Shown here in pieces: positions 1-20,903 of a stretch of 20,903 nucleotides of DNA. Under the pieces are notes generated by a model, which worked only from the letters and a program-made list of their open reading frames with translations, searched no databases and had not been told where the DNA came from. Both the position numbers and the translations under genes were made by a program. Where the stretch lies: UHGV virus genome UHGV-0121717; one strand, given 5' to 3'. The DNA is from a virus. Position 1 is the first letter of the stretch. Every line of letters starts with the position of its first letter.

Positions 1-10
1 CAACCCTTAA

Positions 11-175
11 GTTAGCGCTTATGGGGTTATGCCCCATGTCACTGAAAAGATGCTGGGGCATGAACTTAGTGGTGTGATGGCGGTGTATAACAAACACGAC
101 TGGCTGGTGGAGCAGAAAGACGCTTATGAGCTTTATGCCGATAAAGTGTTCTGGCACGTCAAACAGCTCGGTTAA
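11..175 (+). CDS. Tyrosine integrase, extreme C-terminal fragment (P4/CP4-57-like); gene body lies upstream of the window or is a remnant
   Basis: Frame-2 translation VSAYGVMPHVTEKMLGHELSGVMAVYNKHDWLVEQKDAYELYADKVFWHVKQLG* fits the C-terminal pattern I recall for P4-type integrases (LGH...VYNxxDYxxER...WADxL). An in-frame TAA at 8-10 suggests a frameshift or decay. Below the ORF-track size cutoff. Confidence 0.4.
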   Translation, partial: VSAYGVMPHVTEKMLGHELSGVMAVYNKHDWLVEQKDAYELYADKVFWHVKQLG

Positions 176-344
176 CGCCTCCTTCGGCTATCCATTTCAT
201 AACGGCTTTTCTGCTATACCGCGTCGGGTACGTTAAAACTGGCTGAGGGAATCCGTGGTCTTTGCGTAAGCGCCATACTGCTGTTTTTTTCTTTTTGAGC
301 AGGTCGAAAACTTCCTGTTCTTCCATAAAATCAGTAGTAGTCAT
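159..344 (-). CDS. AlpA-family phage regulator / excisionase-like small HTH protein
   Basis: 61 aa starting MTTTDFMEEQ; GAGGA Shine-Dalgarno 5 nt upstream of the ATG at 344. The motif WRLRKDHGFPQPV...RKAVMKWI resembles AlpA/Xis-type winged-helix proteins. The track ORF 159-401 extends to an upstream Met with no ribosome-binding site. Confidence 0.5.
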   Translation of the reverse strand: MTTTDFMEEQEVFDLLKKKKTAVWRLRKDHGFPQPVLTYPTRYSRKAVMKWIAEGGVNRAV

Positions 345-397
345 GATTTTCCTCGTTGTTAAAGTCTTTATTGTCCGCAACTCTATTCTATGGTGAT

Positions 398-637
398 TCA
401 CGCCGCCCGCATCGAGCGCAGCTTCTTAATGTGCTCGCTCTGTTCCAGTTCAGCCCGGATCTGTCGGGCCTCATCATGGTCGAGCGGTTCAAAGTCGTTG
501 TTAAACCTGTACATGCTGGCCGTATTTATCCGTCCCTGGCGCCAGTAGCACACCGTTCTGGCGTCACAGCTGTGAATAATGACTGGCCATCCGTGACCGT
601 CTGGGAAAATCTGGCCTCGCTGAATGAGTTGAAACAC
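398..637 (-). CDS. Hypothetical phage protein
   Basis: 79-codon ORF with a GTG start 3 nt after the TraR stop and AGAGG 6 nt upstream; same strand and tight spacing as the neighbouring operon genes. No recognisable motif. Confidence 0.4.
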   Translation of the reverse strand: MFQLIQRGQIFPDGHGWPVIIHSCDARTVCYWRQGRINTASMYRFNNDFEPLDHDEARQIRAELEQSEHIKKLRSMRAA

Positions 638-640
638 GGC

Positions 641-859
641 TCACCTCTGATGCTTCCCGCGCTTTTCCGCTTCGTCCTGGCAGTCAGCGCAGCGCTGACA
701 ACCTGCCACCAGTTCCCGGCGCCGTGCCGGAATTGCCTCTCCACAATCAATGCAGTGCGTAGCCGATACCGCGTTATGGTTGATGCGATGGGCCTGTATC
801 GCCTTATCGCGGAGAAGCTCTTCTAATTCGCTGGCCTGATCGATAATTTCTGCGCTCAT
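641..859 (-). CDS. TraR/DksA-family C4 zinc-finger protein
   Basis: 72 aa with CIDC-x17-CQRC (two CxxC pairs) in the C-terminal half after an acidic helix; typical prophage TraR. Start overlaps the upstream gene stop (ATGA). Confidence 0.8.
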   Translation of the reverse strand: MSAEIIDQASELEELLRDKAIQAHRINHNAVSATHCIDCGEAIPARRRELVAGCQRCADCQDEAEKRGKHQR

Positions 860-1383
860 GCTGCCTCCATGGTTCCGATCCGCTTTAACTCACTCAGCGA
901 AACGGACGTGATGATGCGTCTTGGCGTGATGAATGGCCGCCAGATGAACAAAATTGAGTCCTTTGGGTTGCTCTGCCGTTTACCTGTAGCCGACGCCGGC
1001 ACAAACTGAATGCGTCCGCCGGTTATCAGGCGAATCTCATCAGCGCTCTGCATCGCGGAGAGAAACCATCCGGTAGAGATATCTGCGGGAAGCAGAATGA
1101 CTACCGTCTGGGACTGCGCTTTACATTGCTCGGTGGCTTTCTCCACCCACGGCCCGATATCGGAATAGGGTGGGTTGCACCAGATCGCGCCGTACGACGA
1201 CCATTCACGACTCAGCGAGTTATCCAGCTCAGTGAGATAGTGAGCGCATAGCGCATTACGTTCAGAGGCAGCAGCATCCAGCCAGAAGCCAAACTCAAGA
1301 TCGAGCGCGTTAAATATTTCAATCGGCGTTTGCCAGTAGTCTCTTTCATTTGTCGGTGTGTTCGATCCGCCGTAGTCAGTCAC
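856..1383 (-). CDS. Phage DNA N6-adenine methyltransferase (phage Dam family)
   Basis: 175 aa containing the WCNPPYS catalytic motif IV and the DYWQTP...LDAAA N-terminal pattern typical of phage Dam methyltransferases. GTG start overlapping the upstream stop. Confidence 0.8.
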   Translation of the reverse strand: MTDYGGSNTPTNERDYWQTPIEIFNALDLEFGFWLDAAASERNALCAHYLTELDNSLSREWSSYGAIWCNPPYSDIGPWVEKATEQCKAQSQTVVILLPADISTGWFLSAMQSADEIRLITGGRIQFVPASATGKRQSNPKDSILFIWRPFITPRRIITSVSLSELKRIGTMEAA

Positions 1384-1814
1384 AATGCCGTCTCCATTTC
1401 GTCGATATAAAGGCCAGCAGCAATCAGCCGGCGGCGCCGGGCTGCTTTCTCAATACATTCCCGGCGATTACCCTCTGCCGCCAGAGCCATAGAACGCCGA
1501 GTGAACAGGCGTGTTTTACCCTGAGGGGTAATAACCTTTGGCTTTGTGATCAGGTCAAAGGTGCGGTCACAGATGCCGTCCTCGTTGAGCCAGGTTTCCG
1601 ATGTAACCAGCTGTGCAATGCGCCCTTCGCCTCTGGTCAGGCCGTTCGCGACACGGTTAAATTCGATGAGCGTTACGCCGAATTTCTCTGCGATTTCGCT
1701 GCCAGTTACCGGGCGACCGCGCGTCTGAATCATCCAGATAACGCGCTCGCGGAGTCCGGAGAATTTCCCGGCCTTACCTGGTCTGCGGTAAAATGGTGTG
1801 CGTTTCATTTCCAC
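1380..1814 (-). CDS. Hypothetical phage protein with predicted winged-helix DNA-binding segment
   Basis: 144 aa; the segment VTGSEIAEKFGVTLIEFNRVANGL looks like an HTH. Translationally coupled to the Dam gene. Function not assignable from sequence. Confidence 0.45.
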   Translation of the reverse strand: MEMKRTPFYRRPGKAGKFSGLRERVIWMIQTRGRPVTGSEIAEKFGVTLIEFNRVANGLTRGEGRIAQLVTSETWLNEDGICDRTFDLITKPKVITPQGKTRLFTRRSMALAAEGNRRECIEKAARRRRLIAAGLYIDEMETAL

Positions 1815-1834
1815 TGCTCCCAGAGTATTTCGGC

Positions 1835-2317
1835 CTATTTGATCATCAGAGACGGCTTGCCGAGCTTTATTTGCGCCCCGGGCACGTCAATACCAGCTTC
1901 GATTTGATGCTTGATAGCCAGTTTGTCTGGTTTGATATTCGTCTCGTACTCGATGAATTCAGGCGGTAATGCGCTGGCGTCAGTAATCTCGACAGATTTA
2001 GAAGGTGCGCGAACCGTTACCTGATGAACTCCGGCTTTAAGTGATTTTTTACCGATGGTTTCCAATGATTTAGCGACATACTCCTTCATGCTTGCCACGC
2101 GGCTTTCGGCGGCTTTTGCACGCTCAGTAAGGCGCTTACTTTCTTCTTTCAGAGCCTCGGCATAAGCAGATTCGTTTTTGCAGACCGCAAGAATCTGCTC
2201 AACCTTTGCTTCCAGCTCCCACTCAATTCCATCAAGAGTGTCGGCTATCATTTCAGGCTCCATGCCGGAGTCAGTCAGCTTGGCGAAATCGTTGGCGATC
2301 TGATAAAGGGCTGTCAT
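1835..2317 (-). CDS. Siphovirus Gp157-like protein
   Basis: 160 aa starting [14 protein letters not shown], with a coiled-coil middle. Resembles the Gp157 family, which as I recall has been linked to phage resistance. GAAGAGG Shine-Dalgarno upstream. Confidence 0.5.
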
Positions 2318-2401
2318 TGGGTAACCTCTTCAAATTTGGCTTTACGCGTTGGCGAATAATCATTTCTGCCGGAAGAATGCCGGGATTGTATGCAAGTCCT
2401 C

Positions 2402-2692
2402 TCATGATTTACTCTCCACGAACTGGTCAACAGCCGTGCTAAGTGATACACCTAAAGTCTCGATATGCTGCTGAATATCCTGTAGTGTCTGCGCCTGAGA
2501 TAACAGGATTTCACGGTTGCATAACTCTTTAACCAGATGCTCAAACTTGCTGTAATAACCGATACGGCTTAGTGTTTCTTTCCCTGCATTCTCACCTTCT
2601 TTGATAATTCCTCTTTCGCTAAGAATCAGATCGTGTTTGGTTCCGGTAATAACGTATTTTCCGAGGTCGATGTTTAGCTTCATTGTTTTCAT
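2402..2692 (-). CDS. Hypothetical small phage protein
   Basis: Start chosen at [11 protein letters not shown] (GAGG 7-8 nt upstream) rather than the track's 2842, which would overlap the upstream gene by about 140 nt. No recognisable motif. Confidence 0.4.
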
Positions 2693-2702
2693 GGTAAATT
2701 CC

Positions 2703-2996
2703 TCAGTCATTACTGATAGCGCCATAGCGTGAGCGGTAATTACGCAGGCGCGGGTCAATTTCAGGGAAGTGGGTATATGTGGCTTTGCGGAATGGTCGGA
2801 TTGATGTCTGGTAAATTCGCTCGCGTTCTTCTTTCTCTGCAAGCCATATACAGTGGCGAAATTCCTTTTCCTCTTTCGTTTCCTGCGGTAGCGACATTAT
2901 CCGGTCGTAGTTTTTTCTGAATTTATCCAGCACCTCCGATATGGAATTGCCGGAACAACGGCGCGGGTCATCCGCACCATACAGAGGCGCTGGCAT
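2703..2996 (-). CDS. Hypothetical phage protein
   Basis: 97-aa ORF with an AAGGA ribosome-binding site; basic and charged. Lies directly downstream of the ssb-like fragment. Confidence 0.4.
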   Translation of the reverse strand: MPAPLYGADDPRRCSGNSISEVLDKFRKNYDRIMSLPQETKEEKEFRHCIWLAEKEERERIYQTSIRPFRKATYTHFPEIDPRLRNYRSRYGAISND

Positions 2997-3019
2997 GATT
3001 AAATCCTTATTTTTCTGAA

Positions 3020-3376
3020 TCAGAATGGGATGGAATCGTCGTATACAGGAGTGTTCTGCTGGTTACTACTTTGCTGCTGCGGGCCATTTCCTGAAGCTGC
3101 AAATCCAATCTTTGCATTCAGTAATTCAAGAGTGATTGATTGACCATTTTGCCCCTGATAAACATCAACCCTGATGTTTTCTCCGGTAATTTCCACAATG
3201 CCACCTTCAACAAGAACGCTACGGTAGTAATCCGCTTGCGCTCCCGGCTTGACAAATACAACGGCGCTGTAGTTTGTCCATTCTTTCTTTTTTGTCTGGC
3301 GATCGTAATACTGAACGCCAGCACGGATGTTGAATCCGATATCTCCGCTCTGGTTATCTGCATCATCGTCTGCCTG
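3020..3376 (-). pseudogene. ssb-like single-stranded DNA-binding protein, 3' portion only (5'-truncated)
   Basis: Stop-to-stop frame gives ...GNGPQQQSSNQQNTPVYDDSIPF*, the Gln/Gly-rich linker and acidic IPF tail characteristic of bacterial-type SSB. No ATG in the frame; it is cut near 3340-3376 where Rz homology begins on the other strand. Confidence 0.45.
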
Positions 3377-3757
3377 TCATGGGCGGTTAATCATTACCGT
3401 GATAACGCCATTACCTATAAAGAACAGCGCGATAAGGCCGCATTCATTATCGCTGACATGCAGAAACGTCAACGCAATGTAGCAGAACTCGACGCCAGAT
3501 ATACAAAGGAGCTTGCTGATGCTAACGCGACTATCGAAAGTCTCCGTGCTGATGTTTCTGCTGGGCGTAAGCGCCTGCAAGTCGCCGCCACCTGTGCAAA
3601 GTCAACGACCGGAGCCAGCGGCATGGGCGATGGAGAAAGCCCAGGACTTACAGCAGATGCTGAACTCAATTATTACCGTCTCCGAAGTGGAATCGACAAG
3701 ATAACCGCGCAGGTCAACTACCTGCAGGAGTACATCAGGACGCAGTGCTTAAAATAA
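3140..3757 (+). CDS. Rz: Rz i-spanin homologue; true Rz homology covers 3341-3757, with the native start and first ~7 codons missing
   Basis: [32 protein letters not shown] matches lambda Rz residues 8-39 almost exactly, and the rest aligns to lambda Rz. The only ATG-initiated ORF (3140) begins 67 codons upstream in sequence antisense to the ssb-like fragment. Confidence 0.75.
3513..3704 (+). CDS. Rz1: Rz1 o-spanin lipoprotein, embedded in the +1 frame of Rz
   Basis: 63-aa ORF wholly inside Rz in another frame; signal peptide ending in the lipobox VSAC followed by a proline-rich stretch ([14 protein letters not shown]), as in lambda Rz1. Confidence 0.7.
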
Positions 3758-3794
3758 TTTTAATTTCACTGAAATTTAATACGTGACTTTCAGG

Positions 3795-3823
3795 AAAATG
3801 CCTCGCAGATGCGGGGCATTTTT
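3795..3823 (+). terminator. Intrinsic terminator downstream of Rz
   Basis: AAAATGCCTCGC-AGAT-GCGGGGCATTTTT: about 12-bp GC-rich stem (one G-U pair), 4-nt loop, T-tract. Confidence 0.5.
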
Positions 3824-4173
3824 GTACAGGTATTTCACCGCGCACCGCAGCGCACTCAACCACGTCGAACCAAACCCTTTGGAATGAGCCTTTGAGTAGT
3901 CAGTTAGTGCTGGTGAGCCTTGACGGGCTGATCTCCTATGCAGCAAAGGTTCATCTCAAAGTAAGACGAACGCTATGACAAACCAAGATTCTATAGACCT
4001 ATCTGATCTTCGTGGAATGGTCATTTTTCCAGACAAAAGGTAATCACCATAGTCGTATGGCTATGAATCTTGTTGCTGCAGATAAGCATTTTGTGATTGA
4101 AGTGGTCAAATCTCTCAAATGCAGTAAAATGCAGTGCGCTATAATTCAATAACGGAGGGAGTAAGGAGAAGTC

Positions 4174-4794
4174 ATGAAAGATCAAGATGTTAGGTTCGCG
4201 GTGCATCATACGCTTTTGAAAGAATCGCATTTAGATCCAGACTGCCTTGTGGTCGATGAATTTTCCATATCCCTTGGCGCCAGTAGAGCAGACATTGCTG
4301 TAATAAATGGTGTTATACACGGGTACGAACTCAAAAGTGAATATGACTCTTTGGAGCGTTTGCCTCTTCAAATCAAGCATTATTCTTCTGTAATGGACAA
4401 GGTTACTCTTGTCGTAGCTGAGAAACATCTTGAGGGAGCATTAAAGTTAATCCCAGGTTGGTGGGGCGTTAAAACGGTTTCTGTTGGGCCAAAAGGCGCC
4501 ATTCTTATAAAGCACATGCGTGGAGAAAAGCTTAATCGAAACCATGACACATTGATGCTCGCTCAATTGCTTTGGAAAGATGAATGTATCGACGTACTTG
4601 AACGATGGGGCTATTCCAAAGGAATCAAAAGCAAGCCCCGATTTGAGTTATGGAATATTATTGCGGAAAATATTCCAATAGCGAATCTCAGGCTTGAAGT
4701 CAGAACAGCCTTAAAGAAACGCGTAGGCTGGAAAGTTAAGGCTTGGCAGGCTGAGTCTGCGCCAACCAATAAAGCTGTCTCACGACTAACGTAA
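4174..4794 (+). CDS. PD-(D/E)xK nuclease-like protein, uncharacterised; first gene of the moron cassette
   Basis: 206 aa; AGGAG Shine-Dalgarno 5 nt upstream. Motif E29 ... D40 (RADIAVI) ... E52-L-K54 (GYELKS) has the spacing of a PD-(D/E)xK active site. AT-rich relative to the flanking phage genes. Confidence 0.65.
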   Translation: MKDQDVRFAVHHTLLKESHLDPDCLVVDEFSISLGASRADIAVINGVIHGYELKSEYDSLERLPLQIKHYSSVMDKVTLVVAEKHLEGALKLIPGWWGVKTVSVGPKGAILIKHMRGEKLNRNHDTLMLAQLLWKDECIDVLERWGYSKGIKSKPRFELWNIIAENIPIANLRLEVRTALKKRVGWKVKAWQAESAPTNKAVSRLT

Positions 4795-5803
4795 TATGGT
4801 GCGTATGTGCAACTTTACGCCATTCTTTAGAGCCGCCAGATTTGTTAGCGCCTAATGATCTTTGGTAAATGTAATCATCCCCCCAACTAAATTTGGAACC
4901 AAAGACTTGATACTCTGGCGAACTAACAAGGGTAGTACATAAGTTTTTAGTTTGGCCCCATCCATTTCCTTTAACTGCGGTACCTTTTACAAAGATCCAT
5001 GAGGTATCGTTCGAATATCTCACTGAGACATACTGAGACATGAAGCGTGGGTCTACGCTCGTAATGGTAGAGCTAGCGGTGGGATAATCACTAAAACTTG
5101 GCGTTCTTCCATTGCTAAAATTCTGTACTACGTACATCCAAAGATCGTATTCATGGCGCGGAATATGATGAACTTGATGTTGCGGTATCCCTGCCTGTGA
5201 TGCTGGGTATGCGGTTGAAGATAAAATCAAGTTTCTCCACGGAGCTTGGCCTGATAATGTGTTGACCATGCTTAATGCTTGTTGTTTTAAACTATCAGTT
5301 GCGTTTTGAATATCTCCAAAATCAATGATTACATCAATTAAACTAGGATGAATATTTAAGTGGTTAACCAGACTTGTGAATTGGTGCCATGTCTGGGGGG
5401 TGATAGATATAGCGAGCCCATTGATTAAGTTGCGTTGAACAGCATGTATATAGTTTGTTGAATATGCGGGAGAAACAACAGGGATAATTTCCTTACCATT
5501 TACTCTAGCATCTTGGATACACATATCTAGAGGATGATGGCGGCTCGAACCATGTTTATCTAAATATTTAACATCCAGCAAAACAGGACGATTGGTTTTC
5601 CAGGATGCCGCAAGGTTAATACCGAAGTCAGATAAGTAAGAACTCAAACTCTTCTTGTAGCATTCGTTTTCATAATCCCAGTCTATGTCTGGAATGGTAA
5701 TGATCGGAGTAAAACCAGAGAGCGTAGTTTGATCTAAAAGCATCAGAGATTCATATTCAGCAGGCTTCCATTTCAGCTGTGGATAATATTGATGTTGACT
5801 CAT
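4736..5803 (-). CDS. Uncharacterised 355-aa protein, convergent partner of the PD-(D/E)xK-like gene
   Basis: AAGGAG Shine-Dalgarno 4 nt upstream of the ATG at 5803; 3' end overlaps the partner by 59 nt. Contains His clusters (HQVHHIPRH, HTHH) but no P-loop or other motif I can assign. AT-rich. Confidence 0.65.
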   Translation of the reverse strand: MSQHQYYPQLKWKPAEYESLMLLDQTTLSGFTPIITIPDIDWDYENECYKKSLSSYLSDFGINLAASWKTNRPVLLDVKYLDKHGSSRHHPLDMCIQDARVNGKEIIPVVSPAYSTNYIHAVQRNLINGLAISITPQTWHQFTSLVNHLNIHPSLIDVIIDFGDIQNATDSLKQQALSMVNTLSGQAPWRNLILSSTAYPASQAGIPQHQVHHIPRHEYDLWMYVVQNFSNGRTPSFSDYPTASSTITSVDPRFMSQYVSVRYSNDTSWIFVKGTAVKGNGWGQTKNLCTTLVSSPEYQVFGSKFSWGDDYIYQRSLGANKSGGSKEWRKVAHTHHITLVVRQLYWLAQTQPAKP

Positions 5804-6011
5804 TAAAACTCCTTAAAATCTTTACTTATCCTAAGTATAGTGTTATGGCGTAACGCCAATTGTTTTTATACACTTGAAAACATTAGGAAAAGTTGAGCTA
5901 TATCTAAATTTACAAAATTGGATGTTATAGAAATCGAGGTTTCAACTAGGCATGGAACTGCAAAATTTTTAATGCCTGCACGCGAAAGTCGTTGGCGGGT
6001 CCTTTCCGGTG

Positions 6012-6190
6012 ATCCAGACCGTTACGGGGCGGCGACCTCGCGGTTTTTCACTATTTATGAAAATTTTTCAGGGAAAATCATGTCGGTACTTATCGAATAT
6101 AACTTTTTGTTTTTTTTAATATTGCATCCGTAAAGGTCCGACATGAAAGTGTCCGAAAATGCCTTTTTCTGGCGTTTTCATGTCGGGCCT
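6012..6190 (+). other. cos DNA-packaging site (cosQ-side sequence, cosN, cosB with three R-like repeats)
   Basis: GGTGATCCAGACCGTTACG then GGGCGGCGACCTCGCGGTTTTTCACTATTTATGAAAATTTT (6027-6067) is near-identical to the lambda right-end/left-end junction as I recall it. Downstream copies of TCATGTCGG at 6078-6086 (+), 6138-6146 (inverted) and 6178-6186 (+), with an AT-rich spacer, mirror the lambda R3-I1-R2-R1 layout. Confidence 0.8.
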
Positions 6191-6214
6191 TGTATTTGAT
6201 AATGGGTTGTTTTC

Positions 6215-6763
6215 ATGAAGGTTAATAAAAAGAGGCTTGCCGAAATTTTCAACGTGGACCCGCGGACGATTGAACGCTGGCAGTCTCAGGGACTCCCTTG
6301 CGCCTCCAAAGGTAGTAAGGGCATTGAATCTGTATTTGATACTGCCATGGCAATTCAGTGGTATGCGCAGAGGGAAACTGATATCGAAAACGAAAAGCTC
6401 CGCAAAGAACTGGACGATTTGCGTGCTGCAGCGGAGTCAGATTTACAACCCGGCACCATTGACTATGAACGCTACCGGCTCACAAAAGCGCAGGCAGATG
6501 CGCAGGAACTGAAAAATGCCCGTGAAGACGGAGTAGTGCTGGAAACTGAACTGTTTACCTTCATTCTGCAACGTGTGGCACAGGAGATTTCGGGGATACT
6601 TGTGCGTGTGCCGTTGACATTACAGCGTAAATATCCGGACATTTCACCATCACACCTTGATGTGGTGAAAACTGAAATCGCGAAAGCCTCCAATGTTTCA
6701 GCTAAGGCCGGTGAAAACGTGGGCGGGTGGATCGATGATTTCAGACGCGCAGAAGGCAGCTAA
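6215..6763 (+). CDS. nu1: Terminase small subunit
   Basis: 182 aa; [12 protein letters not shown]...[10 protein letters not shown]...[27 protein letters not shown] aligns closely with lambda Nu1. Immediately downstream of cosB. Confidence 0.9.
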
Positions 6764-8663
6764 TGCAGCCGGTGCGATAGCAACAGGGCTTTTATCTCTC
6801 ATTATTCCTGTTCCACTGACGACAGTTCAGTGGGCCAATAAACATTATTACCTTCCTAAAGAGTCGTCTTATACCCCGGGGCGGTGGGAAACACTGCCGT
6901 TTCAGGTTGGCATCATGAACTGTATGGGCAACGATTTGATTCGCACTGTTAACCTGATTAAATCTGCCCGTGTTGGTTATACAAAGATGTTGCTGGGAGT
7001 GGAGGCTTATTTTATTGAGCATAAATCACGCAACAGCCTTCTTTTTCAGCCCACGGACTCAGCTGCTGAAGATTTTATGAAATCTCATGTTGAGCCAACG
7101 ATAAGGGAGGTTCCTGCGTTGCTGGAGCTGGCTCCATGGTTCGGAAGAAAACACCGCGATAATACGCTCACCCTGAAGCGTTTTTCCTCCGGTGTGGGTT
7201 TCTGGTGTCTGGGGGGAGCGGCAGCAAAAAACTACCGTGAAAAATCCGTGGATGTGGTCTGTTATGACGAGCTTTCCTCGTTCGAACCGGATGTTGAAAA
7301 AGAGGGTTCGCCAACCCTGCTGGGGGATAAACGTATTGAGGGCTCTGTATGGCCCAAATCCATTCGCGGCTCGACTCCTAAAATCAAAGGCTCCTGCCAG
7401 ATCGAAAAAGCCGCTAACGAGTCGGCACACTTCATGCGTTTTTATGTGCCCTGTCCGCACTGTGGGGAGGAGCAGTATCTGAAATTTGGCGATGAATCCA
7501 CGCCTTTTGGCCTAAAATGGGAGAAGGACAGCCCCGAAAGCGTTTTCTACCTCTGTGAACATCATGGCTGCGTGTTCCATCAGTCTGAGCTTGACCAGAG
7601 CAACGGGCGGTGGATCTGTGAAAACACGGGGATGTGGACCCGTGACGGTCTGACGTTTTTCAGCGCCGCGGATAATGAAATTCCGCCGCCGCGCTCCATC
7701 ACGTTCCATATCTGGACGGCGTACAGTCCGTTCACCACCTGGGTACAGATAGTCTATGACTGGCTGGATGCACTGAAAGATCCCAACGGCCTGAAAACCT
7801 TTGTGAACACCACGCTGGGCGAGACCTGGGAAGAGGCCGTGGGCGAAAAACTCGATCACCAGGTACTGATGGATAAGGTCGTGCATTACACGGCGGCGGT
7901 GCCAGCCCGGGTGGTTTATCTGACGGCGGGCATTGACTCGCAGCGAAACCGTTTTGAGATGTATGTCTGGGGATGGGCACCGGGAGAGGAAGCTTTTCTG
8001 GTGGATAAAATCATCATTATGGGCCGTCCCGATGAGGAAGAGACGCTGTTACGTGTGGATGCGGCGATCAACAAAAAATACTGCCATGCAGACGGAACCG
8101 AAATGACCATTTCCCGTGTCTGCTGGGACACCGGGGGGATCGATGGTGAAATTGTCTATCAGAGGTCAAAAAAACACGGTGTTTTCCGGGTGCTGCCGGT
8201 AAAAGGCGCATCTGTCTATGGCAAGCCGGTGATCACCATGCCGAAAACCCGCAATCAGCGGGGCGTGTATCTGTGTGAAGTGGGGACGGACACCGCAAAA
8301 GAAATTCTCTATGCCCGTATGAAAGCCGATCCCACTCCTGCGGATGAAGCCACGTCGTATGCCATCCGTTTTCCTGATGATCCGGAGATTTTTTCGCAGA
8401 CAGAGGCGCAGCAACTGGTCGCGGAAGAGCTTGTGGAGAAGTGGGAAAAAGGAAAGATGCGTCTGCTGTGGGATAACAAAAAGCGGCGTAACGAAGCGCT
8501 GGACTGCCTGGTGTATGCCTACGCGGCATTACGTGTGTCCGTGCAACGCTGGCAGCTTGATCTGGCTGTACTGGCAAAATCCCGGGAAGAAGAGACGACC
8601 CGGCCAACCCTTAAAGAACTGGCAGCGAAGCTGTCCGGAGGAGTGAATGGTTACAGTCGCTGA
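6735..8663 (+). CDS. A: Terminase large subunit
   Basis: Start taken at MISDAQKA (6735), overlapping the nu1 3' end as in lambda. Long near-colinear identity to lambda gpA ([49 protein letters not shown]). Confidence 0.9.
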
Positions 8664-8853
8664 ACTGCAGGCGCTGCGTCAGGCGCGCCTTGATTTATTA
8701 ACCGGTAAACGGGTGGTGTCTGTCCAGAAAGATGGTCGCAGAATTGAATATACGGCGGCTTCTCTGGATGAGCTTAACCGGGCGATCAATGATGCGGAGT
8801 CGGTACTGGGGACAACCCGGCGTCGCCGTCGTCCGCTGGGAGTGAGGTTATGA
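8647..8853 (+). CDS. W: Head-tail joining / head completion protein W
   Basis: 68 aa; LTGKRVVSVQKDGRRIEYTAASLDEL matches lambda gpW ([26 protein letters not shown]). Overlaps the A stop. Confidence 0.85.
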   Translation: MVTVAELQALRQARLDLLTGKRVVSVQKDGRRIEYTAASLDELNRAINDAESVLGTTRRRRRPLGVRL

Positions 8854-10442
8854 AACGAACGCCTGTCCTGATTGATGTGAACGGCGTTCCGCTTCGTGAG
8901 AGTCTCAGCTACAACGGGGGCGGTGCAGGATTTGGCGGGCAAATGGCGGAGTGGTTGCCACCGGCGCAGAGTGCCGATGCGGCCCTGCTACCCGCGTTGC
9001 GTCTGGGGAATGCCCGGGCAGATGATCTGGTGCGCAATAACGGAATAGCGGCTAATGCGGTGGCTCTGCATAAGGATCACATTGTCGGGCATATGTTTCT
9101 GATCAGCTACCGTCCGAACTGGCGCTGGCTGGGGATGCGGGAGACCGCAGCAAAAAGCTTTGTCGATGAGGTGGAGGCGGCCTGGTCGGAATACGCCGAA
9201 GGGATGTTTGGCGAGATCGACGTGGAAGGAAAACGCACGTTCACGGAATTTATCCGTGAAGGTGTGGGCGTTCATGCGTTTAACGGCGAAATCTTTGTGC
9301 AGCCGGTCTGGGATACGGAAACCACGCAGTTATTCCGTACGCGTTTTAAAGCCGTGAGTCCGAAACGGGTGGACACGCCTGGACACGGTATGGGGAACCG
9401 TTTTCTGCGGGCCGGTGTGGAGGTCGATCGATATGGCCGTGCCGTCGCGTACCATATTTGTGAGGACGATTTTCCGTTCTCTGGTAGTGGACGATGGGAA
9501 CGGATCCCGCGTGAACTTCCCACCGGGCGTCCGGCCATGCTGCATATTTTCGAGCCGGTGGAGGACGGGCAGACCCGTGGGGCTAATCAGTTTTACAGCG
9601 TCATGGAACGGCTGAAGATGCTCGATTCCCTGCAGGCAACACAGCTTCAGTCGGCCATAGTGAAGGCGATGTATGCAGCGACGATTGAAAGTGAACTTGA
9701 TACCGAAAAGGCCTTTGAATATATCGCCGGTGCGCCGCAGGGGCAGAAGGATAATCCGCTTATTAATATTCTGGATAAGTTCTCCACCTGGTATGACACG
9801 AATAGCGTGACGCTGGGCGGTGTCAAAATTCCGCACCTTTTCCCCGGTGATGATCTGAAACTTCAGACCGCGCAGGATTCAGACAATGGATTTTCGGCGC
9901 TTGAACAGGCGCTGCTGCGGTATATCGCCGCCGGTCTTGGCGTTTCCTACGAACAGTTGTCCCGTGATTACTCGAAGGTCAGTTATTCAAGTGCCCGCGC
10001 ATCCGCCAATGAGTCGTGGCGCTATTTTATGGGGCGGCGAAAATTTATTGCGTCCCGGCTGGCCACGCAGATGTTTTCCTGCTGGCTGGAAGAGGCACTT
10101 CTTCGGGGGATTATTCGTCCGCCACGGGCACGTTTTGATTTTTATCAGGCGCGATCAGCCTGGTCACGGGCTGAGTGGATTGGAGCCGGAAGAATGGCCA
10201 TTGACGGGCTCAAGGAGGTTCAGGAATCAGTGATGCGCATTGAGGCCGGACTGAGCACGTATGAGAAAGAGCTGGCGCTGATGGGCGAGGATTATCAGGA
10301 CATTTTCCGCCAGCAGGTCAGGGAATCTGCAGAGCGGGAAAAAGCCGGACTCTCACGTCCGGTGTGGATAGCGCAGGCGTATCAGCAGCAGATAGCGGAG
10401 AGTCGCAGGCCGGAAGAGGAGACAACACCACGTGAGACGTAA
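8850..10442 (+). CDS. B: Portal protein
   Basis: 530 aa with extensive identity to lambda gpB (ARADDLVRNNG, FEPVEDGQTRGANQFYSVMERLKMLD, LLRYIAAGLGVSYEQLSR). ATGA overlap with W. Confidence 0.9.
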   Translation: MKRTPVLIDVNGVPLRESLSYNGGGAGFGGQMAEWLPPAQSADAALLPALRLGNARADDLVRNNGIAANAVALHKDHIVGHMFLISYRPNWRWLGMRETAAKSFVDEVEAAWSEYAEGMFGEIDVEGKRTFTEFIREGVGVHAFNGEIFVQPVWDTETTQLFRTRFKAVSPKRVDTPGHGMGNRFLRAGVEVDRYGRAVAYHICEDDFPFSGSGRWERIPRELPTGRPAMLHIFEPVEDGQTRGANQFYSVMERLKMLDSLQATQLQSAIVKAMYAATIESELDTEKAFEYIAGAPQGQKDNPLINILDKFSTWYDTNSVTLGGVKIPHLFPGDDLKLQTAQDSDNGFSALEQALLRYIAAGLGVSYEQLSRDYSKVSYSSARASANESWRYFMGRRKFIASRLATQMFSCWLEEALLRGIIRPPRARFDFYQARSAWSRAEWIGAGRMAIDGLKEVQESVMRIEAGLSTYEKELALMGEDYQDIFRQQVRESAEREKAGLSRPVWIAQAYQQQIAESRRPEEETTPRET

Positions 10443-11937
10443 TCTTTCACACATTATTGCCGCAGCATTCAATGAACCGCTGCTTCTGGAGCCCGCCTAT
10501 GCGCGGGTTTTCTTTTGCGCGCTCGGGCGCGAGATGGGGGCAGCAAGTCTTTCGGTACCACAACAGCAGGTACAGCTTGATGCTCCCGGAATGCTGGCTG
10601 AAACGGACGAGTACATGGCCGGAGGTAAACGACCGGCCCGTGTTTACCGGGTGGTGAACGGTATTGCGGTACTGCCGGTGAGCGGCACGCTGGTGCACCG
10701 GCTGGGGGGGATGCGGCCATTTTCCGGAATGACTGGCTATGACGGCATTGTCGCCTGTCTTCAGCAGGCAATGGCAGATAGCCAGGTGCGGGGCATACTG
10801 CTGGACATTGACAGTCCGGGCGGGCAGGCCGCCGGCGCGTTTGACTGCGCTGACATGATTTACCGCCTCCGTCAGCAGAAGCCGGTCTGGGCACTGTGCA
10901 ATGACACGGCCTGTTCTGCAGCCATGCTGCTGGCGTCGGCCTGCTCCCGACGGCTGGTTACCCAGACATCCCGTATCGGCTCCATTGGCGTGATGATGAG
11001 CCATGTCAGCTATGCCGGTCATCTGGCGCAGGCCGGTGTGGATATCACGCTGATTTATGCCGGGGCGCACAAGGTGGATGGCAATCAGTTTGAAGCGTTG
11101 CCGGCAGAGGTTCGCCAGGATATGCAGCAGCGGATTGATGCGGCGCACCGGATGTTTGCCGAAAAAGTGGCGATGTATACCGGGTTGTCTGTGGATGCGG
11201 TCACGGGAACAGAGGCCGCCGTTTTTGAAGGTCAGTCCGGCATTGAGGCCGGGCTGGCGGATGAATTAATCAATGCGTCGGATGCCATCAGTGTGATGGC
11301 CACGGCGCTGAACAGTAATGTCAGAGGAGGCACTATGCCGCAATTAACTGCAACGGAAGCCGCCGTGCAGGAGAACCAGCGAGTGATGGGGATCCTGACA
11401 TGCCAGGAAGCGAAAGGACGTGAACAGCTTGCCACGATGCTGGCAGGGCAACAGGGCATGAGCGTTGAACAGGCCCGGGCGATTCTGGCCGCGGCGGCAC
11501 CGCAGCAGCCGGTGGCATCCGCGCAGAGTGAAGCCGATCGCATTATGGCGTGTGAAGAAGCGAACGGTCGTGAACAACTGGCGGCAACGCTGGCGGCGAT
11601 GCCGGAGATGACGGTGGAAAAAGCCCGCCCGATCCTGGCGGCTGCACCACTGGCGGATGCCGGGCCCTCACTTCGTGATCAGATCATGGCCCTGGATGAG
11701 GCAAAAGGGGCAGAAGCGCAGGCTGAAAAACTGGCGGCCTGCCCGGGAATGACCGTGGAGAGCGCCCGGGCTGTGCTGGCTGCGGGATCAGGTAAGGCAG
11801 AACCGGTCTCTGCATCCACAACCGCCCTGTTTGAACATTTCATGGCGAACCATTCACCGGCTGCGGTCCAGGGGGGCGTGTCACAGGCGTCAGAAGACGG
11901 TGATGCGGACGTGAAAATGCTCATGGCCATGCCATGA
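10432..11937 (+). CDS. C: Prohead protease / scaffold (S49 ClpP-like domain plus Nu3-like C-terminal scaffold region)
   Basis: GTG start; AFNEPLLLEPAYARVFFCAL and the GIAVLPVSGTL...MTGYDGI...KPVWAL core match lambda gpC. The C-terminal region carries three tandem copies of a module present once in lambda C. Confidence 0.85.
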   Translation: MRRNLSHIIAAAFNEPLLLEPAYARVFFCALGREMGAASLSVPQQQVQLDAPGMLAETDEYMAGGKRPARVYRVVNGIAVLPVSGTLVHRLGGMRPFSGMTGYDGIVACLQQAMADSQVRGILLDIDSPGGQAAGAFDCADMIYRLRQQKPVWALCNDTACSAAMLLASACSRRLVTQTSRIGSIGVMMSHVSYAGHLAQAGVDITLIYAGAHKVDGNQFEALPAEVRQDMQQRIDAAHRMFAEKVAMYTGLSVDAVTGTEAAVFEGQSGIEAGLADELINASDAISVMATALNSNVRGGTMPQLTATEAAVQENQRVMGILTCQEAKGREQLATMLAGQQGMSVEQARAILAAAAPQQPVASAQSEADRIMACEEANGREQLAATLAAMPEMTVEKARPILAAAPLADAGPSLRDQIMALDEAKGAEAQAEKLAACPGMTVESARAVLAAGSGKAEPVSASTTALFEHFMANHSPAAVQGGVSQASEDGDADVKMLMAMP

Positions 11938-11973
11938 AGTCAGTGCTGAACATCAATACGAGGTTTTAACAAT

Positions 11974-12321
11974 ATGGTGACGAAAACCATCACTGAACAG
12001 CGTGCGGAAGTACGTATTTTTGCCGGTAATGATCCGGCTCACACCGCCACAGGCAGCAGCGGGATTTCCTCGGCAACACCGGCACTGACACCCCTGATGC
12101 TGGATGGGGCCACCGGGAAACTGGTGGTCTGGGACGGACAGAAAGCCGGTAGTGCGGTTGGCATACTGGTACTGCCGCTTGAAGGCACAGAGGCGGTGCT
12201 GACCTATTACAAGTCGGGGACCTTTGCGACGGAGGCAATCCGCTGGCCTGAAAGTGTGGATGAACACAAAAAGGCCAACGCCTTTACCGGCAGTGCCCTG
12301 AGTCACGCGGCGCTGCCGTAA
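11974..12321 (+). CDS. D: Head decoration protein D
   Basis: 115 aa; DPAHTATG...TPLMLD...KLVVWDG...AVGILV...YKSGTF aligns with lambda gpD. Confidence 0.85.
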   Translation: MVTKTITEQRAEVRIFAGNDPAHTATGSSGISSATPALTPLMLDGATGKLVVWDGQKAGSAVGILVLPLEGTEAVLTYYKSGTFATEAIRWPESVDEHKKANAFTGSALSHAALP

Positions 12322-12378
12322 CACGTTATCAGGCCACCGCGTTGGCCTGACTGATTTCTTAATGAAAGGAACTGATTT

Positions 12379-12552
12379 ATGGGATTGTTTACGACCCGCC
12401 AGTTACTCGGTTATACCGAACAAAAAGTTAAATTCCGTGCGCTGTTTCTGGAGCTGTTTTTCCGCCGTACGGTGAATTTCCACACCGAAGAGGTGATGCT
12501 GGACAAAATTACCGGAAAAACGCCGGTACCAGATACGTATTGCCGGTTATGA
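12379..12552 (+). pseudogene. E: Major capsid protein E, N-terminal 57-codon fragment (truncated)
   Basis: MGLFTTRQLLGYTEQKVKFRALFLELFFRRTVNFHTEEVMLDKI matches lambda gpE residues 1-45; homology then stops and the frame ends at TGA 12550-12552. AAAGGA ribosome-binding site retained. Confidence 0.75.
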
Positions 12553-13030
12553 CACGGCACCGGAGGCGGTGTACGCCCGTCTTCACGAACAGCTGGGTGA
12601 GGGAACGGTCATCCATATTGTGCCGCGACTGGCCGGGGCCGGAAAGGGTGGACTGCAGATTGTGCTGGGGGCGGCAGCCATCGTGGGCTCTTTCTTCACT
12701 GCCGGGGCATCAATGGCGTTATGGGGTTCAGCCCTGGCAGCCGGTGGTTTTTCTGCCACCACGATGCTGTTTTCACTTGGAGCCAGCATGATTCTGGGCG
12801 GTGTGGCCCAGATGCTGGCCCCGAAGGCAAAAACACCGGATTACCGCGCAACGGATAACGGCAGACAGAACACGTACTTTTCCTCGCTGGATAACATGAT
12901 TGCCCAGGGGAACCCGATGCCGGTGCCTTACGGGGAAATGCTGGTTGGCTCCCGCCGTATATCCCAGGACATCAGCACCCGTGATGAAGGCGGGGGCGGA
13001 AAGGTCGTGGTTATCGGGCGACAGGGATAA
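12497..13030 (+). pseudogene. I: Tail assembly protein I, C-terminal fragment fused out of frame to the E fragment
   Basis: A different frame from E reads ...RYQIRIAGYDTAPEAVYARLHEQLGEGTVIHIVPRLAGAGKGG...GGKVVVIGRQG*, aligning with the C-terminal two-thirds of lambda gpI. An in-frame stop lies at 12494-12496; the only candidate start is GTG 12569. Confidence 0.75.
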
Positions 13031-13205
13031 AACATAAAAAAATCCCGCAGTGATCGCGGAGCTGCGGGGACAGACAAATGAAGATCAATGTGAAGGAGTT
13101 GTTTTTGTTACTCGGGCAAAAAAACACTAACGCAGCGAAATTATACGCGCCACAGTCAGTGTGTGAAAATGTGAAGATATTCAGAAATTTTATTCCGTCA
13201 TGACG

Positions 13206-13235
13206 CAGGCACCCGGTGAGGTGCCTGTTGTTTTT
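13206..13235 (+). terminator. Terminator-like hairpin in an extra segment between the I fragment and J
   Basis: CAGGCACC-CGGTGA-GGTGCCTG followed by TTGTTTTT: 8-bp perfect stem, 6-nt loop, T-tract. Confidence 0.4.
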
Positions 13236-13270
13236 GTGAGTGAACAATTATCACGGTAAGAGGTGATGTA

Positions 13271-16200
13271 ATGGGCAAAGGTGGCGGCAAGGCGCACACA
13301 CCGCGTGAGGCGAAAGACAATCTCAAATCCACGCAGATGATGAGCGTGATTGATGCGATTGGTGAGGGACCGATAGAAGGCCCGGTGAAAGGCCTGCAGA
13401 GTATTCTGGTGAACAAAACCCCGCTGACGGACACGGACGGTAATCCCGTGATACACGGTGTGACCGCGGTCTGGCGTGCCGGGGAGCAGGAGCAGACACC
13501 ACCGGAAGGCTTTGAGTCCTCCGGCTCTGAAACTGTACTGGGTGTCGAAGTGACCAGGGAAAAACCGGTAACACGCACCATTACGTCAGCGAACATTGAC
13601 CGCCTGCGGGTGACCTTCGGGGTGCAGTCACTGGTGGAGACCACGTCAAAGGGTGACCGTAATCCGTCCTCTGTCCGTCTGCTGATTCAGTTACAGCGTA
13701 ACGGTAACTGGGTGACAGAAAAGGATGTCACCATTAACGGCAAGACCACCTCACAGTTCCTGGCCTCGGTGATTCTGGATAATCTGCCTCCCCGCCCCTT
13801 TAACATCCGGATGGTCAGGGAGACGGCGGACAGCACCACGGACCAGCTGCAGAACAGAACGCTGTGGTCGTCATACACCGAAATCATCGATGTGAAACAG
13901 TGCTACCCGAACACGGCCATTGTGGGGATGCAGGTGGATGCGGAGCAGTTTGGTGGTCAGCAGATGACGGTGAACTACCATATCCGCGGTCGCATCATCC
14001 AGGTGCCGTCAAACTATGACCCGGAAAAACGCACGTACAGTGGTATCTGGGACGGCAGTCTGAAACCGGCATACAGCAACAATCCGGCCTGGTGTCTGTG
14101 GGACATGCTGACTCACCCGCGCTACGGCATGGGAAAACGTCTGGGGGCGGCGGATGTGGACAAGTGGGCGCTGTATGCCATCGGGCAGTACTGCGACCAG
14201 ATGGTGCCGGATGGCTTCGGGGGCACCGAGCCGCGGATGACCTTCAATGCGTACCTGGCACAACAGCGTAAGGCGTGGGATGTTCTCAGTGATTTCTGCT
14301 CGGCGATGCGCTGTATGCCGGTATGGAACGGCCAGATTCTGACGTTTGTTCAGGACCGCCTGTCGGATGTGGTGTGGCCGTACACCAACAGCGATGTGGT
14401 GGTGGATGATAACGGCGTGGGGTTCCGCTACAGCTTCAGTGCCCTGAAGGACCGGCACACGGCGGTGGAGGTGAATTACACCGACCCGCAGAACGGCTGG
14501 CAGACCTCCACGGAACTGGTGGAAGACCCGGAAGCCATACTGCGCTACGGGCGCAATCTGCTGAAGATGGACGCGTTCGGCTGTACCAGCCGCGGTCAGG
14601 CCCACCGTGCCGGGCTGTGGGTGATAAAGACCGGACTGCTGGAAACGCAGACGGTGGATTTCACGCTCGGGTCACAGGGGCTGCGGCACACGCCCGGTGA
14701 CATCATTGAAATCTGTGATAACGACTATGCCGGGACCCTGACCGGCGGACGTATCCTGTCCATTGATGCCGCCAGCCGCACCCTGACACTGGACCGTGAG
14801 GTTACCCTGCCGCAGACCGGTACCGCCACGGTGAACCTGATTAACGGCAGCGGTAAGCCGGTGAGTGTGGACATCACGGCACAACCGGCCCCTGCCCGGA
14901 TACAGGTCAGTGCCCTGCCTGATGGCGTGGCGACATACGGTGTGTGGGGACTCTCCCTGCCGTCACTGCGCCGTCGCCTGTTCCGCTGTGTCGCCATCCG
15001 GGAAAACACGGACGGCACCTTTGCCATCACGGCGGTGCAGCACGTACCGGAAAAAGAAGCCATCGTGGATAACGGGGCCAGCTTTGAGCCGCAGTCAGGC
15101 ACCCTGAACAGCGTTATCCCTCCGGCAGTGCAGCACCTCACGGTGGAGGTGAGTGCCTCAGACGGCCAGTATCTGGCGCAGGCGAAATGGGACACGCCGC
15201 GGGTGGTGAAAGGTGTGAGCTTCAGTCTGCGTCTGACCAGCGGAAGGGGGGATGACAGCCGCCTGGTGACCACCGCCATCACCGCAGACACGGCGCACCG
15301 TTTCAGTGGTCTGCCGCCCGGGGAATACACCCTGACGGTCAGGGCGATTAACAGCTATGGCCAGCAGGGCGAACCTGCCACCACCACGTTCCGGATTGAC
15401 GCCCCGGCAGCGCCTGCCACCATTGAACTGATACCGGGGTATTTTCAGATAACGGCGGTCCCGAAACTGGCTGTATATGACCCGACGGTACAGTTTGAAT
15501 TCTGGTTTTCGGAACAGCAGATTGCGGATATCAGGCAGGTTGAAACCTCCGCCCGCTATCTTGGCACGGCGCTGTACTGGATAGCTGCCAGTATCAATAT
15601 CAAACCGGGCCATGATTATTACTTTTATATCCGCAGTGTGAACACCGTTGGCAAATCGGCATTTGTGGAGGCCGTCGGCCGGGCCAGCGATGATGCCGAA
15701 GGCTACCTGAATTTTTACAAAGGGCTGATTAATAAAACACATCTCGGTAAAGAGCTGCTGGAAAACGCTGAACTGACGGAAGATAACGCCAGCAGACTGG
15801 AGGCGTTTTCGAAAGAGTGGAAAGACGCTAACGATAAATGGAATGCCATGTGGGGCGTCAGAATTGAGCAGACCGAAGACGGTAAGCATTATGTCGCGGG
15901 GCTTGGCCTCAGCATGGAGGACACGGAGGACGGTAAACTGAGCCAGTTTCTGGTTGCCGCTAACCGTATCGCGTTTATTGACCCGGCAAACGGGAATGAA
16001 ACGCCGATGTTTGTGGCGCAGGGCAATCAGATATTCATGAACGACGTGTTCCTGAAATACCTGACGGCTCCCACCATTACCAGCGGCGGTAATCCTCCTG
16101 CATTTTCCCTGACACCGGACGGGCGGCTGACGGCGAAAAATGCTGATATCAGCGGTAACGTGAATGCGAATTCCGGGACGCTCAACAACGTCACGATTAA

Positions 16201-16660
16201 CGAGAACTGTCGGGTTCTGGGAAAACTGTCCGCGAACCAGATTGAAGGCGATCTCGTTAAAACAGTGGGCAAAGCTTTCCCCCGGGACTCCCGTGCACCG
16301 GAGCGGTGGCCATCAGGGACCATTACCGTCATGGTTTATGACGATCAGCCGTTTGACCGGCAGATTGTTATTCCGGCGGTGGCATTCAGTGGCGCTAAGC
16401 ATGAGAGAGAGCATACTGATATTTACTCCTCATGCCGTCTGATAGTGCGGAAAAACGGTGCTGAAATTTATAACCGTACCGCGCTGGATAATACGCTGAT
16501 TTACAGTGGCGTTATTGATATGCCTGCCGGTCACGGTCACATGACACTGGAGTTTTCGGTGTCAGCATGGCTGGTGAATAACTGGTATCCCACAGCAAGT
16601 ATCAGCGATTTGCTGGTTGTGGTGATGAAGAAAGCCACCGCAGGCATCAGTATCAGCTGA
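13271..16660 (+). CDS. J: Host-specificity / central tail fibre protein J
   Basis: 1129 aa, colinear with lambda gpJ with high identity over most of its length ([21 protein letters not shown]...). The last ~130 residues diverge from lambda. Confidence 0.9.
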
Positions 16661-16679
16661 ATTTTATAACCCATATAAG

Positions 16680-16703
16680 GGCACCAGAAATGGTGCCTTT
16701 TTT
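16680..16703 (+). terminator. Intrinsic terminator after J
   Basis: GGCACCA-GAAA-TGGTGCC followed by TTTTTT. Confidence 0.65.
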
Positions 16704-16727
16704 ATTGCAGAAAAGCGAGAGGTAATT

Positions 16728-17327
16728 ATGCGTAAATTATGTGCTGTTATTATGTCTGCAGTCGTCTGGCTGGCCGCTGCGGGTGCGCCAGCGGGTGCAG
16801 CAGAGAGTCACTCCACTCTGAGTGCCGGGTATCTTCATACCCATTCTGATATGTCCGGCAGTGATGATTTAACCGGATTCAACGTGAAATACCGCTATGA
16901 ATTTACGGACACGCTGGGGCTGGTGACGTCATTCAGCTATGCAGGAGACATGAATCGCCAGCTTACCCGTTACAGTGATAGCCGCTGGCATGAAGATTCC
17001 GTGCGTAACCGCTGGTTCAGCGTGATGGCGGGGCCGTCTGTACGCGTGAATGAATGGTTCAGCGCGTATGCGATGGCGGGTGTGGCTTACAGCCGTGTGT
17101 CGACTTTCTCCGGTGATTATCTTCGCGTAACTGACAACAAGGGGAAAACGCACGACGTGCTGACCGGAAGTGATGACGCTCGCCACAGCAACACGTCTCT
17201 GGCGTGGGGGGCTGGCGTGCAGTTTAACCCGGCCGAATCCGTGGCCGTTGATGTCGCTTATGAAGGCTGCGGAAGTGGCGACTGGCGCACTGACGGGTTC
17301 ATCGTGGGTGTTGGCTATAAATTCTGA
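16728..17327 (+). CDS. lom: Lom outer-membrane beta-barrel protein (Ail/Lom family)
   Basis: 199 aa with signal peptide; near-identical to lambda Lom over most of its length (STLSAGYLH, NVKYRYEFTDTLG, GFIVGVGYKF end). Confidence 0.9.
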   Translation: MRKLCAVIMSAVVWLAAAGAPAGAAESHSTLSAGYLHTHSDMSGSDDLTGFNVKYRYEFTDTLGLVTSFSYAGDMNRQLTRYSDSRWHEDSVRNRWFSVMAGPSVRVNEWFSAYAMAGVAYSRVSTFSGDYLRVTDNKGKTHDVLTGSDDARHSNTSLAWGAGVQFNPAESVAVDVAYEGCGSGDWRTDGFIVGVGYKF

Positions 17328-17353
17328 TTAGCCAGGTAACACAGTGTTATGAC

Positions 17354-17380
17354 AGCCCGCCGGTTCTGGTGGGCTTTTTT
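17354..17380 (+). terminator. Intrinsic terminator after lom
   Basis: AGCCCGCC-GGTTCT-GGTGGGCT followed by TTTTTT (one G-U pair in the stem). Confidence 0.55.
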
Positions 17381-17391
17381 GTGGGGGGAAT

Positions 17392-18540
17392 ATGTCAGTA
17401 CAGATTTCAGGTGTGCTGAAGGATGGTACAGGAAAACCGGTACCGAACTGCACCATAGAGCTGAAAGCCGTGAGAACCAGCGAGACGGTGATAGTCACCA
17501 CGGTGGCAGAGCACCAGCCAGGCGAAACGGGCAGTTACAGCATGCAGGTTGAGCCGGGGCGTTATCGTGTGACCTTGTGCGTGGAAGGTCGTCAGCCGGC
17601 ATGCGCCGGCGAGATTGATGTCATGGCCGACGACGAACCGGGCACCCTGAATGCCTTTCTGCTCCGTGAAACGGATGCAGCGTATTATCCTGATGCACTG
17701 AAGAAGCTGGAAGCGGCGGCGGATGAGGCTGTGCGCAGGGCGCGAGAAGCTGCTGAGAAAGCCGAAACTGCCGTGGGGCCACAGGGACTGAAAGGCGACA
17801 CCGGAGCAACTGGTCCACAGGGACAGAAGGGGGACAAGGGCGATACAGGCCCGGCAGGGCCACCGGGGCCGAAAGGGGATAAAGGTGACAAGGGCGATAA
17901 GGGGGATACAGGTCCGAAAGGTGAGCAGGGCGATCCGGGCGGACCACAGGGACCGAAGGGCGACAAGGGGGATACAGGCCCGGCAGGTCCACAGGGGCCG
18001 AAAGGGGATACGGGAGCTGCAGGCCCGGCAGGGCCTCAGGGGCCAAAAGGGGATACGGGAGCCGCAGGCCCGGCAGGGCCTCAGGGGCCAAAAGGGGATA
18101 CGGGAGCCGCAGGTCCGGCAGGACCTCAGGGGCCAAAGGGAGACACGGGAGCTACAGGTCCGGAAGGTCCGCAGGGACCGAAGGGAGATACGGGAGCTGC
18201 AGGCCCGGCAGGACCACAGGGGCCAAAAGGGGATACGGGAGACACAGGCCCGGCAGGACCACAGGGACCGTCAGGAAGTCCTGACAGCGGACTGTTTGGT
18301 GTCGGTTCTTTTGTCCTTGCGGCATATTATGCGACTAGTTATTCGGGGGATATGGCACCGGGCTCAGCCATTGCCGGCTCATCACTGTCTGCATGTTGCC
18401 TTTCGGATGGAACTCCTCTGATTGCTTCCGCCAGTTTGGGGGAGACCATTTTACCGGGCACGTGGCGTGCATGTGGTCCGGTAATATGGACATATGCTGT
18501 AGGTAAAAGACAGGCAGGATTATTTCAGCGCATATCATGA
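17392..18540 (+). CDS. stf: Side tail fibre protein with a long collagen-like Gly-X-Y domain
   Basis: N-terminus [26 protein letters not shown] matches the lambda Stf N-terminal domain. It is followed by about 56 Gly-X-Y triplets ([15 protein letters not shown]... repeated) and a ~90-aa C-terminal domain. Confidence 0.8.
17776..18282 (+). repeat. Tandem 45-bp (15-aa) collagen-like coding repeats within stf
   Basis: At least five near-identical copies of GGCCCGGCAGGGCCTCAGGGGCCAAAAGGGGATACGGGAGCCGCA and diverged flanking copies. Strict G-X-Y periodicity with one interruption (GDPGGPQ). Confidence 0.85.
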
Positions 18541-18547
18541 GGAGGTC

Positions 18548-19156
18548 ATGGTGGATAAGGGAAAAGAGATTATTGCAGTACGAAATGCAGCCTACAACGA
18601 ATACGGCGGGATAAACTGTGAGGTGCAGTTTGAAGATGCGGTCAATGAAAAAGGAGAGCCGGTATGGCTGCCGTATACCGCAACGGAAACGGATAATACT
18701 GAACACGGAAAAGCCTTATGGTCTGGTCTGACAGCAGGAACATACGGAAGTGTGACCGCCTTTGTTGCCACGGCTGCAGTACTGGAAGCGGCAAAGGCAG
18801 CGAAACGGGAAGAGATTAATATCTGGCGTGATGTGCAGGAGAATATGGAATACGTGATGGAATTCAACGGAAGGAACTGGGATTACGGCAAGAAGACGTT
18901 GTCCAGGATAAGCACGACACGACTGATGGCAGAGAACAACCGTCTTCCGGAAGGTTTTGCCTGGACAGACGGGGATAATAATGTGGTGCCGGTAACGGCG
19001 GCGGAGATAATTGCGCTGGCAGATGCGACAGAGCAGGCGATGTTTGCGAAAGGTGTGGAGATTAATACACGTCAGCTTCAGATGAAAGCCGAGGTTGAGG
19101 CGCTGACAGAGCTGAAGGCGATCCGCAGTTATGTTATCGGATGGCCTGCAGGCTGA
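18548..19156 (+). CDS. Tail fibre assembly / chaperone-like protein (Tfa-like)
   Basis: 202 aa directly downstream of stf, with GAGGAGG overlapping the stf stop. The C-terminal LPEGFAWTDGDNNVVPVTAAEIIALADA... resembles the C-terminal domain of tail-fibre assembly proteins. Confidence 0.5.
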   Translation: MVDKGKEIIAVRNAAYNEYGGINCEVQFEDAVNEKGEPVWLPYTATETDNTEHGKALWSGLTAGTYGSVTAFVATAAVLEAAKAAKREEINIWRDVQENMEYVMEFNGRNWDYGKKTLSRISTTRLMAENNRLPEGFAWTDGDNNVVPVTAAEIIALADATEQAMFAKGVEINTRQLQMKAEVEALTELKAIRSYVIGWPAG

Positions 19157-19445
19157 GTAAAAAAAACGGGACCACGGCCAGTCCCGGAACCATGAGTTTT
19201 TTAGGGTATTAGTTTATTATCATAATTAGCGTGCTAAGTATGACTTAGTGTAGATAGTTACGAATGCAACCAGATTCTGCCACAGGAAATTCTGCTGTAA
19301 CTGTGATGCTGCTCGTATTTTTGCGGGCGTCAGTATTTTTCAGATTTTCGGAAGTCAATATATTGCCCGTGCGCGGTTACATGCTTCATTCGCGATGCCA
19401 TTTTTTCCGGATATAGCAAGTTCTCTGCATGTTGACGTTTTTTAG

Positions 19446-19694
19446 TCAGTGAATAAACCAGTCGTCCGCTGTTTCCCAGACATCCTGAAGCGTTTCTTGT
19501 ACAAACTCTTGCGCGGATTCTTTATCCACGGCTCTTAAAATAGTGAGTCCATCATTGCTGGCAGATTTAACGATAACATCTACATCGTCATAACGTTTAC
19601 TGATGCGTCGGGTTAATTCTTCCTTTAACGCATCCACAGCACCGGTTGGCATTTTAGTCATTTTTTCTTTGGCTATGCAGATTTCAATACGCAT
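19446..19694 (-). CDS. dinI: DinI-family DNA-damage-inducible protein
   Basis: 82 aa; [11 protein letters not shown]...[14 protein letters not shown] aligns with E. coli DinI (MRIEVTIAK...ETWESADDWF). GAGGG ribosome-binding site; LexA box immediately upstream. Confidence 0.8.
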
Positions 19695-19707
19695 AAAAGT
19701 CCCTCTA

Positions 19708-19755
19708 TACTGTGTTTGTATACAGTATTATTTTTAACTGTATGGATAAACAGTG
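19708..19755 (-). promoter_or_regulatory. Two tandem LexA (SOS) boxes upstream of the dinI-like gene
   Basis: TACTGTGTTTGTATACAGTA (19708-19727) and AACTGTATGGATAAACAGTG (19736-19755) both fit CTGT-N8-ACAG. Centres are 28 bp apart; the second abuts the integrase stop codon. Confidence 0.6.
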
Positions 19756-20853
19756 TCAAGAGGTCTTATTTCTGCTCCTTTGGAGCTCTTCAAAACGATT
19801 ATGTAAAGATTTCGGATACAGTTCGGTATATACCTGCCATAGCACGTTTAATGAACGATGCCCTGTAACCTGGGCGACTTCCTCAATACTAAAACCAGCC
19901 TCAAATAAGCGACTTGCCCCTTCTCTACGCAAATCATGGTATCGCAGATCTTTAATACCTAATTTGCTTCTTACCCTCTGGAATCCCGCAGTAACAGAAG
20001 TGCTGTTATATGGAAAAATGAATTCTGATTTTTTGGGTTGTCGTTGGACGATATCCCAGGCTTCCCCAAGCAAGGCTACTTTCATATGGTTGCCTTCCTT
20101 TTTACGTGGATCTTTCCTGTCTCTTACGAGTATGGATTTTTGTTCCTGATCGAGATCCTCCCATCGTAATCGGCATACTTCACCGATTCGCATACATGAC
20201 CACACAGAAAATTTGAGGATATCAACGAACGGAATTTTTGAGCATTTATGTGTAGATCGTTGTTGAAGACCTTCAATGAGCATGTCCAGTTCATCAGATG
20301 CCGGTCTACGATTACGACGATTTGATTTACCAATTAAACCAAGTTTAAGTAGATATGGACGAGCGGCTTTTGCTGGGTTTGATGTGTAATTAATTCCATA
20401 TACAGGTTTGGCAGCATCCAGAACACTGCCAAGATAACTAACATCGTGGCTAACTGTAGCTGGACCTGCACCAGCGTTGTTTCTTAGCCTGCAATGTTCA
20501 ATTACGTCATTTTCTGTCAGTTCAGATAGTTTGATCGCGGAGATGTCACTATCCATAAGCAGTTCCAGCACATATCTTTTAGTACGGCCTGCTTTACCTC
20601 CGGCATTTGGGTCATTTAAATATTTGCGTAGTAAGTCACGGACTGTAAGTCCGTCAACTGCATTTGATGATGGAATGCCATATAGATCTAATTCCATCAC
20701 TTTCTGTGTGCCCCATGTTTTGGCATGAGCATGTTTAGGGAATGTTTTGCTTTCCCTGTAAGTGATAACACCTTTTTCTTTGATAATCACATTACAGCGA
20801 TAGCGTGGTGTGCCATCGGATTTTAGTCGTTTCTCTATGTTATAGTACGCCAT
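19756..20853 (-). CDS. int: Tyrosine-type site-specific integrase
   Basis: 365 aa; C-terminal catalytic region ...RIGEVCRLRWEDLD...YHDLRREGASRLFEAGFSIEEVAQVTGHRSLNVLWQVYTEL with the R...HxxR...Y signature. GAGG ribosome-binding site. AT-rich relative to the J/stf module. Confidence 0.85.
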   Translation of the reverse strand: MAYYNIEKRLKSDGTPRYRCNVIIKEKGVITYRESKTFPKHAHAKTWGTQKVMELDLYGIPSSNAVDGLTVRDLLRKYLNDPNAGGKAGRTKRYVLELLMDSDISAIKLSELTENDVIEHCRLRNNAGAGPATVSHDVSYLGSVLDAAKPVYGINYTSNPAKAARPYLLKLGLIGKSNRRNRRPASDELDMLIEGLQQRSTHKCSKIPFVDILKFSVWSCMRIGEVCRLRWEDLDQEQKSILVRDRKDPRKKEGNHMKVALLGEAWDIVQRQPKKSEFIFPYNSTSVTAGFQRVRSKLGIKDLRYHDLRREGASRLFEAGFSIEEVAQVTGHRSLNVLWQVYTELYPKSLHNRFEELQRSRNKTS

Positions 20854-20903
20854 TACACGACCTCGTTATTTCGGGTTCCCATAAAGCGTGGGAACCTGTG
20901 CGG

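What the first reader, a model, noticed from the sequence alone, without database searches (positions are those of the whole stretch)
3300..3400. Deletion junction: 5'-truncated ssb-like gene abuts 5'-truncated Rz head to head
On the minus strand, an ORF ending in the SSB-type tail ...DDSIPF has no start and is cut by a stop at 3377-3379. On the plus strand, Rz homology begins at lambda residue 8 ([10 protein letters not shown]...) with no start codon at the conserved position. No holin or endolysin ORF lies upstream of Rz, and none of N, cI, cro, O, P or Q is present. A single deletion joining the interior of ssb to the beginning of Rz would explain this. The element can therefore neither lyse cells nor regulate itself, yet it keeps the spanins and the early-left accessory operon.
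Basis: partly seen in the sequence, partly recalled or inferred. Interest (0 to 1): 0.5.

Follow-up and report, generated by a model that had tools for sequence, protein, structure and literature searches.

The report
Deletion scar in a dead prophage
This is the scar of a roughly 12-kb deletion that removed the control, replication and cell-lysis genes from a lambda-like prophage of E. coli, which is an ordinary way for prophages to decay, although the cut in the Rz gene falls on exactly the same base as in at least five other independent prophage deletions.

Summary
On the minus strand, an SSB-like gene (PHROG 44, tail DDSIPF) matches intact copies only up to base 3342 and has lost its first ~21 codons. 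On the plus strand, Rz homology starts at 3340-3343 (lambda residue 8), with no usable start codon. The two share only TAT (3340-3342). Intact relatives of the left arm (99.97% identical) carry erf, kil, cIII, N, cI, cro, cII, O, a DnaB-type helicase and nin genes beyond ssb. A collinear intact E. coli prophage has 11.97 kb between the ssb start and the Rz start. None of these genes, and no holin or endolysin, is in the window. The identical scar occurs in independent metagenome contigs, so it is not an assembly artefact. It is a routine cryptic-prophage deletion; K-12 Rac has an analogous ydaW'::rzpR' junction.

Two additions:
- The window is a hybrid. Left of a 62-bp block (3503-3564) it is the deleted prophage next to dsdC; right of it, a second defective prophage at dusA. 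This join is seen in one 6x contig only, so it is either a real Rz-Rz inversion or a misassembly.
- The Rz breakpoint (GCGAT|TATCTCC) recurs to the base in six independent deletions. This is unexplained.

The parts
1..175 (+). 3' end of a P4-type tyrosine integrase belonging to the prophage next to dsdC. The source contig ends 29 nt before window base 1.
   Evidence: The translation ...LGHELSGVMAVYNKHDW... corresponds to the end of the 389-aa integrase (PF13356+PF00589) that is convergent with xis in L008-L016.
159..3016 (-). Retained early-left accessory genes: xis-like HTH (159-344/401), DUF4222 (398-637), TraR/DksA zinc finger (641-859), Dam methyltransferase (856-1383), phrog_1680 protein (1380-1814), Gp157 (1835-2317), DUF2737 (2314-2451), DUF5405 (2402-2692) and anti-RecBCD Abc2 (2703-2996). 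All ORFs are intact, but their pL promoter and N are deleted.
   Evidence: Pfam and PHROG scans. The arm is 99.94-99.97% identical to intact prophages L008-L015 up to base 3342.
3020..3342 (-). 5'-truncated SSB-like gene: codons ~22-127 plus the stop of a 127-codon gene.
   Evidence: phrog_44 'single strand DNA binding protein', E=2.2e-23 for the remnant and 2.9e-27 for the full-length protein. The tail is DDSIPF. There is no Pfam SSB hit and no PDB sequence hit.
3340..3342 (.). Deletion junction: TAT is shared by both parents (ssb parent ...CCGATAT|TTTCC; Rz parent ...GCGATTAT|CTCC).
   Evidence: Alignment with both intact parents. The junction is identical in L007 and L013.
3343..3757 (+). 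5'-truncated Rz (i-spanin), residue 8 to the stop. Gene callers report it as a 205-aa ORF from TTG 3140, whose first 67 codons are antisense ssb.
   Evidence: PF03245, E=1.2e-34. Start-codon scan. The called protein P0001 is found in one contig only.
3519..3704 (+). Intact Rz1 (o-spanin) ORF embedded in Rz', with lipobox LLGVSAC.
   Evidence: PF06085, E=2.2e-20. The sequence was read.
3503..3564 (.). 62-bp block identical in both parental Rz types. The window equals the dsdC-side prophage (L007) to its left and the dusA prophage (L028, L031) to its right. It is the crossover point or the misassembly point.
   Evidence: SNP maps: the last L028-specific difference is at 3502 and the first L007-specific difference is at 3565. 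The window has no differences from L028 over 3503-4187. Contig L031 starts exactly at 3503.
4174..5803 (.). Two-gene moron between Rz and cos: a sce7726/'cll'-like gene (4174-4794, +) and a Beta-protein gene (4736-5803, -). It is a likely anti-phage defence cargo of the dusA prophage.
   Evidence: PF14350. PADLOC 'cll' 1.1e-30 and PD-Lambda-2_C 4e-32/'beta'. The pair is present in intact relatives L004, L005 and L026.
12519..12527 (.). Second, independent deletion scar (~8.65 kb). It joins major capsid gene E at codon ~50 to tail assembly gene I at codon ~24, with GGT microhomology.
   Evidence: BLAST against intact L004 and parental sequences. The same scar is in L018, L028 and L031.
19756..20853 (-). 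dusA-specific tyrosine integrase at the right end. In the source contig, dusA-pspG-qorA-dnaB-alr-tyrB follow.
   Evidence: PF00589. The context matches E. coli 442/2, L018-L025 and the source contig itself, L165.

Best explanation
Bases 3340-3342 are the scar of one internal deletion of about 12 kb in a lambdoid prophage that sits next to dsdC in Escherichia. The deletion ran from codon ~21 of a small SSB-like gene in the leftward early operon, across erf, kil, cIII, N, the cI/cro/cII immunity region, replication genes O and a DnaB-type helicase, the nin region, Q, holin and endolysin, to the third base of Rz codon 7. The ends were joined by illegitimate recombination at a 3-nt microhomology (TAT).

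The result is a head-to-head pair of promoterless, start-less gene stumps. The leftward accessory genes have lost pL and N. Rz'/Rz1 have lost pR' and Q. The remnant therefore cannot repress, replicate, antiterminate or lyse (inferred from gene content). Loss of exactly these lethal functions is what selection on lysogens favours.

Afterwards, the DNA right of a 62-bp identical stretch inside Rz (3503-3564) was exchanged for the late region of a second, separately crippled prophage at dusA. This happened either by a real Rz-Rz homologous recombination, which would invert about 1.8 Mb of chromosome, or as an artefact of metagenome assembly.
For: Both breakpoints were mapped against intact parents. 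The left arm is 99.97% identical to L008, which continues into erf...nin. An intact collinear prophage in E. coli EH08-18-36 has 11.97 kb between the equivalent points. No deleted gene is detectable in the window. The base-identical scar occurs in L007 from a different sample, and its fusion protein P0121 is found on 3 contigs. In L007 the scar is followed by the late genes that follow Rz in EH08-18-36, so both breakpoints lie in one prophage. No promoter-like site lies at the junction. The hybrid structure is shown by the SNP maps. The dusA flank of the source contig is confirmed. The two prophages are in inverted orientation on the K-12 map, so an inversion is geometrically possible (gene orders).
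Against: No single intact genome carrying exactly this ssb allele and this Rz allele was retrieved, so 'one event' rather than two or more successive deletions is an inference, and the 12-kb size is an estimate (at least 9.0 kb from L008). All contigs with the scar are metagenome assemblies. None of 5,426 complete E. coli genomes, the GTDB representative genomes, IMG/VR or the JGI metagenomes holds it. Silence of the remnant genes is inferred, not measured. The window-type hybrid is seen in one 6x contig only, and its predicted reciprocal Rz product is absent from the 15-billion-protein collection.
Confidence: 0.9

Rival explanations
1. The ssb-Rz adjacency is the native gene order of an unusual small phage or satellite, not a deletion.
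For: Gene callers report a continuous 205-aa 'Phage_lysis' ORF across the junction.
Against: Its first 67 codons are antisense ssb with a TTG start and no ribosome-binding site. Both stumps lack the 5' ends present in many intact relatives. Intact prophages with the same arm carry about 12 kb in between.
Confidence: 0.01
2. The junction at 3340-3342 is itself an assembly chimera.
For: The window comes from a 6x metagenome contig.
Against: The parents share only 3 nt here, far below any assembler k-mer. The identical junction was assembled independently in another sample with different downstream DNA, and its protein is on 3 contigs.
Confidence: 0.02
3. The gap arose through two or more successive deletions, or a deletion plus recombination between two prophages, rather than one event.
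For: Related strains show other independent deletions in this same prophage family: L009, L010 and L014 join the cII-O region to tail or head genes. EC931 has an Abc2::holin' scar. Decay in steps is therefore common.
Against: No intermediate carrying either breakpoint alone was found. The junction shows no filler or remnant of intervening genes.
Confidence: 0.12
4. The link between the left arm with the scar and the phage-21-like late region plus dusA integrase (everything right of 3503-3564) is a misassembly through a 62-bp repeat. In the real genome, the scar is followed by KilA-N, terminase and myovirus-type late genes as in L007, and the dusA prophage keeps its own Q, holin, endolysin and full Rz as in L028.
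For: The hybrid protein P0001 exists in one contig of one sample at 6x coverage. The shared block is 62 bp, longer than the usual metaSPAdes top k of 55. Another assembly breaks its contig exactly at 3503. The predicted reciprocal recombinant Rz is not in the collection, whereas the dusA-type parent Rz is on at least 1000 contigs.
Against: The two prophages lie in inverted orientation, so RecA recombination in Rz would give exactly this structure as a viable inversion. Prophage-mediated inversions are well known in E. coli (my own knowledge).
Confidence: 0.55

Closest known systems
Rac cryptic prophage of E. coli K-12: ydaW'::rzpR' junction with intact rzoR
   Same: An internal deletion removed Q, holin and endolysin, and left a 5'-truncated Rz with an intact embedded Rz1. 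The Rz breakpoint is the same base (…|TATCTCCGCTCTGG).
   Different: The left partner is ydaW (DUF1627), a replication-region gene on the same strand, so Rac keeps its immunity and left operon with their promoters. The Rz allele is lambda-type and only ~72% identical to the window over the first 170 nt compared, although the first 60 nt are identical.
Other cryptic-prophage deletion scars in E. coli (strain EC931 Abc2::holin'; strain A2 DUF551'::Rz')
   Same: These are head-to-head fusions of a truncated early-left gene to the lysis cassette, with loss of the whole immunity, replication and Q region. A2 uses the same Rz base.
   Different: The left breakpoints differ. EC931 ends in the holin gene and keeps endolysin and a full Rz.
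Intact lambdoid prophages at dsdC (L008; E. coli EH08-18-36)
   Same: The gene order is the same. L008 has a near-identical left arm, and EH08-18-36 has the late region that follows Rz in L007.
   Different: They retain the ~12 kb missing here. EH08-18-36 has a different recombination module (a 157-aa canonical ssb and a Rad52-type recombinase).
dusA-integrated phage-21/lambda-like prophages (E. coli 442/2, STLEFF_47, L026, L028)
   Same: The window from 3503 to 20903 is 97-99.9% identical to these, including the sce7726/Beta moron, the dusA integrase and, in L028, L018 and L031, the same E'::I' deletion.
   Different: They have Q, holin, endolysin and a full 152-aa Rz upstream. The window instead has the foreign left arm.

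Membership tests
Phage SSB (phrog_44 / bacterial SSB type) | Sequence similarity to the SSB family | tested here: met
   phrog_44, E=2.9e-27 for the full-length relative and 2.2e-23 for the window remnant.
Phage SSB (phrog_44 / bacterial SSB type) | Acidic C-terminal tail ending in D-D-(D/S)-I-P-F | tested here: met
   ...TPVYDDSIPF*.
Phage SSB (phrog_44 / bacterial SSB type) | Match to Pfam SSB (PF00436) or to a solved SSB structure | tested here: not met
   There is no Pfam family at E<=0.01 and no PDB sequence hit better than E=0.48. The structure was not predicted. 'SSB-like' is therefore the right wording.
Phage SSB (phrog_44 / bacterial SSB type) | Complete ORF with a start codon | tested here: not met
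   About 21 codons are missing, and there is no in-frame start before GTG 3196.
Rz i-spanin (PF03245) | Pfam Phage_lysis domain | tested here: met
   E=1.2e-34.
Rz i-spanin (PF03245) | Own start codon and N-terminus ahead of the membrane anchor | tested here: not met
   Codons 1-7 are absent, and the first in-frame ATG (3458) lies after the anchor.
Rz1 o-spanin (PF06085) | ORF embedded in the +1 frame of Rz with a lipobox Cys | tested here: met
   3519-3704, E=2.2e-20, LLGVSAC.
Cryptic lambdoid prophage with internal deletion | Collinear intact relatives carry the missing segment between the two breakpoints | tested here: met
   L008 and L036.
Cryptic lambdoid prophage with internal deletion | The missing genes are absent from the locus | tested here: met
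   tblastn with 30 proteins returns only the ssb and Rz stumps.
Cryptic lambdoid prophage with internal deletion | Inability to be induced, lyse or form plaques | not testable with these tools
   This needs mitomycin C or UV induction of an isolate.

The most novel reading that the evidence does not exclude
The Rz end of this scar may not be a random breakpoint. Six independent deletions keep Rz from exactly the same base (intact ...GTAACCGCGAT|TATCTCCGCTCTGG). They have six different left partners (ssb', DUF551', NinX', a SAR-endolysin', ydaW' in K-12 Rac, and an HTH_36 replication gene) and fall in two Rz allele families that are only ~50-75% identical downstream. Microhomology is 0-4 nt and always starts at that T.

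This pattern fits a sequence-specific DNA break or a fixed stop of DNA synthesis in the ultra-conserved first 60 nt of lambdoid Rz, whose end is joined without resection. If so, it would be a built-in weak point that repeatedly seeds loss of the lysis and regulatory region, and hence prophage domestication.
Probability: 0.4. Interest if true: 0.6.

Novelty: new member of a known kind. Interest (0 to 1): 0.25.

Why it matters
On its own the scar matters little. It is one more example of how lysogens disarm prophages by deleting the killing and control genes while keeping accessory genes such as anti-RecBCD, Dam methylase, a TraR-like factor and a defence moron. It is a useful, well-mapped case, with both parents known, 3-nt microhomology, and later exchange through Rz. 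It is also a warning that the 20.9-kb 'element' may be two prophages stitched together by an assembler.

The recurrent base-precise Rz endpoint, shared with K-12 Rac, would matter more if it holds up. It would point to a specific mechanism, not just selection, behind where prophages break.

Tried and rejected
- **Junction searches that found nothing.** Exact-pattern searches for the junction returned no match in GTDB representative genomes, in 5,426 complete E. coli genomes, in IMG/VR or in JGI metagenomes. A search for any non-T base before TATCTCC in GTDB genomes also found nothing. The scar is therefore rare and known only from ENA metagenome assemblies.
- **Lookups that were not possible.** Fetching the complete genome behind L008 from the annotated collections failed because it is not held.
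- **No intact parent Rz.** The top 120 Rz homologues contain no intact Rz identical to the L007 allele.
- **Window left end.** I first thought the left end of the window might be the dusA attL. The alignment showed it is not; it is the 3' end of another integrase.
- **Tail-fibre gene.** I considered the 382-aa tail-fibre gene a third truncation. It is only a collagen-repeat copy-number variant of 367-427-aa relatives.
- **Hot-spot tests.**
  - The left flanks are not significantly similar to the deleted Rz flank (combined p=0.15).
  - The site is not a homology boundary, because intact alleles are conserved up to the ATG.
  - The local quasi-palindrome is not more stable than shuffled sequence (z=-1.6).
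  - No counterpart junction retaining ...GCGAT was found in IMG/VR; the three hits were SNP variants.
  - Many 'fused Rz' proteins from the representative search are frameshifted lambda reads, and I discarded them.
- **Literature.** Searches found no description of an Rz deletion hot spot.

Full report
**1. The observation**

On the minus strand, frame 3379-3020 gives [40 protein letters not shown]...NTPVYDDSIPF*. The TGA is at 3377-3379. There is no in-frame ATG, GTG or TTG until GTG at 3196.

On the plus strand, the frame that ends at 3757 reads ...[40 protein letters not shown].... This is Rz from lambda residue 8 onward. It matches Pfam PF03245 at E=1.2e-34, and the embedded Rz1 ORF (3519-3704, lipobox LLGVSAC) matches PF06085 at E=2.2e-20. 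No ATG lies in frame before 3458, which is past the membrane anchor. The three upstream TTG codons have no ribosome-binding context.

**2. Mapping the junction**

Megablast of 2400-4200 against 5,426 complete E. coli genomes gives left-hand matches that all stop at window 3342 and right-hand matches that start at 3337-3348. No genome spans both.

Alignment with an intact copy of each parent fixes the joint:
- ssb parent: ...GTTGAATCCGATAT|TTTCCC
- Rz parent: ...GTAACCGCGATTAT|CTCCGC
- window: ...GTTGAATCCGATATCTCCGC

The parents share TAT (3340-3342), flanked by an imperfect CGAT(T)AT.

The ssb-like gene is 127 codons long in intact prophages ([29 protein letters not shown]...), so 20-21 codons are lost. 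Rz has lost six codons plus two bases.

The gene is 'SSB-like' in a limited sense. It hits phrog_44 (single strand DNA binding protein, E=2.9e-27) and has the canonical tail. It has no Pfam SSB hit and no PDB sequence hit.

**3. Is it a deletion?**

Looking up the exact Gp157 protein of the left arm returned ten loci. Eight of them (L008-L012, L014-L016) carry the window's left arm at 99.94-99.97% identity up to base 3342 exactly, except L016, which runs off its locus at 2365. Where the locus reaches that far, the ssb-like gene is complete and followed by ERF, kil, cIII, an N-like gene, a cI-type S24 repressor, cro, cII, O, a DnaB-type helicase and the nin genes. The left end of this prophage is a P4-type integrase convergent with xis, next to dsdC-dsdX-dsdA.

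A complete E. coli genome, EH08-18-36, has a collinear intact prophage at dsdC with the late region found in L007. In it, the ssb start and the Rz start are 11.97 kb apart, with Q, two tRNAs, a lambda-family holin and a GH24 endolysin just upstream of Rz. L008 alone gives a lower bound of 9.0 kb.

tblastn of 30 proteins from these intact relatives against the whole window returns only the two stumps. The proteins were N, cI, cro, cII, O, DnaB, Q of two types, holins and endolysins of two types, ERF/Rad52, kil, cIII, nin, ssb and Rz.

The native-order alternative is therefore refuted and the deletion reading is supported.

**4. Is the junction real?**

The window is bases 30-20932 of an ENA metagenome contig (ERZ651857 NODE_44, 150.7 kb, 6x coverage). 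The base-identical junction is present in L007, from another sample and assembly. Its fusion ORF (P0121) is on three contigs. A 3-nt overlap could not mislead an assembler. The scar is real but rare: it is absent from complete E. coli genomes, GTDB representative genomes, IMG/VR and JGI metagenomes.

**5. What happened after the deletion**

L007 and the window are identical from the left arm through the scar to 3564. From 3565 they diverge. In L007, Rz' is followed by KilA-N, a small terminase, and Mu-F/Pa193/E217-type head and myovirus-type tail genes. These are the same late genes as in the intact dsdC prophage EH08-18-36. Both breakpoints of the deletion therefore lie in one prophage, which fits a single internal deletion.

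In the window, Rz' is instead followed by a sce7726/Beta-protein moron, Nu1, A, W, B, C, D, a truncated E, I', J, lom, stf, tfa, dinI and a dusA-type integrase. In the source contig this is followed by dusA-pspG-qorA-dnaB-alr-tyrB. This part is 99.6-99.9% identical to dusA prophages L028 and L031. Those share the window's second scar (section 7), and L028 still has holin, DUF1327, lysozyme and a full 152-aa Rz.

SNP maps place the switch in a 62-bp block, 3503-3564, that is identical in both parents. The last L028-specific difference is at 3502, the first L007-specific difference is at 3565, and there are no differences from L028 over 3503-4187.

On the K-12 map, the two prophages have their late operons in opposite orientation (gene orders). 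RecA recombination in Rz would therefore produce exactly this structure as a ~1.8-Mb inversion.

Four facts point the other way:
- The hybrid ORF (P0001) occurs in one 6x contig only.
- The predicted reciprocal Rz is not among 15 billion proteins, while the dusA-type parent Rz is on at least 1000 contigs.
- A 62-bp repeat exceeds a k of 55.
- Another assembly breaks its contig exactly at 3503.

I rate misassembly slightly more likely than inversion (0.55). Either way the scar is unaffected. The statement that 'this element' lacks lysis genes strictly applies to the dsdC-side prophage.

**6. Consequences (inferred)**

The leftward accessory genes are intact ORFs but have lost pL and N. These are xis, DUF4222, the TraR/DksA-like gene, Dam methylase, the phrog_1680 gene, Gp157, DUF2737, DUF5405 and Abc2. 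Rz'/Rz1 have lost pR' and Q.

The only sigma-70-like match in 2900-4250 lies upstream of the moron (4103-4130), not at the junction.

The 205-aa 'lysis protein' called by pipelines is an artefact whose first 67 codons are antisense ssb. An o-spanin without its i-spanin partner has no known function (established spanin biology, my knowledge).

This is the standard picture of prophage decay by loss of deleterious functions, summarised in PMC6379469, which cites Lawrence et al. 2001.

**7. Second scar**

At 12519-12527 the major capsid gene E (codon ~50) is joined to tail assembly gene I (codon ~24). About 8.65 kb is lost (FI, FII, Z, U, V, G, T, H, M, L, K) at a GGT microhomology. The same scar is in L018, L028 and L031, so it predates the hybrid.

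**8. An unexpected regularity**

K-12-type Rac has ydaW'::rzpR', and its Rz homology begins at the very same base. The DUF1627 profile match runs right up to the joint, so the left flank is genuine ydaW.

I then looked at other fused or truncated Rz genes from the protein searches and BLAST hits. Six independent junctions all keep Rz from TATCTCCGCTCTGG:

| Left partner | Source | Sequence at the joint |
|---|---|---|
| ssb' | window / L007 | GAATCCGA\|TATC |
| DUF551' | E. coli A2 | TTACCGGA\|TATC |
| NinX' | L038 | ATATTTGA\|TATC |
| SAR-endolysin' | L160 / L161 | CACGGGCA\|TATC |
| ydaW' | Rac | GCATCCG\|TATC |
| HTH_36 replication gene | L039 | GAACGGC\|TATC |

Further points:
- The intact left parents continue with TAT, GAG/GCT, TA, TA, T(A) and TATC. 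That is 0-4 nt of microhomology, always starting at that T.
- The truncated alleles belong to two Rz families that are ~72% identical over the first 170 nt and ~50% identical beyond, so they are not copies of one event.
- Other fusions end at codons 3, 3, 4, 5, 13, 14, 21, 22, 28, 61 and 74. The site is therefore a hot spot, not an obligatory site.
- It is not a homology boundary.
- The left flanks do not resemble the deleted Rz flank (p=0.15).
- The local quasi-palindrome is weak (z=-1.6).

The pattern fits a fixed DNA end, or a fixed 3' end of leftward synthesis, at GCGAT|TATC that is joined without resection. I could not identify the cause. The sample is small, and it was found through protein-level and BLAST-level searches that favour breakpoints near the 5' end of Rz. 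I found no description of this in the searchable literature.

**9. Verdict**

The kind of feature is well known; Rac is the textbook parallel. Overall interest is therefore low (0.25). The recurrent base-precise Rz endpoint is the one thing here that deserves a proper census.

Noticed in passing
window 3340-3343; also L037 ~2519, L168 ~3001, L038 ~4278, L039 ~1059, L160 ~3164: Six independent prophage deletions with different left partners and two divergent Rz allele families, K-12 Rac ydaW'::rzpR' among them, all keep Rz from exactly the same base (GCGAT|TATCTCC). Microhomology is 0-4 nt. This is a possible site-specific break or replication-arrest hot spot in the highly conserved first 60 nt of Rz.
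   Followed up: partly
window 3503-3564: This 62-bp block is identical in two Rz types. The window switches here from the dsdC-side prophage (as in L007) to a dusA prophage (as in L028 and L031). It is either an Rz-Rz inversion of ~1.8 Mb or a chimeric 6x metagenome contig. The reciprocal product was not found.
   Followed up: partly
window 12519-12527: A second deletion scar of ~8.65 kb joins capsid gene E (codon ~50) to tail gene I (codon ~24) at a GGT microhomology. It removes FI through K. The scar is shared with L018, L028 and L031, so it is older than the hybrid.
   Followed up: yes
window 4174-5803: A convergent two-gene moron lies between Rz and cos: a sce7726/P4-cII-like gene (PADLOC 'cll', E=1e-30) and a Beta protein (PF14350; PD-Lambda-2_C-like, E=4e-32). 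It is probably an anti-phage defence cargo, and it has the only promoter-like site in the region (4103-4130).
   Followed up: partly
window 1-175 and 159-401; L009 12466-13578: The left-end integrase and xis are convergent and overlap by 17 nt, which is the native arrangement in all relatives. The source contig and another assembly (L014) both end at the same point inside this integrase. In L009 an IS (DDE_Tnp_1) sits there, which suggests an IS insertion in the source strain as well.
   Followed up: no
L009, L010, L014 (about locus 3500-4340); L002 6558-6735: The same prophage family carries other independent internal deletions in other strains (the cII/O region joined to head or tail genes). 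E. coli EC931 has an Abc2::holin' scar plus IS5 and IS1 insertions. This family decays repeatedly and in different ways.
   Followed up: no
window 17815-18270: The tail-fibre gene (17392-18540) contains collagen-like triplet repeats whose copy number varies between strains (367, 382, 397, 412 and 427 aa versions).
   Followed up: partly
window 641-859 and 856-1383: The promoterless left arm retains a TraR/DksA-type zinc-finger gene and a Dam-family N6-adenine methyltransferase. These are the kinds of accessory genes that can act on the host if they are still transcribed.
   Followed up: no

Follow-up and report, generated by a model that had tools for sequence, protein, structure and literature searches.

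The closest described counterparts of the locus are the cos sites of the phages 21 and lambda. For phage 21, the site is already known together with the repeats, the IHF site and the matched terminase helix; they were sequenced between 1985 and 1993 and genetically dissected afterwards. The phage 21 records (X02501.1, OL657228.1 and M81255.1) annotate cosQ at bp -30 to -24, cosN at bp 1-12, R3 at bp 50-65, the IHF site I1 at bp 74-86, R2 at bp 107-122 and 'in opposite orientation', R1 at bp 150-166, a ribosome-binding site at bp 178-181 and gene 1 at bp 189-737. Lambda and 21 discriminate against each other's DNA more than 1000-fold, and this mutual discrimination is exerted through cosB and the small terminase subunit TerS (PMC4669245). 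The contacts between recognition helix and R sites have been dissected genetically for both phages (PMC4669245, PMC9026076). TerS contacts the segment bp 55-63 (PMC9026076), and bp 56, 58 and 59 are critical (PMC9026076, PMC4669245). The lambda equivalent of the spacer I2 is essential, and the sequence as well as the length of I2 are needed for initiation and termination (PMC4856287).

Here, we analysed a stretch of DNA comprising 20,903 bases, which is referred to as the window throughout. Judged by its sequence, the region 5997-6192 is a complete cos of the phage 21 packaging-specificity group with the order cosQ, cosN, I2, R3, I1, R2 and R1 (Table 1), and the cognate terminase genes follow directly. 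Each of the sequence features that we tested placed the site in this group. When the region 5900-6300 was compared with phage records by BLAST, phage 21 was the top match. Identity to the left end of phage 21 (X02501.1, OL657228.1) amounts to 99.3% over positions 6027-6300, i.e., from cosN bp 1 to bp 274, and addition of 6026 to the annotated phage 21 positions yields the positions of the features in the window exactly. The alignment runs without any gap from 6027 to 12527 (phage 21 bp 1-6501, 97.7% DNA identity) and bp 1-53 are identical, such that the distance between cosN and R3 is conserved to the base. The same is true for the spacing of all other elements, and cosQ, cosN, I2, I1, R2 and R1 are identical in sequence to those of phage 21. 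CosQ did not vary in any of nine aligned cos sites. The cohesive-end 12-mer GGGCGGCGACCT can be read from the window at 6027-6038, while the extent of cosN was taken from the literature (PMC4856287, PMC9026076). A scan for promoters and terminators returned promoter-like sites no more often than expected by chance and falsely flagged cosN as a terminator.

Table 1. Elements of the cos site, neighbouring genes and deletion junctions in the window.
Feature	Position	Strand	Basis
Putative excisionase, weak HTH_17 candidate	159-401		Profile match
Second deletion junction: minus-strand early-left (P22 abc2-type) genes joined to the interior of Rz	3342-3348	.	Comparison with relatives
cosQ (GGGTCCT), packaging-termination subsite	5997-6003	+	-30 to -24 from the nick; sequence and spacing as cosQ annotated in phage 21 (OL657228.1, 42902-42908)
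cosN, roughly 22-bp partly symmetric nicking site, holds GGGCGGCGACCT	6022-6043	+	Identical to phage 21 and lambda over bp -6 to +17
I2, spacer between cosN and R3, bp 18-49	6044-6075	+	Identical to phage 21
cosB R3, bp 50-65, AATCATGTCGGTACTT, critical TerS site	6076-6091	+	Matches annotated R3 in OL657228.1 (50-65) and M81255.1
I1 (IHF site), TAACTTTTTGTTT, between R3 and R2	6100-6112	+	Identical to annotated I1 of phage 21; IHF binding predicted
cosB R2, bp 107-122, inverted	6133-6148	-	Identical to annotated R2 of phage 21
cosB R1, bp 150-166	6176-6192	+	Identical to annotated R1 of phage 21
Small terminase subunit, phage 21 gp1/Nu1 homologue, 182 aa	6215-6763	+	PHROG 57, Pfam Phage_Nu1
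Large terminase subunit, phage 21 gp2/gpA homologue, 642 aa, full length	6735-8663	+	PHROG 15
Head genes W, portal B, protease/scaffold C-Nu3, decoration protein D, intact	8647-12321	+	Full length compared with phage 21
Deletion scar: out-of-frame fusion of the initial ~50 codons of major capsid gene E (12379-12552), junction 12527/12528; 3' part of tail gene I (12569-13030)	12379-13030	+	Comparison with intact relative
Integrase, intact, dusA-type	19756-20853	-	Gene scan

The 9-mer TCATGTCGG occurs in three exact copies in the entire window, at 6078-6086 (+), 6138-6146 (-) and 6178-6186 (+), in direct-inverted-direct orientation. Counted from cosN bp 1, the copies begin at bp 52, 112 and 152, which agrees with the positions of +51, +111 and +151 and with the orientation pattern given in an earlier note on this DNA. 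That note had also recognized a lambda-like R3-I1-R2-R1 geometry ending just in front of nu1, and both points are borne out by the alignment and by the annotation of phage 21: R1 ends at 6192 and the ATG of the nu1-like gene is found 23 bp further on, at 6215. The start of the site, placed at 6012 in the note, has to be moved 15 bp to the left, as cosQ had been omitted. The extended boxes can be aligned with each other (R3, AATCATGTCGGTACTT; R2, TTTCATGTCGGACCTT; R1, TTTCATGTCGGGCCTT), and R2 and R1 together form a 27-nt imperfect inverted repeat with 81% complementarity. All three boxes have the 21-type core C[A/G]TGTCGG, with R2 inverted relative to R3 and R1, and R3 carries the 21-specific G at bp 56 as well as G at bp 59.

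Compared with lambda, the architecture, the orientation pattern of the boxes and their spacing are the same and cosQ is identical. The view that cosN and its flanks are almost unchanged from lambda proved correct for bp -6 to +17, which are identical, but not for positions -7 to -11 left of the nick (6016-6020), which differ. This change of 4-5 bp falls in the stretch from cosQ to cosN, where spacing is important for termination and sequence may be as well. A three-way alignment revealed that the core of the R boxes reads CGTTTCC in lambda and CATGTCGG here. The terminases are homologous, and gp1 shares 53% identity with lambda Nu1 over 73 aligned N-terminal residues. Its recognition helix, RTIERWQS (residues 17-24), differs from the lambda helix RTIQNWQE at positions 20, 21 and 24. 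Binding sites and TerS helix-turn-helix thus differ from lambda in a matched way, just as had been noticed earlier. The co-evolved specificity suggested on these grounds is, however, not a new one but the textbook specificity of phage 21, as evident from the DNA identity of 99.3% to the annotated records (X02501, OL657228) and from gp1 itself. The latter is identical to phage 21 gp1 in 181 of 182 residues. The sole exchange is A162S, residues 1-161 are the same, and this includes both the recognition helix and the wing SKGSKGIES (residues 31-39). The large subunit gp2 is collinear with its phage 21 counterpart, from which it differs by 15 substitutions, and contains no stop codon. Both terminase genes (182 and 642 codons for amino acids) are therefore intact, as had been stated. 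On the branch that leads to the window, 31 synonymous changes stand against 13 non-synonymous ones in the head genes further downstream. The resulting dN/dS of about 0.13 resembles that of intact relatives, and relaxed selection on the head genes was rejected on this basis. These genes show no sign of decay, nor of special retention.

In contrast to phage 21, the surrounding prophage is defective, and the region left of cosQ is unrelated, with a beta/sce7726 cassette in place of the right end of phage 21. The assessment in the earlier note that the prophage is non-viable was substantiated by the mapping of two deletions. Comparison with an intact relative (L005/STLEFF_47) showed that the first deletion removed 8,654 bp (8.65 kb) from about codon 50 of E to about 70 bp into gene I, at an imperfect GC[C/T]GGT microhomology, and with it E, FI, FII, Z, U, V, G, T, H, M, L and K. 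The second deletion lies to the left. The early-left genes preserved at its junction include an anti-RecBCD gene of the P22 type, Gam-like and TraR-like genes and a methylase fragment, while immunity region, repressor, O/P replication genes, Q, the late promoter pR', holin and endolysin are missing. Neither capsids, tails and lysis proteins nor late transcripts can be produced. In other words, the element retains the full set of cis elements and both terminase genes but has neither the means to express them nor a shell to fill. As Q and the late promoter are gone, nothing known would drive the element's own terminase genes.

An exact look-up of the open reading frame created by the fusion at E' retrieved the E-I junction from at least five human-gut metagenome assemblies, and the cos site is identical in all copies. 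One contig (ENA ERZ651857, NODE_44) is 100% identical to window positions 2379-20903. Another copy (L012) has the E-I deletion but still carries lysozyme and a complete Rz, and it follows that the left deletion came later. Among 5426 complete E. coli genomes, none contained the E'-'I junction and none covered the window to 80% or more; an exact scan of the GTDB species-representative genomes for the junction also gave zero matches. The copies of the deleted element are 99.5-100% identical and occupy the same chromosomal site, which points to vertical inheritance in one lineage. On the right, int is followed by dusA, pspG and qorA with 99.9% identity to E. coli, identifying E. coli as the host and dusA as the site of the prophage. 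The same arrangement led us to reject a tandem prophage on the right with a second co-oriented cos. The left end of the window holds a fragment of a foreign integrase. No att or terminal repeats were found when the two window ends were compared with each other or the left end with the 5' region of dusA. The deletions appear to be recent, as suggested by the intact reading frames and by dN/dS values like those of intact relatives, and most of the divergence behind these values may predate them.

It is nothing unusual for a dead prophage to have a complete cos. In E. coli K-12, the cryptic prophages DLP12 (cos upstream of nohD) and Qin (cos upstream of nohA) likewise have a complete cosQ-cosN-cosB next to a gene for a Nu1 homologue and have lost head and tail genes. 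They differ from the element studied here in that the large terminase gene is lost in K-12 and intact here, and in that their cos is lambda-type. We had also considered the K-12 sites as 21-specific, and this was rejected upon alignment. About one in five of the complete E. coli genomes (1190 of 5426) contains a 21-type cos, with up to five copies per genome. The feature is thus known and ordinary and carries little weight as a discovery. What is gained are base-exact coordinates for cosQ, cosN, I2, R3, I1, R2 and R1 in a defective dusA-integrated prophage, together with an example of a packaging site that is recognizable from sequence alone, as it was for the author of the earlier note.

The way in which such a site works is established for lambda and 21, and near-identity suggests the same for the element described here (PMC4669245, PMC9026076, PMC4856287). 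Winged-helix dimers of gp1 would bind to R3 and to R2 in its inverted orientation, on either side of a bend that IHF induces at I1, with R1 assisting. Bound gp1 would anchor the large subunit gp2 on cosN, where gp2 would set nicks staggered by 12 nt. Terminase would then remain on the cosB-bearing end, dock on the portal of a prohead and move the DNA rightwards until the filled head meets cosQ-cosN-I2 of the next cos, whatever the type of its cosB. In the present case, cos would be cut only if a 21-specific terminase were available, either from a co-resident or infecting 21-type phage or because the element's own gp1 and gp2 happened to be expressed. Once the chromosome had been cut, packaging would be expected to run in one direction, starting at cos, passing J and int and entering dusA-pspG-qorA. 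Since a downstream cos that could finish the particle is lacking, these events would be abortive and would not amount to satellite-like transfer. The docL particles of lambda are a case in point: unterminated packaging yields abortive, tail-less products instead of transducing phage. We are confident that the site represents a passive relic of a phage-21-type head module in a recently gutted dusA prophage of an E. coli lineage, with abortive packaging as the expected outcome. As a phage 21 cos it is passive but probably competent.

In principle, a complete cos next to intact terminase genes could also belong to a helper-dependent, satellite-like element. Such an element would be excised by the dusA-type integrase and an excisionase, multimerized and packaged from its 21-type cos, perhaps as a dimer, into the capsids and tails of a co-resident 21-type phage. 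Cutting or packaging with the aid of a helper is indeed plausible and has precedent. Defective lambdoid prophages of E. coli O157 Sakai are packaged with the help of neighbouring prophages, their cos being identical to that of potential helpers and their head defects complementable in trans; Sp4, for example, is apparently packaged via the terminase of Sp14 (PMC2669165). Small cos-bearing cosmids are packaged by a helper as linear multimers (PMC4856287). The completeness of cos, the intact genes for terminase, portal and protease, the intact integrase along with the putative excisionase, and the recovery of the same deleted form from at least five independent gut samples are all compatible with such a life cycle. 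The same applies to size: the window corresponds to 49% of the phage 21 genome, and two units of 20.9 kb would add up to 97% of it (a ratio of 0.97).

Several observations argue against this scenario. Unlike the O157 Sakai prophages, which have been demonstrated to excise and amplify, the element lacks a replication module: PHROG and Pfam scans of its open reading frames revealed no such module (primase or Rep plus an origin), and the O/P region is deleted. No repressor or antirepressor that could serve in a helper-sensing regulatory module was detected among the scanned reading frames of at least 50 aa, and the immunity region is deleted. Likewise, the scanned reading frames did not include a gene for redirection of packaging or capsid size of the Rpp, Sid, Cpm or Ppi type; ordinary terminase genes are present instead. 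The comparison with PICIs is instructive in this respect. These are also chromosomal elements with a lambda-family cosN that rely on the virion proteins of a helper (PMC9026076). They possess replication and regulatory modules of their own and no terminase genes, neither of which applies here, and their Rpp protein, which redirects helper TerS to a different R3-like site, has no counterpart in the window. There is only one cos, and nothing in the element would generate multimers. The element is built like a lambdoid prophage that has suffered two illegitimate deletions, an intermediate form still has its lysis genes, and near-identical copies at a single chromosomal site fit vertical inheritance. 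An att repeat was not found in the window, and the absence of the junction from the 5426 complete E. coli genomes shows that the element is not spreading widely. The parallel with satellites drawn in the earlier note is therefore weak: replication and regulatory modules, Q and the late promoter are gone, the only cos is followed by host genes, and the length is only about half that of phage 21. A satellite lifestyle is unlikely, and we attach very little credence to the full sequence of excision, multimerization and helper-dependent packaging.

The interpretation of cos as a passive but probably competent relic also depends on whether its differences from phage 21 are tolerated. Within cosB, there are only two, G to A at bp 54 (window position 6080) and C to A at bp 66 (6092). 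Both are located outside the TerS-contacted segment and spare the three critical positions within it. With A at bp 54, the core of R3 reads CATGTCGG as in R1 and R2, whereas it is CGTGTCGG in phage 21 R3, and the isolated phage IdasGreatGrand likewise has A at this position. The exchange at bp 66 sits between R3 and I1, outside both, and is confined to the deletion lineage among the sequences compared. Six further differences in the left flank (6009, 6010 and 6017-6020) fall between cosQ and the 22-bp cosN and touch neither of them. Prophages of E. coli WS3294A and STLEFF_47 share the left-flank variant (-7 to -10), and the one in STLEFF_47 has a late operon that is complete from holin to tail-fibre assembly. 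The variant also occurs in seven IMG/VR contigs, among them contigs of 47 and 48 kb, and is joined in these contigs to at least four different types of cosB. This distribution fits recombination at the conserved cosN and argues that the flank is neutral with respect to packaging specificity.

It is nevertheless conceivable that these exchanges, i.e., bp 54 G to A, bp 66 C to A and the block at -7 to -10, have abolished nicking, termination or TerS binding and that cos merely looks intact. Selection for packaging has no bearing on a dead prophage, the exchange at bp 66 is seen solely in the deletion lineage among the sequences compared, and the left-flank block is placed between cosQ and cosN. 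On the other side, cosQ, the entire 22-bp cosN, I2, R3 from bp 55 to bp 65, I1, R2 and R1 are all as in phage 21. A54 brings R3 into line with the other two boxes and is found in an isolated phage, bp 66 belongs to neither R3 nor I1, and the left-flank variant is carried by prophages with full late operons and by viral contigs of 47-48 kb. We consider a loss of activity highly improbable, and the features listed suggest that cos is cleavable.

More doubtful still is the idea that the remnant has stayed mobile, with the dusA-type integrase excising it and a co-resident 21-specific phage packaging 41.8-kb dimers from its cos, or, alternatively, that cos serves as an in situ start for one-way packaging of dusA-pspG-qorA. 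If dimers were mobilized, the element would be a terminase-bearing, capsid-less 'hitchhiker' spreading the beta/sce7726 (PD-Lambda-2-like) defence cassette. Mobilization as such would add one more case to the known phenomenon of a 'defective prophage pool'.

Finally, we examined how often the 9-mer TCATGTCGG is expected in DNA of this composition. Significance was judged by the exact search: the chance expectation is 0.20 copies, and three or more copies were not obtained in any of 100 dinucleotide-preserving shuffles of the whole window. With one mismatch allowed, six matches were found in the window compared with 5.4 expected, such that this search merely reports background and is uninformative. 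The notion that the three 9-mers arose by chance or from low-complexity sequence and have nothing to do with packaging, to which the lack of enrichment in the one-mismatch search might seem to lend support, is refuted by the shuffle test and by the coincidence of the three exact copies with the annotated R3, R2 and R1 of phage 21.

The stretch that leads from cosQ into cosN (window 6012-6044, GATCCAGACCGTTACG...) is identical in seven IMG/VR viral contigs (L020-L026), where it precedes at least four different types of cosB, one of them lambda-type. This pattern suggests that genome-end and terminase modules are shuffled by recombination at the invariant cosN. Complete lambda-type cosQ-cosN-R3-I1-R2-R1 arrays are also retained in both K-12 cryptic prophages, DLP12 and Qin, each adjoined by a Nu1 homologue. 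A terminator scan flagged cosN itself (6025-6040), where the hairpin CGGGGCGGCGACCTCG is followed by the T-run CGGTTTTTCA. This call is a false positive that arises because cosN has dyad symmetry and I2 is T-rich.

Coordinates of features in the window and in comparison loci
Feature	Position	Strand	Remark
DLP12 cos (K-12)	L018 4600-4850		upstream of nohD
Qin cos (K-12)	L019 5355-5610	-	upstream of nohA
Flank copies, examples	L025 6335-6367; L026 12053-12085		identical to window 6012-6044
Tyrosine integrase, C-terminal fragment (...LGHELSGVMAVYNKHDW...)	2-175	+	reads rightwards
Putative excisionase	159-401	-	weak HTH_17 match
Truncated DNA methyltransferase	856-1383	-	
Mu Gam-like end-protection protein	1835-2317	-	
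P22 Abc2 anti-RecBCD protein	2703-2996	-	
Cassette gene 1	4174-4794	+	between Rz remnant and cos
Cassette gene 2	4736-5803	-	between Rz remnant and cos
Side tail-fibre ORF	17392-18540	+	382 aa
DinI-like gene and intact 365-aa integrase	19446-20853	-	with L013 18564-20174

Both deletions look like products of illegitimate recombination. The one from E to I (8,654 bp; 12519-12530) lies at an imperfect GC[C/T]GGT microhomology, and at the left junction (3342-3348) a P22-type abc2 region is fused to Rz, 28 bp inside the gene. Between the Rz remnant and cos, a two-gene cassette occupies the position at which lambda and phage 21 carry bor. Its genes gave Pfam matches to Phage_P4_cII/'sce7726 family' and Beta_protein and matches to the PADLOC models 'cll', 'beta' and PD-Lambda-2_C, which makes the cassette a candidate moron for defence against phages. 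In L015, one of the metagenome copies, the beta gene is split.

Mosaicism marks the early-left region, where the truncated DNA methyltransferase, the Mu Gam-like protein and the P22 Abc2 protein are all unlike the exo-bet-gam region of phage 21. Further left, the integrase fragment and the putative excisionase are convergent, and the left end seems to have been rearranged or to border another integrative element. The source contig stops some 30 bp further to the left. At the right end of the prophage (window 19446-20853; L013 18564-20174), the DinI-like gene and the integrase are directly adjoined by dusA-pspG-qorA, which indicates that the integrase targets dusA. An att repeat was sought in the window and not found.

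The side tail-fibre ORF differs in length from those of other copies (367 and 412 aa), which are otherwise 99.5-99.8% identical. Since it contains internal repeats of about 83% identity, its collagen-like repeats are suggested to vary in copy number.

What the first reader, a model, noticed from the sequence alone, without database searches (positions are those of the whole stretch)
12480..12575. Second deletion junction: capsid gene E fused out of frame to the C-terminal part of tail gene I
E matches lambda gpE for 45 residues, then loses homology and terminates at codon 58. Within about 30 nt, another frame begins to match lambda gpI from roughly its first third to its exact C-terminus. In lambda this junction would remove the rest of E and all of FI, FII, Z, U, V, G, T, H, M, L, K and the 5' part of I. 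The element retains terminase, portal, protease and D but cannot build capsids or tails; J and the side tail fibre are nevertheless intact.
Basis: partly seen in the sequence, partly recalled or inferred. Interest (0 to 1): 0.5.

Follow-up and report, generated by a model that had tools for sequence, protein, structure and literature searches.

The report
Deletion scar in a defective prophage
This is a real 8.7-kb deletion in a lambda-like prophage of gut E. coli that joins the start of the capsid gene to the back part of a tail-tip gene; it is an ordinary example of prophage decay.

Summary
Window 12379-12527 is the first 50 codons of a lambda-type major capsid gene E. From 12525/12528 to the stop at 13030 the DNA is tail assembly gene I, from codon 27 of 193 in the closest intact relative (residue 58 of 223 in lambda gpI). 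The two parents share only GGT (12525-12527). Measured against an intact E. coli prophage, 8,654 bp are missing: the rest of E, then FI, FII, Z, U, V, G, T, H, M, L, K and the 5' end of I. The join is out of frame, so E' stops at codon 58. No remnant of the lost genes lies elsewhere in the window. It is not an assembly artefact. The identical junction occurs in at least seven human-gut metagenome samples assembled with different programs. It is absent from 5,426 complete RefSeq E. coli genomes. The element is a roughly 21-kb remnant of a lambdoid prophage integrated at dusA. It keeps cos, Nu1, A, W, B, C, D, J, lom, stf and tfa as open frames. It also keeps an exact copy of the validated sRNA gene pasB, just after the I remnant. 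The mechanism is most likely illegitimate, microhomology-mediated deletion. This is ordinary prophage decay and of low interest.

The parts
12379..12552 (+). E' : truncated major capsid gene. Codons 1-50 are E-derived, followed by 7 out-of-frame codons (PDTYCRL) and TGA.
12525..12527 (.). Deletion junction. GGT is present in both parents (E ...ACGCCGGT|GGCGG, I ...AGGCTGGT|ACCAG), with 5 of 6 matching if extended to GC[C/T]GGT.
12528..13030 (+). 'I : 3' part of tail assembly gene I. It covers codons 27-193 of the intact relative, equal to lambda gpI 58-223, and keeps the native stop. The N-terminal Lambda_tail_I domain is no longer detectable.
12569..13030 (+). Longest ORF in the I frame (GTG start, 153 aa). 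GGAGG at 12562-12566 lies only 2 nt upstream. Gene callers pick this start even in phages with intact I.
13036..13118 (-). pasB, an Hfq-dependent sRNA validated in EPEC E2348/69, 83/83 identical here. It lies in the 240-bp I-J spacer and its terminator starts 5 nt after the I stop.
11974..12321 (+). D, head decoration gene, intact (115 aa).
6215..11937 (+). Nu1, A, W, B (portal) and C (S49 protease/scaffold). All have the same lengths as in intact relatives.
6027..6038 (+). cosN cohesive-end sequence GGGCGGCGACCT, identical to lambda's, 177 nt before Nu1.
13271..16660 (+). J, central tail fibre / tip attachment protein, full length (1129 aa).
16728..19156 (+). lom (16728-17327), collagen-repeat side tail fibre stf (17392-18540) and a DUF4376 tail-fibre-assembly-like gene (18548-19156).
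19756..20853 (-). Tyrosine integrase at the right end of the element, divergent from chromosomal dusA just beyond the window.
3342..3348 (.). The other deletion or recombination junction. Early-left genes (abc2 side) are joined to Rz codon ~10, with loss of immunity, replication, Q, holin and endolysin.

Best explanation
The site is the scar of one spontaneous 8,654-bp deletion inside the late operon of a lambdoid prophage integrated at dusA in a gut E. coli lineage.

**Mechanism (inferred).** Two points 8.65 kb apart that share GGT (imperfect GCYGGT) were joined by illegitimate recombination or replication slippage. One point is in E codon 49/50 and the other in I codon 26/27.

**Consequences shown by the sequence.**
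- The major capsid protein is cut to a 57-aa peptide.
- The head-completion genes, the whole tail shaft and most of the tip-assembly set are gone.
- I has lost its start and the front of its N-terminal domain.
- The element therefore cannot make particles from its own genes and is a defective (cryptic) prophage.

**Why the neighbours look intact.** The surviving head genes, J, lom and stf most likely look intact because the event is recent, not because selection has been shown. Copies of the element from different samples differ by 0-4 SNPs across the head genes.

**Later history (inferred).** In the window's sub-lineage a second event removed the regulatory, replication and lysis modules. The remaining late genes are then cut off from Q and pR', so probably only units with their own promoters, such as pasB and possibly lom, are expressed.
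For: **Breakpoint.** It is mapped to the base against the intact relative L002, and the frames were checked.

**Homology.** Similarity to lambda gpE and gpI is strong.

**What is missing.** No remnants of the deleted genes are found by tblastn or sensitive blastn.

**Recurrence.** The identical junction, and identical 12379-13030, occur in ENA and Logan assemblies from at least 7 samples made with different assemblers. The window is 100% identical to ERZ651857 NODE_44 over 18.5 kb.

**Ancestral state.** An intact counterpart with the same int-dinI-dusA architecture exists in E. coli 442/2. The host flank is 99.9% E. coli dusA-pspG-qorA.

**Related deletions.** Two other, independent deletions in related prophages also have short or no microhomology. 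A->I has CACCGG (6 nt) and E->K has about 1 nt. This fits random illegitimate events.

**Recency.** Only 0-4 SNPs separate copies across the head genes.
Against: - Three nucleotides of microhomology are weak evidence for any particular mechanism. 5.7% of random E x K/I junctions show at least 3 nt.
- The small hairpin next to the left breakpoint is not better than shuffled sequence.
- No isolate genome carries the junction, so everything rests on metagenome assemblies.
- Expression and particle formation were not and could not be tested.
- The two flanks could in principle come from two different prophages. Identity to L002 is 98.5% on the left and 96.4% on the right.
Confidence: 0.92

Rival explanations
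1. The join is an assembly or chimera artefact. E and I were joined by the assembler through a short repeat, and the real genome has the full late operon.
For: The window comes from a metagenome assembly. The junction is absent from all complete RefSeq E. coli, the GTDB representative genomes, IMG/VR and the JGI metagenomes.
Against: - The same junction appears in contigs from at least 7 samples of several studies.
- It was built by SPAdes-style, MEGAHIT-style and Logan assemblers.
- The contigs reach 150 kb and differ by a few SNPs and by stf repeat number.
- The shared sequence at the join is only 3 nt, far too short to mislead a k-mer assembler.
Confidence: 0.01
2. The shape of the deletion reflects selection, i.e. 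domestication. Decay events are tolerated only if they spare the pasB-J-lom-stf block and its upstream context, so right-hand endpoints pile up in K or the 5' end of I. The host keeps this block for an sRNA and outer-membrane or host-range functions, or as a recombination reservoir for incoming phages.
For: - Three independent deletions in related prophages end within K codon ~26 to I codon ~37 and all keep pasB and J.
- pasB is an experimentally validated Hfq-dependent sRNA (PMC8550237). It is reported to lie more often outside predicted prophages, and the authors suggest its neighbouring phage genes have degraded over time (bioRxiv 10.64898/2026.05.13.724894).
- Defective prophages are known donors of stf/tfa to infecting phages (PMC3945230).
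Against: - There are only three cases. Two of them were found through the I protein itself, which is ascertainment bias.
- In a spread sample of 60 complete genomes, every best match to a K-I-pasB-J query began at the first base of K. This gives no sign that such truncations are common.
- Copies of the element are too similar for any dN/dS test.
Confidence: 0.1
3. The element is a helper-dependent, satellite-like element. It keeps cos, terminase, portal, protease, D and its own receptor-binding proteins, and borrows E and tail shaft from a co-resident lambdoid phage.
For: - cosN is identical to lambda's.
- Nu1, A, W, B, C, D, J and stf are open frames.
- Defective O157 prophages can be packaged and transferred with help from co-resident prophages (PMC2669165).
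Against: - The window's copy has no repressor, replication or Q module.
- At about 21 kb it is far below the lambda packaging size (own knowledge).
- All genes are ordinary orthologues, 96-98% identical to an intact prophage, with no hijacking genes.
- The junction is absent from IMG/VR viral contigs.
- The out-of-frame join looks accidental.
Confidence: 0.03
4. The join arose by illegitimate recombination between two different lambdoid prophages or sister chromosomes, not by an intramolecular deletion.
For: Left and right flanks differ in identity to the best intact relative, 98.5% against 96.4%. E. coli genomes commonly carry several lambdoid prophages, with a median of 3 places per genome that has any match.
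Against: The xis-like gene at the left end, and int next to dusA at the right end, match the architecture of a single intact dusA prophage. Mosaicism alone explains the unequal identities.
Confidence: 0.08

Closest known systems
Cryptic lambdoid prophages of E. coli K-12 (DLP12, Rac, Qin, e14)
   Same: They are chromosomal lambdoid remnants that have lost large parts of the morphogenetic and regulatory modules by deletion. They still keep blocks such as R/Rz-cos-Nu1-A (DLP12) or stf/tfa (Rac, Qin) that can recombine with infecting phages (PMC3945230).
   Different: This element sits at dusA and keeps a much larger contiguous head block (Nu1 to D) plus J. Its breakpoint (E codon 50 to I codon 27) is specific to a lineage so far seen only in gut metagenomes.
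Defective prophage pool of E. coli O157 Sakai (Sp1-Sp18)
   Same: They are lambda-like prophages with defined deletions, frameshifts and IS insertions in late genes, sitting alongside related prophages (PMC2669165).
   Different: For the Sakai prophages, excision, packaging and transfer were measured. Nothing functional is known for the present element, and its co-resident prophages are unknown.
dusA-integrated prophages and islands with dusA-associated integrases (Farrugia et al. 2015, PMC4482086)
   Same: The integrase gene lies next to, and divergent from, the 5' end of dusA.
   Different: Membership of this integrase in the published clade was not tested. The finding concerns internal decay of the element, not its integration.
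E->K in-frame deletion in E. coli A3176 (NZ_CM163382.1) and A->I deletion in gut-metagenome contigs (L014, L016, L017)
   Same: They are independent deletions in related prophages. Each removes the capsid and tail-shaft genes and leaves I (whole or part), pasB, J, lom and stf.
   Different: The breakpoints and microhomologies differ. The A3176 junction is in frame and is annotated as a 306-aa 'C40 family peptidase'.

Membership tests
Lambda-type major capsid protein E (Pfam PF03864 Phage_cap_E) | Full-length match to the capsid domain (329 profile positions) above the gathering score | tested here: not met
   E' matches only profile positions 1-45, at 20.5 bits against a cut-off of 22.9. It is a fragment, 100% identical to residues 1-50 of an intact E.
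Lambda tail assembly protein I (Pfam PF06805 Lambda_tail_I; lambda gpI) | N-terminal Lambda_tail_I domain present | tested here: not met
   The remnant gives no Pfam hit, while the intact relative's I scores 40.4 bits. The first 26 codons are deleted.
Lambda tail assembly protein I (Pfam PF06805 Lambda_tail_I; lambda gpI) | Collinear similarity to the gpI C-terminal part up to the native stop | tested here: met
   65% identity to lambda gpI 58-223, E=1e-74.
Defective (cryptic) lambdoid prophage | Phage genes in lambda order, integrated in a bacterial chromosome | tested here: met
   The order is xis-like ... abc2 | 'Rz, cos, Nu1, A, W, B, C, D, E', 'I, J, lom, stf, tfa, dinI, int, then dusA-pspG-qorA of E. 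coli.
Defective (cryptic) lambdoid prophage | Loss of genes essential for virion formation | tested here: met
   E (codons 51 onward), FI, FII, Z, U, V, G, T, H, M, L and K are absent from the window.
Defective (cryptic) lambdoid prophage | No infective particles produced on induction | not testable with these tools
   This needs a carrier strain and an induction experiment.
dusA-associated integrase elements | Tyrosine integrase adjacent to the 5' end of dusA | tested here: met
   In L004 the int gene is at 17378-18475 (-) and dusA at 18564-19601 (+). The layout is the same in the intact prophage of strain 442/2.
dusA-associated integrase elements | Integrase belongs to the published DAI sequence clade | not tested
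   Only the generic PF00589 hit was obtained.
PasB sRNA (EPEC E2348/69 PP6) | Sequence and genomic context identical to the Northern-validated locus | tested here: met
   83/83 identical at 13036-13118 (-), in the same I-J spacer. The published probe sequence is present.
PasB sRNA (EPEC E2348/69 PP6) | Expressed and Hfq-dependent in this host | not testable with these tools
   A promoter-like site and a terminator are present, but there are no expression data.
Phage satellites (PICI / cf-PICI type) | Own regulation and replication module plus dedicated helper-exploitation genes | tested here: not met
   The window has no repressor, replication or Q genes. The structural genes are ordinary orthologues of an intact prophage at 96-98% DNA identity.

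The most novel reading that the evidence does not exclude
Decay of this prophage family is shaped by host selection to keep the pasB-J-lom-stf block. Under this reading, independent deletions end just inside K or the 5' end of I, and the remnant is a domesticated sRNA and surface-protein module rather than neutral debris.
Probability: 0.1. Interest if true: 0.4.

Novelty: new member of a known kind. Interest (0 to 1): 0.12.

Why it matters
The finding matters little on its own. It documents, to the base, how one lambdoid prophage became defective, and it shows that the event is fixed in a gut E. coli lineage not yet represented among complete genomes.

It has some practical value:
- The 57-aa E' ORF and the 153-aa 'I ORF should be annotated as pseudogene fragments.
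- The junction 26-mer is a specific marker for this lineage in metagenomes.
- The retained pasB gives a concrete case for testing whether host-useful sRNAs influence which parts of a prophage survive decay.

Tried and rejected
**Scans for the junction.** Exact-match scans with the junction 26-mer found nothing in one-genome-per-species GTDB contigs, IMG/VR or JGI metagenomes.

**dN/dS on the retained genes.** The test was planned, but copies differ by only 0-4 SNPs outside the repeat regions, so it is not possible.

**Hairpin-promoted deletion.** The 5-bp stem next to the left breakpoint folds at -4.3 kcal/mol with z = -0.6, no better than shuffled sequence.

**Known RNA families.** Rfam gave nothing at gathering thresholds and only chance-level hits in the I-J spacer. 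pasB was identified from the literature instead.

**Common hotspot at K/I.** A K-I-pasB-J query against all complete E. coli genomes, sampled evenly down the ranking, showed K present in every best match.

**Programmed frameshift giving an E-I fusion.** This would need a +1 shift within 12527-12552. No slippery motif is evident there (by eye, not a formal test), and the intact relatives explain the layout as a deletion.

**Side tail fibre in isolated phages.** Only the collagen repeats match at the DNA level. A similar-length copy was found in the prophage of strain M8.

Full report
**1. The observation**

The sequence at 12379-13030 holds two abutting gene fragments on the + strand.

- **E fragment.** ORF 12379-12552 encodes MGLFTTRQLLGYTEQKVKFRALFLELFFRRTVNFHTEEVMLDKITGKTPVPDTYCRL*. 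It aligns to lambda gpE residues 1-46 at 54% identity, E=2e-14. Its first 50 residues are identical to the major capsid protein of an intact E. coli prophage (L002 = NZ_CP058874.1).
- **I fragment.** The next frame, from 12527 to the stop at 13028-13030, aligns to lambda gpI residues 58-223, the exact C-terminus, at 65% identity, E=1e-74. It matches codons 27-193 of I in L002 at 98%.
- **Pfam.** Pfam sees only profile positions 1-45 of Phage_cap_E in E', below the cut-off. It sees no Lambda_tail_I domain in the I remnant, although the intact relative's I has that domain.

**2. The breakpoint**

The parental and window sequences read as follows:

| Sequence | Bases at the join |
|---|---|
| E parent | ...AAAACGCCGGT\|GGCGGCC |
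| I parent | ...GAAGGCTGGT\|ACCAGAT |
| Window | ...AAAACGCCGGTACCAGAT |

- The only shared bases are GGT (window 12525-12527), or 5 of 6 if extended to GC[C/T]GGT.
- The missing stretch in L002 is 8,654 bp (L002 13202-21855). Since 8,654 mod 3 = 2, E' runs out of frame for seven codons to TGA at 12550-12552.
- The lost genes are E codons 51-342, FI, FII, Z, U, V, G, T, H, M, L, K and I codons 1-26.
- tblastn with all thirteen proteins, and a word-7 blastn with the deleted DNA, find no remnants elsewhere in the window.
- The first start codon in the I frame is GTG 12569 (153 aa). Its GGAGG lies only 2 nt upstream. Gene callers choose this start even where I is intact (L018), so it says nothing about expression.

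**3. Artefact or real**

- The exact 57-aa E' product and the 153-aa 'I product are encoded side by side on contigs from ERZ917604/ERR1578711, ERZ651857, ERZ27229587, ERZ28577082, ERZ27262222, ERZ28599396 and ERZ919128/ERR2017805. Contig lengths run from 1 to 150 kb, and the assemblers differ.
- All carry the identical 36-nt junction core.
- The six copies that span the whole interval (L003, L004, L005, L006, L009, L010) also have identical 12379-13030.
- They are not one sequence copied several times. They differ by 0-4 SNPs, by side-tail-fibre repeat number (367, 382 or 412 aa) and at the left end.
- The window equals ERZ651857 NODE_44 base for base over 18.5 kb.
- The junction is absent from 5,426 complete RefSeq E. 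coli, GTDB representative genomes, IMG/VR and JGI metagenomes. The exact E' peptide has no NCBI accession.

The junction is therefore real, but so far it is confined to one lineage seen in human-gut metagenomes.

**4. The element**

- **Host and site.** The chromosomal flank (dusA-pspG-qorA) is 99.9% identical to E. coli.
- **Gene order in the window:**
  - An xis-like HTH gene, DUF4222, a DksA/TraR-type gene, Dam, Gp157, DUF5405 and abc2, all on the - strand.
  - A junction near 3342-3348 to Rz codon ~10.
  - A sce7726/beta gene pair.
  - cosN GGGCGGCGACCT at 6027-6038.
  - Nu1, A, W, B, C, D, E', 'I, pasB, J, lom, stf and a DUF4376 gene.
  - dinI and int on the - strand, then dusA beyond the window.
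- **Ancestral state.** E. coli 442/2 carries a prophage with the same int-dinI-dusA end and a complete E-K set, which shows what the ancestor looked like.
- **Retained genes.**
  - The head genes have the same lengths as in the intact relatives.
  - J is 74% identical to lambda J from residue 1 to 1131.
  - The short collagen-type Stf is normal for its type, at 397 aa in strain M8.
- **Order of events.** Copy L003 shares the E-I junction but still has lysozyme and a 152-aa Rz. By parsimony the E-I deletion came first and the abc/Rz event later. Re-acquisition of the lysis genes by recombination is the less likely alternative.

**5. Mechanism**

- **Shown:** a single clean junction with 3 nt of shared sequence and an out-of-frame product.
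- **Inferred:** illegitimate (microhomology-mediated or slippage) deletion.
- The microhomology is only weakly informative. 5.7% of random E x K/I joins have at least 3 nt. The adjacent 5-bp hairpin is not significant.
- Two other deletions in related prophages behave the same way. A->I in L014, L016 and L017 has CACCGG. E->K in strain A3176 has about 1 nt and is in frame, and it is annotated as a 306-aa C40 peptidase.
- No site-specific signal is shared among the three.

**6. Consequence**

Without E, FI, FII and every tail-shaft gene, the element cannot form particles from its own genes. This is an inference from lambda genetics (own knowledge). In the window's copy, Q, the late promoter region, the repressor and the replication genes are also gone. 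The remaining late genes are therefore probably silent. The near-identity of copies means their intact reading frames are explained by recency alone.

**7. Comparison with known systems**

This is the standard picture of prophage decay.

- K-12's DLP12, Rac and Qin keep cos-Nu1-A or stf-tfa blocks and donate them to infecting phages (PMC3945230).
- O157 Sakai carries many lambda-like prophages with defined late-gene defects, some still mobilisable through inter-prophage interactions (PMC2669165).
- Integration next to dusA matches the dusA-associated integrase elements (PMC4482086).
- A satellite-like reading fails its membership test, because there is no regulatory or replication module and no dedicated hijacking genes.

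**8. The one noteworthy by-product**

- The 240-bp I-J spacer is only 60 bp in lambda and in strain 442/2. Here it is identical but for 1 nt to that of EPEC E2348/69 prophage PP6.
- It contains pasB (83/83 identical, window 13118-13036, - strand). PasB is an Hfq-dependent sRNA validated by Northern blot (PMC8550237).
- A recent survey notes that pasB sits inside the structural operon and is more often found outside predicted prophages. Its authors read this as decay of the neighbouring genes.
- All three deletion variants keep pasB.
- This prompts, but does not establish, a selection-shaped decay hypothesis. A spread sample of complete genomes gave no sign that K/I-proximal truncations are frequent.

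**9. Verdict**

The feature is a new instance of a well-known kind and is of low interest.

Noticed in passing
window 13036-13118 (- strand), within the I-J spacer 13031-13270: An exact copy (83/83) of pasB, the Hfq-dependent sRNA validated in EPEC E2348/69 PP6. A sigma-70-like promoter (TTCACA-16-TATAAT, 13167-13140) lies upstream and a terminator (13060-13044) lies 5 nt from the I stop. The predicted -10 element lies 21 nt upstream of the published 5' end, so the primary transcript may be about 15 nt longer or may be processed. Rfam has no family for it.
   Followed up: yes
window 13120-13190 compared with L001, L014 and L018: The block upstream of pasB (promoter and about 40 nt beyond) is almost invariant between two pasB alleles whose transcribed bodies differ substantially (alignment A1).
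   Followed up: no
window 13205-13238 (+ strand): A strong terminator-like hairpin (GCAGGCACC...GGTGCCTGT followed by a T-run) sits directly in front of the J ribosome-binding site, inside the late operon.
   Followed up: no
window ~3342-3348; ORF 3140-3757: The other junction. P22-type early-left genes (abc2, DUF5405) are joined to Rz at about codon 10, which creates a 205-aa hybrid ORF. The next 150 bp (3348-3502) differ at many positions from the otherwise near-identical copy L003, which suggests recombination with another prophage rather than a simple deletion.
   Followed up: partly
window 4174-4794 (+) and 4736-5803 (-): A convergent, overlapping gene pair (sce7726 family / 'beta family protein') lies between Rz and cos. 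It hits the PADLOC models cll, beta and PD-Lambda-2_C, so it is a candidate anti-phage defence moron. It is also present in the intact relatives.
   Followed up: partly
window 17392-18540 (stf), repeats about 17880-18270: The collagen-repeat side tail fibre varies in length between otherwise near-identical copies: 367, 382 and 412 aa, in steps of 15 aa. This indicates repeat slippage.
   Followed up: partly
L001 12480-13400 (NZ_CM163382.1, E. coli A3176): An independent deletion fuses E (about 84 codons) in frame to K. RefSeq annotates the 306-aa chimera as a normal 'C40 family peptidase'.
   Followed up: partly
L014 ~9990 (also L016, L017): An independent 13-kb deletion joins terminase gene A (product cut to 478 aa) to I, 30 bp to the right of the window's breakpoint, through the 6-nt microhomology CACCGG. 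It is seen in several gut metagenomes.
   Followed up: partly
window 159-401 (-) and 19756-20853 (-): An xis-like gene lies at the left end and int at the right end next to dusA. This implies attP lies between xis and int in the circular form, unlike lambda's xis-int-attP order.
   Followed up: no

Follow-up and report, generated by a model that had tools for sequence, protein, structure and literature searches.

The negatively charged C-terminal helix of DinI is the proposed contact of this protein with RecA, and several LexA operators on one promoter are generally thought to tighten repression and delay induction; in lexA and the colicin genes, such boxes are adjacent or overlapping. LexA occupancy of the Klebsiella dinI has been detected by ChIP (PMC10907235), and the chromosomal dinI of Salmonella is listed with two boxes (PMC8072944). 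Moreover, homologues of dinI are carried by prophages. Those of the Salmonella Gifsy prophages have been proven by experiment to be LexA-regulated (PMC3121763, Lemire et al. 2011), and nalidixic acid raises their expression 4.6 to 23-fold (PMC8072944). Non-polar deletions of dinI in Gifsy-1 and Gifsy-3 left induction without measurable change (PMC3121763), which makes any benefit of a prophage DinI protein questionable. A phage DinI that limits induction is plausible, and the idea has been voiced previously (PMC8456039).

Closer to the locus described here, one and the same dinI cassette, placed at the tail-fibre end of a lambdoid prophage, is found in prophage VT1-Sakai (H0001-H0002, AP000400), phage mEp460 (NC_019716 gp21) and phage 1720a-02 (KF030445), and the VT1-Sakai record annotates a promoter, a "putative SOS box" (the proximal one only), DinI and a YkgJ-like gene. 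The stretch analysed in this study (20,903 nt of the virus genome UHGV-0121717, hereafter the window) carries this cassette between a tail-fibre assembly gene and an integrase gene, and 1720a-02 is 98.9% identical to it over 19335-20903. It is an ordinary, previously annotated prophage cargo gene, a RecA-modulating DinI with its own promoter, two LexA sites and its own terminator. The kind is therefore known: public phage records already list the gene, the promoter and an SOS box, and experiments in Salmonella have demonstrated the principle. Very probably, the cassette is a "moron", an SOS-inducible piece of cargo complete in itself, and the mEp460-like lambdoid prophage that bears it at its right end is integrated at dusA.

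The dinI-like gene, its promoter and the two LexA boxes

The DinI-family coding sequence is located on the minus strand (19446..19694) and encodes a protein of 82 aa with an acidic C-terminal helix. It covers the whole Pfam DinI profile (PF06183; positions 1-63 of 63, E=1.8e-19, 70.3 bits vs a cutoff of 24.2) and aligns end to end with the E. coli DinI structures PDB 1GHH/7YWA (residues 1-81 vs 1-79, E=1.6e-13). By profile score and by full-length match, the acidic helix included, the protein belongs to the DinI family, which bears out the first-pass annotation of a dinI-like gene at this place. Its C-terminal helix aligns with EILQETWESADDWF of DinI with the acidic positions retained, and the pattern ...W-E-x-A-D-D-W-F is conserved between the two proteins. 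The dN/dS ratio of the coding sequence is about 0.2 (0.13-0.38 vs 31 other alleles), which indicates purifying selection and hence a functional protein, functionality being all that such selection shows. As well, an IS2 element is inserted within the dinI-like gene of the closest genome, so the gene is not essential. A Shine-Dalgarno sequence, GAGGG (19701..19705, minus strand), can be read 6 nt before the ATG and is kept as GAGGG or GGAGGG in relatives.

Upstream of the gene, a consensus scan found a minus-strand promoter with 10/12 matches over its -35 and -10 hexamers, the same promoter that is annotated in mEp460 (NC_019716) and VT1-Sakai (AP000400). The -35 hexamer TTGACA (19754..19759) includes the stop codon TGA of the integrase gene (19758→19756), while the predicted -10 element TAAAAAT (19730..19736) can be read either as TAAAAA with a 17-nt spacer or as AAAAAT with an 18-nt spacer. 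The distal LexA box (19736..19755, core 19738-19753; minus strand CACTGTTTATCCATACAGTT) fills the spacer between -35 and -10, and the proximal box (19708..19727, core 19710-19725; minus strand TACTGTATACAAACACAGTA) begins 2-3 nt past the -10 element and covers the predicted transcription start and the 5'UTR. Two CTGT-N8-ACAG operators 28 bp apart upstream of the dinI-like start, the second abutting the integrase stop, had been noted previously, and both statements agree with the sequence: the two are the only exact matches in the 20.9-kb window, 28 bp apart from start to start, and the distal 20-mer at 19736-19755 adjoins the stop codon at 19756-19758. With 0.27 matches expected in the window, two were reached by 2/100 shuffles.

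A weight matrix derived from 27 known E. coli LexA boxes was used to score the two sites further. The proximal box scored 23.5 bits and the distal box 22.3 bits, which places both in the upper third of those 27 known boxes, while the next-best LexA-like site in the window scored 9.4 bits and the best site over 50 shuffles 16.8 bits. Against the consensus TACTGT(AT)4ACAGTA, the two 20-mers deviate at 3 and 5 positions, all outside the CTGT/ACAG core. By sequence score, therefore, both resemble strong E. coli SOS boxes; they are palindromic, overlap predicted promoter elements and are conserved in orthologous promoters, as SOS operators are. From these features we infer LexA binding at both boxes and a transcription start within the proximal one.

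Conservation and autonomy of the cassette

Both boxes are retained in 65/70 related loci, which correspond to 24/29 distinct upstream sequences. The promoter region of the window is identical to that of mEp460, with a mosaic breakpoint at about 19578; this identity reflects recent shared ancestry, and thus only diverged alleles count as independent conservation. In the diverged alleles of VT1-Sakai and of one further locus (L094), 5-6 of the 8 spacer bases differ while CTGT/ACAG or CCAG is kept: the proximal box of the Sakai allele has 5/8 spacer bases changed and CTGT/ACAG unchanged, and the distal box is kept in the diverged alleles as CTGT..CCAG. Alleles differ in how far apart the boxes lie (27 to 29 bp), so cooperative binding of two LexA dimers is not implied. 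In addition, the BP-4795 and Pantoea alleles keep only one good box each, so some lineages can do without the second one.

Homology among the prophage contexts starts exactly at the -35 hexamer, with or without an integrase gene upstream, and the cassette is identical or similar despite unrelated upstream DNA in the O104:H4 yecD prophage, PhiR12 and the cdtI phage. As judged from these alignments, the cassette is self-contained and independent of the neighbouring integrase. It is present in 2083/5426 complete E. coli genomes (more than a third), with up to eight such cassettes in one genome. ETEC H10407, O104:H4 and O157 Sakai are among the strains that have it. A scan of one genome per species found only 6 relatives, because its patterns were limited to exact peptides from this allele, and thus carries little information on taxonomic range.

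The neighbouring integrase could nevertheless be the target of the LexA boxes, which would then act as a roadblock or as a 3'-end regulator and link integration and excision to the SOS response. The tyrosine integrase gene, of the dusA-targeting type (19756..20853, minus strand; Pfam Phage_integrase), is co-oriented with dinI, its stop codon adjoins the distal box, and the terminator scan predicted no terminator between the two genes. However, O104:H4, PhiR12 and VT1-Sakai (in which dinI lies about 225 bp from attL) have both boxes, equally far from the dinI ATG, without an integrase upstream, and in the cdtI phage they are accompanied by an integrase gene on the opposite strand, so the boxes travel with dinI. 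Moreover, int initiation cannot be repressed from a site that lies downstream of the stop codon, and regulation of the integrase is highly improbable. A role of the dinI-like gene in prophage induction itself, by inactivation of a non-cleavable phage repressor, has precedents in the Gifsy LexA-regulated operon, in which a dinI homologue is followed by a small antirepressor, and in Tum of phage 186, in which an N-terminal antirepressor domain is joined to a DinI-like half (PMC3121763); the cassette in the window likewise begins with a LexA-boxed promoter followed by dinI. Compared with Tum (about 146 aa), however, the 82-aa protein aligns to DinI alone, without an extra domain. Between dinI and the gene after it in the window, an antirepressor ORF was sought and rejected, as the YkgJ-family remnant follows the dinI stop directly and leaves no room for it, and even in longer copies only about 110-155 bp separate dinI from the ykgJ-like ATG. 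The gene downstream in the window, as in Sakai and O104:H4, is of the YkgJ type, whereas the Gifsy irsA homologue belongs to DUF1367; the YkgJ-like gene was thus rejected as a homologue of Gifsy irsA (STM1020 being DUF1367). Gifsy DinI, besides, is only 41% identical, and its operon is placed within the nin region instead of at the end of the prophage. As judged from the window, which does not contain the immunity region, we therefore consider an antirepressor-like function very unlikely and keep to the reading of the cassette as an autonomous cargo unit.

The segment downstream of dinI and the attachment site

Segment 19157-19445 (41.5% G+C) had been described as a non-coding stretch of roughly 290 bp with short repeats. 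The repeats are indeed present (ATTCTGC twice, GTATTTTT twice, and the inverted pair CTAAGT/ACTTAG), but the segment consists of a gene remnant and a terminator. What remains of a YkgJ-family (CxxCxxCC) gene (19340..19441, minus strand) is its final 33 codons, interrupted by a premature stop at 19357-19355; two-thirds of the gene, on the 5' side, have been lost directly after the dinI stop, and the remnant starts 5 nt past that stop. It aligns with longer copies in three related loci, L004 (the O104:H4 prophage), L005 and L008, its translation having been compared with the longer proteins. The O104:H4 copy gives a weak Pfam CxxCxxCC match, and in one of the closest lysogens (L002) a pseudogene is annotated by PGAP at the homologous place. 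Two small ORFs in this region, 19264..19416 (+) and 19245..19358 (-), were rejected as genes: they lie over the pseudogene and the 3'UTR without any family match, and at 19335 homology to the closest prophages breaks off.

The terminator scan placed an intrinsic terminator of the dinI unit at 19159..19186 (minus strand; CGGGACTGGCCGTGGTCCCG followed by TTTTTTTT), adjoining the stop of the convergent DUF4376 tail-fibre assembly-like gene (18548..19156, plus strand; Pfam DUF4376, E=7.7e-17). Its centroid hairpin has 8 pairs, with a folding energy no better than that of shuffles (z = -0.13), and what supports the call is the pattern of a stem plus a U-tract, together with conservation in the O104:H4 prophage, where this terminator comes after the longer ykgJ-like copy.

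The moderate A+T-richness of 19157-19445 and its short direct and inverted repeats had led to the proposal that the segment resembles an integrase or IHF arm site, and an integrase gene does lie nearby. This proposal of a recombination site bearing an attP arm is extremely improbable and was abandoned. In dusA-type integrases, the att core is on the other side of int, within the 5' end of dusA (for the family, see PMC4482086). Phage mEp460 and the closest lysogens, L002 and L003, each carry a dusA-associated integrase; in lysogens int is divergent from dusA, 88 bp apart, and mEp460 has some 104 nt from the 5' end of dusA upstream of int. The homology between phage and host ends there, which puts the att core some 250 bp upstream of where int starts, past the right end of the window (20903), which extends 50 bp beyond the int start and leaves dusA outside. 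The phage/host crossover thus lies inside dusA and not in 19157-19445, which is homologous to the YkgJ-family gene and terminator after dinI in prophages with other integrases and other att sites; the order tail fibre, dinI, integrase is the normal layout of mEp460-type phages. The repeats, moreover, were rejected as protein-binding sites, because direct 7-mers (3 vs 0.8 expected, p about 0.09) and inverted 6-mers (2 vs 0.75 expected, p about 0.19) in the segment do not exceed shuffled expectation, and one ATTCTGC copy is missing from a 90%-identical locus (L005). The 3' tail of the dinI transcript might, by analogy, be processed into a regulatory small RNA, as Klebsiella DinR is from the dinI mRNA's 3' end: the precedent is a dinI 3'-derived, Hfq-dependent sRNA (PMC10907235), and the untranslated tail here, roughly 280 nt long, closes with a strong terminator that has a U-tract. 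However, the tail is a gene remnant whose sequence has not been conserved alongside dinI, relatives differ in their 3' regions and terminators, homology to the closest prophages is lost within the tail, and DinR depends on a Klebsiella-specific stretch. The tail is also without an Rfam match, a scan of 19050-20903 having returned chance-level matches only (E 0.18 and 0.3, far under gathering scores). An sRNA-17 of E. coli K1 has been reported in an mEp460-like prophage (PMC7719688), and the 5' part of this RNA, as read off the primer table of that study, was absent from the window and from all 97 loci, a set that does not include the RS218 record. The probability of a derived small RNA is accordingly very slight.

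Proposed function and comparison with known systems

In the preferred reading of the cassette as an SOS-inducible cargo unit, the minus-strand unit consists of a sigma-70 promoter, two LexA operators, a Shine-Dalgarno sequence, the 82-aa dinI, a YkgJ stump and an intrinsic terminator, with the stump serving as a 3'UTR. In an undamaged lysogen, LexA dimers on both boxes would block RNA polymerase and perhaps also read-through from int. Upon DNA damage, RecA filaments would promote self-cleavage of LexA and the dinI promoter would fire. The DinI-like protein would then bind RecA filaments via its conserved acidic C-terminal helix and modulate the coprotease activity of RecA, adding to the chromosomal dinI pool; it may also affect prophage induction.

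What is new here is the autonomy of the cassette, with its boundary exactly at the -35 hexamer, the finding that two strong LexA boxes rather than one are usual in it, and the identification of the apparent att arm as a decayed YkgJ-family gene plus terminator. The role of a widespread, multi-copy, SOS-induced RecA modulator for prophages or hosts is a worthwhile question, though not a new one. It could be speculated, as an unlikely extension, that the double operator yields a tightly repressed, late SOS DinI and that the summed cassettes of a cell set the level of active RecA filaments, and thereby control both the timing of induction and the choice among co-resident lambdoid prophages, those of the Stx type included. 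If so, the cassette would be a phage-borne regulator of inter-prophage competition instead of passive cargo, and it might also affect survival under quinolones; a viral region that has been linked to the evolution of quinolone resistance contains a DinI-like gene (PMC10575684).

Among known systems, the closest counterparts of the cassette are those of VT1-Sakai, mEp460 and 1720a-02, with which it shares the -35 hexamer TTGACA, the 17-nt spacer and TAAAAA, the place of the SOS box ahead of a DinI-family gene, and the YkgJ-like gene that follows. The distal box, however, is imperfect in VT1-Sakai (CTGG...ACAG) and exact in the window, the ykgJ-like ORF has 66 codons there and is reduced to a 33-codon stump here, and the Sakai copy is beside attL of a yehV-integrating phage, while the copy in the window is beside the integrase gene. 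E. coli K-12 dinI (b1061; PDB 1GHH) has the same family and length, an acidic C-terminal helix and a LexA-regulated promoter, but identical residues occupy under half of the aligned positions of the two proteins. Unlike the cassette, with one box in the spacer and one just past the -10 element, K-12 dinI has a single box (ACCTGTATAAATAACCAGTA) overlapping the -10, and its 3'UTR is short. SOS induction of the dinI-antirepressor-irsA operon has been experimentally shown in Gifsy-1/-2/-3; that operon has one box overlapping the -10, followed by antirepressor and DUF1367 (irsA) genes, whereas the window is without an antirepressor gene. Two operators on one promoter, as here, are found in the multi-operator LexA promoters of lexA, recN, ydjM and the colicin genes, although the separation of the cassette boxes distinguishes them from those of lexA and the colicin genes. 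Finally, like other DusA-associated integrases (Farrugia et al. 2015, PMC4482086), the one here is divergent from dusA and the phage supplies a replacement dusA 5' end; the dinI cassette, however, lies outside this recombination module and occurs with other integrases too.

The dinI-like gene and its promoter

The minus-strand ORF at 19694→19446 encodes an 82-aa DinI-family protein, and its match to Pfam DinI (PF06183, 70.3 bits, E=1.8e-19) and full-length alignment with the solved E. coli DinI structures 1GHH and 7YWA (E=1.6e-13) bear out the DinI-like assignment made in the first-pass annotation. The acidic C-terminal helix is conserved, the aligned E. coli DinI stretch being EILQETWESADDWF. 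The coding sequence shows dN/dS of 0.13-0.38 against 31 other alleles (dS up to 0.8) and is under purifying selection. Between 19770 and ~19579 no difference separates the window from phage mEp460; about 30% of positions differ beyond, up to the end of dinI, where the 3' half matches the 1720a-02 type allele instead; a mosaic breakpoint is therefore placed inside dinI at ~19578 (codon ~39). In the closest genome (NZ_AP027829, locus L003 4547-6131), the dinI-like gene carries an IS2 in a prophage that is otherwise nearly identical (99.7%).

The 61 bp between the integrase stop and the dinI ATG read, on the minus strand, TTGACA-CTGTTTATCCATACAG-TTAAAAATAATA-CTGTATACAAACACAG-TATAGAGGGACTTTT-ATG. 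The 20.9-kb window contains just two exact matches to CTGT-N8-ACAG, at 19710-19725 (proximal box) and 19738-19753 (distal box), against 0.27 occurrences expected by chance. A LexA weight matrix from 27 E. coli boxes, which gives approximate scores, assigns 23.5 bits to the proximal 20-mer and 22.3 bits to the distal one. Both rank within the top third of known boxes, while the runner-up site in the window scores 9.4 bits and the best of 50 shuffles 16.8 bits; the first-pass observation of two boxes is confirmed. A consensus scan returned one good promoter in this region, with a predicted -35 hexamer TTGACA (19759→19754) and -10 element AAAAAT/TAAAAA (19736→19730) that together give 10/12 matches. 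The integrase stop codon falls inside the -35 hexamer, the -35/-10 spacer is taken up by the distal box, and the proximal box begins 2-3 nt past the -10 element, covering the predicted transcription start; a Shine-Dalgarno sequence, GAGGG, lies 6 nt ahead of the ATG. The same promoter element is annotated in the mEp460 RefSeq record. In the VT1-Sakai record (AP000400) it carries the label 'putative promoter of H0001 and H0002', and the misc_binding feature after it reads 'LexA protein, putative SOS box'. At the other end, a stem-loop, CGGGACTGGCCGTGGTCCCG, followed by eight T (19186→19159, minus strand) matches the intrinsic-terminator pattern and lies right beside the convergent tail-fibre assembly gene (DUF4376), at its stop. 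With its own promoter and terminator, the dinI unit therefore has its own predicted start and stop signals.

Conservation of the cassette and putative LexA control

Comparison of 97 related loci, drawn from annotated phages, E. coli genomes, IMG/VR and GTDB genomes, shows that the dinI cassette is autonomous. The DNA upstream varies: dusA-type prophages have the integrase 3' end there, and the O104:H4 yecD prophage, PhiR12 and phage cdtI have sequence unrelated to it. Similarity begins at the -35 hexamer in every compared prophage context, continuing through both boxes to the ATG. Two boxes are present in 65 of the 70 loci with enough upstream sequence (24/29 when counted as distinct upstream sequences). 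Both boxes are conserved. The identity of the window and mEp460 here stems from recent shared ancestry, so that pair adds no independent evidence, and the diverged alleles are the informative cases: in VT1-Sakai (CTGGTTATCCATACAG and CTGTACATAACTACAG) and in locus L094 (CTGTGTGAATAACCAG and CTGTATATTAAACCAG), spacer bases are altered and CTGT/ACAG, or the common variant CCAG, is kept. BP-4795 retains the proximal box only and a Pantoea allele the distal box only, so one box can suffice, and the box-to-box spacing of 27 to 29 bp among alleles argues against strict helical phasing between two LexA dimers. L094 (CACSKA010000001) is titled Chryseobacterium sp., yet its DinI cassette is 71% identical and carries a double LexA box of enterobacterial type, which suggests that the assembly is mislabelled or contaminated.

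The best-supported reading is that dinI would be a LexA-repressed cargo gene, for which direct experimental support comes from homologues only. In the lysogen, LexA at the two operators would hold the dinI promoter shut; DNA damage would remove LexA, and the DinI-like protein then made may act on RecA filaments, as DinI does. For DinI itself that action is established (Yasuda 1998 and 2001, Voloshin 2001 and Lusetti 2004, all cited in PMC3121763). In Gifsy-2, replacing the LexA box before the dinI homologue abolished mitomycin-dependent induction (PMC3121763), nalidixic acid induces the three Gifsy dinI homologues 4.6 to 23-fold (PMC8072944), and LexA occupies the Klebsiella dinI promoter according to ChIP (PMC10907235). 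For Stx phages, a brake on induction has been proposed (PMC8456039).

The gene is unlikely to act as an antirepressor in the manner of Gifsy or Tum: the 82-aa protein consists of the DinI domain alone, the YkgJ stump follows dinI too closely for an ORF to fit in between, and the gene downstream in Gifsy belongs to DUF1367, not to the YkgJ family. The boxes might otherwise be thought to control int, which is also unlikely because they accompany dinI in prophages where no int lies upstream. A DinR-like 3' sRNA released from the dinI mRNA is not supported either, as conservation of dinI does not extend to the 3' region, which has no Rfam match; nor does this DNA encode K1 sRNA-17, which was reported in an mEp460-like prophage.

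The prophage's right end

The tyrosine integrase (19756..20853, minus strand) lies upstream of dinI in the same orientation. Its start is 88 bp from a divergent dusA in the closest lysogens, upstream of int mEp460 carries ~104 nt from the 5' coding part of dusA, and the phage/lysogen homology terminates inside dusA, an int-dusA arrangement described for DusA-associated integrases (PMC4482086). This crossover places the att core ~250 bp upstream of the int start, past window position 20903. The position of dinI between tail fibre and integrase, which had drawn attention in the first pass, is real and is simply the right end of this prophage type, as in mEp460, with dinI and int pointing back toward the tail fibre. 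An inverted repeat, GGGTTCCCA-N7-TGGGAACC, shortly before the start of the integrase (20866-20891) is conserved in mEp460 and in lysogens and may be a regulatory or Int/Xis-related site of the int-dusA intergenic region.

The segment 19157-19445 had been described as non-coding, and its short repeats likened to those of integrase or IHF arm sites. Of a YkgJ-family gene (CxxCxxCC) it retains the final 33 codons (19441→19340, minus strand; translation compared with longer copies), the homologous stretch being labelled pseudogene by PGAP. Immediately past the dinI stop, a deletion has taken away that gene's 5' two-thirds, cysteine motif included. The rest is old 3'UTR and terminator, common to other prophages at potB and yecD. 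The arm-site reading does not hold with the att core outside the window. The repeats themselves exist; they are short. Direct 7-mers number three where 0.8 are expected (p about 0.09), and inverted 6-mers number two where 0.75 are expected (p about 0.19). One ATTCTGC copy is missing from a 90%-identical relative. In VT1-Sakai (L008, about 1370-1435), BP-4795 (L007, about 118-183) and the O104:H4 prophage (L004, about 3360-3425), ATGCCCCA(T/A) direct repeats precede the dinI promoter; these may be arm-type sites belonging to the integrases of those phages. VT1-Sakai dinI is ~225 bp from attL. These repeats are absent from the window.

Prophage YkgJ-family genes occur in many frameshifted lengths (86-110 aa), differing at T-runs and C-runs, as in loci L004, L040, L043, L054, L071, L081 and L083, where the neighbouring dinI remains intact; in most lineages the gene is decaying, or else it is slippage-prone. 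Elsewhere, the ORF for a lambda-E-like major capsid protein ends after 57 aa (12379..12552), with a gpI-like ORF (12569..13030) directly behind it and then J (13271..16660); the capsid-to-tail genes, an estimated ~9 kb in lambda, are missing, so the prophage looks defective. The side tail fibre protein (17392-18540) carries long collagen-like Gly-X-Y repeats (Pfam Collagen, three stretches) after a prophage tail fibre N-terminal domain.

Distribution and relation to known cassettes

The cassette, promoter included, was found at at least 80% coverage in 1791 of 5426 complete E. coli genomes, and any match to it in 2083, at up to eight places per genome. PGAP names the copies in E. coli genomes 'DinI-like family protein', and DinI homologues are present in 133 phage records. 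We found no explicit description, for the cassette of E. coli prophages, of the second, spacer-located box. The promoter, an SOS box, DinI and the YkgJ-like gene are all annotated already in the GenBank record of VT1-Sakai; the dinI cassette is thus already known, and the spacer-located second box is a small addition to it rather than a new kind.
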